Origin: an uncultured Alphaproteobacteria bacterium
GTDB taxonomy: Bacteria > Pseudomonadota > Alphaproteobacteria > Rs-D84
Length of the DNA: 32,000 bases
Direction: 5' to 3'
Assembly (NCBI GenBank): GCA_963931495.1
Contig: OZ007020.1
Location: 210,001-242,000 of the forward strand
The notes below the pieces were generated by a model, which had not been told where the DNA came from, ran no database searches, and worked only from the letters and a program-made list of their open reading frames with translations. The translations under genes were made by a program, and so were the position numbers. How positions within the stretch are numbered: the stretch's first letter is position 1; the number at the start of each line of letters is the position of its first letter. Shown piece after piece: positions 1 to 32,000 of the stretch.

Positions 1-288
1 TTTGTTTTCTAAATCTGCAATTGGGCGGCCCGTGATTAAAAAATCCCAAACTGTGATATCACTGTTGGGTAATTCCAGTTGCTGGGGCAGGTATGCAATG
101 TTTGAATTATTTGTGTCTATATACCCGGCGTCTGGTTTAATTTGACCAAGTATTATTTTGAATAATGTTGTTTTTCCGGCGCCGTTTACGCCAACAATAC
201 CAACCTTGTCATGCGGCAACAGGCTGAATTCAGCATTATCGTAAATGACGTTTGACCCAAATGATAAAGATAAATTTATTGCTTTCAT
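1..288 (-). CDS. ABC-F family ATP-binding protein, N-terminal part (gene runs off the window start)
   Basis: Reverse-strand translation from the ATG at complement 286-288 reads MKAINLSLSFGSNVIYDNAEFSLLPHDKVGIVGVNGAGKTTLFKIILGQIKPDAGY... It has a Walker A P-loop GVNGAGKTT. It is absent from the ORF track because it is open at the window edge. Confidence 0.75.
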   Translation of the reverse strand, partial: MKAINLSLSFGSNVIYDNAEFSLLPHDKVGIVGVNGAGKTTLFKIILGQIKPDAGYIDTNNSNIAYLPQQLELPNSDITVWDFLITGRPIADLENK

Positions 289-334
289 ATTCTGGATATA
301 TTGTATAATAATATTGACAATCAAAGGGGAAACA

Positions 335-682
335 ATGAAAAAATTATTATTTGTCTGTTTTGGATTAATTTTGGCGGCGTGTGGGAAAAACGCTGATATT
401 GAAGGTAAATGGGTTGAACCAATACCAAATATGCCCGGAATGAAACAAGGATTCAGTCTAGAGCAGGGTGGTGTCGCAGAATCTATTAATATGGCAACGT
501 TACAGTATGATACATGGCAGGTTGATGGAAATATTCTGATTTTATCTGGGAAAAGTATTGGAAATCACCAAGTGATTGATTTTACCGAAGAATATGAAAT
601 TGCCAGCGTTGATGACGATACGTTGATATTAAAGAATGCTGGTGTGGTTCGTGAATTTACACGATGCACAGATTGCGAATAA
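335..682 (+). CDS. Small lipoprotein, function unknown
   Basis: This is the internal Met of ORF 245..682. MKKLLFVCFGLILAACGK has a signal peptide plus lipobox L-A-A-C. A GGGGA Shine-Dalgarno-like sequence lies just upstream. Confidence 0.7.
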   Translation: MKKLLFVCFGLILAACGKNADIEGKWVEPIPNMPGMKQGFSLEQGGVAESINMATLQYDTWQVDGNILILSGKSIGNHQVIDFTEEYEIASVDDDTLILKNAGVVREFTRCTDCE

Positions 683-724
683 ATAATCATTTGGGCTGCA
701 TCCGGGGTATTACATCAGAACAAT

Positions 725-752
725 AAAACGCCCAGTGGGGCGCTTTATCATT
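725..752. terminator. Bidirectional rho-independent terminator
   Basis: Hairpin CGCCC-AGTG-GGGCG (729-742) is flanked by an A-run on the left and a T-rich tract on the right. It serves the + strand lipoprotein gene. On the minus strand it is the native terminator downstream of the tRNA-fMet 3' fragment. Confidence 0.6.
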
Positions 753-757
753 TTAAC

Positions 758-805
758 TGGTTGCGGAGTGTGGATTTGAACCACAGACCTTCAGGTTATG
801 AGCCT
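758..805 (-). repeat. att site: 48-bp copy of the 3' part of tRNA-fMet (anticodon loop to CCA)
   Basis: tggttgcggagtgtggatttgaaccacagaccttcaggttatgagcct is identical to 7392-7439 inside the intact tRNA. It is followed on the minus strand by the native terminator at 729-742. Confidence 0.9.
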
Positions 806-923
806 AAAATTTATATAATTTATATTAGTTTATAAAAATGATTAAAAGCTTGTGTTTCTGGGTTTTTTGTGTAAGTATATTGTTTATGAATATGTTTGTA
901 ATTTTATAGCTATTTATATAAAA

Positions 924-942
924 TTCGGCAATGAATCGGCAA
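924..942 (+). repeat. Tandem TTCGGCAA / ATCGGCAA motifs in 11-bp phase (candidate integrase or Xis arm-type sites, left end)
   Basis: aaaTTCGGCAAtgaATCGGCAAtaaga. A near-identical pair lies at 7301-7319 near the other island end, in the same orientation. Confidence 0.45.
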
Positions 943-964
943 TAAGATAATAAAGAGGTTTTTT

Positions 965-2002
965 ATGGATAGTAAGGTAAAAATACCGACAGGAATGTTT
1001 GTTTTCAATGTAAAGAATGGCACACGTACTATAAATGCACCATTTTTTAATAATAATATGTGGTTTACTCAGAAACAGATTGCAGAAATTTTTGAAACAG
1101 ATGTGTCTGGTGTTAGTCGCCATATTTCTAATATTTTGGCAGAGGGTGAAATAGATGAAAATAAGGCATTTGCAAAATTTGCAAAAAGCGAGAAATCCGA
1201 ATCTTACCCGATAAATCCAGAACCTGTTCATTATAGTTTGGATGTAGTCATTTCTGTTGGTTATCGTGTTAATTCGAAGAAGGCAACGGAGTTTCGTATT
1301 TGGGCGACAAAGGTGCTTAATGATTATATTCAAAAAGGTTTTGCCTTAGATGACGAACGTTTTAAACAAGGATATCAGACCGATAAACAATACTTTAAAG
1401 AATTGCGCGAGAGAATTAAGGAAATTCGTGCAAGTGAACGTATGTTATATCAACAAATTAAAGATATTTATGCTTTGTCGGCAGATTATGATAATAACCG
1501 TCAACAGACAATGTTGTTTTTTGCAAAGGTTCAAAATAAACTTTTGTTTGCGATATCTGGAAAGACAGGTCCAGAAATTATTCATAGTAGAGTCGATTCA
1601 AATAAAGAAAATATAGGGCTTACATCATTTAAAAATTCTCCGGATGGACGCGTGACAAAACAGGATGTAGAGATTGCTAAAAACTATTTACAAGAACCTG
1701 AAATGAAAGAATTAAGATATATTGTAAACCTATTTCTTGATTATGCAGAACATAAGGCTGAATCAGAAGAGAAAATATTTATGAAGGATTGGGAGGTATT
1801 ATTAGACGATTTCCTAGCGTTTAATAAAAAAGAAATTTTACCGAAAGCCGGTTCGATTTCTTTAGAAAAGGCTTTAGAAAAAGCCCATAACGAATATTTT
1901 AAATATCGCGAAAATCTAAAATTGGTCGAAAAGAAAAATTCAGAGATAGAATATAAAGAAGATATCAAAGAGCTTGAAAAAATTTTAAAAACAACAGAAT
2001 AG
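965..2002 (+). CDS. rhuM: RhuM family virulence/Fic-DOC-associated protein
   Basis: The segment LDVVISVGYRVNSKKATEFRIWATKVLNDYIQKGFALDDERFK matches the conserved RhuM core as I remember it. An AGAGG RBS lies upstream of the ATG. Confidence 0.75.
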   Translation: MDSKVKIPTGMFVFNVKNGTRTINAPFFNNNMWFTQKQIAEIFETDVSGVSRHISNILAEGEIDENKAFAKFAKSEKSESYPINPEPVHYSLDVVISVGYRVNSKKATEFRIWATKVLNDYIQKGFALDDERFKQGYQTDKQYFKELRERIKEIRASERMLYQQIKDIYALSADYDNNRQQTMLFFAKVQNKLLFAISGKTGPEIIHSRVDSNKENIGLTSFKNSPDGRVTKQDVEIAKNYLQEPEMKELRYIVNLFLDYAEHKAESEEKIFMKDWEVLLDDFLAFNKKEILPKAGSISLEKALEKAHNEYFKYRENLKLVEKKNSEIEYKEDIKELEKILKTTE

Positions 2003-2010
2003 GTTTTGTT

Positions 2011-3156
2011 TTGCATAAACATAATAATAAATTTAATTTTACTAAATCTGATATAGAAAAACTTACCCCGCCTGAAAAGGGGGTCATTACATATTTTGAT
2101 ACGGGGTTTAGAGGGTTAAAATTATATGTTACTGCCAATGGTGTAAAAACTTTCTTTGTTCGCAAAATGGTTAATGGTAGAGATGAGCGTTTTATTTTAG
2201 GGCAATATCCAGACTTAAGTATTCAAAACGCACGAGATAAAGCCTTGTTAACTTTATCTGATTTGGCTAATGGTATAAATCCCAATGAAGAGAAAAAAGC
2301 AAACAGAGCTGAACAGAAATTAGGGGATTTGTTTATAGAATTTATGGAACGTTATTCTAAGAAAGAGAAAAAATCTTGGGTATACGACCAAAGAGAGATT
2401 CCTAAATTTTATAGCGATTGGTTTAAAAGACGTCTTTCCGATATAAAAAAGACAGAAATTCAGCGCAGGCATGAGAAAATAAGGGATGAAAATGGATTGT
2501 ATCAGGCTAATAGATGTTTGGAACGCATCAGGGCAATGTACAATAAAGCAATAGAGTGGGGCTGGAAAGGTGATAATCCGACATCAGGTATTAAGAAATT
2601 TAAAGAAATTAAACGTGATAGGTTTTTACAACCAAATGAAGCAAAGGATTTTTTTGAATCTTTAAAGTTAGAAGAAAATATAATTATACGTAATTATTTT
2701 TATATGGCGTTGTTTACAGGTGCGCGTAAAACGAACGTTCTTGAAATGCGCTGGGAACAAATAGATATGAAAAGTGCTTTGTGGCGTATTCCAGATACAA
2801 AAAATGGGGAACCTGTAGTAGTTCCTTTGATTTCTTATGCCATGGAATTATTACGTTCTATGCCAAGAATATCGGAATGGGTGTTTCCTAATAGTAAGTC
2901 TAAAAGTGGGCATATAGAAGACCCTAAAAAAGCATGGAATCGTATTTTGCGTAGGGCAAACATAGAAAATTTAAGAATCCATGATATTCGTAGAACAATG
3001 GGGAGTTGGGAGGCTTTAACTGGTGCTAGTATGCTTGTTATTGGAAAGTCGTTAGGACATAAATCCACCAGCGCAACACAAGTTTATGCTCGTTTAACAA
3101 ATGACCCAGTTAGAAATAGCATGGAAAAGGCTATAAATACATTTATGGAAGGTTAG
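2011..3156 (+). CDS. int: Tyrosine recombinase/integrase, P4-like with an N-terminal arm-binding (DUF4102-type) domain
   Basis: The N-terminus GLKLYVTANGVKTFFVRKMVNGRDERFILGQYPDLSIQNARDKA is typical of the P4 integrase arm domain. Catalytic signature: TGARKTN (Arg), HDIRRT (His-x-x-Arg), GHKSTSATQVYAR (His...Tyr). The start codon is TTG in the ORF track. Confidence 0.9.
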   Translation: MHKHNNKFNFTKSDIEKLTPPEKGVITYFDTGFRGLKLYVTANGVKTFFVRKMVNGRDERFILGQYPDLSIQNARDKALLTLSDLANGINPNEEKKANRAEQKLGDLFIEFMERYSKKEKKSWVYDQREIPKFYSDWFKRRLSDIKKTEIQRRHEKIRDENGLYQANRCLERIRAMYNKAIEWGWKGDNPTSGIKKFKEIKRDRFLQPNEAKDFFESLKLEENIIIRNYFYMALFTGARKTNVLEMRWEQIDMKSALWRIPDTKNGEPVVVPLISYAMELLRSMPRISEWVFPNSKSKSGHIEDPKKAWNRILRRANIENLRIHDIRRTMGSWEALTGASMLVIGKSLGHKSTSATQVYARLTNDPVRNSMEKAINTFMEG

Positions 3157-3161
3157 TTAAT

Positions 3162-4010
3162 ATGAATATAAATAATTTTCTAAATATTCCAGATGTAATA
3201 AATAAAGCAGAATATCTATCTGTAGACTGTGTAGATTTGATAAATAGTATAGATTATTCGCAGGAAAGTGCTTCTTATTTGCTTAATGCGTATTCTCTTG
3301 CGCTGGTAATGTTCTTTTTTGAATCTTCGTATTATGACGCTTTAAATCAAGATATGGTCTTACCGACAAATGACGATATTTATTCTGTTATAGATTTTAT
3401 ATTATCAGAGGCTCAAAAGTGTCCAGTTGGAGATTTGCCATATATGGATTTTTTGTCATTAGAAAATAGAAATTTAAAATACGTTATTAAAGATACGGGT
3501 GTGGTTGTTGGGTATTATGCCTTTGTGTCAGCTTTAATATTATATGTTCTTGATAATATAATTTTAATGAATGTATCAAATAAATCTGAAAAAAACATAA
3601 TCTTGACGACCGCTTGTTTGAGTAATTTGTTAAATAGATTATATTCTGGTATAGATGTTTTTAGAAGTATTCCTGCTATTTATTTAAGGAATTTTATTCA
3701 GTTTTTAGTAAATATACATGATGAATCTGTACTGAAAAAAGTAGCAAAAGAATCGAAAAGAAAGCTTGCTGGTAGTGGTGGTGCGAAAAAAGCTCAAAAT
3801 ATAAGAGAAAGACGTAAAGCAGTATATGATTTTATAGATATAACGGTAGATTCTATAAGTGGTAGTGCAGCTCATAAATCTCAGGTTTTAGCAAATAGAA
3901 TTCGTAAAAATACAGAGTTGTTCGATTTGGTTGGCGATATAAATATTCTTGAGGATTGGATAGCCGAGTATTTAAAAAAGAAGAAAAATAAAAAGTTGGG
4001 GTTCTGCTAG
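3162..4010 (+). CDS. Hypothetical island protein (282 aa, Lys-rich C-terminus)
   Basis: A long ORF starts 5 nt after the int stop codon. I recognise no family. Confidence 0.55.
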   Translation: MNINNFLNIPDVINKAEYLSVDCVDLINSIDYSQESASYLLNAYSLALVMFFFESSYYDALNQDMVLPTNDDIYSVIDFILSEAQKCPVGDLPYMDFLSLENRNLKYVIKDTGVVVGYYAFVSALILYVLDNIILMNVSNKSEKNIILTTACLSNLLNRLYSGIDVFRSIPAIYLRNFIQFLVNIHDESVLKKVAKESKRKLAGSGGAKKAQNIRERRKAVYDFIDITVDSISGSAAHKSQVLANRIRKNTELFDLVGDINILEDWIAEYLKKKKNKKLGFC

Positions 4011-4080
4011 TAGCACCCCATGACTATTGTTTTATATGGTTTTATATTTCCTATGTATAGAATTACAAGGAGATATAAAA

Positions 4081-4275
4081 ATGTCTGAAAAATTACATGA
4101 AAACGATTTTTTAAATCAAAAAGAAGTTTCGGCTATTTTGGGAGTGAAGGTAACTACTTTAAATCATTGGAGGTGTATTAAGAGATATAATATTCCTTAT
4201 ATAAAAATAGGGCGGGTGATTTTGTATCCAGAACAAGAATTCAAAGTTTGGTTGAACCAGTATATGAACAAATAG
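4081..4275 (+). CDS. AlpA/excisionase-type helix-turn-helix DNA-binding protein
   Basis: This is the internal Met of ORF 4027..4275, preceded by an AAGGAG RBS. LNQKEVSAILGVKVTTLNHWRCIKRYNIPYIKIGRVILYPEQEFKVWL fits the MerR-like HTH_17/AlpA pattern. Confidence 0.75.
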   Translation: MSEKLHENDFLNQKEVSAILGVKVTTLNHWRCIKRYNIPYIKIGRVILYPEQEFKVWLNQYMNK

Positions 4276-4290
4276 GTTGGTGGTAGAGTT

Positions 4291-4779
4291 ATGGATTACA
4301 ATAATTGTTATACACAAGTTTTTAATAGTCTTATTTTTGATGAAAGCCTCTCGGTAAATGCGAGATTTGTGTATATATTGTTTGCTAGTAAAAAGAATAT
4401 GCAATGGGTTTGGTATAAAAGCAATATAATGAAACTTACTGGTTTTGGTCGAGATAAAGTGACTTTTGCTATAAATGAGTTGCAAATGGCGGGTTGGATA
4501 AAAAGTGTGTTTGCCAGAAAAAATGGGCGGTTTAATGGGTTAAAAATAACTGTAAACGATAAACCGGCTACTGAAAAACCGTTAACGGTCGATACGGTAC
4601 ATATAAATAAAGATAATAAAAATAATATAAATAATAAAAATAGAAGTAATTGTCTTATATCAAATCTTAAGAATGAGCTGTATTATAAAACTAAAAAAAT
4701 GGTTGTACCGAATGTACAACAAACTGCAATCGATGTAGAACAAGTACAACAGAAAGTACAACACAATATAATTTATTGA
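4291..4779 (+). CDS. Winged-helix DNA-binding protein (possible replication/iteron-binding or regulatory protein)
   Basis: ARFVYILFAS...IMKLTGFGRDKVTFAINELQMAGWIKSV looks like a winged-HTH recognition unit. The 3' end of the gene carries GTACAAC repeats. Confidence 0.5.
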   Translation: MDYNNCYTQVFNSLIFDESLSVNARFVYILFASKKNMQWVWYKSNIMKLTGFGRDKVTFAINELQMAGWIKSVFARKNGRFNGLKITVNDKPATEKPLTVDTVHINKDNKNNINNKNRSNCLISNLKNELYYKTKKMVVPNVQQTAIDVEQVQQKVQHNIIY

Positions 4780-4831
4780 TAATACAATATATTTTTATAT
4801 AAAAACGCCGTTCTGTTGTACTTTGTTGTAC
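4703..4831. repeat. Cluster of six 7-bp GTACAAC/GTTGTAC repeats (iteron-like, inverted arrangement)
   Basis: GTTGTAC occurs at 4703-4709, 4815-4821 and 4825-4831. GTACAAC occurs at 4714-4720, 4744-4750 and 4756-4762. Arms 4744-4762 and 4815-4831 form a ~20-bp imperfect inverted repeat around an AT-rich spacer. Confidence 0.6.
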
Positions 4832-5265
4832 TATTTTTGTGCTTTTTCATATTCGGGATTTGGAATATATTTTGGTTGTATATATTTTATTTTTTGAACA
4901 GTTCTTTTGCTTCCAAACGAATTTGTATATTTATAAGTACCGTCTTTTATAAAACAGTGTTCTGGTATGCTCATTACTTTATCGTCATACATTGTATTTA
5001 GGTAATCGTCATGTATTTTTACAAAAAATAATATTTCTGGGTCTGATTTTATGAACTGGTTTTCTGATATATAGTCTAATAAATAAACTAATATACCGTC
5101 GTTTGTTACAGAAACTACCTGCATTCCATCTGGAAACATTTCGCAGTCCGGATTTTTTATTAATTCTGGTACCGGTGCTCCAAAAGCTAGATAATATAAG
5201 TCTGATATACTGTAACTACAAGCACTTACAAATAAAGATATTAAAAGAATAAAAAAGTTTCTCAT
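4831..5265 (-). CDS. Island-encoded lipoprotein, function unknown
   Basis: MRNFFILLISLFVSACSYS has a signal peptide plus lipobox V-S-A-C. An AGGAG RBS (complement of 5272-5276) lies upstream. The gene is preceded by structured-leader copy C. Confidence 0.7.
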   Translation of the reverse strand: MRNFFILLISLFVSACSYSISDLYYLAFGAPVPELIKNPDCEMFPDGMQVVSVTNDGILVYLLDYISENQFIKSDPEILFFVKIHDDYLNTMYDDKVMSIPEHCFIKDGTYKYTNSFGSKRTVQKIKYIQPKYIPNPEYEKAQK

Positions 5266-5276
5266 ACTATTCTCCT

Positions 5277-5476
5277 AAATAAATACAGTCGCTGAAAGAG
5301 CGACTGGGAGTTGGTAACTACAATACGATAGTGCGCCATATTGGCACAAAGGCTTATTTTGACGCCTCCCAGCCATGAGCTGTGAAGCGTGCAAAGTTTC
5401 GTCTTACACAGACGCGTATTGAAGGGTTACCACACCCGTCGAAATTTACTCTACAATAAAAAACAAATAAAATCAA
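5277..5476 (-). promoter_or_regulatory. Structured RNA leader/sRNA, copy C (promoter + ~165-nt conserved structure + intrinsic terminator)
   Basis: On the minus strand: TTGATT (5476-5471), 17-nt spacer, TAGAGT (5453-5448). Conserved blocks follow: ACCCTTCAATACGCGTCT-loop-AGACGAAA. The long helix CTGGGAG (5372-5366) pairs with CTCCCAG (5310-5304). The terminator is GTCGCTC-TTTC-AGCGAC (5303-5288) plus a T-rich tail. It is alignable by eye to 15614-15819 and 24377-24587. Confidence 0.6.
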
Positions 5477-5497
5477 ATCCTTGATTTTGTTAATTGT

Positions 5498-7165
5498 ATG
5501 ATATACCATGAAAGCATTAGAAATAGGCTTAAAATGGAAGATTTAGAACAGTTTTTAAATAATCTTGGTTGTGAAGATGAACATACTGAATTTAAAGAAG
5601 CAAAAAATAACTTCAGTATATTGGGTGACTTTAATAAAAGAAATTGTATTTATGCTTATAGCGTTGCTATCGGAAACGAAGGCGGGGGATGTCTTGTTTT
5701 TGGAATTGATGATAAAAAACGTGTTGTAGGAACAAATTTTCCAAAAGACTCTTTTGTTTCCGTCAGAGAAAAGATTTATGATAAAACGAAGCAAAGATTA
5801 AAAATAGAAGAGAAGCTTTTTAATGGTTCAAGAATTGTTGTTATAAAAATTCCGAGCAGACCTTTTGGTGAATATTTTTCGTTTTATGAAGTGCCTTTAA
5901 TGAGAGTCGGACAAGAGTTAAGAACTATGAGTAGGGAGAGAATGCAAGAGATTCTTAATGAAACTAGGGTGGATTGGACAGGGCAAGTTGCAGAAAATGC
6001 TTCTGTTGATGATATTGATGAAAATGCTATATTGAAGGCTAAAGAAAATTTTGCAACAAAATTTCCAAATATTAGCAAAGAAGAAATAGACTCTTGGGAT
6101 GTTAAAGTTTTTTTGGCTAAAGCTAAATTATTAAATAATGGTAAGATAACAAATGCCGCTTTGATTTTGTTAGGTAAAGAAGAGTCTAAGATTTTGCTAC
6201 AACCCCATGTTGCTGAAATAACATGGGCGTTGAAAACAGATACAGGCGATACTCTGGATTATAAGCATTTTGCGCCACCGTTCATAATAGCCATAGATGA
6301 AGTTTTTAAGAAAATCAGAAATTTAAAATATAGATATATGAAAACTTCTGGTTCTTTATTCCCTGAAGAAACGGACCAATATAATTCTTATGTGATAAGA
6401 GAAGCGTTGAATAATTGTATTGCACATCAGGATTATTCAAAATGCGCTAGAATAACGGTTGTTGAGAAATCAGATAGTTTGGTTTTTACGAATGAAGGCA
6501 CTTTTATACCAAAGACAATAAAAGCTGTTATAGATACAGATATGCCACCACGTTGTTATAGGAATAAGTTTTTAGCGGAAGCTATGGTAAATCTGAATAT
6601 GATAGATACAGTTGGAAGTGGTATTAAACGTATGTTTGCAGAACAAAGGGCGCGTTTGTTCCCTTTGCCGAGTTATGATTTTTCAGATGATAAAGTAAAA
6701 GTAGAGATTTTTGGTAAAATTATAGATGTTAATTATGCTAGATTGTTGGCTAAAAACACAGATTTGTCTTTAGACGATATAATTTTATTAGACGCCGTTC
6801 AGAAGAAAAAAACGATAGAAGCTGATGCTGTTAGACGTTTAAGGAAGAAGGGGTATATAGAAGGAAGGTCGCCAAATATTTATATTTCCGCTATGGTTGC
6901 CGAAAAAACAGGCGCTGTAGGCGAATATTTAAATACAAAAGGTTTAGATAATAATTATTATAGAAAGTTAATATTGGATTATTTAAAAGTTAGTTCTGCT
7001 AAAAGACGTGAATTAGAAGCTTTTATATTACCAAAATTATCTAGTTTGTTAACTGATACCCAAAAAAAGAAAAAGCTTGAAAATATTCTGAATAGAATGA
7101 GATTAAAAGGGCTTATTGTAAATAGTGGAAACGGTAAACAATCTGTGTGGAGTTTGAAAAAATAG
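5498..7165 (+). CDS. AlbA_2 (Schlafen-like) DNA-binding domain / HATPase_c_4 ATPase-like protein, often annotated RecG-like transcriptional regulator
   Basis: The N-terminus EDEHTEFKEAKNNF...GGGCLVFGIDDKKRVVG is AlbA_2-like. The middle region REALNNCIAHQDYSKCARITVVEKSDSLVFTNEGTFIP is HATPase_c_4-like. The C-terminus is wHTH-like. The true start may be the Met at 5534 (MEDLEQF...). Confidence 0.65.
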   Translation: MIYHESIRNRLKMEDLEQFLNNLGCEDEHTEFKEAKNNFSILGDFNKRNCIYAYSVAIGNEGGGCLVFGIDDKKRVVGTNFPKDSFVSVREKIYDKTKQRLKIEEKLFNGSRIVVIKIPSRPFGEYFSFYEVPLMRVGQELRTMSRERMQEILNETRVDWTGQVAENASVDDIDENAILKAKENFATKFPNISKEEIDSWDVKVFLAKAKLLNNGKITNAALILLGKEESKILLQPHVAEITWALKTDTGDTLDYKHFAPPFIIAIDEVFKKIRNLKYRYMKTSGSLFPEETDQYNSYVIREALNNCIAHQDYSKCARITVVEKSDSLVFTNEGTFIPKTIKAVIDTDMPPRCYRNKFLAEAMVNLNMIDTVGSGIKRMFAEQRARLFPLPSYDFSDDKVKVEIFGKIIDVNYARLLAKNTDLSLDDIILLDAVQKKKTIEADAVRRLRKKGYIEGRSPNIYISAMVAEKTGAVGEYLNTKGLDNNYYRKLILDYLKVSSAKRRELEAFILPKLSSLLTDTQKKKKLENILNRMRLKGLIVNSGNGKQSVWSLKK

Positions 7166-7300
7166 TCTTAAACCTTAATTTTGGACGGATTTTTTTGATT
7201 TTGAGTGAATTTTTTTATAAAAATCGTTAAAAAATCCCAGATTTGTGGTATTTTTTTTGAGAAAAAAGAGTTTTATTTTAGAAGTTTTAAGTAGAGTTAA

Positions 7301-7319
7301 TTCGGCAACGATTCGGCAA
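7301..7319 (+). repeat. Tandem TTCGGCAA motifs in 11-bp phase (candidate arm-type sites, right end)
   Basis: taaTTCGGCAAcgaTTCGGCAAtagaga lies about 73 bp from the att core at 7392. It matches the pair at 924-942. Confidence 0.45.
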
Positions 7320-7360
7320 TAGAGATTTTGTTCAAATAATATGTTTTTGCTATGATAAAT

Positions 7361-7383
7361 AAAAAAACCGCAGATTTCTGCGG
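7361..7383 (-). terminator. Island-supplied rho-independent terminator for the reconstituted tRNA-fMet
   Basis: On the minus strand, CCGCAGA-AATC-TCTGCGG is followed by a T7 run (the A-run 7361-7367 on plus). It lies immediately 3' of the tRNA CCA end. Confidence 0.7.
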
Positions 7384-7391
7384 TTAAATCT

Positions 7392-7468
<77 letters not shown>

Positions 7469-7481
7469 TCAAACGGGTGGT

Positions 7482-7509
7482 ATTATATCAGTTTTTGATA
7501 TATTGTCAA
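7482..7509 (-). promoter_or_regulatory. Sigma70-type promoter of tRNA-fMet
   Basis: On the minus strand: TTGACA (7509-7504), 16-nt spacer, TATAAT (7487-7482). The -10 ends 13 nt upstream of the tRNA 5' end. Confidence 0.7.
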
Positions 7510-7665
7510 ATAAAATCAATGTTTTTAATTGATTTTGACGTTATGTAATCTGAAACAGGCCCCTTGAAATATGATTTTTTTACTGTTATGATTCAAATTA
7601 CCTGTATAATATTGTATATGAATTATGTCTTAGTGTAATTATTAGTTAGTAAATAGAGTAAGGTT

Positions 7666-8460
7666 ATGTATCAAAAATTCAGAAAATTATGGAAGGCTTT
7701 TTGGGAACCAATTTTAAGAACGTCTTTTGCGCAATGGGCGTTGGCATGTTTGATGGCGTTGGCAATTTGGTTCGTGTATTTCACATGTCGTAAACGTATT
7801 AAAAATTGGGATGTATTTAAGAAATATCGCAGAAAGCCGGCTGTATTTGTATTCTGGCATGGGCGCAGTATGATGTTGTCACCAATTGTGTGTTTGGGTG
7901 GAATGCGCGCATATGCGGTTGCATCCCGTCACAAAGATGGGCGCATGATGGCAAAGTTACAGCGATTATTTGGATTAAAGTCTATTTATGGCAGTTCTTC
8001 GGATGGCGGAATATCTGTATTACGCCAAGGTGTACGGGTTTTGCGACGTGGTGATTATTCTATGTGTATGTCGCCAGATGGTCCGGGTGGACCGTCGTTG
8101 CGTGTTCAGGATGGGGCGTTATATTTTGCCAAGATGACTGGCGCACCAATTATACCAGTATGCTATTCTGTATCACATGCGTGGTTCCAAAAAAGATGGG
8201 ACAGGTATTTGGTCGCGTTGCCTTTTTCATTGATAACGTGTAATATTGGTGAACCAATATTTATTGATTCCAAGGTAAATGCAACTGAATTTGAGGCACT
8301 GCGAAAAAAAATAGAAGATATTATGGTGCGTCAAGTGCGGGAAATGGATGGCGAATTTAATCTGTTCCAGGTTGAACAAGATCAGACGGCGTCTGGATTC
8401 AAGAAAAAATTACAGGCGGAAAAGACGGCTGAAAAACAGACAAAAAAAGCGAAAAAATAA
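7666..8460 (+). CDS. DUF374 / lysophospholipid acyltransferase-like protein (lipid A/Kdo-cluster associated)
   Basis: An N-terminal TM segment is followed by FVFWHGRSMMLSP...ASRHKDGRMMAKLQRLFGLKSIYGSS...MSPDGPGGPSLRVQDGALYFAKMTGAPIIPV. This matches the DUF374 pattern usually found next to waaA/lpxK. The C-terminal tail is Lys-rich. Confidence 0.7.
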   Translation: MYQKFRKLWKAFWEPILRTSFAQWALACLMALAIWFVYFTCRKRIKNWDVFKKYRRKPAVFVFWHGRSMMLSPIVCLGGMRAYAVASRHKDGRMMAKLQRLFGLKSIYGSSSDGGISVLRQGVRVLRRGDYSMCMSPDGPGGPSLRVQDGALYFAKMTGAPIIPVCYSVSHAWFQKRWDRYLVALPFSLITCNIGEPIFIDSKVNATEFEALRKKIEDIMVRQVREMDGEFNLFQVEQDQTASGFKKKLQAEKTAEKQTKKAKK

Positions 8461-8461
8461 T

Positions 8462-9361
8462 ATGAAAACTCCGTGGTGGTTTTTGCATAAAACTTTATTG
8501 GCATTTTTGTTATTGCCGGTATCGTGGGTGTATTACTTTTTTTCTGTGATTGTTTATAATTTGCGCAAAATTTCTGCGTATAAGTCACGACGCAAGATTA
8601 TATGTTTTGGAAATATTTTGGCCGGTGGGGTTGGTAAAACACCAATTGTGCGTGCGGTGGCAAAATATCTGGATGCGCCGGTTGTTATGCGTGGATATAA
8701 AAAGGGTAAAAAAACAGGATGGGTCGGTGATGAAGCAATGATGTTGGCACGCGATAAAATCCAGGTGCATGTCGGCGACAGAAAAAGTAATGTGATTTTA
8801 TTAAACAAGCAAAAAGACAACACGCCAATAATAATGGATGATGGATTTCAAAATCCCAGAATAAAAAAAGACTTGTCTGTTTTGGTTTTTGACCAAGGTT
8901 TGGGTTTTGGAAATGGTTTTTTATTGCCGGCCGGGCCATTACGTGAACCACGGTGGGCAATTCGGCGTGCAAATGCGGTTATTATTATTCGTGGGGCGAA
9001 AAAAGTACGCAAAATTAAGTTGCCACCAGAAATTCCGGTGTTTTATGCAGATTCTGTGACGATATCACCATATGATGAAAATGAAAAAATTTTTGCATTT
9101 GCTGGCATTGGGTATCCACGAAAGTTCTTTGGGCAATTGAAAAATGTCGTTGGAAAAAAGACTTTCCCGGATCATTATCAATATACTGATGATGATTTAA
9201 GAAATTTAATCGCAACAGCAGAACAATATGATGCGCGTTTGCTGACCACAGAAAAAGACTGGGTGCGATTGCCCCAGTGGGCGCGCACAGAAATAAAATA
9301 TGCGCGTTTAGATATTACATTGGGACAAGATTTTTTTGATTGGCTGGGGGAAAATATATAA
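8462..9361 (+). CDS. lpxK: Tetraacyldisaccharide 4'-kinase
   Basis: This is the internal Met of ORF 8348..9361 (MKTPWWF...). It has an N-terminal membrane helix and then the P-loop GNILAGGVGKTPIV characteristic of LpxK. The start lies 1 nt after the upstream stop codon. Confidence 0.85.
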   Translation: MKTPWWFLHKTLLAFLLLPVSWVYYFFSVIVYNLRKISAYKSRRKIICFGNILAGGVGKTPIVRAVAKYLDAPVVMRGYKKGKKTGWVGDEAMMLARDKIQVHVGDRKSNVILLNKQKDNTPIIMDDGFQNPRIKKDLSVLVFDQGLGFGNGFLLPAGPLREPRWAIRRANAVIIIRGAKKVRKIKLPPEIPVFYADSVTISPYDENEKIFAFAGIGYPRKFFGQLKNVVGKKTFPDHYQYTDDDLRNLIATAEQYDARLLTTEKDWVRLPQWARTEIKYARLDITLGQDFFDWLGENI

Positions 9362-9362
9362 C

Positions 9363-10298
9363 ATGTCAACATTAAAACAATCTGTTGAGATAACGGGCAA
9401 GGGCATTCATTCGGGGGCACCGGTTACAATGATTGTGCGTCCGTCGGAATTGCATGGGATATTTTTTCGGCGTACTGATTTGCCAGATTCTGGATTAATT
9501 GCGGCAAAATATGATAATGTTGGCGATACAACCATGCGTAATACAACAATTGGTGATATGCATGGCGCGCATGTTCAGACGATTGAACATGTTATGGCGG
9601 CTTTGTTTATGGCCGGAATTGACAGTGCAATTATTGATATAGATGGACCAGAAACACCCATCTTGGATGGCAGTGCCGCACATTTTTACAATGTTTTTGT
9701 GTCATCAGGTGTGACAAGCGGACGTTTGTCACGTATAATTGTTCGGCGCCCTGTTATTGCGTACGCATCAGAAATTCGTCGCAGTTTAGGGTTATTCACA
9801 CGCATAAAATTATGGGTTTCAGAAAAAATATCGGGGCGTAAAAATGACGGGTTTGTAAAATTGGCCCCAGCAGATGATAATTCTTTGCATATAACTGCAA
9901 CACTGGTTTATCCAGAAAAAATTATTGGGTATCAGAGTTTTTCGTACAGTTTTTCTGGTGATGAAAAATCTGTGACAGATTTTGTTGATAATATCGCCCA
10001 CGCGCGTACGTTTGGAAAATATTCTGAATGGGAATATTTGAAATCACATGGCATGGCGCGTGGGGCCGATGAAACAAACGTAATTGCGCTAAATAACAAT
10101 GGGGATGGTACGCTGAATAATCTGATTTGGCCGGATGAATTTGTTCGTCACAAGGTTATTGATGCAATTGGCGATATGTATACCAGTGGCGGATGGGTTA
10201 TCGGAAAACTGGAATCGTATAAAGGCAGTCATGCATTAAACAATCTGGTGTTGAAAAAGTTATTCAGTGATGCTGCAAATTATGATATAATAGAGTAA
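9363..10298 (+). CDS. lpxC: UDP-3-O-acyl-N-acetylglucosamine deacetylase
   Basis: MSTLKQSVEITGKGIHSGAPVTMIVRP and the HKVIDAIGDM zinc/active-site motif identify LpxC. The start lies 1 nt after the lpxK stop codon. Confidence 0.9.
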   Translation: MSTLKQSVEITGKGIHSGAPVTMIVRPSELHGIFFRRTDLPDSGLIAAKYDNVGDTTMRNTTIGDMHGAHVQTIEHVMAALFMAGIDSAIIDIDGPETPILDGSAAHFYNVFVSSGVTSGRLSRIIVRRPVIAYASEIRRSLGLFTRIKLWVSEKISGRKNDGFVKLAPADDNSLHITATLVYPEKIIGYQSFSYSFSGDEKSVTDFVDNIAHARTFGKYSEWEYLKSHGMARGADETNVIALNNNGDGTLNNLIWPDEFVRHKVIDAIGDMYTSGGWVIGKLESYKGSHALNNLVLKKLFSDAANYDIIE

Positions 10299-10324
10299 AA
10301 GTATATCATGCAAAGAAGGCAGAA

Positions 10325-10768
10325 ATGAAAAAAATACTGATTTTATGTTCGTTGTTATTCACGCTGGTTGCATGTGGTGGAATGATAGAACACGAAAATG
10401 GCAGTCAATATTTAGTACAATTGGATGGCGAACCAATTGGATGCACGTTCTTGTATAAAATTGAATCAGAAGTGTCGGTATACGATGCAGATGATGCACG
10501 TGTGTATCTGGAAAACAGAATTGTTGACCAGGCGCGTGCCGGAAATGCATATTGGATAACCAGTCAACGTACACGTCCAAATGAATGGGTGATTTTTGGC
10601 CCAGAACGTGCGTTCGTTTTGGTCGCAAATGTTTATGATTGTCCGCATCCGAATAATGTTCGTACCGCCGCCGATGGTGGAACAAGTGTTGCCGCAACAC
10701 CGGTCATTGTTGAACATCAATTGAATTGTGATGCCAATATGTATGGCGGAATGATGCCAGGATGTTAA
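10325..10768 (+). CDS. Lipoprotein, function unknown (possibly DUF4156-like)
   Basis: MKKILILCSLLFTLVACGG has a signal peptide plus lipobox L-V-A-C. The family assignment is tentative. Confidence 0.65.
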   Translation: MKKILILCSLLFTLVACGGMIEHENGSQYLVQLDGEPIGCTFLYKIESEVSVYDADDARVYLENRIVDQARAGNAYWITSQRTRPNEWVIFGPERAFVLVANVYDCPHPNNVRTAADGGTSVAATPVIVEHQLNCDANMYGGMMPGC

Positions 10769-10793
10769 TAATTTGGATTATGTTAATGTTTTT

Positions 10794-10830
10794 ACCCGTC
10801 ATTGCTGTTTGACGGGTATTTCTTTTTATT
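10794..10830 (+). terminator. Rho-independent terminator
   Basis: ACCCGTC (10794-10800), 10-nt loop, GACGGGT (10811-10817), followed by a T-rich tract. Confidence 0.65.
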
Positions 10831-10838
10831 ATTCGTGT

Positions 10839-10868
10839 TTGCCAAAGATATAGATTTTATGTTATAAT
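10839..10868 (+). promoter_or_regulatory. Candidate sigma70 promoter of the pilus-like operon
   Basis: TTGCCA (10839-10844), 18-nt spacer, TATAAT (10863-10868). A purine-rich RBS (AGAGAGAG) lies before the GTG start at 10890. Confidence 0.45.
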
Positions 10869-10889
10869 TATTCAATAACAGCAGAGAGA

Positions 10890-12161
10890 GTGTTTTCCTT
10901 GGTCAATCAAGTTGTAACAATTAACAGAAAAAAATATGCCGTCGGTTTATTTTGGCAGCCAACGGGGGCGGGTTATGTCGCGCGTAATTATGCGCGTTCG
11001 TTGGCACGCAGTGTTGATAAAAAACTGAATCTGTTCACAGAATATCGTGGCATGGTCGGACTGGGGGCACGACGTCTGGGGCATCGCAGTGGTATGGACA
11101 GTATTGCCGCCGCAGTAACAGATGCGCTGGGGGAATATACGTCGTTTTTGGCGGTGTTCGCAATTGATAAAGTTTTTTTATTGGTTGCGGTGCGTAATGG
11201 CGTTATTCTGGAAGATAAACTGTTAACCAGCGAAGCGGATGCGCGTGCCGAATATTTTCGTTTGTCTGAAATCCCAGATTGGGGCGCATTGTTTGCGCCA
11301 AGTGTATGGGGAATGCCGCGTGCCGTTGAACGCAACATCAGTGATGTGATATTTCGTTCGGCGCGTTCAACTTTACGGCCAATCAGTCGGGTTGGCGCAA
11401 TATTGTTTTCGGCAATATTACTGGTATTATTTGGAATTGGGGCGTTATGGTTCTTTCGTGAACCATTGATGCAAATGATGATGCCCCAGCCATCTGTGGA
11501 AGAAATCAGTCCGGAATTGGCCGCAGAATATGAAAAACAAGTGGCACAAAAAAATAAAGAACTGGATGAACAGTTTGATATAGAAAAGCCGCAACCACCA
11601 CAACCATTGGAAATGCCGTATGATTATTTGCCAGATGCAATGGCGCGTGCCCAGGTGTGTTATCAGGCGATTGGTTTTTTAATGCAACCAATCACAGGTT
11701 GGGAACAAGTTTCTGTTGAATGTGGTGAAACACATGCGGATGTTGTTTTTAACCGCACGTTCGGAACAATTGGTGATTTTTATTCCGTGGCAACAGAAAT
11801 AATGCCGGCATCGTTCGTGCAACAACAATCTGATAATACGCTGTATGTACGTGTGGCATTGCCATCGGTTAAAACACATGCGTCATTGGATGAACGCGAT
11901 GTTGAAACAGTGTACCGCGCCGTTCAGACGGCATTTCAATCAATTGACACACCGGTTGATGTCCAGATGGTTGTTGATACATTAACAAATGGATTTGAAA
12001 CAGCCCAGTTGAATATCATAGAAGTTGCCGCAGAATCAAAACTGATTCCGACGCAATTTATGCATATATTTGACGATTTTGGTGGTGTGTATATGACGCG
12101 ATGTGCATGGGATGTGTCAACGCGTACATGGAACTATGAGGTGATAATCTATGCTAAATAA
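10890..12161 (+). CDS. PilO-like type IVb pilus accessory protein (R64 PilO / PilO2 type; GspL-like bitopic topology)
   Basis: The N-terminal motif KKYAVGLFWQP resembles the PAP_PilO family as I recall it. It has a ~165-aa cytoplasmic part, one TM helix (VGAILFSAILLVLFGIGALWFF) and a ~230-aa periplasmic part. It is the first gene of a tightly packed operon with GspE- and GspF-type genes. The start codon is GTG. Confidence 0.5.
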   Translation: MFSLVNQVVTINRKKYAVGLFWQPTGAGYVARNYARSLARSVDKKLNLFTEYRGMVGLGARRLGHRSGMDSIAAAVTDALGEYTSFLAVFAIDKVFLLVAVRNGVILEDKLLTSEADARAEYFRLSEIPDWGALFAPSVWGMPRAVERNISDVIFRSARSTLRPISRVGAILFSAILLVLFGIGALWFFREPLMQMMMPQPSVEEISPELAAEYEKQVAQKNKELDEQFDIEKPQPPQPLEMPYDYLPDAMARAQVCYQAIGFLMQPITGWEQVSVECGETHADVVFNRTFGTIGDFYSVATEIMPASFVQQQSDNTLYVRVALPSVKTHASLDERDVETVYRAVQTAFQSIDTPVDVQMVVDTLTNGFETAQLNIIEVAAESKLIPTQFMHIFDDFGGVYMTRCAWDVSTRTWNYEVIIYAK

Positions 12162-12879
12162 ACAAATGTTTTTATCTGTGTTTTTGATGGCAATTTTGTT
12201 GTCGGCACCAATGGCTGGGTATGCAGCAGATTCAAGTACAGATAACGCGGTTATCGCAACTGTACCAATTACCGAAGATGTTGCGATGGAAATGGAAGAT
12301 TTGTCGGCAAACGCGGTTGCCGCATATGATATTGAAGGTTCGTTGTTCCAGCAAATAACCAATCTGGAACAAGAAAAGGTTTTGATGGAACTGGAAAAAG
12401 AACGCGCGCAATTGGATTTAGAACTGGATAGATTAGCCGCAGAAAAAATTAAACTGCATATGGAAATTGACTCTTTGTCTGGACGTGCAGAACAGCAACA
12501 ACAAGAACTGGAAAATGCCCAGGCAAAACTGGAAGCCGAAGCACAGCGTTTGGAACGTGAAAAAGAGGCTTTGGCCGCACAAACAGAAGAACTGGAATCG
12601 CGCAGTGCAACAACCACAACAACATCAATGACAACAAACAATAACACTGAATCTGTGCCGGTGGTGCAATTTGATAAAAAATATCGGTTGATAAATGTTA
12701 TCGGTGCCGGAAATCAGTTACAGGCAACAATCCAAGATTTGAATACCGGGCAAAACAAAACAATCAGTGTTGGCAAGGTGCTTGATGGATATACGGTAAA
12801 ATCAATATCTGTGGAAGATGGAATTATGTTTGATAATGGGGATAATTCACAAACGCTGAATATCAGCAAGGCAGACTGA
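12151..12879 (+). CDS. Periplasmic coiled-coil protein with a PilP/GspC-HR-like C-terminal beta domain
   Basis: It has a signal or anchor sequence (MFLSVFLMAILLSAPMAGYA) and a long E/Q/L-rich coiled coil. A Thr/Asn linker follows. The C-terminus YRLINVIGAGNQLQATIQDLNTGQNKTISVGKVLDGYTVKSISVEDGIMF resembles PilP. It overlaps the upstream gene by 11 nt. Confidence 0.45.
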   Translation: MLNKQMFLSVFLMAILLSAPMAGYAADSSTDNAVIATVPITEDVAMEMEDLSANAVAAYDIEGSLFQQITNLEQEKVLMELEKERAQLDLELDRLAAEKIKLHMEIDSLSGRAEQQQQELENAQAKLEAEAQRLEREKEALAAQTEELESRSATTTTTSMTTNNNTESVPVVQFDKKYRLINVIGAGNQLQATIQDLNTGQNKTISVGKVLDGYTVKSISVEDGIMFDNGDNSQTLNISKAD

Positions 12880-12884
12880 TTAAC

Positions 12885-14522
12885 ATGAATGATAAAGAAA
12901 AAGATGTTTTGAACAAGGATTATGGGGATTTAAAGCCGTCAATTCCGGCTGGGTTGGAAAATGCAGAAAACAAGGATATTGTGGATTATCTGTTTTCAAA
13001 TGGCAATCGTTTGTTGACCGCAACCGGGGCAGAGCAAGAATTACCCAAAGATACCCAGGGGCTGGTTGCGTATTTTTCAGGTGGTGAAATTATTGTTTCA
13101 CGGACACATCGCTATGACGGGCGTGTGTTGGCGTTTTTAGATTTATTGAAAAAACGCGGTCGCCCAATGCGAATACCGTTTTATTCTGATTTGGGTTTGG
13201 TTTCCAGTATTTACAAGGCATATGAAAGTCGTCTGGGCGGAATTTCGCGTTCACGCCAGGATTATGACAATCAAATGCAAAAAGATTTTGTTGATATAAT
13301 TGCCAAGGCGGCCGCACAAAAGGTGTCGGATATTCATATAGAAGTTGCCGATCAAACAACAATATTCTTTCGTATTGATGGCAGTATGCAGCCGGTGTTG
13401 GAATATAATGCAGGTTGGGGGGAATCTTTTGTTCGTGCGGCGTTTGCATCGTCTGATATGTCAAATGCAAACTATGCGCAAAATGAATACCAGGCCGCCC
13501 AAAAAGATGGGCGCACACCGTTGCGCGGGACCAAGGATTTATACCTGCCGCGCGGAATTTTAAGTATTCGTATGCAATTTAATCCAATCGCGTTCGGCAG
13601 TCGCTATGTCGTAATGCGATTGTTGTATGACAACCCATCCGAAGGTATAAAAACAGAGCAAGAATTTGGTGAATACGAGCAAAAATTATTAATGCGATTA
13701 CGTTCTTTCCCAACTGGATTAGTTATTGTGGCCGGACCAACCAGTTCTGGGAAATCAACAACATTGGTGCGCAATATGTCATTGATGTTAAAAGAGCATC
13801 ATTATGAAATTAATATGATTACAGTGGAAGATCCGGTTGAACAAAAAATATTTGGCGCGCACCAGATGCCGGTCGTTAATACCACAAATGAAGAACAGCG
13901 CGAAGAAAAATATACCGAAGCCTTGGCCGCCGCGTTACGCAGTGACCCAGATACACTGATGGTTGGTGAAATTCGTACGTTGGCCGCCGCGCAATTGACA
14001 GTGCGTGGGGCGTTATCAGGCCATAATGTGTGGACCACACTGCACGCGAATTCGGCAATGGCGGCGTTAACACGTTTGTTGGATTTGGGTATAGAAGCGT
14101 TTAAGTTAAAAGAAGAAACACTGATGCGTGGGTTGATTTCTATGCGCTTGTTCAAACAATTGTGTCCGTATTGTCGGGAAAGACTGATTGACCACCCGGA
14201 AAATCCAGCGTATCGTCGTGTTATGGATGCGTTTGGGGAATTAGGACTGCGCCAAGTGTATATTCGTGGCGCAGGATGTGAAGAATGCAAGGGAACCGGA
14301 ACATTGGGGCGTATCAAGGCCGGTGAAATTATAATTACAAACAGTGAATTTTTACGCATGGCATTGGCGGGTAATACCGATGGCGCAGTTAAGTACTGGT
14401 TGGAAGAAATGGATGGGCGTACGTTAAAAGAAGCCGCAACGTCATTAATGTTACAGGGGATAATCGGTGTGGATGAATTAGAACGCTGGGTCGGATTGCT
14501 GGATCGGCCGGGGGTATATTGA
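12885..14522 (+). CDS. GspE/PilB-family secretion ATPase (R64 PilQ-like)
   Basis: Motifs present: Walker A GPTSSGKST, Asp box ITVEDPVE, Walker B DTLMVGEIR, His box GHNVWTTLHAN, and a tetracysteine Zn motif CPYC...CEEC. Confidence 0.9.
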   Translation: MNDKEKDVLNKDYGDLKPSIPAGLENAENKDIVDYLFSNGNRLLTATGAEQELPKDTQGLVAYFSGGEIIVSRTHRYDGRVLAFLDLLKKRGRPMRIPFYSDLGLVSSIYKAYESRLGGISRSRQDYDNQMQKDFVDIIAKAAAQKVSDIHIEVADQTTIFFRIDGSMQPVLEYNAGWGESFVRAAFASSDMSNANYAQNEYQAAQKDGRTPLRGTKDLYLPRGILSIRMQFNPIAFGSRYVVMRLLYDNPSEGIKTEQEFGEYEQKLLMRLRSFPTGLVIVAGPTSSGKSTTLVRNMSLMLKEHHYEINMITVEDPVEQKIFGAHQMPVVNTTNEEQREEKYTEALAAALRSDPDTLMVGEIRTLAAAQLTVRGALSGHNVWTTLHANSAMAALTRLLDLGIEAFKLKEETLMRGLISMRLFKQLCPYCRERLIDHPENPAYRRVMDAFGELGLRQVYIRGAGCEECKGTGTLGRIKAGEIIITNSEFLRMALAGNTDGAVKYWLEEMDGRTLKEAATSLMLQGIIGVDELERWVGLLDRPGVY

Positions 14523-14523
14523 T

Positions 14524-15594
14524 ATGACAAAATTAGATTTACTGTATGCGAAACTGGTTTTCAGATTAAATACAGAAAAACGTATGGCCACCGCACGCAA
14601 GTTGGCGTCGCTGTTACGTAATGATTTTACATTGATGGATGCATTAAATCGTCTGGAAATGATTGAATCGCATGGCGGAACAAAGCCAGATGAACCATTT
14701 GCAATTGTTATGCGTGAATGGCAGAAAAACTTGGAACGTGGTATGAGTTTTTCGGATGCAACACGCGGATGGGTGCCACCAGATGAAACATTGTTGGTCA
14801 CGTCTGGGAATTTGTCTGATTTGGTTGTCGCGCTGGAAAATGTCAGTCGCGTTGTTGATGGAACCCAACGAATAAAGCGGGCAATGACCAGTGCCATTGC
14901 GTATCCATTGTTTTTGTTGATATTAACGTTTGGTATAATAATGCTGGTTGGGGTATATTTGGTGCCCCCGTTGGCCGAAATTGCGGGTGATAATATTATA
15001 TGGCGCGGAATGGCGGCGTCATTAATATGGATATCTGAATTTTCAATAAAATATTGGCCGGTTGTTTTAGGGATATTTATTGCGCTGGTTGCGATTGTGT
15101 GGATAAGTTTACCAAACTGGTCGGGTCGGCTGCGCGCGAAATTTGATAAATTGCCCCCGTGGAATGTGTATAAAATTCAAATGTCTGTGGGTTGGTTAAT
15201 GAGTTTGTCGGCCATGGTCGCCGCCGGAATTACAATCCCAGATGCAATGCGTATGTTGGCGGACAGTTCAAATAAATATTTACGCAGTATTTTGGATGAA
15301 ACACTGCACTATATTGCAAATGGTGATAATTTGGGTGTGGCGCTGAATAATGCTGGGCGGGGTTTCCCGAATACAGAAATTATTGGGGATTTGGCGATAT
15401 ATGCCGATATGAATGGTTTTGATGAAAATCTGGGGCGGGTGGCAAACGATTATTTGGAAGAATCTGTGCGTAAAATGGAATCTGTGTCATCGGCGTTGAA
15501 CAGTTTTGGAATATTGTTGGTATCGGCGATTATTGCGTGGGTTGTACTGGGGACGTTCCAGATGCAAGATCAGATTACCGCCACACTCAGCTAG
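14524..15594 (+). CDS. GspF/PilC-family inner-membrane platform protein (R64 PilR-like)
   Basis: It starts 1 nt after the ATPase stop codon. It has duplicated T2SSF-like segments and three hydrophobic helices (for example AIAYPLFLLILTFGIIMLVGVYLVPPL). Confidence 0.85.
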   Translation: MTKLDLLYAKLVFRLNTEKRMATARKLASLLRNDFTLMDALNRLEMIESHGGTKPDEPFAIVMREWQKNLERGMSFSDATRGWVPPDETLLVTSGNLSDLVVALENVSRVVDGTQRIKRAMTSAIAYPLFLLILTFGIIMLVGVYLVPPLAEIAGDNIIWRGMAASLIWISEFSIKYWPVVLGIFIALVAIVWISLPNWSGRLRAKFDKLPPWNVYKIQMSVGWLMSLSAMVAAGITIPDAMRMLADSSNKYLRSILDETLHYIANGDNLGVALNNAGRGFPNTEIIGDLAIYADMNGFDENLGRVANDYLEESVRKMESVSSALNSFGILLVSAIIAWVVLGTFQMQDQITATLS

Positions 15595-15613
15595 GCCCCG
15601 TTTTATATTTAGG

Positions 15614-15819
15614 TTGTTTTTTTATGAATATATAGGTATCATATATATGACATTGGTGTATTGCCGATGTTGGGCTTCATCACCCTTCGTATATGCGTCT
15701 TGCTGACGATAAAAGCTCCTGCAATAGGCAGGAGTGCAATGCCATATATTGAAACCATTGCGCTATTTACATATACGAATAGTGATGAAGCTCCTGCCGC
15801 CAAATTATTGGCGGCTTTT
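15614..15819 (+). promoter_or_regulatory. Structured RNA leader/sRNA, copy A (promoter + conserved structure + intrinsic terminator)
   Basis: TTGTTT (15614-15619), 17-nt spacer, TATCAT (15637-15642). The conserved block starts at 15671. Hairpin CGTC-ttgct-GACG follows. CTCCTGC (15716-15722) pairs with GCAGGAG (15728-15734). The alternative long helix is GGCAGGAG (15727-15734) with CTCCTGCC (15791-15798). The terminator is GCCGCCAA-ATTA-TTGGCGGC (15796-15815) plus TTTT. RBS AGGAA and the ATG at 15837 follow. Confidence 0.65.
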
Positions 15820-15836
15820 GATGATAGGAATAATGT

Positions 15837-18053
15837 ATGTGTAAATGGCGTGGTATATTTTTTGTGTTGGTTGTTTTGTTGGTTAATATTTCGCAGTATG
15901 CGTATTGCGCCACCCAGCGCCCCAGCCGTTCGGTGGTAAAGTCTGGGACGACAACGGCCAGAAATGCGGCCAGTACAATAAATGATACTTCGTCACGTGT
16001 TGTCGCGCGCAGTGCCACCACTGCCACGGTGCAAAAGAATGCAAACAGTGGTACGCATGTGGCGACAAGAACAGTTCAAAATCGTGCAAAAACACGCGCG
16101 GTGGTGGCACGTAATACAACAAATACAAACACGGTGGAAAAGACGACTGTATCATCGGTGATTGATGCAATGACCGAACAAAAAAATATGACCGATTTTT
16201 GCAAGGCGCAATATACGGCATGTATGGATAATTTCTGTAATGTTTTGGATGACAACCAGGGGCGTTGCAGTTGCAGTGCGAATTTAAGCAATTATGCCGA
16301 GACTGAGGCAGCGTTAAAAGAAGCCACGGAACGTCTGCAAGACGTTGCGCAACAAATTCAATACATTGGACTGACGGCGGACCAGGTTGAATCACTGTTT
16401 ACCGAAACAGCGGCCGAAGCAGAATTATCTGGGTCAACGGATAACAGTCAATTAATGAACAGTCTGGAATCCATACGTGACATGATAATAGATGTTGAAT
16501 CTGGTCGTGCGCGTTCAAATGCATCCAGTGGATTAAGTTTTGATTTAAGTGGTCTGTTGGACTTTTCTTTGGACAGTTCTGGATTTGATTTAGCGAGTTT
16601 GTTTGGTAATTCTGGTGTTGACACCAGCAGTATCAGCAACCAGCGTGGTGAAGATTTGTATGAAACGGCGGCTGCGCGTTGCAAGGCGTCTGTATTGAAC
16701 AGTTGTCAATCCCAGGGTGTTGATATATCAGTGATAACGAATTCGTATGATTTGGAAATAGACAAGGCGTGTATTGTATACGAACGGTCACTGACGGATG
16801 CGAACGACCAGATGTCTGCGACGGTTCGCAATGCGACATCGTTACTGCAGCGTGCGCGATTAATGGTTGCGGAACAAAAGAATGCGTATGATTTACGAGA
16901 ATGTGTGACCGAACTGGATTCATGTATGCAAGACGAATTTGTATGTGGTCGTGATTATGAATACTGTCTGGACCCAACCGGTAAGTATATCGTAAATGGC
17001 GATGTTGTCCAGGTTGTTAACCAAGATACAATGATGACAAAGTTTTGGGGTGCGTCTGAACCCAGTGGTGACCGTAATTTTATTACTGCGCATATGAAAG
17101 AAGGGGTCATAGAATTATTGTTGAACAAAATAGGTGACCCGACCGAAAATACTGGTTTATGTAATGCGGTTCTGAACAGGTGTCAACAACAATGGGAAAA
17201 CGAACAATCTGGTAAATATGATACGCTGAACCAGGTATCTTTGGCATATCTGGAAATGATTGTCCCAAGAATGGCAAAGAAACAGAAAGAAATGATTGCT
17301 GATTTTATGGCAAATTGTAAAGACAGCGTTTATTCGTGTATGAGCAAGACCAGGGTGTTGGGCAATGTTGTTCCGCGTCCGACGCAGTCTGTAATCAGTT
17401 TCTTGGGGCCCAGAATAAACGCATGTCGCACGGTCATAGATTCGTGTACAACAATATTAAACATAAGTACAAAAGAACTGTTGGCAGATTGGATACCGCA
17501 GAATGTTTGCCGTGAATATGATTTTGATAATGATGTGTGTTCGTTAAGTGCATTGATGGAACAAAATTGCCTTAATGCGGGTAATTTGTGGATTGATGGT
17601 GCGTGTCAAGACAGTACCGCGTATTATACAAAACTGGCAAGCACGTATGAAGAATTGCCCAGTTATTGTTGGCCTGGTGTTCCTGTTGCTGATTGGCCCG
17701 GGGAAGAGGGGCAGTGGTATGATTGTATTGATAGATGTAATGAACTTAGGGACTTGTTGAAAGATGAGCCGAAACCAATTCCGCCATACGAATACGGTTA
17801 CACCTGGGGCCCATCCCCTGGGAATCACCCTCAATGCACAGGAATCGGATGGTTGTCGGTAAGTGTAATAGATAATGCAGAGTTCTTTTGTTTTGCAAAA
17901 GGATGCTATTTCAATGGTACAACCAGATGTATCAGTGGGTATACCCGGATTTTTGACCCGTGTGGTTTAGGTTTACAAACTGCCGATAATTTTATATGCT
18001 GTCCACCAGATAAAACAGACGAATGTGTACAGCAATACTGTGCAGATGAATAA
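15837..18053 (+). CDS. Large secreted cysteine-rich protein (738 aa), function unknown
   Basis: It has an N-terminal signal peptide (MCKWRGIFFVLVVLLVNISQYAYC/A). An Arg/Thr/Asn-rich low-complexity region follows, with VVAR/ATR quasi-repeats. I counted about 36 Cys from the track translation. C-x6-C pairs recur (CKAQYTAC, CVTELDSC, CNAVLNRC, CKDSVYSC, CRTVIDSC). Confidence 0.75.
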   Translation: MCKWRGIFFVLVVLLVNISQYAYCATQRPSRSVVKSGTTTARNAASTINDTSSRVVARSATTATVQKNANSGTHVATRTVQNRAKTRAVVARNTTNTNTVEKTTVSSVIDAMTEQKNMTDFCKAQYTACMDNFCNVLDDNQGRCSCSANLSNYAETEAALKEATERLQDVAQQIQYIGLTADQVESLFTETAAEAELSGSTDNSQLMNSLESIRDMIIDVESGRARSNASSGLSFDLSGLLDFSLDSSGFDLASLFGNSGVDTSSISNQRGEDLYETAAARCKASVLNSCQSQGVDISVITNSYDLEIDKACIVYERSLTDANDQMSATVRNATSLLQRARLMVAEQKNAYDLRECVTELDSCMQDEFVCGRDYEYCLDPTGKYIVNGDVVQVVNQDTMMTKFWGASEPSGDRNFITAHMKEGVIELLLNKIGDPTENTGLCNAVLNRCQQQWENEQSGKYDTLNQVSLAYLEMIVPRMAKKQKEMIADFMANCKDSVYSCMSKTRVLGNVVPRPTQSVISFLGPRINACRTVIDSCTTILNISTKELLADWIPQNVCREYDFDNDVCSLSALMEQNCLNAGNLWIDGACQDSTAYYTKLASTYEELPSYCWPGVPVADWPGEEGQWYDCIDRCNELRDLLKDEPKPIPPYEYGYTWGPSPGNHPQCTGIGWLSVSVIDNAEFFCFAKGCYFNGTTRCISGYTRIFDPCGLGLQTADNFICCPPDKTDECVQQYCADE

Positions 18054-18057
18054 AACA

Positions 18058-18627
18058 CTATACCATAAATGGCAGGTTTTCCAGCGTGCCTTCGGCAACA
18101 CGAACATTTACATCCAGCATCATAAATATGGTATCTGGGGTGTGTGATATTTCTGGATTAAATATGTGGGTGGATAACAAGTGGCTGGTATTAACAGATA
18201 ACTTGGTTATCAAATGGTCGTCGTCCAGCAATGTATAAATCGGTCCAATATCACGCGGGGTGTTTTCACCGATTTCGTGTTCGTTTTGTGGGCAACGCAA
18301 TCCATCCAGTATCGTTTTTACCCGATTGTCAATATCACTGTGTGGAACACCAACAATTTCGGGGTGCATCATTTGGATATCCAGTTCGGCCAATAATTTC
18401 AAATTTGGCGTTATAATTGGATTCCAATCTATGCCACCAATGTGGCGCGTGGTTATCGGACTTTTGGTCGCAGTTGGTATCATGTATTTTGTCAAGTTAT
18501 CCCACGGTTGATGTTCCAACAGTTTTTTTAATTGTGGATGAAACTGCATCCGTATGTCGGATATATGTTGTGACCGTTTTTTGGGATTAATAAATATTTC
18601 ACCAAAATACAGTAATTTGAATTTCAT
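18058..18627 (-). CDS. Hypothetical protein with a RusA-like (Holliday junction resolvase family) motif
   Basis: HSDIDNRVKTILDGL ... LLDDDHLITKLSV parallels the E. coli RusA segment RRRDLDNLQKAAFDAL...WLDDAQVV. At 189 aa it is larger than the canonical ~120 aa. Confidence 0.4.
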   Translation of the reverse strand: MKFKLLYFGEIFINPKKRSQHISDIRMQFHPQLKKLLEHQPWDNLTKYMIPTATKSPITTRHIGGIDWNPIITPNLKLLAELDIQMMHPEIVGVPHSDIDNRVKTILDGLRCPQNEHEIGENTPRDIGPIYTLLDDDHLITKLSVNTSHLLSTHIFNPEISHTPDTIFMMLDVNVRVAEGTLENLPFMV

Positions 18628-18720
18628 GACCAGAATCCTTTGACTTTATTGGGTTTTATCGTTTTTATTTTAATATCTTTTTATCCCTTTTTTCTTGATA
18701 ATTATAGCATAAATTGCTAA

Positions 18721-21150
<2,430 letters not shown>

Positions 21151-21161
21151 GGCGGAATAAA

Positions 21162-21455
21162 ATGGCGTCTGTAAATGAATTTGGGGAAATTGTGCGCGAT
21201 GCAGAACCACAGCGTGTTGATAATGATGCGCTGTGGCTGGAATATCATAAATTGGAATATGAGATTTTTTCCCACAATGATAAAAGTCCAGAAAAATTGA
21301 CCCGATTTCATGAACTGGAACGGCAATTGGGAATCAGCGAACAAAAAAAGAACGCATTTATCAATGCAAAAAATAAACTGCGTGCATCGGCCCAGCAAAC
21401 GGCGTCTTTGTCGCAAATATTGTCAATGGGCATCGGACAACAGCAAAATGACTAG
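21162..21455 (+). CDS. Small hypothetical protein (97 aa, helical/coiled-coil-like)
   Basis: The ORF starts 11 nt after the gyrB stop codon and has an AAGGCGGA RBS-like sequence upstream. I recognise no family. Confidence 0.4.
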   Translation: MASVNEFGEIVRDAEPQRVDNDALWLEYHKLEYEIFSHNDKSPEKLTRFHELERQLGISEQKKNAFINAKNKLRASAQQTASLSQILSMGIGQQQND

Positions 21456-21460
21456 TATAT

Positions 21461-22129
21461 ATGTTCACGGCGGATTGGTTTTTTAGTCTGGATGAACGTT
21501 TGCGCGAAATGGGAATGGATTCAGATGCGCAATCGTTTGATGAAATACGTCAGAATTTGTCGTGTCGGCGTGTCCTGGGGCCGGATGCGTTCGCAGAAAA
21601 TTGTGTGTATGTAATTTTAGCCGGCGGGTTTTCGCAAAAAACAGCGAAAAAAATTCATGCACAGATTATGGATTTCTTGCGCGCCAATGGTTCAGATTTT
21701 GATGGACTGTTTGCAATATTTCATAATAAAAATAAAATTAACGCAGTGTGCAAAATCTGGGGTAATCGCGTACAAATTCGGGATGAATATTATTCGTTGG
21801 ATAACACTGGTGCGCGTGTGAATTATCTGGCACATTTGCCACATATTGGAAAAATTACGGCAAATCATTTGGCGCGTAACTTGGGCGAAGATGTTGTAAA
21901 ATATGATATATGGATTCAACGTCTGGGCGTGTTATATGCACAAAATCCAATGCTGGGCACGAAAATAGATAATAAAAAGTTATGTCCAGAAATAAAAAGT
22001 GCATGTGATGCGATGTTTGATGATTTGTGTGCCCAGACAGGATTGCCACGCGGATATATTGATGTGGTGTTGTGGAAAAGTTCACAAACTGGCTTGATAA
22101 AGGAATTAAAGCATGAATGTAAAAATTGA
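21461..22129 (+). CDS. HhH-GPD superfamily (endonuclease III-like fold) putative DNA glycosylase
   Basis: [33 protein letters not shown] parallels the EndoIII helix-hairpin-helix segment LPGVGRKTANVVLNTAFG...VDTHIFRV, including the Asp. The upstream segments [16 protein letters not shown] and HNKNKINAV also fit. It overlaps the ung start by 17 nt. Confidence 0.45.
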
Positions 22130-22775
22130 ACAGTCGTGGAAAAATGCACTGGCACCAGAATTTGATAAAGATTATTTCATTAAATTGACAGACTTTGTGC
22201 GTGGGGAATATATGGCGGGGCACGCGGTTTATCCGGCACCGGCAAATATTTTTAATGCGTTTAATTTATGTCCGCTGGATAATGTCAAGGTTGTTATCAT
22301 CGGCCAAGATCCATATCATGAACCAGGCCAAGCGCACGGATTGTGCTTTTCTGTTTTGCCGCCAACACCAATTCCGCCGTCGCTGGTTAATATTTATAAA
22401 GAAATTCAAAATGACCTGGGGCGGCCATCGGTGACGCATGGCGATTTAACGCGGTGGGCCGAACAGGGGGTATTGCTGTTAAATTCAACGTTAACCGTGG
22501 CCGCGCATCAGGCGGCGTCACATGTTGGACGTGGTTGGGAACAATTTACAGATGCAGTTATTCGTGTGGTCGCAGGGCGTGAAAATATTGTCTATATGCT
22601 GTGGGGCAGTTATGCCCAACGCAAGGCAGAATTTGTTGACCAAGATAAAAATCTGGTATTGAAAAGTGTGCACCCGTCACCATTGTCGGCCAGTCGTGGA
22701 TTCTTTGGTAATCACCACTTTTCACGTGCGAACCAGTATCTGGTTGCGCATGGCAAAACACCAATTGAATGGTAG
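22113..22775 (+). CDS. ung: Uracil-DNA glycosylase, family 1
   Basis: The motifs GQDPYH (water-activating loop) and HPSPLSA (Leu-intercalation loop) are present. The 220-aa length is typical. Confidence 0.93.
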
Positions 22776-22800
22776 GCCCGAATTATAAACAAATCTGGAA

Positions 22801-23358
22801 TTAAAAGTTATATGTGAATCCGGCACCGTAAAACGCGTATGAATTATTTTCGTCGGCCGTGTTCGCGTTTGAAAAATGTTGAATGAATAATTCCAGTGCC
22901 CATCGGTCATTTATTTTATATCCACCCATTAATTTGAACTGGAACAATAATTTTGCACCCAGACGTTCGTTTTGTTGTGCCTGTAACCCGACGCCAATAC
23001 CCGTGGCAAAGTACCATTTTTCATTATGGAACAGCGCGATATCTTCGGATAAAAATATCATCGGAATTGTGAATTTTTTCCAATCCCATCCATACTTTTC
23101 ACCCCATCCAATCGTTTGGCCAATATTAATGGATTGACGTGCCGGTAATTTGAAAAATGTTGTCGGTTGCGAATATTGAAAGTGCACAAATGTAAACGGA
23201 ACCCATTGTGTTGGTGGGGGTATAATAAAACCACTGTTTACCCCAGCGCCAAGATGCAACGCAAACTGATTATCATAATTGCCCGTAAATGGGTTGTCTG
23301 ATGCGTGCGCGCACATGGCAAAAAACAGCGAAAAAATTGCAAATGCGACCTTTTTCAT
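22801..23358 (-). CDS. Outer-membrane beta-barrel acyloxyacyl hydrolase, PagL-like lipid A deacylase
   Basis: It has a signal peptide MKKVAFAIFSLFFAMCAHA and alternating beta-strand pattern. The C-terminus is aromatic (FTYNF). An HFSNA motif resembles the PagL His/Ser catalytic motif. Confidence 0.55.
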   Translation of the reverse strand: MKKVAFAIFSLFFAMCAHASDNPFTGNYDNQFALHLGAGVNSGFIIPPPTQWVPFTFVHFQYSQPTTFFKLPARQSINIGQTIGWGEKYGWDWKKFTIPMIFLSEDIALFHNEKWYFATGIGVGLQAQQNERLGAKLLFQFKLMGGYKINDRWALELFIQHFSNANTADENNSYAFYGAGFTYNF

Positions 23359-23438
23359 ACGCAGAATATATAATATATATATAATATTTGCAATATTAAT
23401 TTATTAAAAAATATAATGAATTTTTTGTCGCGACGCAA

Positions 23439-24356
23439 TCAATCGTTATACAGTCCTGTTTCACGGGCAACGCGCCACCAGTGGTCCGAAAATATCGGGC
23501 GACGGTCCGGCGTATGCCATGGTTTAAGCCAGTTGGAATAATGCATAACAACCAGATTATATTTCAAATCGTCAATTTCATATTCACTGTGCGCGCGGAA
23601 TATCCATTTACCCAGCATTGTTTGAAAATTATATTTTAATGGTAAAAATACTATGCGGCCACGCAATGAATAGTTTAATAAATCCTGGTCAGGATTTTTA
23701 TAGCGCTTTATTTGTGATATGCGCAGCCATTTGTCATAGATTTTTTCAGTACGAATTCGTTTCAAATTCATAACCAGAAATCCAGAATTTACATAACCGT
23801 TCGGATAATCGCGTACCGCACCTAATATGTTTTTCCCCATGTCCATGCGATCCAATTCAATCAGGTCATCAAAAAATAGTGTATCTATGTCGGCATAGAT
23901 TACTTTATCAACATCTGGTAACAGTTTTGGCAGCCCCAGTCGCCACCAAACTGCTGCGGGCCAATTGCAACGATATGAATTGTCAAAATCATTCAGTGCG
24001 GTTAAAAATATCACGCGTGATTTTGTGCCATGCGTCATTTTTGATACTGTGCGACGGTGGGCGGTCGGCACCCCGTCATCAACAACGCAATATATGTCGT
24101 AATCACACCGATTTTCTGATGCCATAACCAGCGATTTTATGGAAACACATGCCTGTTTATATCCGTTATCATTAAAGCAAAACGCAACCGAAATCCGATT
24201 TTCATATTTTTTCATCGGTAACCTGGGGCGGGGTGTGGTGGATAATATATTATGAAATCTGATTTTGTCGCGAATTTGCCGACGATTTGTTTTGGTCCAC
24301 CCGAATACAGATGCAACAGTTGCAATTCGTTCACGCTGTTTCCAATTTATACGCAT
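23439..24356 (-). CDS. Glycosyltransferase family 8 (LPS core glycosyltransferase-like)
   Basis: GT8 hallmarks are present: a DxD region YADIDTLFFDD, NSGFLVMNL and DQDLLN. The ATG at complement 24354-24356 is preceded by an AGGGGG RBS and leader copy B. An alternative start is MKKYENR at 24215. Confidence 0.8.
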   Translation of the reverse strand: MRINWKQRERIATVASVFGWTKTNRRQIRDKIRFHNILSTTPRPRLPMKKYENRISVAFCFNDNGYKQACVSIKSLVMASENRCDYDIYCVVDDGVPTAHRRTVSKMTHGTKSRVIFLTALNDFDNSYRCNWPAAVWWRLGLPKLLPDVDKVIYADIDTLFFDDLIELDRMDMGKNILGAVRDYPNGYVNSGFLVMNLKRIRTEKIYDKWLRISQIKRYKNPDQDLLNYSLRGRIVFLPLKYNFQTMLGKWIFRAHSEYEIDDLKYNLVVMHYSNWLKPWHTPDRRPIFSDHWWRVARETGLYND

Positions 24357-24376
24357 ACAGGCCCCCTGATGTTGAA

Positions 24377-24587
24377 TAAAAAGGCCGTCGTTTTTATAAA
24401 GACGGCAGGAGTTTCAACACTATTGTATGCGTAATAGCGCACAGCTTTCGGTATATAACAGTGCACTCCTGCCGTTATAGGGCAGGTGTTTTACGTCCGT
24501 GCAGACGCGCATACAATGGGTGTTGAATCCCAGTATCAGAACCCCTGATACAATTCCTATGATAAAATTGTGTGCGAAAAAAATCAA
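24377..24587 (-). promoter_or_regulatory. Structured RNA leader/sRNA, copy B (promoter + conserved structure + intrinsic terminator)
   Basis: On the minus strand: TTGATT (24587-24582), 17-nt spacer, TATCAT (24564-24559). The conserved block starts TGGGATTCAACACCC (24532-24518). Hairpin CGTC-tgcacg-GACG follows. CCTGCC (24486-24481) pairs with GGCAGG. The long helix is GGCAGGAG (24473-24466) with CTCCTGCC (24411-24404). The terminator is GCCGTC-loop-GACGGC (24406-24384) plus a T-run (24382-24377). Confidence 0.65.
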
Positions 24588-24609
24588 ATTAAAAGCGCGT
24601 ATTTGTTCC

Positions 24610-24637
24610 TTGCATTTAATAAAATCTTTGATATAAT
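24610..24637 (+). promoter_or_regulatory. Sigma70-type promoter of tRNA(CAU)
   Basis: TTGCAT (24610-24615), 16-nt spacer, TATAAT (24632-24637). The -10 ends 10 nt upstream of the tRNA. Confidence 0.65.
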
Positions 24638-24647
24638 GCGGGGCATT

Positions 24648-24724
24648 GGCGGGATAGCTCAGCTGGTTAGAGCAGTGGAATCATAATCCACGTGTCGGGG
24701 GTTCAAGTCCCTCTCCCGCTACCA
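24648..24724 (+). tRNA. tRNA with CAU anticodon (elongator tRNA-Met or lysidine-modified tRNA-Ile2; not resolvable by eye)
   Basis: GGCGGGATAGCTCAGCTGGTTAGAGCAGTGGAATCATAATCCACGTGTCGGGGGTTCAAGTCCCTCTCCCGCTACCA is 77 nt and folds as a cloverleaf. The anticodon loop is ATCATAA. CCA is encoded. Position 1-72 is a G-U pair. Confidence 0.85.
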
Positions 24725-25104
24725 AAATCAGCCGGCGAATGCCGGCGTTTTATTTTGGTGTATATGGGACGCCGAACCCCCGATAAAGGGGGTTCAATCA
24801 AGCAAATAGGCGTGTGGAACACGCCGGTTGTGCAAACAAATTTGCGCAGATACGTTGTGGCATGATATGCCATAACGAATTCACCGAAGTGCTGACCAAA
24901 ATCAGCCGGCGAATGCCGGCGTTTTATTTTGGTGTATATGGGACGCCGAACCCCCGATAAAGGGGGTTCAATCAAGCAAATAGGCGTGTGGAACACGCCG
25001 GTTGTTCAAACAAATTTGCGCAGATACGTTGTGGCATGATATGCCACAACGAATTCACCGAAGTGCTGGCCAAAATCAGCCGGCGAATGCCGGCGTTTTA
25101 TTTT
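24722..25104 (+). repeat. 174-bp tandem repeat (2 full units plus a third terminator module) made of stacked hairpins and rho-independent terminators
   Basis: Units start at 24722, 24896 and 25070, each with CCAAAATCAGCCGGCGAATGCCGGCGTTTTATTTT. The two full units differ at only 3 positions. Each contains the hairpins GAACCCCC-GATAAA-GGGGGTTC, GGCGTGT-GGA-ACACGCC, TGTGCAAA-CAAA-TTTGCGCA and GTTGTGGCAT-GAT-ATGCCA(T/C)AAC. Confidence 0.85.
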
Positions 25105-25106
25105 TA

Positions 25107-25775
25107 TCAGAAATTATTGCCGTTTTTATCATATCGTTTATGAATGCATCCGATGGTTGTTTTATGTACCCCGGGCGTTATTTTATAATATATGTGGCGT
25201 CCATCACGGCGCGATTGCACAAAATCATCGTCGTACAGTTTTTTCAAATACTGTGATGATTTAACTTGGGGGATGCCGGTCCCAGATACAATTTCTGATA
25301 CACATGATTCGCCGTTATATGTTAAGAATTCCAGTATTCGCATCTTGTCATAATTTGCAAATAATTTTATCCTGTTCGCAACCATTGTTGTATAGTCGGT
25401 TGGCAATATTTCTTTATGTCCTGGGCGTAAAAATTTTAACTGGTCGGTCATATGACCAAACAGTTTACGCATGCATACAAATATACTGGCGGGGTATTCA
25501 CGGCATATCTCGTAATACACAAATATTCCGCGACGGTGTGTGCGAACCAGTTCGGCATCACGCATTTTACGCAGGGATTGGGATACAACCATTTGTTCGG
25601 CACCAACGCCGCGGGCAATGGATGATACAGATGACATACCATAAACGTCCAGAAATTCCAAAATGCGCAGCCGCAGTGGATGGGCGATATACGTCAATCC
25701 GCGTACCGCACGTGCCATAACTTGGGTTGGCAGTAATGTTTTTATCTTTACGTCGGGTAAAACGTTTTCTGGCAT
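25107..25775 (-). CDS. Tandem (fused) ArsR/SmtB-family winged-HTH transcriptional regulator
   Basis: Two ArsR-like units sit in one 222-aa polypeptide. Unit 1 is HPLRLRILEFLDVYGMSSVSSIARGVGAEQMVVSQSLRKMRDAELVRTHRRGIFVYYEI. Unit 2 is NYDKMRILEFLTYNGESCVSEIVSGTGIPQVKSSQYLKKLYDDDFVQSRRDGRHIYYKI. Confidence 0.8.
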   Translation of the reverse strand: MPENVLPDVKIKTLLPTQVMARAVRGLTYIAHPLRLRILEFLDVYGMSSVSSIARGVGAEQMVVSQSLRKMRDAELVRTHRRGIFVYYEICREYPASIFVCMRKLFGHMTDQLKFLRPGHKEILPTDYTTMVANRIKLFANYDKMRILEFLTYNGESCVSEIVSGTGIPQVKSSQYLKKLYDDDFVQSRRDGRHIYYKITPGVHKTTIGCIHKRYDKNGNNF

Positions 25776-25842
25776 TCAGTATGTCCTTGTTACTTAAAGT
25801 TAATATAACATTATTTTTATCGGTCGTAAATAAATAATTTGA

Positions 25843-25862
25843 CTTTTTGATATATATCAGAA
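25843..25862. promoter_or_regulatory. Near-perfect 20-bp palindrome, candidate ArsR-type operator in the divergent promoter region
   Basis: tttttGATATATATCagaaa has the perfect core TGATATATATCA at 25848-25859. It lies between the tandem-ArsR gene (minus) and the CxxC membrane protein gene (plus). Confidence 0.4.
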
Positions 25863-25920
25863 ACAATATGTATTGAAATTTATATCTATTGTTTTTTATC
25901 TGGAAGAAAGGGGTGATACT

Positions 25921-26430
25921 ATGAAATCTTGGTCGCGTAAATTTGGGGTTGCGATGCTGGGGCTGGTGCCGACAATGGCGTCTGCGAATCCGGCATGTCC
26001 GATATGTACAATCGCCATCGGTGCGGGGGTTGGTGTCGCAGAATCGTTGGGGGTGCCAACGGCGATTGTTGGAATATGGGCCGGCGCGTTGTTAACACTG
26101 TTGGGTTATTGGTTGATAAAATTTTTTGATAAGCGTGGTTGGAATTTCCCGGGACGTAATGCGTTGCTGATTGTGTTGTCGGTCGCAATGATTGGATTTG
26201 CGTATCTTGGTGATATTCATTACAGTCCTGTTTGGATTTGGCATGTTTTATATCTTGACCCGATATTGTTTGGCGCATTGGTTGGCATGATTGTGTTTAT
26301 ATTGACGGGAAAGTTGTATGATTGGATGAAACGTAAAAATGGCGGACGTGCGCATTTTCCATTTGAACGTGTCGTTTTGCCTGTGGTGGCGTTGGCGTTG
26401 TGCAGTTGGCTGATTTGTTATTGCTATTAA
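25921..26430 (+). CDS. Integral membrane protein with an N-terminal C-P-I-C motif, function unknown
   Basis: This is the internal Met of ORF 25873..26430, preceded by a GAAAGGGG RBS. It has a signal-like N-terminus MKSWSRKFGVAMLGLVPTMASA, then NPACPICT, then about 4 hydrophobic helices. The C-terminus is CSWLICYCY. Confidence 0.6.
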   Translation: MKSWSRKFGVAMLGLVPTMASANPACPICTIAIGAGVGVAESLGVPTAIVGIWAGALLTLLGYWLIKFFDKRGWNFPGRNALLIVLSVAMIGFAYLGDIHYSPVWIWHVLYLDPILFGALVGMIVFILTGKLYDWMKRKNGGRAHFPFERVVLPVVALALCSWLICYCY

Positions 26431-26446
26431 TCAAAAGGGGGCAGGT

Positions 26447-27025
26447 ATGGAAAAAATTAAAAATGTAAAGGAATTTGTTGAAAAACTGGATGCGGCGAAA
26501 AAGGTTAATCCAAAAGATTTGTCGTCAGACCAAGATTTAACAATCGGGATTATGAATCTGATTTCAATTGAAGAACATTTGATGTTTTCGGGGGCAAAAA
26601 CCGGCAAGCATGAATTTTATGACCTGATTGACGAAGTGCGCGAACAGCGCAAGCAGATGATGCAAAAAATTATCCCGTCATATGAAGGTGAAGTGTGGTG
26701 TATATCAAAGCACTTGTTGGCGGCGTCTATGCGTTTGTTTGAAGTTGGTACCAAGGCACTGGCGGCCGGTGATAAGGCGGGTGCATACGATTTGTTTGAC
26801 CGTTCATATGGGCTGTATTGTATATTCTGGGGATTAAATATGGGCGGACTGGTTGGTGGCGCGGATGTTAAATGGGTTAAAACCAGTGCCACAAAAACAC
26901 AGGTAAAAAAAAACGATGATGTCGCGCCAGTGACCGATGATGAAACAGCCCAAAATGCGGGTGACAGCAAAATGGCGCGATTAAAACGATGGGTAAAAAA
27001 TGCAGTAAATTGTTGTATTGAATGA
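26447..27025 (+). CDS. Hypothetical soluble protein (192 aa) ending in NCCIE
   Basis: The ORF starts 16 nt after the membrane protein gene and has a GGGGGCAGG RBS-like sequence upstream. I recognise no family. Confidence 0.5.
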   Translation: MEKIKNVKEFVEKLDAAKKVNPKDLSSDQDLTIGIMNLISIEEHLMFSGAKTGKHEFYDLIDEVREQRKQMMQKIIPSYEGEVWCISKHLLAASMRLFEVGTKALAAGDKAGAYDLFDRSYGLYCIFWGLNMGGLVGGADVKWVKTSATKTQVKKNDDVAPVTDDETAQNAGDSKMARLKRWVKNAVNCCIE

Positions 27026-27045
27026 TTAAACGTCTGGTGAACGAT

Positions 27046-27072
27046 GCCCCGTGGAAATGCGGGGCGTTTTTA
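27046..27072 (+). terminator. Rho-independent terminator
   Basis: GCCCCG (27046-27051), 8-nt loop, CGGGGC (27060-27065), followed by GTTTTT. Confidence 0.7.
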
Positions 27073-27075
27073 TTC

Positions 27076-27103
27076 TTGATTTTTAATATATGAATTTTAT
27101 AAT
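27076..27103 (+). promoter_or_regulatory. Sigma70-type promoter of tRNA-Thr
   Basis: TTGATT (27076-27081), 16-nt spacer, TATAAT (27098-27103). The -10 ends 12 nt upstream of the tRNA 5' end. Confidence 0.55.
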
Positions 27104-27115
27104 GACTGGTACAGT

Positions 27116-27189
27116 GCCCTAATAGTCTAGTGGTAAAACACGTCCTTGGTAAGGACGAGTCGCAAGTCCGATTCTTGCTTAGGGCACCA
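27116..27189 (+). tRNA. tRNA-Thr(GGU)
   Basis: GCCCTAATAGTCTAGTGGTAAAACACGTCCTTGGTAAGGACGAGTCGCAAGTCCGATTCTTGCTTAGGGCACCA is 74 nt. The anticodon arm CGTCC-TTGGTAA-GGACG resembles E. coli tRNA-Thr(GGU). CCA is encoded. The T-loop reads TCCGATT (C at position 55) and the D stem has one C-A mismatch. Confidence 0.8.
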
Positions 27190-27371
27190 GATGATTTTTT
27201 GGGGGCGGGGCGATGATGTGACTGACAACCACGGAGTTTCCAAATCCCAGTTAAAGTGATAAATCAGGGTGGCACCGCGCAATAAAAATTGCGCCCCTGA
27301 AATATTAAAAACGTGGGTGCCGTTTCCAAATCTTTTTGAATGTGGTGCCCAAAATAAAAAAAGGGACCAAA

Positions 27372-29141
27372 ATGTTATCGTTGAAATCAAAATACAGAAC
27401 GCATACTTGTGGTGAATTGAATAAATCACATGTCGGTGAAACAGTGACTTTGTCTGGGTGGGTTCATCGCAAACGTAATCATGGGTCACTGTTGTTTATT
27501 GACCTGCGCGATAATTATGGAATCACCCAGTGTGTGTTTGATGGCGGGGATGCAGATTTAGAACGTGTGCATCCAGAATCTGTGATTCAAATTACAGGGA
27601 ATGTTGTTGCGCGCAGTGATGATGCAGTTAATGACAAAATTCCAACCGGGGAAATAGAGGTCCAGGCGACAGATTGGCATGTGCTGACAAGTGCAGATGT
27701 TTTGCCGTTCCCAGTGTTCGGCGATGATGACAGTGTTGCCGAAGATCTGCGATTAAAATATCGCTATATTGATTTGCGGCGTGAATCTTTGCATCGCAAT
27801 ATTTTAATGCGTAATCGTATGGTAAAGTTCATTCGTGACCAAATGTGGAATATGGGTTTTTCAGAATTTCAAACACCAATTTTAACGGTGTCCAGTCCCG
27901 AAGGGGCACGTGACTTTATCGTGCCGTCGCGCAATCATCATGGTATGTTTTATGCGCTGCCCCAGGCACCACAACAGTTTAAGCAACTGATACAGATATC
28001 TGGGTTTGACCGCTATTTTCAAATTGCGCCGTGTTTTCGTGACGAAGATTTACGTGCCGACAGATTATTAGAATTCTATCAATTGGATTTGGAAATGTCC
28101 TTTGTTGATTTGCCAGATATCCAGGCTGTTGGTAACGAATTAATGCCGGCATTAATTCGTGAATTCGTTCCAGATGCCAAGATTTGTCCGGAAATACCAC
28201 ATATCGCATTTGATGACGCGATGATGAAATATGGTACGGATAAGCCTGATTTGCGAAATCCAATAATTATTCACGATGTGACGGATATATTCCGGGGATC
28301 TGATTTTGTTATCTTTGCCAATGCCATTGACAATGGCGCCGTTGTTCGTGCCGTGCCGGCACCAAACAGTGCGGATCGGCCACGTTCGTGGTATGATAAA
28401 CTGGGTGATTATGCGGTCAAAGAATTAGGACTGGGGGGACTGGGGTATATTGTCTTTGCCGATGAAGCCAAGGGCCCGGTTGCCAAAAAACTGGATGCGG
28501 CACGCAAGGAAAAATTGCGCCAGATTTCTGGTGATAATTCATCATTGTTTTTTATCTGTGATGTTGCAGAAAATGCCGCCAAAGCCGCAGGTAAATTACG
28601 TACTAAATTGGGCGAAGATTTAGGATTGATTGATGAAAAAGAATTCCGGCTGTGTTGGATAGAAGAATTTCCGTTCTTTGAAGCCGATCCAGAATCACCC
28701 ACAGGAATTGCATTTACGCATAATCCGTTTTCATACCCAATGGCGACATTGGATGAATTACAGACGCGTGACCCACTGTCTATCAAGGCGGCACAATTTG
28801 ATATGGTATTAAATGGTGCAGAAATTTGCAGTGGCGGATTGCGGAATTTTAATCCTGATGTTATGTTGCGCTGTTTTGAAATTACTGGGTATGATGAAGA
28901 AACGGTTAAGCAAAAGTTTGGTGGAATGTATCATGCGTTTCAATATGGTGCACCACCGCACGGCGGGTGTGCGTTCGGTTTGGACAGATTGGTGCAAATC
29001 ATGCTGGGTGAACCGAATTTGCGTTCTGTTGTGCTGTTTCCGACCAACCAACGTGGTCAAGATTTGATGATGGGGGCGCCGGGTCCAGTTACAGAAACAC
29101 AACTGCGCGAAGATCATATCCAAGTGCGTAAAAAAGGATAA
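27372..29141 (+). CDS. aspS: Aspartate--tRNA ligase
   Basis: This is the internal Met of ORF 27336..29141 (MLSLKSKYRTHTCGEL...). It has an OB-fold N-terminus ending in LLFIDLRDNYGITQ. Class II motifs FRDEDLRADR and GGCAFGLDRL are present. Confidence 0.93.
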   Translation: MLSLKSKYRTHTCGELNKSHVGETVTLSGWVHRKRNHGSLLFIDLRDNYGITQCVFDGGDADLERVHPESVIQITGNVVARSDDAVNDKIPTGEIEVQATDWHVLTSADVLPFPVFGDDDSVAEDLRLKYRYIDLRRESLHRNILMRNRMVKFIRDQMWNMGFSEFQTPILTVSSPEGARDFIVPSRNHHGMFYALPQAPQQFKQLIQISGFDRYFQIAPCFRDEDLRADRLLEFYQLDLEMSFVDLPDIQAVGNELMPALIREFVPDAKICPEIPHIAFDDAMMKYGTDKPDLRNPIIIHDVTDIFRGSDFVIFANAIDNGAVVRAVPAPNSADRPRSWYDKLGDYAVKELGLGGLGYIVFADEAKGPVAKKLDAARKEKLRQISGDNSSLFFICDVAENAAKAAGKLRTKLGEDLGLIDEKEFRLCWIEEFPFFEADPESPTGIAFTHNPFSYPMATLDELQTRDPLSIKAAQFDMVLNGAEICSGGLRNFNPDVMLRCFEITGYDEETVKQKFGGMYHAFQYGAPPHGGCAFGLDRLVQIMLGEPNLRSVVLFPTNQRGQDLMMGAPGPVTETQLREDHIQVRKKG

Positions 29142-29160
29142 TTTATTATCGCAATATGTA

Positions 29161-29195
29161 AAAAAATCAGTCCTGTCATTGGACTGATTTTTTTA
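29161..29195. terminator. Bidirectional rho-independent terminator after aspS
   Basis: A-run, ATCAGTCC (29166-29173), 7-nt loop, GGACTGAT (29181-29188), T7 run. Confidence 0.75.
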
Positions 29196-29262
29196 TGGGA
29201 AATCAAACCTGTTAATATTTGTCGGTGGATGGGAATATAATGCGTGTACAGGATAATATACA

Positions 29263-29700
29263 ATGAATACGCGCATAGATGAAATTGTTGTAAAAATGGG
29301 ATTAAGCCAATATCAAGCGAATGTTTTACGGTCACATCCAGATATATATGTACTGTCCAGATTGGTAAAACGTGGTTGTGTTTTGTATGCACCACGTGCA
29401 ACACATGGATTTTATAATTTTATTCAACGATTAATTATGGGACGGCGGGGGGATTTAATTGGGTATGATAAATGCTGGTTCATAATCAATATGGAATCAA
29501 ATTGTTTCTGGATGGTTTTTACAGTGCGCCAATTGGGCGCTTTAAATATTATGCCGATGATAAAGGCAACATTGTTGCGCGCAATTGTGTGCGGGGTAAT
29601 TAAAATTTATCATGACTGCGTACAAAATCGCGCATATATGTTGGGTCAAAATTTATCATTATTTCCGACAGTGAATATGAACGTGTGCCATCAGGGTTAA
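29263..29700 (+). CDS. Questionable hypothetical ORF (145 aa)
   Basis: This is the only sizeable ORF in the ~400-bp gap between aspS and the asmA-like gene. Its last ~100 nt overlap the convergent asmA-like gene. I recognise no family. Confidence 0.25.
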   Translation: MNTRIDEIVVKMGLSQYQANVLRSHPDIYVLSRLVKRGCVLYAPRATHGFYNFIQRLIMGRRGDLIGYDKCWFIINMESNCFWMVFTVRQLGALNIMPMIKATLLRAIVCGVIKIYHDCVQNRAYMLGQNLSLFPTVNMNVCHQG

Positions 29701-32000
29701 TTCTTAATTCTACTGGTACTGGTACCGGCGATGTGCCGCGTAAAGTCATATTCAAATCTGCATACATGCGACCATCTGATATTTCCATTTCACCAGTGGC
29801 GTCAGTGTGACGCAATTGTAACTGGATTGGTGTGGTTGTTATAAAGTTTCCGTTCTTGTATTCGCCGATAATGCGCATCTTTTTTATCGCAGATTCGCCA
29901 CCATCAAATGCGTATGACAGTGCATATTCGGCATTAAATGTATTGATTTGATCGGCTGATGCAAAAAAGTCATCAATACCAATCCCAACCAGATATCCGC
30001 CATCAAATGACAAATCCATGTTGCCGGTCATATTGTATTCCATATCGTGCGCAATATTACCAAATGTGTTCATGTTTATTTCCGCCGTAATCATTGTGTC
30101 GCGTACATTTAATGGCATGTTGCGCGATAATAATAACCCATTTGTAACAAATCTGTTTAATTGGGCGAATATTTCATATTTATTACCGTTTCGTGTAATT
30201 GTGGCCAGCATGTTTCCGCGATTACTGTCCGTTATTGAAAATGTCTGGGCGTCGCGTTTCAGTGCATATACAAAGTTTTTAAATATATTACCGTTGTATA
30301 TCAATGCGTCCGCAGATAATGATACATTTGTGTTAAAATTAAATGGTATTGTAATTGGTGACGCACTTAAAAATGTTAATTCTTCGTAATTATCCAAATA
30401 TTCTTGGCTGATAAAAGAATCAAGATTTAATACATCTGTATGCAATGTTATGCGGTTACCGCTGAGTGTGCCATTAAATTCGTGGCCAGCAATGTTTATT
30501 TTTAATCCAGATACTGTATCGTTGTGGTACGTCCCAGATATACTGTATCCGACATTTGCGAATGCACGCATATCAATGTTTGGAAACCAATCTTTGATAT
30601 TTTGGCCGGATATGTTGAAATAGTTATCTGATAAACTTAATATCCATCGTTTGGAATGCGGAACAAATTGCATCATGTTATCGTGCCAACGAAAATTACC
30701 AATAACGTTCTGCATGAATTTGGGAATTTTTAATGTGTCTGGGATTACCCATTCCAGTGTTTTATTATTTGCAAATTTATATGTGGGTGTGATTTTGCCG
30801 TTGTTTATACTGTACGTGCCAGCGATATTTGAAAATTCAAAGTCAATTCTTCCGCGTGGCGCCAGTTTTGAAATTTTTGATATTATGTTGTCAATATTTG
30901 GCATTGATGAATCAGATTTTACATTGATGTAAAAATTGTCTGGGGTAACAGAAATGGTGCCGTTTAATGTGCTGTATGAAAAACGACTGCATTTCCAATC
31001 AGATGGTGTCCCAGAAAATACACATGTTACAGGTATTTCATTGTATTTTGTTGTTATTATTACGTCGTGCGCACCGTTGGCGTCAATTGTTCCGCCATTT
31101 ATTAACAAGTTGTCAGCCGTAACATTCTGTATCTGTAATTTGTCGCGCGTACCGTTTGCACGAATCTGTAAATGATGAAATTCATGGTTGGCAAATTTCA
31201 AGTTGCCTGTGAAGTCCAAATCAAAAGACGTCATATAGTAAATACGAGACGGTTGGGTCAAGAATGATAAATCATACGTTATATCGTGACCACGCAATTG
31301 TACAATTTTTGCACCGTTCGGATGTATTTCTATGTTCCCAGTTATACGTGGCATTTTTATATCAGTAAATGTCCATCCACGGTTGCCATCCCACGCAAAA
31401 TTCATTTTTATATTTACAGTTTGTTCTATGCGTGGATATGAAAAACCAAACCATCTGTTAATGTCGTTTGTTTCCATGGCGATTTTGCCACGGGCCGAAC
31501 CATCAGAAAATAACTGGCCCGATACCTGTAATTTATCATTTTGGTTGTGTATAAAGAATTCATCACCATGAAAGTCAACGTCATATTTATGCTGGGGCGT
31601 GCGTATTGTGCCGATTAAATGATTCCCAGACAATGTTGCATCCAGTATATCAAATGTTTTGTCTTTGAATGAAATTGTTGAATTGTGAATATCTATGACA
31701 TGCGGTATGTTTTGTGGAATCAGATTACTGATTGTGATTTGTGCATCGTATATACTGATGTCGCCATTTAATTGTGCGCTATCCAGGTTAAATATACTGG
31801 TTAACGGGACAGAGAACATCAGTGCGCCAATTTGGCCATTTGGTATATATACATCGTGGGCAACAATTGTTGCGCGCCCTAATAAACTGAAATGTATATC
31901 ACCACGAATTTGTGCCGTAACACCCGTTTGTGTTGCGATTGCCTGTTCCAGGCGCGGGCGCATATTGTTTAATGTTATCATTGGGGGCACCAACACAACG
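29600..32000 (-). CDS. AsmA-family outer-membrane biogenesis protein (N-terminus beyond window end)
   Basis: The reading frame is still open at the window edge (...VVLVPPMITLNNMRPRLEQAIATQTGVTAQIRGDIHFSLLGRATIVAHDVYIPNG). That pattern matches the AsmA N-terminal region. The rest is a long beta-rich, Asn/Thr/Gly-rich polypeptide. Confidence 0.6.
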   Translation of the reverse strand, partial: VVLVPPMITLNNMRPRLEQAIATQTGVTAQIRGDIHFSLLGRATIVAHDVYIPNGQIGALMFSVPLTSIFNLDSAQLNGDISIYDAQITISNLIPQNIPHVIDIHNSTISFKDKTFDILDATLSGNHLIGTIRTPQHKYDVDFHGDEFFIHNQNDKLQVSGQLFSDGSARGKIAMETNDINRWFGFSYPRIEQTVNIKMNFAWDGNRGWTFTDIKMPRITGNIEIHPNGAKIVQLRGHDITYDLSFLTQPSRIYYMTSFDLDFTGNLKFANHEFHHLQIRANGTRDKLQIQNVTADNLLINGGTIDANGAHDVIITTKYNEIPVTCVFSGTPSDWKCSRFSYSTLNGTISVTPDNFYINVKSDSSMPNIDNIISKISKLAPRGRIDFEFSNIAGTYSINNGKITPTYKFANNKTLEWVIPDTLKIPKFMQNVIGNFRWHDNMMQFVPHSKRWILSLSDNYFNISGQNIKDWFPNIDMRAFANVGYSISGTYHNDTVSGLKINIAGHEFNGTLSGNRITLHTDVLNLDSFISQEYLDNYEELTFLSASPITIPFNFNTNVSLSADALIYNGNIFKNFVYALKRDAQTFSITDSNRGNMLATITRNGNKYEIFAQLNRFVTNGLLLSRNMPLNVRDTMITAEINMNTFGNIAHDMEYNMTGNMDLSFDGGYLVGIGIDDFFASADQINTFNAEYALSYAFDGGESAIKKMRIIGEYKNGNFITTTPIQLQLRHTDATGEMEISDGRMYADLNMTLRGTSPVPVPVELRINPDGTRSYSLSEIMINFDPTYMRDFVRSHDKF

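Follow-up and report, generated by a model that had tools for sequence, protein, structure and literature searches.

Riboswitches with terminator/antiterminator platforms are structured, conserved 5' leaders with covarying helices around a multi-helix junction, with conserved junction or internal-loop nucleotides and with a 5' terminator arm that is common to an alternative pairing; they are co-oriented with the gene they regulate, and several paralogous copies per genome stand before functionally related genes. These traits recur in a structured leader of roughly 130 nt, of which three copies are present in the window (the whole 32,000-nt stretch of DNA from an uncultured Alphaproteobacteria bacterium that was analysed): A at 15672-15798 (plus strand), B at 24531-24404 (minus strand) and C at 5437-5302 (minus strand). 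However, none of the 4227 families in Rfam 15 matches A, B or C, even at E-values up to 10, where only sub-threshold noise is seen; the 22-bp helix P1 is very stable and barely varies within a type, and the overlap of the putative antiterminator with the terminator stem is confined to the lowest 3-5 nt, the antiterminator being a would-be pseudoknot across P1 if that helix is closed. The trp-type attenuators, with their 1:2, 2:3 and 3:4 pairings, are similar in that regions 1 and 3 compete for region 2 and that region 3 builds the terminator with a fourth segment, but the leader has no conserved leader peptide, and its competing segments are embedded in a four-way junction. With the BglG/SacY RAT, PyrR and ANTAR leaders it appears to share termination as the default and a weak antiterminator that overlaps the terminator 5' arm by a few nucleotides and needs stabilising; in contrast to these, its domain is much larger (~130 nt, four helices), no cognate regulator gene lies nearby, and a dual-hexaloop or RAT-like motif was not seen. 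Finally, c-di-GMP-I and glutamine riboswitches have been reported in phage genomes, and like copy C, riboswitches of phages and mobile elements place a host-type cis-regulatory RNA before an accessory gene, which thereby answers a host physiological signal. Here, however, the RNA family is undescribed, and it is carried not by a phage but by a small island that integrates at a tRNA and has a variable anti-phage slot.

The best Rfam score was a similarity to SgrS, rejected at 22 bits against a threshold of 37, as only the terminator hairpin aligns; the scan of the whole window returned three tRNAs only. I found no description of the leader element in the literature, and the leader RNA family is previously undescribed. 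The parts of copy C are the following.

5302..5437, minus strand: leader RNA copy C, sensor domain (minimum-energy fold, scores of the models R1 and R2)
5437-5426 with 5318-5307, minus strand: P1a (minimum-energy fold)
5425-5422 (CCUU) against 5320-5319 (UA), minus strand: internal loop of P1 (fold)
5421-5415 with 5327-5321, minus strand: P1b (fold)
5414-5400, minus strand: P2 (fold)
5395-5358, minus strand: P3, including region 2, GGCUGGGAG, at 5374-5366 (fold)
5348-5332, minus strand: P4 (fold)
5310-5302, minus strand: region 3, CUCCCAGUC (fold)
5448..5476, minus strand: predicted promoter, -35 box TTGATT at 5476-5471, 17-nt spacer, -10 box TAGAGT at 5453-5448 (read directly)
5277..5306, minus strand: intrinsic terminator, stem-loop CAGUCGCU-CUUUC-AGCGACUG at 5306-5286, U-rich tail at 5285-5277 (terminator scan and minimum-energy folds)
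4831..5276, minus strand: ribosome-binding site AGGAG at 5276-5272 and gene of a 144-aa lipoprotein, ATG at 5265, lipobox LFVSAC (translation)

In the genomic surroundings of A and B, the corresponding features are located as follows.

15614..15815, plus strand: copy A with promoter and terminator (fold z = -7.9, terminator scan)
15614-15619 and 15637-15642, plus strand: promoter of A, TTGTTT and TATCAT
15651-15669, plus strand: P0 of A
15672-15695 with 15770-15793, plus strand: P1 of A
15696-15708, plus strand: P2 of A
15715-15735, plus strand: P3 of A, including region 2 at 15727-15734
15736-15761, plus strand: P4 of A
15791-15798, plus strand: region 3 of A
15796-15815, plus strand: terminator of A (terminator scan)
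15837-18053: gene downstream of A, 738-aa Cys-rich secreted protein
24384..24587, minus strand: copy B with promoter and terminator (fold z = -5.3, promoter scan)
24587-24582 and 24564-24559, minus strand: promoter of B, TTGATT and TATCAT (promoter scan)
24550-24534, minus strand: P0 of B
24531-24508 with 24431-24409, minus strand: P1 of B
24507-24494, minus strand: P2 of B
24486-24468, minus strand: P3 of B; region 2 at 24473-24466
24464-24439, minus strand: P4 of B
24411-24404, minus strand: region 3 of B
24406-24384, minus strand: terminator of B
24356-23439 and 23358-22801: genes downstream of B, GT8 glycosyltransferase and PagL (gene families)

All three units under leader copies are envelope-related: the GT8 glycosyltransferase and the lipid A deacylase PagL follow copy B, the Cys-rich secreted protein, whose gene adjoins a type IVb pilus cluster, follows copy A, and the island lipoprotein follows copy C. 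The order of promoter, leader, terminator, ribosome-binding site and ATG is identical in the three copies, each of which lies in a predicted 5' UTR, co-oriented with its gene, with promoter-like -35/-10 boxes upstream. The original prediction for copy C, which described a kept 5' block, a terminator of unrelated sequence followed by AGGAG and ATG, and a promoter at the equivalent distance, agrees with these parts in most respects. The 5' block is present (ACCCTTCAATACGCGTCT at 5427-5410 on the minus strand, then GTGTA-AGACGAAA), and so is the terminator (as DNA, CAGTCGCT-CTTTC-AGCGACTG followed by TATTTATTT), the only terminator-like site near copy C against 0.0 expected from shuffles; the terminators of A, B and C are mutually unrelated in sequence. 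The promoter boxes exist as well, with 8 of 12 consensus matches, just below the scan threshold of 9/12, and every island variant repeats a TTGATT -35 and a -10 box despite divergent sequence around them. The distance, however, is not equivalent, with 10 nt from the -10 box to P1 in C as compared to 27-29 nt in A and B, because the 5' hairpin P0 of A and B is absent from C.

Outside the 5' block copy C has low sequence identity to A and B, and BLAST with A or B as query does not find it. A covariance model built from A/B-type sequences only (R1) nevertheless scores copy C with 24.5 bits (E 1.1e-5), aligning P1 and P2 over their full length, whereas unrelated sequence reaches at most 12 bits over ~270 kb on both strands, the sole other hits above 12 bits being true copies and their reverse complements. 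A second model from A/B-type sequences alone, R2, in which GGCAGGAG:CUCCUGCC is encoded as a helix, gives 21.1 bits and places GGCUGGGA:UCCCAGUC of copy C in the helix of regions 2 and 3, all pairs being canonical; a failure of this placement had been named as refuting in the original prediction. Copy C is the best non-self match of both structure-aware models built without it. A complement to CUCCCAGU (at least 7 Watson-Crick pairs, or 8 with G-U) is found in 0.3-0.8% of shuffled interiors. Independent minimum-energy folds of A, B and C give one architecture, with z-scores against dinucleotide shuffles of -7.9, -5.3 and -6.6, respectively. Copy C is confirmed as a true, diverged paralogue of the A/B leader and a member of the same RNA family; its divergence is too great for it to have been captured recently from A or B of the present hosts.

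The fold common to all copies consists of an outer helix P1 of 19-22 bp with a CC/UA internal loop and of the hairpins P2, P3 and P4. P1 is the dominant long-range helix. Pairs were counted in 12 distinct sequences from three independent paralogue lineages with little variation within each, in an alignment hand-fitted to the structure. On this basis, both sides are changed in 12 of the 22 pairs of P1 (96.5% of cells paired) and in 5 of the 6 pairs of P4, whereas within the A and B types no covariation is seen in P3. In the helix of region 2 with region 3, both sides are changed in 3 of 8 pairs and 100% of cells are paired, this covariation coming from one sequence, copy C. In total, the hand-fitted alignment of three lineages holds 17-20 pairs with double-sided changes and 96-97% of cells paired, and sliding the partner columns by 1-3 positions lowers the pairing to 26-53%, so that compensatory changes support a conserved secondary structure. 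A pairing between the P4 loop (CAUAUAU) and the 5' side of P1b was dropped, as the loop is kept without P1b covariation between A and B.

Such helices might also be DNA inverted repeats of a repeated or mobile element, i.e. an imperfect palindrome of the MITE or REP kind. P1 is a long inverted repeat, the reverse complement still scores 23-25 bits with R1, and three copies lie inside 32 kb. However, the modelled strand scores 129-132 bits, ~105 bits above the reverse strand, and the invariant G-U pair in P1, as well as the G-U pairs in P2, P3 and P4, would be A-C mismatches on the other strand; strand scores and invariant G-U together therefore point to an RNA with the same reading direction as the downstream gene. 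Against a DNA element also stand the constant orientation relative to that gene, the orthologous positions of the copies across species, the presence of only three copies in ~49 kb of genome (the 32-kb window and ~17 kb outward, the latter holding no further copy) with none elsewhere in related loci, and the lack of target-site duplications or of terminal repeats beyond P1. I regard this explanation as very improbable.

The original prediction also held a long helix with double-sided covariation, whose arms in copy C are CTGGGAG (5372-5366) and CTCCCAG (5310-5304). This helix exists and is compensated at three pairs, from GGCAGGAG:CUCCUGCC in A and B to GGCUGGGAG:CUCCCAGUC in C. However, it is absent from the minimum-energy fold, and as judged by the folds it is an alternative pairing with a putative antiterminator logic and not the main helix; the latter is P1 with its 12 doubly compensated pairs, which the prediction had missed. 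The alternative pairing joins the 3' arm of P3 to a segment that overlaps the base of the terminator stem. In A and B, region 1 (CUCCUGC) is near-identical to region 3 (CUCCUGCC), and in all copies and orthologues of the A/B type the stem starts with GCC from region 3, an overlap of 3 nt. In copy C the overlap is 5 nt (CAGUC), region 3 and the terminator having the first five stem nucleotides in common. Intrinsic terminator and alternative pairing are mutually exclusive. The minimum-energy state is the terminator fold, and a nested antiterminator fold is 13-23 kcal/mol worse, so that read-through would need an input; a simple two-state thermodynamic switch was rejected for this reason, and an effector-driven or kinetic switch is preferred. 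With P1 intact the alternative pairing would span much of P1 as a pseudoknot, the other option being an opening of P1a.

It is probable that the leader represents a new riboswitch-like, cis-acting conditional transcription terminator (attenuator) for envelope genes. How termination and read-through may alternate, in which direction the switch may work and what the effector may be, I infer as follows. The transcript would begin a few nucleotides before the element and fold into a four-way junction that is closed by the long P1 with its conserved CC/UA internal loop and bears P2, P3 and P4. Within P3, region 2 (A and B: GGCAGGAG; C: GGCUGGGAG) would be paired with the upstream region 1 and thereby sequestered, while region 3 (A and B: CUCCUGCC; C: CUCCCAGUC) would start in the last pairs of P1 and give the lowest 3-5 nt of the terminator stem. 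As long as P3 is formed, the terminator would close beside the U tract and transcription would stop 20-40 nt ahead of the ribosome-binding site, as the thermodynamic default. By its action on the junction or region 1, an effector, which could be a small molecule, an ion, a protein or an RNA, may free region 2 for region 3, and this pairing would withhold the base of the terminator stem and let the polymerase read through into the gene. A leader-peptide attenuator was rejected, as no short open reading frame is conserved. The candidate (MPYIENIALLRIR), which follows the AGGAG segment of region 2, begins with ATG in some copies only; copy B of the window has CTG instead, L076 has ATC and an early stop, C has no such frame, and the covariation in P4 alters the codons of the candidate.

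Alternatively, the copies may be three independent genes of ~150-nt trans-acting sRNAs, each with its own promoter and terminator and only incidentally upstream of a gene. A promoter-like site and a strong intrinsic terminator are indeed found at each copy, termination would yield an RNA that is stable and highly structured, and base pairing with ribosome-binding sites is conceivable for its CUCCU and AGGAG-like segments. However, every copy and orthologue is co-oriented with a downstream gene whose ribosome-binding site or ATG follows the terminator by 20-40 nt, a gap too short to leave room for a second promoter, and in one lineage that lost P3 and the terminator the downstream gene is retained. 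A plain sRNA would have no use for the conserved competition in which regions 1 and 3 both pair with region 2, nor for the overlap with the base of the terminator. I consider this reading unlikely.

As to what a conditional terminator would respond to, the leader could tentatively be assigned to a new riboswitch class that senses a small molecule, an ion or a second messenger of envelope state and controls lipid A/LPS remodelling (GT8 and PagL) and a pilus-adjacent secreted protein, with the lipoprotein of the horizontally spreading anti-phage island under a diverged copy. A, B and C have in common the junction, the internal loop and P2, a pattern typical of a ligand pocket. It is also possible, though not to be presumed, that the same architecture and switch logic are operated by a host RNA-binding protein or a trans-acting RNA, as in leaders of the BglG/SacY RAT, PyrR or ANTAR type. 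P1 is unusually long and stable for the closing helix of a riboswitch, and its near-invariant sequence per type could mean sequence-specific recognition by a protein: the stems of P1 and P3 are invariant per type across species with ~80% identity in coding DNA, which exceeds the needs of base pairing. The P4 loop motif CAUAUAU-GAAA is likewise kept between the A and B types, and the antiterminator is much weaker than the default fold, as are protein-stabilised antiterminators. However, no gene for an RNA-binding protein is consistently adjacent, a single protein reading P1 would miss some copies, as most P1 positions of C are different from those of A and B, and any protein partner would have to be conserved across hosts that have the same island copy despite only 69-72% identity in their flanks. 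That the island copy is unchanged across such hosts fits a self-contained sensor. The three downstream products point to no single obvious metabolite.

Copy C is part of an integrative island with the following features.

758..7439: integrative island, bordered by 48-nt direct repeats of the tRNA-fMet 3' end at 758-805 and 7392-7439
965-2002: RhuM
2011-3156: integrase, matching Phage_integrase and Arm-DNA-bind_3
3162-4010: 282-aa open reading frame
4027-4275: AlpA-like HTH protein
4291-4779: replication-initiator-like 162-aa open reading frame
5498-7165: variable defence slot, here a Schlafen/AlbA-HATPase_c_4 gene
7392..7468, minus strand: tRNA-Met (CAT anticodon) with an initiator-like C1xA72 mismatch, the integration target of the island (ARAGORN and Rfam)

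Border repeat, integrase, cargo variation and a G+C content of 0.31, as compared to 0.42 in the remaining window, identify a tRNA-integrating genomic island, within which leader C is GC-richer (0.49), as the original prediction had noted. From the leader on, the island backbone is 95-99% (more exactly 95-98.7%) identical across hosts, whereas the adjacent lpxC/lpxK flanks are 69-72% identical; at the level of sequence, horizontal mobility of the island is shown. With the detection of copy C by models built from A and B, this bears out the proposal that a mobile island carries the same cis-regulatory RNA as two chromosomal envelope loci. The leader with its gene may be a mobile module, or the island may tap a host regulon, the two options named in the original prediction. 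The cargo varies among islands; the plus-strand gene at 5498 is swapped for unrelated cargo in other islands, with leader and lipoprotein gene staying 99-100% identical, which excludes that the region is transcribed only as the 5' UTR of that gene.

The same comparison bears on whether copy C resembles A and B merely by chance or is a decayed, non-functional remnant, as its low identity outside the 5' block, the failure of BLAST and the different length and register of its P3 and P4 might suggest. Copy C is 99-100% identical in 7 of 7 other island copies read, though the sequence immediately upstream differs in 4 of them, which argues for selection and not decay. Its architecture, terminator overlap and gene context are all kept, and the two models built without it find it well above unrelated sequence. 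Chance or decay is thus hardly credible as an explanation.

No family in Pfam, NCBIfam, PHROG or PADLOC contains the 144-aa lipoprotein, and among 5.8 billion proteins its homologues are its own cluster only, which is why no diverged C-type leaders were collected. The leader and lipoprotein gene have no match in phages and plasmids, and the island proteins have no relatives in viral contigs. The island copy implies that mobile elements can carry a self-contained RNA sensor along and thereby place an accessory surface protein under the signal that chromosomal envelope genes obey; should the leader be a new riboswitch class, the mobile element would read a host envelope signal directly through RNA, with no host protein needed. 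If confirmed, the leader would be a new structured cis-regulatory RNA of a group in which hardly any experimental genetics exists, the uncultured gut Alphaproteobacteria. It would then point to a control at the RNA level of two processes, lipid A deacylation and LPS glycosylation, on which it depends how host immunity and phages see the cell. The natural variant C already supplies compensatory mutations, and regions 1, 2 and 3 and the terminator are clearly defined.

The family has a narrow taxonomic range, having been found in one clade of uncultured gut Alphaproteobacteria. A loose pattern gave 44 matches in viral contigs, all by chance, and none is real among the 120 metagenome matches listed (of at least 120). 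In the genome collection, a strict pattern, outside the reach of which lie paralogues with other P1b or P2 sequences, gave 95 matches, of which 7 are real (L065, L076, L078, L110, L116, L125 and L151). Orthologues of leader B are present in seven other assemblies. For leader A the identity is 98-100%, as against ~80% for its flanking genes and ~55% for the 5' end of its downstream gene. P1 of the B leader is identical in 9 of 9 B-type sequences read, and the two B orthologues that could be matched have 60% (L281) and 69% (L110) identity in the GT8 protein. By these comparisons the A and B leaders appear to be under purifying selection.

The RNA that leads two chromosomal envelope genes as copies A and B also occurs, in diverged form, on the mobile island as copy C. 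Copies A and B were located through an inverted-repeat search. BLAST shows no link between C and A or B; R1, a covariance model built from eight A/B-type sequences with C left out, finds C over its full length (24.5 bits, E 1.1e-5). In R1 searches of ~270 kb on both strands, nothing else scores above 12 bits except the true copies and their reverse complements. Since A and B reach ~130 bits on the modelled strand versus 23-25 bits on the reverse strand, and G-U pairs are conserved in the leader (one in P1, the outer helix, is invariant), the RNA is read toward the downstream gene. The sequence strings quoted for copy C in the original prediction were all found where it placed them, and its observation that C belongs with A and B is confirmed by detection with R1 and with R2, a second model described below. 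The parts of the three loci are as follows.

15672-15798, plus strand: copy A, upstream of the gene for a 738-aa Cys-rich secreted protein
24531-24404, minus strand: copy B, upstream of a GT8 glycosyltransferase gene, then PagL
within 5476-5265, minus strand: promoter-like boxes of copy C, TTGATT, 17-nt spacer and TAGAGT, read directly
5437-5302, minus strand: copy C leader, 136 nt, starting 10 nt past TAGAGT
5306-5277, minus strand: copy C terminator hairpin, CAGUCGCU-CUUUC-AGCGACUG with a U-rich tail
5276-5272, minus strand: AGGAG of the copy C gene
5265, minus strand: ATG of a 144-aa protein with the lipoprotein signal …LFVSAC, an orphan

The minimum-energy folds of A, B and C, made independently, show one design (z = -7.9, -5.3 and -6.6, respectively, versus dinucleotide shuffles). 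P1 is a long helix broken by a CC/UA internal loop, with 12 + 10 base pairs in A and B and 12 + 7 in C, and it stacks directly onto P2, a small hairpin (CGUCU-loop-RGACG). These are followed by an A-rich joiner, P3, P4, a joiner with the motif CUAU and then the 3' strand of P1, after which comes an intrinsic terminator. Each of the three types has the CC/UA loop, the same P2 stem sequence, the A-rich joiner, CUAU in the last joiner and GGG/CUC at the P1 base. A 5' hairpin, P0 (15651-15669 in A; 24550-24534 in B), is present in A and B and absent from C; its stems covary across orthologues and it immediately follows the predicted start of transcription. It may be a stabiliser of the 5' end rather than part of a sensor.

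Covariation in the leader helices. Twelve distinct sequences (3 A-type, 8 B-type and C) were aligned by structure, with N padding to keep the register. The alignment is hand-fitted to the structure and holds only 3 independent lineages, with inherited changes counted repeatedly.
P1: 22 pairs, 12 changed on both sides, 96.5% of cells paired
P2: 5 pairs, none changed on both sides (one varies on one side only), 93.3% of cells paired
P3 (A and B only): 8 pairs, none changed on both sides, 94.3% of cells paired
P4: 6 pairs, 5 changed on both sides, 97.2% of cells paired
region 2:region 3: 8 pairs, 3 changed on both sides, 100% of cells paired

With the 3' partners shifted by 1-3 columns as a control, pairing dropped to 26-53% and covarying pairs to 0-2.

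The helix stressed in the original prediction joins region 2 (GGCAGGAG, the 3' arm of P3) to region 3 (CUCCUGCC), which runs from the last three base pairs of P1 to the first three nucleotides of the terminator stem (GCC). In C the equivalents are GGCUGGGAG (5374-5366) and CUCCCAGUC (5310-5302), forming 9 base pairs; compared with A/B, three pairs are changed on both sides and one G-C has become G-U. R2, built from A/B-type sequences only with this pairing encoded as its helix, has C as its best non-self match (21.1 bits, next best 12.2) and aligns GGCUGGGA:UCCCAGUC in the same helix with no non-canonical pair; the refuting condition named in the original prediction thus did not arise. A complement of this quality arises in 0.3-0.8% of shuffled interiors. 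The predicted long helix thus exists and is compensated at three pairs in C, but the minimum-energy fold lacks it: there, region 2 forms P3 through local pairing with the upstream region 1. Region 1 of A and B (CUCCUGC) all but duplicates region 3, and as both are complementary to region 2, the two segments compete for it. Judging from the folds, the outcome would determine if the lowest part of the terminator stem is free to pair. That C keeps both pairings with different sequences argues most strongly that both are functional. Region 2:region 3 would be a pseudoknot as long as P1 stays closed; its formation may instead require P1a to open.

The terminator stems differ in sequence, starting with GCC of region 3 in all A/B-type copies and orthologues and with CAGUC of region 3 in C, where the two share 5 nucleotides. 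The terminator-state fold is the thermodynamic default, and enforcing region 2:region 3 in a nested fold costs 13-23 kcal/mol in stability, a gap that already exists before the terminator has been transcribed. Only 20-40 nt separate terminator and ATG in each copy; therefore no second promoter fits and the downstream genes would depend on read-through. The leader is probably an attenuator that would be off by default. An effector could switch it on by freeing region 2 from region 1 or by otherwise stabilising region 2:region 3, a pairing that would withhold the G+C-rich pairs beside the U tract needed for termination. In this it would resemble riboswitches and attenuators with a terminator/antiterminator platform, and classical attenuators in its three-segment competition. 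A riboswitch sensing a small molecule or ion can be proposed only tentatively; it is favoured by the conserved junction and loop nucleotides and by the portability of the leader on an island that crosses species. The leader may instead depend on a protein, which is favoured by helix sequences that hardly vary and by the very high stability of P1.

A leader-peptide attenuator was rejected, as no open reading frame is conserved. In some copies (15729-15793 in the window; L065, L110, L116 and L281 among the assemblies with relatives) an ATG 4 nt after the region 2 AGGAG opens a short frame, MPYIENIALLRIR or similar; in copy B of the window, L076 and C this start is CTG or ATC or absent. The short frame is probably incidental to the P4 stem.

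The island carrying C moves between species, because a block extending from the first G of leader C across the lipoprotein gene and integrase to RhuM shows 95-98.7% identity between assemblies in which the adjacent lpxC/lpxK/DUF374 genes are only 69-72% identical. Each of its borders carries a 48-nt direct repeat of an initiator-type tRNA-Met 3' end, and it encodes RhuM (965-2002), a tyrosine integrase, an AlpA-like protein and a replication-initiator-like protein. RhuM matches the PADLOC candidate family PDC-S05. The G+C content of the leader is 0.49 versus 0.31 for the island. Between leader C and tRNA-fMet lies a swappable slot, whose anti-phage candidates vary by island copy, on a backbone that keeps 95-99% identity.

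window, 5498-7165: Schlafen/AlbA-HATPase_c_4 gene
L003, 3993-5777: OLD/AriA/GajA-like ATPase-TOPRIM
L004, 4532-5700: PDC-M04A/B (DUF3800) pair
L005, 4514-5788: reverse transcriptase

The slot of L125 appears to hold a reverse transcriptase as well, judging by matching upstream sequence. The element resembles a small, satellite-like defence island. Alternatively, as the original prediction had itself considered, the copy C region might serve only as 5' UTR for the plus-strand gene at 5498. This is ruled out, as the cargo and the sequence just upstream of leader C vary together while TTGATT and the -10 box are always kept. The reading of a regulatory RNA shared between a mobile island and chromosomal envelope loci is therefore supported, with the refinements described here.

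No family in Rfam 15 matches the leader, whether the gathering threshold or permissive settings are applied, and I found no description of it in the literature. The most fitting description is a new leader RNA family, cis-acting and coupled to a terminator, that belongs to envelope genes and has a diverged member on a mobile defence island. Only three paralogue types were found, with none further within ~10 kb to the left or ~7 kb to the right of the window; every real match in the genome collection belongs to a MAG of uncultured gut Alphaproteobacteria, and the window's proteins are seen only in metagenome assemblies.

Genomes with ~80% identity in the flanking genes share 98-100% identity in leader A, against only ~55% in the 5' part of the downstream gene. 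In L274 (2850-3000), from a species with the same gene order, leader A has decayed; P0 and the 5' strand of P1 are recognisable, while P3, region 2 and the terminator have disappeared, and the homologue of the 738-aa gene would escape attenuation. P1 of leader B is identical in 9/9 B-type sequences read; the loops vary and P4 covaries. In the protein search, only two of the other assemblies can be tied to a GT8 protein (L281 and L110, 60% and 69% identical to that of the window), and the leader is not present at non-syntenic GT8 homologues.

The P4 loop motif CAUAUAU-GAAA (15742-15755; 24445-24458) is kept between A and B types, including the equivalents in L065, L076, L110, L116 and L281. In A it is very similar to CAUAUACGAA, the P1b 3' strand, and pairing with the 5' strand of P1b is conceivable; no covariation between the motif and P1b was seen. 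It could take part in a tertiary contact, act as a binding site or belong to a folding intermediate.

The 738-aa gene (15837-18053) directly follows a PilO/PilP/ATPase/PilR-like type IVb pilus cluster. Its product has a Ser/Thr-rich N-terminal region and no Pfam, NCBIfam or PDB sequence match, and its N-terminal part diverges fast (~55% DNA identity versus ~80% in the flanks); it has >1200 homologues, and among those listed 0/120 carry a functional name or Pfam domain. Near leader B, a tandem 174-nt repeat (24721-25104) begins precisely where the second tRNA-Met (24648-24724) has its 3' end, with a 35-nt terminator-like hairpin occurring three times across the array. In L281 (1959-1982) the tRNA 3' end is partly duplicated nearby, and both are possibly scars of past integrations beside leader B.

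Follow-up and report, generated by a model that had tools for sequence, protein, structure and literature searches.

A structured leader RNA family before surface genes of Rs-D84 gut bacteria, probably a two-state termination switch

What does a structured RNA do when it recurs, each time just ahead of a gene, in an uncultured gut alphaproteobacterium? The question is raised by a window of 32,000 nucleotides (the whole stretch of DNA analysed here, from contig OZ007020.1). A sequence-only reading had marked three copies of such an RNA in it, called copies A, B and C below. It proposed a new cis-regulatory RNA, or an sRNA family, controlling envelope and surface genes. Negative Rfam scans, covariation, the arrangement of the copies and the genes behind them all support that proposal. 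The RNA belongs to a previously undescribed cis-regulatory family of ~170-190 nt. We consider it probable that the element is a cis-acting 5' leader working as a two-state transcription-termination switch.

Anatomy of the copies in the window

The features of copy A (all on the + strand) are the following.

15614..15642, +, predicted promoter-like site: -35 TTGTTT (15614-15619), 17-nt spacer, -10 TATCAT (15637-15642); from sequence
15649..15671, +, 5' hairpin, immediately before GGG; part of the MFE
15672..15695, +, 5' strands: P0 GGG, P1a CTTCATCAC, internal-loop CC, P1b TTCGTATATG; from folding and covariation
15696..15708, +, P2 hairpin CGTC-ttgct-GACG; from sequence and folding
15716..15734, +, P3 hairpin CTCCTGC-aatag-GCAGGAG, with CTCCTGC as the 5' arm; from sequence and folding
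15727-15734 : 15791-15798, +, long-range helix GGCAGGAG : CTCCTGCC; from sequence
15736..15761, +, P4 hairpin GCAATG...CATTGC; from sequence and folding
15763..15782, +, P5 hairpin CTATT...AATAG; alternative fold only, cannot coexist with P1
15770..15793, +, 3' strands: P1b CATATACGAA, internal-loop TA, P1a GTGATGAAG, P0 CTC; from folding and covariation
15791..15798, +, C-rich tail CTCCTGCC; partner of the 5' GGG (P0) in Fold I and of the P3 3' arm in Fold II
15796..15819, +, intrinsic terminator GCCGCCAA-ATTA-TTGGCGGC-TTTT; from sequence, folding and a terminator scanner
from 15825, +, SD (TAGGA), then the gene with its ATG at 15837, ending at 18053; 738-aa product

A sequence check places all the elements that had been listed for copy A at their coordinates. 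The hairpins and the long-range helix of the earlier description are present. However, that description missed the 5' hairpin (15649-15671) and the long P1 helix (15672-15695 : 15770-15793). The latter is the dominant structure of copy A, an interrupted P0/P1a/P1b helix of ~20 bp that closes a four-way junction. It is this P1 helix that makes termination the default. The MFE structure contains the 5' hairpin in copy A and in 24 of the 26 family members, with differing stem sequences. The hairpin is absent from the copy C type.

The promoter claimed for copy A is confirmed in part. Its position is conserved across the copies. The arrangement TTGnnT-17-TATnAT is kept in most of them and ends ~7 nt before the 5' hairpin, with the predicted transcript start of copy A at ~15649. 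Nevertheless, only 3 of the 6 positions in the -35 of copy A agree with the consensus, which is why a consensus promoter scanner did not call it. The terminator, also described as strong, was found by the scanner. It has an 8-bp stem with 6 G-C pairs, a 4-nt loop and TTTT. Its 5' side shares 3 nt with the tail in copy A, as had been noted for the long helix (3-4 nt across copies).

The copies reported on the opposite strand at 24377-24587 and 5277-5476 are real. They and the genes behind them comprise the following features.

24375..24587, -, copy B, complete: -35 TTGATT (24587-24582), -10 TATCAT (24564-24559)
24551-24533, -, 5' hairpin of copy B, followed by the core (24532-24400), the terminator and a U tract
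24356-23439, -, GT8 glycosyltransferase behind copy B
23358-22801, -, PagL-like lipid A deacylase behind copy B (gene block 22801..24356)
5277..5476, -, copy C, divergent type: -35 TTGATT (5476-5471), -10 TAGAGT (5453-5448), core 5438-5298, then (-) the terminator CAGTCGCT...AGCGACTG and a U tract
4831..5265, -, 144-aa predicted lipoprotein behind copy C (N-terminus ...LFVSAC), in an integrative island

The three copies are homologous. They share one architecture, with folding z-scores of -7.4, -5.3 and -5.8. The covariance model scores copy B at 115-118 bits and copy C at 65-77 bits; with its filters off, it found no fourth copy in the window. In copy C the P3/tail pair is CUGGGAG/CUCCCAG. 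Copies A and B are chromosomal, with gyrB, lpxC and pilus genes as neighbours, and copy C lies inside the integrative island. A look-up of the 601-aa ORF at 27336-29141 gave no record.

Family members and the genes behind them

A MAFFT alignment of the three copies misplaced copy C. More members were therefore collected first. The copies share an 18-base seed, observed 3 times in the window and expected 0 times from window shuffles. Against a genome collection this seed gave 17 real copies among 110 stretches. The other ~93 were chance matches in GC-rich genomes and were reused as negative controls. In a metagenome scan, 2 of 14 stretches were real. On viral contigs, a 14-base seed gave at least 120 matches, attributed to chance. 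The 18-base seed gave 6 there, all in GC-rich coding DNA and none of them real. The covariance model that the earlier reading had recommended was then built from the pattern-selected copies. It recovered 6 more copies without the seed pattern and made no confident match across 712 kb of unrelated loci.

The family now holds 27 distinct copies, and every host is a member of the Alphaproteobacteria from an animal gut. The hosts with names are Ca. Enterousia (order Rs-D84), with genomes of 0.75-1.0 Mb. Copies are 55-75% identical, and their helices are preserved by compensatory changes. The apparent invariance of GGG, ACCC, GCGUCU and GACG was imposed by the search pattern behind 17 of the copies.

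It had been stated that each copy sits just 5' of a gene. For nearly all copies of the family, an ORF or called gene does indeed begin on the same strand, usually 30-55 nt downstream of the modelled core. Orientation and distance are constant across copies. The ORF begins just after the terminator, and a second promoter would have no space between them. The downstream genes are envelope or surface genes, in line with the control that had been proposed. They comprise GT8 with PagL, a PAP2 lipid phosphatase, an autotransporter, repeat or Cys-rich secreted proteins and lipoproteins, and they point to no single metabolite. The 738-aa product behind copy A, which the earlier reading described as Cys-rich, has a signal-peptide-like N-terminus and no Pfam family. 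The presence of one RNA family before lipid A/LOS enzymes, an autotransporter, secreted proteins and lipoproteins suggests RNA control of the whole cell surface, the interface with host or partner cells. To our knowledge, gene regulation in Rs-D84 / Ca. Enterousia has not been studied. These are uncultured gut bacteria with reduced genomes (PMC12306168).

The claim that the RNA fits no known family was borne out for the window copies. With Rfam 15 (4227 models) at the gathering score, the whole window gave only 3 tRNAs. Permissive scans of copies A, B, C and one relative (L158) returned low-scoring noise (miRNA, SgrS and similar models). Among these, a sub-threshold SgrS match on copy B (22 bits) was judged spurious. 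The sole lead to a known family is a resemblance, also under the threshold, between the Fold II domain and sRNA-Xcc1 (RF02221).

Two mutually exclusive folds

The family supports two folds that exclude each other. In Fold I, the terminator fold, the long P0/P1a/P1b helix closes the four-way junction. The 5' hairpin, P0 and the terminator form a three-way junction. In the MAFFT alignment, 88.6% of its cells are paired, against ~43% with slid partners, and there are 19 compensatory pairs. In the model-fitted alignment of 26 copies, which is biased towards Fold I, 94.5% of the cells are paired and the covariation score is 0.583, compared with 0.163 in shuffles. There, 28 of 37 pairs are compensatory, counted (as elsewhere here) per sequence and not per evolutionary event, and several of them track a split into two clades. 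Compensatory changes affect P1a/P1b pairs in up to 16 of the 26 sequences. In the P4 stem they occur at all 6 pairs, and the conserved, A/U-rich P4 loop reads ATATA..GAAA, or GAATA elsewhere in the family. The P2 stem is 100% paired among 25 sequences; copies recovered without the seed pattern carry the variants CAUC/GAUG and CGGC/GUCG.

Fold II, the read-through fold, was picked unprompted by RNAalifold. Its antiterminator joins the tail to the P3 3' arm, (G)GCAGGAG at 15727-15734, which is SD-like. That GCAGGAG can pair either way had been pointed out before, and this proved correct: it belongs to P3 in one fold and to the tail helix in the other, and the second helix covaries. The antiterminator is 96% paired, with 5 of 9 pairs compensatory, including one (125:196) outside P3. 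The P3 3' arm exists in 9 different versions, each matched by its own tail. At the P5 pair 169:187, 13 sequences have U:A and 11 have A:U; one copy (L201b) has AUCA/UGAU as its P5.

The energies rank the two folds. The antiterminator is 1-3 bp longer than P3 and more stable (-15 to -22 kcal/mol against -8 to -15 kcal/mol for the P3 hairpin). However, a forced Fold II is less stable than Fold I by 4.6-33 kcal/mol. With Fold I this far below (5-33 kcal/mol), termination is the default. The advantage is also so large that secondary structure alone cannot explain switching. The switch logic itself is well supported: both folds exist, they exclude each other, each covaries, and their energies can be ranked. 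Covariation independently backs each state of a bistable switch. This gives a clean strand-exchange model of an anti-antiterminator hairpin, an antiterminator, a terminator and a 5' GGG 'parking' site.

The switch, its alternatives and its relatives

In the proposed mechanism, transcription would begin at the leader's own predicted promoter. By default (OFF), the 5' hairpin and the P0/P1a/P1b helix would form, closing the junction of P2, P3 and P4. The 3' tail would then join the 5' GGG, and the strong intrinsic terminator would form. Meanwhile, the P3 hairpin would conceal the strand able to capture the tail, and for this reason we regard P3, through its 5' arm, as the anti-antiterminator. 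In the ON state, P1 would fail to form. The 5' GGG would join the internal-loop CCC, and P5 would fold. The P3 3' arm and the tail would make the antiterminator and take 3-4 nt from the terminator stem, so that RNA polymerase would read into the gene. We infer that P1 formation during transcription is the decision point. An effector would be needed for Fold II, acting either by blocking P1 or by stabilising Fold II. Candidates are a small molecule, an ion, and an RNA-binding protein that would contact either the conserved 5' domain or the junction of Fold II. The leader is probably a major on/off switch for surface genes in Rs-D84.

As in riboswitches generally, the leader combines a conserved, covarying structured domain with an expression platform of exclusive terminator and antiterminator pairings. 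It might be a classical OFF riboswitch. The Fold I four-way junction would be the aptamer, a ligand would lock P1 and P3 so that the terminator forms, and the antiterminator would arise kinetically when no ligand is bound. Known OFF switches use the same anti-antiterminator logic. Unpaired or invariant nucleotides conserved at the junction, the CC/UA internal loop and the P4 loop suggest a compact tertiary fold. Second-messenger riboswitches control large surface-gene sets, and the similar, large regulon of surface genes seen here may count for this reading. SAM-I (S-box) and other four-way-junction riboswitches also have a four-helix junction closed by P1. In these riboswitches, too, the 5' side of the terminator is open to capture by an antiterminator strand held inside the folded sensor domain. 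On the other hand, the P0/P1a/P1b helix has ~20 bp, and Fold I dominates without a ligand, so ligand-dependent stabilisation of P1 seems unnecessary. The downstream genes suggest no ligand, and no riboswitch family of Rfam was matched. Unlike SAM-I and the other four-way-junction riboswitches, to which there is no sequence or model similarity in Rfam, the leader has a long, interrupted P1. Its sequestering element is P3 and not P1, and its regulon consists of envelope and surface proteins instead of a metabolic pathway. GEMM-I/II leaders (c-di-GMP, cGAMP) occur in multiple copies before adhesins, pili and secreted or surface proteins, often with terminators. Nevertheless, they share no structural or model similarity with the present family (Rfam negative). 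We hold the OFF riboswitch as a tentative possibility.

The default-OFF energetics can also be read in terms of a protein. In the T-box and Bgl/Sac (RAT) systems, the terminator fold is likewise the thermodynamic default, and a macromolecule stabilises the weaker antiterminator. By analogy, the 5' domain (the GGG..ACCC hairpin and P2) could be read by an antiterminator protein that binds RNA, or by a processing enzyme such as RNase III on the 20-bp P1, without any small molecule. The conserved P2 stem and the GGG-N7-ACCC spacing resemble a recognition site, and the long helix may be a plausible RNase III substrate. However, no candidate protein adjoins the copies, whose neighbours are varied. 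The way in which the copies were collected also makes the 5' domain look more conserved than it is. The leader also differs from T-box and Bgl/Sac RNAs in having no specifier or T-box sequence, no Rfam match and an antiterminator that is a long-range helix around two hairpins. A leader governed by a protein alone is rather unlikely.

A stand-alone, trans-acting sRNA gene would be a third explanation. The element would be a distant relative of sRNA-Xcc1 (RF02221), and its place upstream of genes would be incidental or a result of co-mobilisation. In favour of this, every copy carries a promoter-like site and a strong terminator of its own, and Fold I, being fully paired, would give a stable RNA of ~170-190 nt. 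sRNA-Xcc1 is an RNA of ~88 nt on Xanthomonas integron cassettes, plasmids and phages, and was itself detected as an RNA of ~88-100 nt (PMC2996969). In its consensus, a 9-bp helix of a G-rich and a C-rich strand closes a three-way junction that contains two hairpins, the first of them with an AAUA-rich loop, and a UU.GA linker. Exactly this layout, with covariation, recurs in Fold II of the Rs-D84 leader. In one relative (L250), the 3' domain of the leader (antiterminator, P4 and P5) aligns to the whole RF02221 model with 35.4 bits (E 3e-4), the best score obtained and below the gathering score of 53 bits. Conversely, the top match of a model of the Rs-D84 Fold II domain is a true sRNA-Xcc1 homologue (L265:1500-1586; 18.4 bits, E 0.0015), a weak reciprocal match that covers the outer helix only. 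In addition, copies of sRNA-Xcc1 lie just 5' of genes (a BRO-family gene, symE and an ORF6N gene).

The differences are the following. RF02221 gave no match at E up to 1-10 in four other copies (A, B, C and L158), so the sub-threshold result was not reproduced there. The one sRNA-Xcc1 homologue inspected (L265) lacks the long P1, P2, the P3 5' arm and an obvious strong terminator hairpin. sRNA-Xcc1 has a high GC content, is carried by mobile elements and has been described as acting in trans. The Rs-D84 domain, instead of being an independent ~88-nt transcript on an integron cassette, plasmid or phage, sits in a ~170-190-nt leader with 5' partner strands and a separate terminator. BLAST found no match to the RF02221 consensus in phages, nor to the true Xcc sequence in E. 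coli genomes. Moreover, a same-strand ORF follows nearly all Rs-D84 copies with no promoter space between, and the conserved, covarying second fold, which weakens the terminator, would be useless to a pure sRNA. We therefore judge a stand-alone sRNA quite improbable.

The weakest alternative, a MITE/REP-like dispersed repeat or mobile-element scar with no regulatory role, is hardly credible: it could appeal to several copies per genome, to copy C in its island and to a leader that is not tied to orthologous genes (the GT8 genes of L263 and L264 lack it), but the random scatter that would have counted against regulation was not seen. Such repeats would be numerous, almost identical and placed in both orientations without regard to genes. 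We found few copies (3 in the 32-kb window and 1 more in 96 kb of neighbouring DNA), with divergence that preserves the helices and constant orientation and ORF distance. Terminal inverted repeats or target duplications were not obvious on a plain reading of the flanks.

The termination switch can be extended, with considerable reserve, to a larger claim. The leader could represent a new class of riboswitch or other RNA switch for one global signal (a second messenger, a divalent cation or an envelope cue) and be the main regulator of lipid A/LOS and surface genes in Rs-D84, at an estimated 10-40 copies per 0.9-Mb genome. Its ON-state junction would be related to sRNA-Xcc1. If this were true, the sRNA-Xcc1 of integrons, plasmids and phages would be a remnant or core of a cis-acting leader switch, and not a trans-acting sRNA. 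The link, if real, would give a new reading of a widely annotated mobile-element RNA.

Some further pairings and a peptide were considered. The tail has an anti-SD-like CUCC core and may also mask the ribosome-binding site. When only the 3' part is folded, most of the 26 copies show the tail-to-SD pairing. Among 16 full-leader MFEs, however, just 3 contain it, so translational control is weakly supported. We rejected it as the main mechanism and keep it as a weak addition. Two ideas that each suit a single copy were dropped: a pairing of the 5' hairpin loop with ACCC (copy B) and mimicry of the P1b 3' strand by the P4 loop (copy A). A leader-peptide attenuator was also dropped because the short ORF is not conserved: in copy A it could begin with AUG and run for 19 codons, but in the orthologue (L240) it breaks off after 6, and copy B offers no start codon at this place. 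Covariation of the P4 stem at the RNA level was also counted against a leader peptide.

Leader copies in the window and their terminator fold

Copies A, B and C belong to a new family of leader RNAs, predicted to act in cis and to switch between two states on the terminator/antiterminator/anti-antiterminator plan. A covariance-model scan finds exactly three copies within the window. The recurrence proposed by the sequence-only reading is real, and its interpretation is in essence correct, with folding z-scores against shuffled sequence of -7.4 (A), -5.3 (B) and -5.8 (C). All the elements it described for copy A are present where it placed them. The promoter is at its site, but its -35 is weak and a consensus promoter scanner makes no call. 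The listed hairpins and pairings also stand, although the dominant helix, the four-way junction that it closes and the 5' hairpin had been overlooked.

Features of the window copies (basis in brackets)
15614-15642, plus strand: promoter-like site of copy A, TTGTTT-17-TATCAT (sequence)
15649-15671, plus strand: 5' hairpin of copy A, abutting the long interrupted helix (folding)
15672-15695 with 15770-15793, plus strand: long interrupted helix of copy A, closing the four-way junction (folding)
15696-15708, plus strand: P2 hairpin of copy A, CGTC/GACG (sequence)
15716-15734, plus strand: P3 hairpin of copy A, CTCCTGC/GCAGGAG (sequence)
15727-15734 with 15791-15798, plus strand: long-range pairing of copy A, GGCAGGAG : CTCCTGCC, enclosing GCAATG/CATTGC and CTATT/AATAG (sequence)
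15796-15819, plus strand: terminator of copy A (sequence, and called by a terminator scanner)
15837, plus strand: ATG of the gene behind copy A (sequence)
24375-24587, minus strand: copy B (sequence)
5277-5476, minus strand: copy C (sequence)

Fold I is the terminator shape, which would leave the gene OFF. From 5' to 3' it consists of the 5' hairpin (missing from the copy C type), P0 (GGG), P1a, an internal loop with CC facing UA or U, P1b, P2 (CGUC...GACG), an A-rich linker, P3, and P4, whose loop has a conserved AUAUA..GAA(U)A. Then follow the linker J4/1, C(U/A)AUU, the 3' strands of P1b, P1a and P0, and a C-rich tail (CUCCUGCC, CCUCCAACC and others). The last 3-4 nt of the tail are already part of the stem of a strong terminator, which precedes a U tract. 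The 5' hairpin, P0 and the terminator converge with almost no unpaired nucleotides. Most copies have a promoter-like TTGnnT-17-TATnAT whose end is about 7 nt upstream of the 5' hairpin.

Counting covariation per sequence and not per evolutionary event, a plain MAFFT alignment (n=17) has 88.6% of Fold I cells paired against 38-47% with slid partners, 19 compensatory pairs, and a covariation score of 0.395 (shuffles: 0.143). For 26 distinct copies aligned by fitting to the model, and so leaning towards it, the figures are 94.5% paired, 28 of 37 pairs compensatory, and 0.583 against 0.163. Conserved nucleotides concentrate in the 5' domain (GGG-N7-ACCC, P2 and the A-rich linker), a conservation largely imposed by the search pattern; such estimates are biased by the way the copies were found. 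P2 is invariant in pattern-selected copies, and pattern-independent ones carry CAUC/GAUG and CGGC/GUCG.

The alternative fold and the proposed switch

RNAalifold picked, unprompted, a structure different from Fold I. This independently recovered, with compensatory changes, the alternative pairing that had suggested an attenuator. Fold II, the proposed read-through shape with the gene ON, is made up of a GGG:CCC hairpin, P2, a long-range helix in which the P3 3' arm pairs with the tail, P4, and a small hairpin, P5, in which J4/1 pairs with P1 nucleotides on the internal-loop side. Across the 26 copies, the long-range helix is 96% paired, with compensatory changes in 5 of 9 pairs. There are nine distinct P3 3' arms, each with a matching tail of its own. 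The compensatory pair 125:196 lies outside P3, so the P3 hairpin cannot explain it. The P5 pair 169:187 is U:A in 13 of these copies and A:U in 11, and P5 reads AUCA/UGAU in L201b, from an Rs-D84 locus with two leaders.

By its geometry, Fold II would be mutually exclusive with P1, since the tail is joined to the base of the 20-bp P1 while its partner strand sits at the junction, and since P5 also uses P1 nucleotides. With P1 absent, the tail would push aside the P3 5' arm, and the terminator stem would lose 3-4 nt to the tail's new pairing. In every case the P3 hairpin, at a computed -8 to -15 kcal/mol, is weaker than the antiterminator duplex, at -15 to -22 kcal/mol. Forcing the leader into Fold II has a computed cost of 4.6-33 kcal/mol relative to the complete Fold I. 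It means that termination would be the default state, and read-through would require preventing P1 or stabilising Fold II. We infer that the decision falls while the P1 3' strands emerge. An OFF riboswitch, with a ligand that locks Fold I, is a possible reading that agrees poorly with these energetics. A protein-dependent antiterminator is just as possible.

Folding the 3' part by itself pairs the invariant CUCC core of the tail with the Shine-Dalgarno of the gene in most copies, but of 16 full-leader MFEs only 3 contain this pairing. Translational control through this predicted pairing is only a possibility.

Distribution, downstream genes and known RNA families

The window sequence is matched by a 958,617-bp metagenomic contig and the MAG GCA_949282575.1. 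An 18-base seed pattern, run against 185,579 species genomes, gave 110 stretches, of which 17 hold full-architecture copies. Every one of the 17 derives from a MAG of animal-gut Alphaproteobacteria; among these is Ca. Enterousia, which belongs to Rs-D84, an order with genomes of 0.75-1.0 Mb (PMC12306168). The remaining stretches were chance matches in GC-rich genomes, and viral contigs gave chance matches only. JGI metagenomes added two real copies, and covariance models recovered six more lacking the seed pattern.

Copies without the seed pattern (covariance model; locus and positions)
L201:5042-5219
L261:17359-17490
L262:13986-14164
L263:19635-19764
L264:18289-18419
L004:4888-5067, in the autotransporter insert, 35.9 bits, enlarged P2

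In 712 kb of unrelated loci, no covariance-model match was better than E = 0.05; 96 kb surrounding other copies yielded one extra copy. The density is about one copy per 25-30 kb in the ~0.4 Mb of Rs-D84 DNA examined. Extrapolation from these biased samples gives a rough figure of 10-40 copies per genome. L201:5042-5735 contains a divergent pair, two leaders placed back to back on opposite strands with ~390 nt between them; a decayed counterpart may exist in L146 (4141-4240, 16.6 bits).

Nearly all copies have a same-strand ORF or called gene downstream, usually starting 30-55 nt beyond the modelled core end, directly past the terminator.

Products encoded downstream
Copy B and five orthologous loci: GT8 glycosyltransferase, then PagL-like lipid A deacylase
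Copy A and L240: 738-aa secreted protein
L207/L239: PAP2 lipid phosphatase
L198: Ephrin_rec_like Cys-rich protein
L263: Flg_new repeat protein
L004: autotransporter
Other copies: many small proteins whose N-termini, by eye, are signal peptides or lipoboxes

These are envelope and surface products, as had been proposed, and the family is a lineage-restricted, predicted governor of such genes. Orthology does not dictate where the leader occurs: at L263 and L264 the GT8 genes lack it, and other nearby envelope genes have it. That the position before ORFs is invariant and that a terminator-weakening fold is conserved both speak against a stand-alone sRNA. A dispersed repeat of the MITE or REP type is excluded, because the copies are divergent with structure-preserving changes, constant in orientation and low in number.

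No Rfam family reached its gathering score, and permissive scans of copies A, B, C and the L158 copy gave only noise, in line with the claimed novelty. A text search of the literature found no paper combining Rs-D84 and riboswitch. The L250 copy matches the whole model of sRNA-Xcc1 (RF02221) at 35.4 bits (E 3e-4; gathering score 53), coinciding exactly with the Fold II three-way junction. Conversely, the top match of the Fold II domain model is a true sRNA-Xcc1 homologue on a P. aeruginosa plasmid (NZ_CP064404.1, L265:1500-1586), at only 18.4 bits and through the outer helix alone. P1, P2 and the P3 5' arm are missing from it. Distant kinship is possible, as a lead and not as membership. Like the Rs-D84 leaders, sRNA-Xcc1 copies lie directly upstream of genes: the plasmid homologue is 45 nt before a same-strand BRO-family gene, and published copies precede symE and ORF6N genes. 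So sRNA-Xcc1 may itself be a 5' leader instead of a free-standing sRNA.

Neighbourhood of the window copies

The 738-aa gene behind copy A (15837-18053) is unstable: strain L003 has it in two pieces of 190 and 237 aa. At L261, 35- and 103-aa ORFs replace it with a leader still upstream, and at L262 both gene and leader are missing. One strain of the species that the window comes from carries an additional insert at L004:3190-7005, whose autotransporter gene (5254-6342) is preceded by the divergent copy 4888-5067. A type IV pilus/type II secretion-like cluster (10890-15594: PilO-like protein, T2SSE ATPase, T2SSF platform protein) stops 20 nt short of the copy A promoter, with lpxK and lpxC immediately upstream of the cluster.

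A tRNA-Met (24648-24724, plus strand) lies ~60 nt from the copy B -35 and is divergently transcribed. A second one (7392-7468, minus strand) borders an integrative island (900-7470).

Contents of the island
965-2002: RhuM
2011-3156: tyrosine integrase
HTH_17 excisionase-like ORF
Copy C leader and its lipoprotein gene
5498-7165: Schlafen/AlbA_2 + HATPase_c_4 gene

In other strains, the place of the Schlafen gene is taken by a reverse transcriptase (L008) or by a DUF3800 gene (L010), so this slot looks like a defence-gene hot spot.

Follow-up and report, generated by a model that had tools for sequence, protein, structure and literature searches.

The leader upstream of the GT8 gene

In the window, by which we mean the whole 32,000-nucleotide stretch of DNA analysed here, the minus strand between 24200 and 24800 opens with a sigma-70-like promoter and a 5' hairpin. 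Then come roughly 125 nt of structured sequence and a GC-rich hairpin that runs into CTTTTTATT, and finally an RBS with an ATG. The last two belong to a GT8 glycosyltransferase gene (23439-24367 (-); RBS AGGGGG at 24367-24362, ATG at 24356, 305 aa; Pfam PF01501, E = 7e-30), which is accompanied by an ORF coding for a PagL-like lipid A deacylase (22801-23358 (-); Pfam PF09411, E = 4e-10) that is probably co-transcribed with it. The leader RNA upstream of the GT8 gene (24372-24560 (-)) is hereafter referred to as copy B, since two relatives, copies A and C, are found in the same window. A preliminary description of this DNA had favored the longer of the possible GT8 starts; the orthologues, which are 302-307 aa in length, align over at least 98% coverage and have the same N-terminus, support this choice.

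A consensus scan recovered the copy B promoter (24559-24587 (-)) as a -35 TTGATT (24587-24582), a 17-nt spacer and a -10 TATCAT (24564-24559), the latter two being those reported in the preliminary description. Judging from its sequence, this promoter would provide the transcription start site of the leader, and the 5'-terminal hairpin P0 (GTATCAG-GGGTT-CTGATAC, 24533-24551 (-)) lies at approximately this predicted start. It is followed by the four-way-junction core (24409-24531 (-)), which was delineated using RNAfold z-scores, RNAalifold and pair counts. The core comprises the closing stem P1 (24531-24508 with 24431-24409), P2 (24507-24494), the joining segment J2/3 (24493-24487), P3 (24488-24466), P4 (24465-24436) and J4/1 (24435-24432), all on the minus strand. 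The intrinsic terminator (24375-24406 (-)) is formed by GCCGTC (24406-24401), an 11-nt loop and GACGGC (24389-24384), succeeded by a C and TTTTTATT (24382-24375). It is predicted by RNAfold and was missed by a dedicated terminator scan on account of its 11-nt loop. The RBS and ATG of the GT8 gene follow about 20 nt downstream of the U-run.

Two short segments of copy B are central to what follows. The 3' arm of P3, GGCAGGAG (24466-24473 (-)), is a shared strand, for which duplex energies and pair counts indicate two partners: the P3 5' arm (24486-24481) and a tail, CUCCUGCC (24404-24411 (-)), which would be the 3' strand of a putative antiterminator. The complementarity of arm and tail in copy B reaches 11 bp (24475-24465 with 24412-24402), and the last three nucleotides of the tail (GCC, 24406-24404) are the first three of the terminator stem. 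A 3-nt overlap of the terminator with the long helix had been described earlier; the overlap exists, but its partner is the tail that pairs with the P3 3' arm and not P1. On the opposite strand, P3 together with the A-rich J2/3 (24468-24486 (+), and 15716-15734 (-) in copy A) resembles a terminator, with a hairpin and then a T-run; no gene runs into this antisense site and it is thus probably incidental.

Divergent from copy B lies a tRNA(CAT) gene (24648-24721 (+)). A conserved ATGCAAG block upstream of the promoters of copy B and its closest relatives (B-type copies; ~24600-24640) was considered as a component of the RNA and set aside, as it is not part of the transcript; it is most simply read as the -35 element (TTGCAT on the plus strand, with TATAAT after it) of the promoter that serves the divergent tRNA(CAT) gene.

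Related copies, their common fold and its covariation

Copy A (15641-15827 (+); P3 3' arm 15727-15734, tail 15791-15798, terminator 15796-15815) precedes an ORF (15837-18053 (+)) coding for a Cys-rich secreted protein of 738 aa. A blastn comparison of the reverse complement of 24357-24620 with the window matched a single other place, positions 15671-15799 on the plus strand, with 75% identity over 134 columns (E = 2e-16), and a covariance model scores copies B and A at 180 and 175 bits, respectively; the by-eye alignment of the two in the preliminary description is therewith upheld. So are several of its details: the loops of the hairpins CGTC-TGCACG-GACG (B) and CGTC-TTGCT-GACG (A) differ as stated, and the helix GCAATG:CATTGC of A is matched in B by GCACTG:CTGTGC, an A-T to C-G compensatory change with one added U-U mismatch. 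The -10 hexamer and 17-nt spacer of copy B recur in copy A, as had been claimed, but the -35 of the latter, TTGTTT, is a weak one that the scan scores below its threshold. In contrast, the statement that the two terminators are completely different does not hold: the basal GCCG...CGGC is common to both because the GCC is part of the conserved tail, and only the upper stem and loop differ. As for the surroundings of copy A, the 738-aa protein starts with a signal peptide, is rich in Thr, Ser and Asn in its N-terminal region and contains many cysteines; its cluster includes members of 867-879 aa. Genes for a T2SSE (T2SS/T4P-type ATPase) and a T2SSF (platform) protein (12885-15594 (+)) end shortly before copy A. 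In locus L038, which lacks both copy A and the 738-aa gene, this gene pair flanks the region as well.

A diverged third member, copy C (5276-5462 (-)), was found with the covariance model R1, built from the alignment A1 described below, at 30.5 bits and an E-value of about 2e-7. Its layout is that of A and B: a 5' GGG (5437-5435), a P3 3' arm GGCTGGGAG (5374-5366), a tail CTCCCAGTC (5310-5302) and a terminator (5306-5286), which was detected by the terminator scan. An AGGAGA RBS and a 144-aa lipoprotein-like ORF (4831-5265 (-); N-terminus MRNFFILLISLFVSAC) follow, and a putative promoter (TTGATT-17-TAGAGT) scores below the scan threshold. Divergently oriented with respect to copy C is a gene for a 555-aa protein (5498-7165 (+)) with Schlafen AlbA_2 and HATPase_c_4 domains. 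A filters-off scan of the window with R1 returned no copies beyond A, B and C.

All copies can be folded into a common architecture with a 5' hairpin, a long interrupted P1 of about 20 bp, a four-way junction with P2, P3 and P4, and a separate terminator hairpin; the z-scores of the folds against dinucleotide shuffles are -5.7 for B, -7.3 for A and -5.1 for C. To extend this set, a pattern scan was run over one genome per GTDB species, which yielded at least 30 loci with a search pattern that fixed the sequence of P3. Twelve of 30 pattern loci proved by blastn to be true full-length homologues (72-95% identity), all of them from uncultured Alphaproteobacteria or MAGs labeled 'Rickettsiales'. 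Altogether, about 20 homologues of the leader are now at hand, from MAGs of Candidatus Enterousia and related Rs-D84 gut Alphaproteobacteria; the 90% cluster of the GT8 protein likewise includes a protein named from Candidatus Enterousia avistercoris. Members of Candidatus Enterousia and of its order Rs-D84 live in the gut, have not been cultured and possess reduced genomes, about 0.75-1.0 Mb in size (PMC12306168).

RNAalifold applied to A1, a MAFFT alignment of 14 sequences that was not fitted to any structure, recovers the fold obtained from single copies. In this alignment, 95.0% of the cells are paired as against 29-52% with slid partners, and 21 of the 53 pairs show changes on both sides as against 1-6 in the slid controls; none of 500 shuffles reaches the observed values. 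The covariation is located in P0 (6 of its 7 pairs), P1, P4 and the terminator (3 of 6 pairs), with a single covarying pair in P2. P3 is invariant in A1 (GGCAGGAG/CUCCUGCC in the first 12 homologues), which is uninformative because the search pattern imposed its sequence. A second alignment, A3, which includes the diverged copies and is biased towards the model because it was fitted to the covariance model, has 96.3% of its cells paired and 43 of 53 pairs covarying, among them 5 of 6 in the terminator helix. While the loops of P2 and P3 vary freely in sequence and length, the unpaired positions in J2/3 (UAAA), J4/1 (UAUU), the P4 loop (AUAUAUUGAAA) and the CC/A internal loop of P1 are conserved.

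As a control for the bias of the pattern, GT8 orthologues were picked by protein, independently of the RNA, and their DNA was then checked for the leader. It was found upstream of GT8 in L033 (62% GT8 identity, 204 bits) and L038 (55%, 177 bits), which also have a tRNA-GT8-PagL-ung-gyrB neighborhood in common, and in a diverged form in L034 (52%, 27 bits). It was absent upstream of GT8 in L035, L036, L037, L039 and L040, where GT8 identity is 53% or less and the neighborhoods are non-syntenic. A pattern scan of metagenomes that was independent of P3 gave one JGI match, L032, with three variants of the leader, two different ones of which stand in tandem (264-450 (-) and 478-702 (-)) before a gene for an XRE/HTH_3 regulator. 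In sum, copy B is homologous to copies A and C, has their fold and a terminator, and is coupled to the ORF downstream of it. The preliminary description had ascribed the similarity of A and B to selection on the RNA fold rather than to a recent duplication; two copies are insufficient for such a conclusion, which is now carried by the covariation across the roughly 20 homologues.

Coupling to downstream genes and an alternative helix

A terminator is present in every copy, and an ORF with an RBS begins 7-22 nt after the element in 15 of the 16 catalogued copies, consistent with the earlier proposal of a cis-regulatory leader with a promoter and terminator upstream of GT8. Promoter scans at copies A, B and C found no second promoter on the sense strand. 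The downstream genes comprise GT8 with PagL, a pair also kept in L033 and L038; Cys-rich secreted proteins of 738 and 746 aa; the 144-aa lipoprotein-like protein; secreted proteins of 297 and 407 aa; a 96-aa ORF; and the XRE regulator. Their common theme is the cell surface, with no metabolite indicated, and the tRNA-leader-GT8 arrangement of the B-type copies is orthologous and syntenic in 11 genomes. Together these contexts indicate that the leader acts in cis and controls a regulon in which cell-surface genes prevail. Neither the 738-aa protein encoded after copy A nor the 144-aa one after copy C has a relative in Pfam, NCBIfam or the PDB, and the two hence offer no clue to the signal. The attachment of leader to gene is not fixed: an A-type leader in L033 (17456-17562 (-)), cut by the end of the contig, precedes the 96-aa ORF instead of a 738-aa gene, so that one leader subtype is attached to different genes across species. 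The homologue of the upstream tandem copy of L032 in the related genome L010 (5154-5385 (-)) has no gene downstream on its strand, suggesting an orphan copy or a remnant, and the leader may, given this copy, have an additional role in trans.

The P3 3' arm of copies A and B, GGCAGGAG, is complementary both to the P3 5' arm and to the tail CUCCUGCC on the 3' side of P1. In the diverged copies the P3 sequence is different, and each comes with a tail to match, giving five sequence variants of arm and tail in all: the above pair in A and B; GGCUGGGAG with CUCCCAGUC in C; GGUUGGAGG with CCUCCAACC in L032b and L033A; GGGGGUG with CACCCC in L032c and L010b; and GGUCGGGA with UCCCGACC in L034. The duplex energies computed with RNAduplex range from -15 to -21 kcal/mol for an arm with its own tail (mean -18.3), as against -9.9 +/- 3.0 kcal/mol for cross pairs; the best partner of each tail is its own P3 arm, and shuffled tails reach the energy of the own pair in at most 2.4% of trials. 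On the model-fitted A3, the alternative helix is paired in 97.6% of cells with 4 of 7 pairs changed on both sides (0-1 in slid controls), a covariation that amounts to about five independent variants. Read at the sequence level, this matching of each arm to its own tail is the signature of a terminator/antiterminator switch; the helix had gone unremarked in the preliminary description. Further, distinct variants coexist in one genome, as with A and B versus C in the window and the three variants of L032, which speaks for pairing within the molecule and against a common trans factor recognizing the sequence.

The tail shares 2-5 nt with the 5' arm of the terminator, in the basal part of the stem beside the U-run. 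Since the basal stem pairs near the U-run matter most for intrinsic termination, and the tail covers these, termination should fail once the tail is paired with the P3 arm. The 5' GGG can close P1 by pairing with the beginning of the tail, or alternatively form a small local hairpin with an invariant CCC (GAG/CUC in L032b). As in the expression platforms of riboswitches, the alternative helix overlaps the terminator and shows covariation between its strands, and the 5'-UTR domain is conserved and supported by covariation (95-96% of cells paired). Each of the two conformations of the switch has left its mark in the covariation.

Based on the above, we propose that the GT8(-PagL) transcript carries copy B as its 5' leader and that this leader belongs to a family of cis-acting attenuators that are off by default and are turned on by an effector, a reading to which we assign a probability of about 70%. 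The family would consist of riboswitch-like leaders of about 170-190 nt, seen so far in Candidatus Enterousia and related Rs-D84 gut Alphaproteobacteria. Briefly, we advance the following plausible mechanism. In the OFF fold, P1 would enclose the four-way junction with P2, P3 and P4, and the separate terminator would halt transcription about 20 nt before the start codon. In the ON fold, the 3' arm of P3 would leave its 5' partner and pair with the tail just 3' of P1, thereby removing the bottom 2-5 bp of the terminator stem and allowing RNA polymerase to read through into the gene. The P3 5' arm and P1 would thus act as the anti-antiterminator, the P3 3' arm with the tail as the antiterminator, and the last hairpin as the terminator. 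The choice between the two states might be made by a small molecule, an ion or a factor acting on the conserved junction or on an alternative fold, with J2/3 (UAAA), J4/1 (UAUU), the P4 loop and the CC/A loop of P1 as the candidate effector site. Envelope stress, host contact and metal or nucleotide pools, brought up as signals in the preliminary description, are guesses. We infer that transcription begins at the predicted promoter, that the terminator is functional, that switching occurs and that the signal acts on the junction or an alternative fold.

The predicted energetics bear on this proposal in more than one way. By prediction, an ON fold free of pseudoknots is less stable than the full OFF fold by 12-20 kcal/mol; it is because thermodynamics favors the junction-plus-terminator fold that we propose an attenuator that is off by default. 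By rough numbers, the local balance between the outer P1 plus P3 and the antiterminator lies on the OFF side by 1-5 kcal/mol in copy B, the B-type copies, L032b and L034, and by 11-14 kcal/mol in copies A and C. The smaller gap in the B-type copies could, on these model energies, be within reach of a ligand or factor, and the inner part of P1 could persist in the ON state as a pseudoknot, a contribution that is not scored in the energies. That said, P1 with its approximately 20 bp is far beyond the typical P1 of riboswitches, so that spontaneous switching looks hard, and two other features count against a switch: the small overlap of antiterminator and terminator (2-5 nt), and the mix of downstream genes, which points to no single metabolite.

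The same stability could be accommodated by a static 5'-UTR structure that does not switch, namely an element for mRNA stability or processing, with a leaky terminator setting a low basal expression. The OFF fold is predicted to form unaided, P0 at the predicted 5' end could conceivably protect that end, and RNase III cuts long double-stranded stems, for which about 20 bp suffice as a substrate, so that the modeled P1 would be long enough. What such a structure leaves unexplained is why, in five variants, the tail repeats the P3 5' arm of the same element and extends into the terminator, and why unpaired nucleotides of the junction and loops are conserved. We accordingly regard it as improbable, though it is the best placed of the alternatives.

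Slightly less probable still is a family of trans-acting sRNAs, each with its own promoter and Rho-independent terminator and with CUCC motifs serving as anti-Shine-Dalgarno seeds, whose position upstream of genes would then reflect synteny and read-through. The promoter and terminator, the length of about 170 nt, the CUCCU-type motifs and the L010 copy that lacks a gene on its strand are all in keeping with this, and terminated riboswitch leaders acting in trans have a precedent in SreA/SreB of Listeria. Against it, the closely spaced ORFs with an RBS belong to unrelated genes and leave neither room for nor sign of a separate promoter; the leader hence does not look like a transcription unit independent of the downstream ORF, as a trans-acting sRNA would be. 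Moreover, paralogues within a genome have different CUCC segments, which covary with an internal partner, unlike a seed for shared targets.

The P3 3' arm also harbors an SD-like AGGAG, with an AUG 4 nt downstream and a 13-codon ORF (MPYIENIALLRIR), which would allow attenuation by a leader peptide, the position of the ribosome deciding the fate of the terminator. In the B-type copies and L015, an SD with an NUG-initiated ORF of 12-13 codons ending at a conserved UAG is indeed present. But the start is CUG in copy B and GUG or UUG in others, and is absent in L011 and copy C; the length and stop of the ORF vary (12, 13, 27 and 66 codons, with 27-66 in the A-type copies), and L032b, L032c and L034 have no homologous ORF. 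Changes in the P4 stem keep the pairing and are non-synonymous for the peptide (IA to TA, IT, NP and CA), and the SD is base-paired in the OFF and ON folds alike. We therefore consider this reading very unlikely and reject it as a family-wide mechanism, the ORF being confined to the closely related subfamily of A, B and L015. Finally, a dispersed repeat or mobile element of the REP or MITE type, or a chance similarity, which the presence of three copies in 32 kb might bring to mind, is refuted for practical purposes by a similarity far beyond chance (E = 2e-16; 175-180 bits), by the unvarying placement in the sense direction just before an ORF, together with a promoter and terminator, by the synteny of the B-type copies in 11 genomes, by compensatory substitutions among copies that are at most 75% identical, and by the lack of matches in phage and plasmid collections.

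Likeness to known leaders and possible significance

At the gathering threshold of Rfam 15, only tRNAs pass in the window and seven homologous loci, and permissive Rfam scans of A, B, C and L032 gave nothing credible. The best candidate of the latter, SgrS (RF00534), was rejected: it scores 22.2 bits against a gathering threshold of 37 with most of the model deleted, copy A has no SgrS match, and only the terminator hairpin with its U-run and a few flanking bases align to the leader, which is therefore not a relative. Searches of the literature turned up no earlier description, and no such motif is mentioned in papers on Enterousia or in recent large-scale surveys for novel ncRNAs of bacteria.

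Among described systems, the terminating riboswitches with a four-way junction, e.g., SAM-I, the yybP-ykoY Mn2+ riboswitch and NiCo/czcD, resemble the leader in their location in the 5' UTR, conserved unpaired junction nucleotides and variable peripheral loops, as well as in a terminator directly downstream, a mutually exclusive alternative helix, several copies per genome forming a regulon, and tandem copies. The leader departs from them in having no match, by sequence or structure, to any Rfam model, a P1 of about 20 bp versus 4-8 bp, the P3 3' arm instead of the P1 3' strand as the antiterminator strand, and genes that suggest no metabolite. The logic of anti-antiterminator, antiterminator and terminator is likewise that of the PyrR binding loop of the pyr operon and of T-box leaders: a hairpin, here P3, sequesters the 5' strand of the antiterminator, and the antiterminator shares nucleotides with the 5' arm of the terminator. 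As in T-boxes, the terminator state is the more stable one, and the effector must favor read-through. Unlike these, the leader shows no PyrR-box, T-box sequence or specifier loop, and precedes genes for envelope and secreted proteins instead of pyrimidine or aminoacyl-tRNA genes; a search of copies A and B with the Rfam T-box gave no match at E-values up to 10, and the downstream genes are unrelated to those of T-boxes. By analogy, then, the leader appears to work like a terminating riboswitch or an attenuator of the PyrR/T-box type while belonging to no described family.

A further parallel is offered by the M-box (ykoK) Mg2+ riboswitch and the Salmonella mgtA leader, which also are large and have a compact fold that favors termination. 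The low-Mg2+ (PhoPQ) regulons of enterobacteria include lipid A remodeling genes such as pagL, and the PagL-like gene in the copy B operon would be a counterpart to this. Nevertheless, the leader has no Rfam M-box match and a different architecture, and cation sensing is pure speculation. More generally, the leader might represent a new class of riboswitch, in which the four-way junction directly senses an envelope-relevant signal (e.g., a divalent cation or a nucleotide second messenger) and coordinates LPS remodeling by GT8 and PagL with a surface and secreted regulon; we offer this narrower version of the attenuator only tentatively and consider it the less likely outcome. If true, it would provide for the control of a regulon in uncultured gut Alphaproteobacteria of roughly 0.9 Mb with few protein regulators.

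Almost nothing is known of gene regulation in Enterousia and the Rs-D84 order. Should the attenuator hold up, a multi-copy RNA switch before LPS-modifying and secreted genes would be a first handle on the control of their surface, and maybe a principal one. What RNA biology would gain is an orphan class that is well supported, with both conformations in the covariation record and an unusual architecture, combining a very long P1 with the arm of an internal hairpin as the antiterminator strand. The principle of regulation is a classical one; what is new is the RNA family together with its architecture and regulon. The narrow phylogenetic range limits the general impact. With respect to GT8 itself, one of the loci without the leader, L037 (an 8.7-kb contig of Logan SRR27833621), codes for two adjacent GT8 paralogues that are 44% identical to the GT8 of the window and lie among phage-like genes (terminase, head-tail connector); these may be a case of phage-borne LPS modification.
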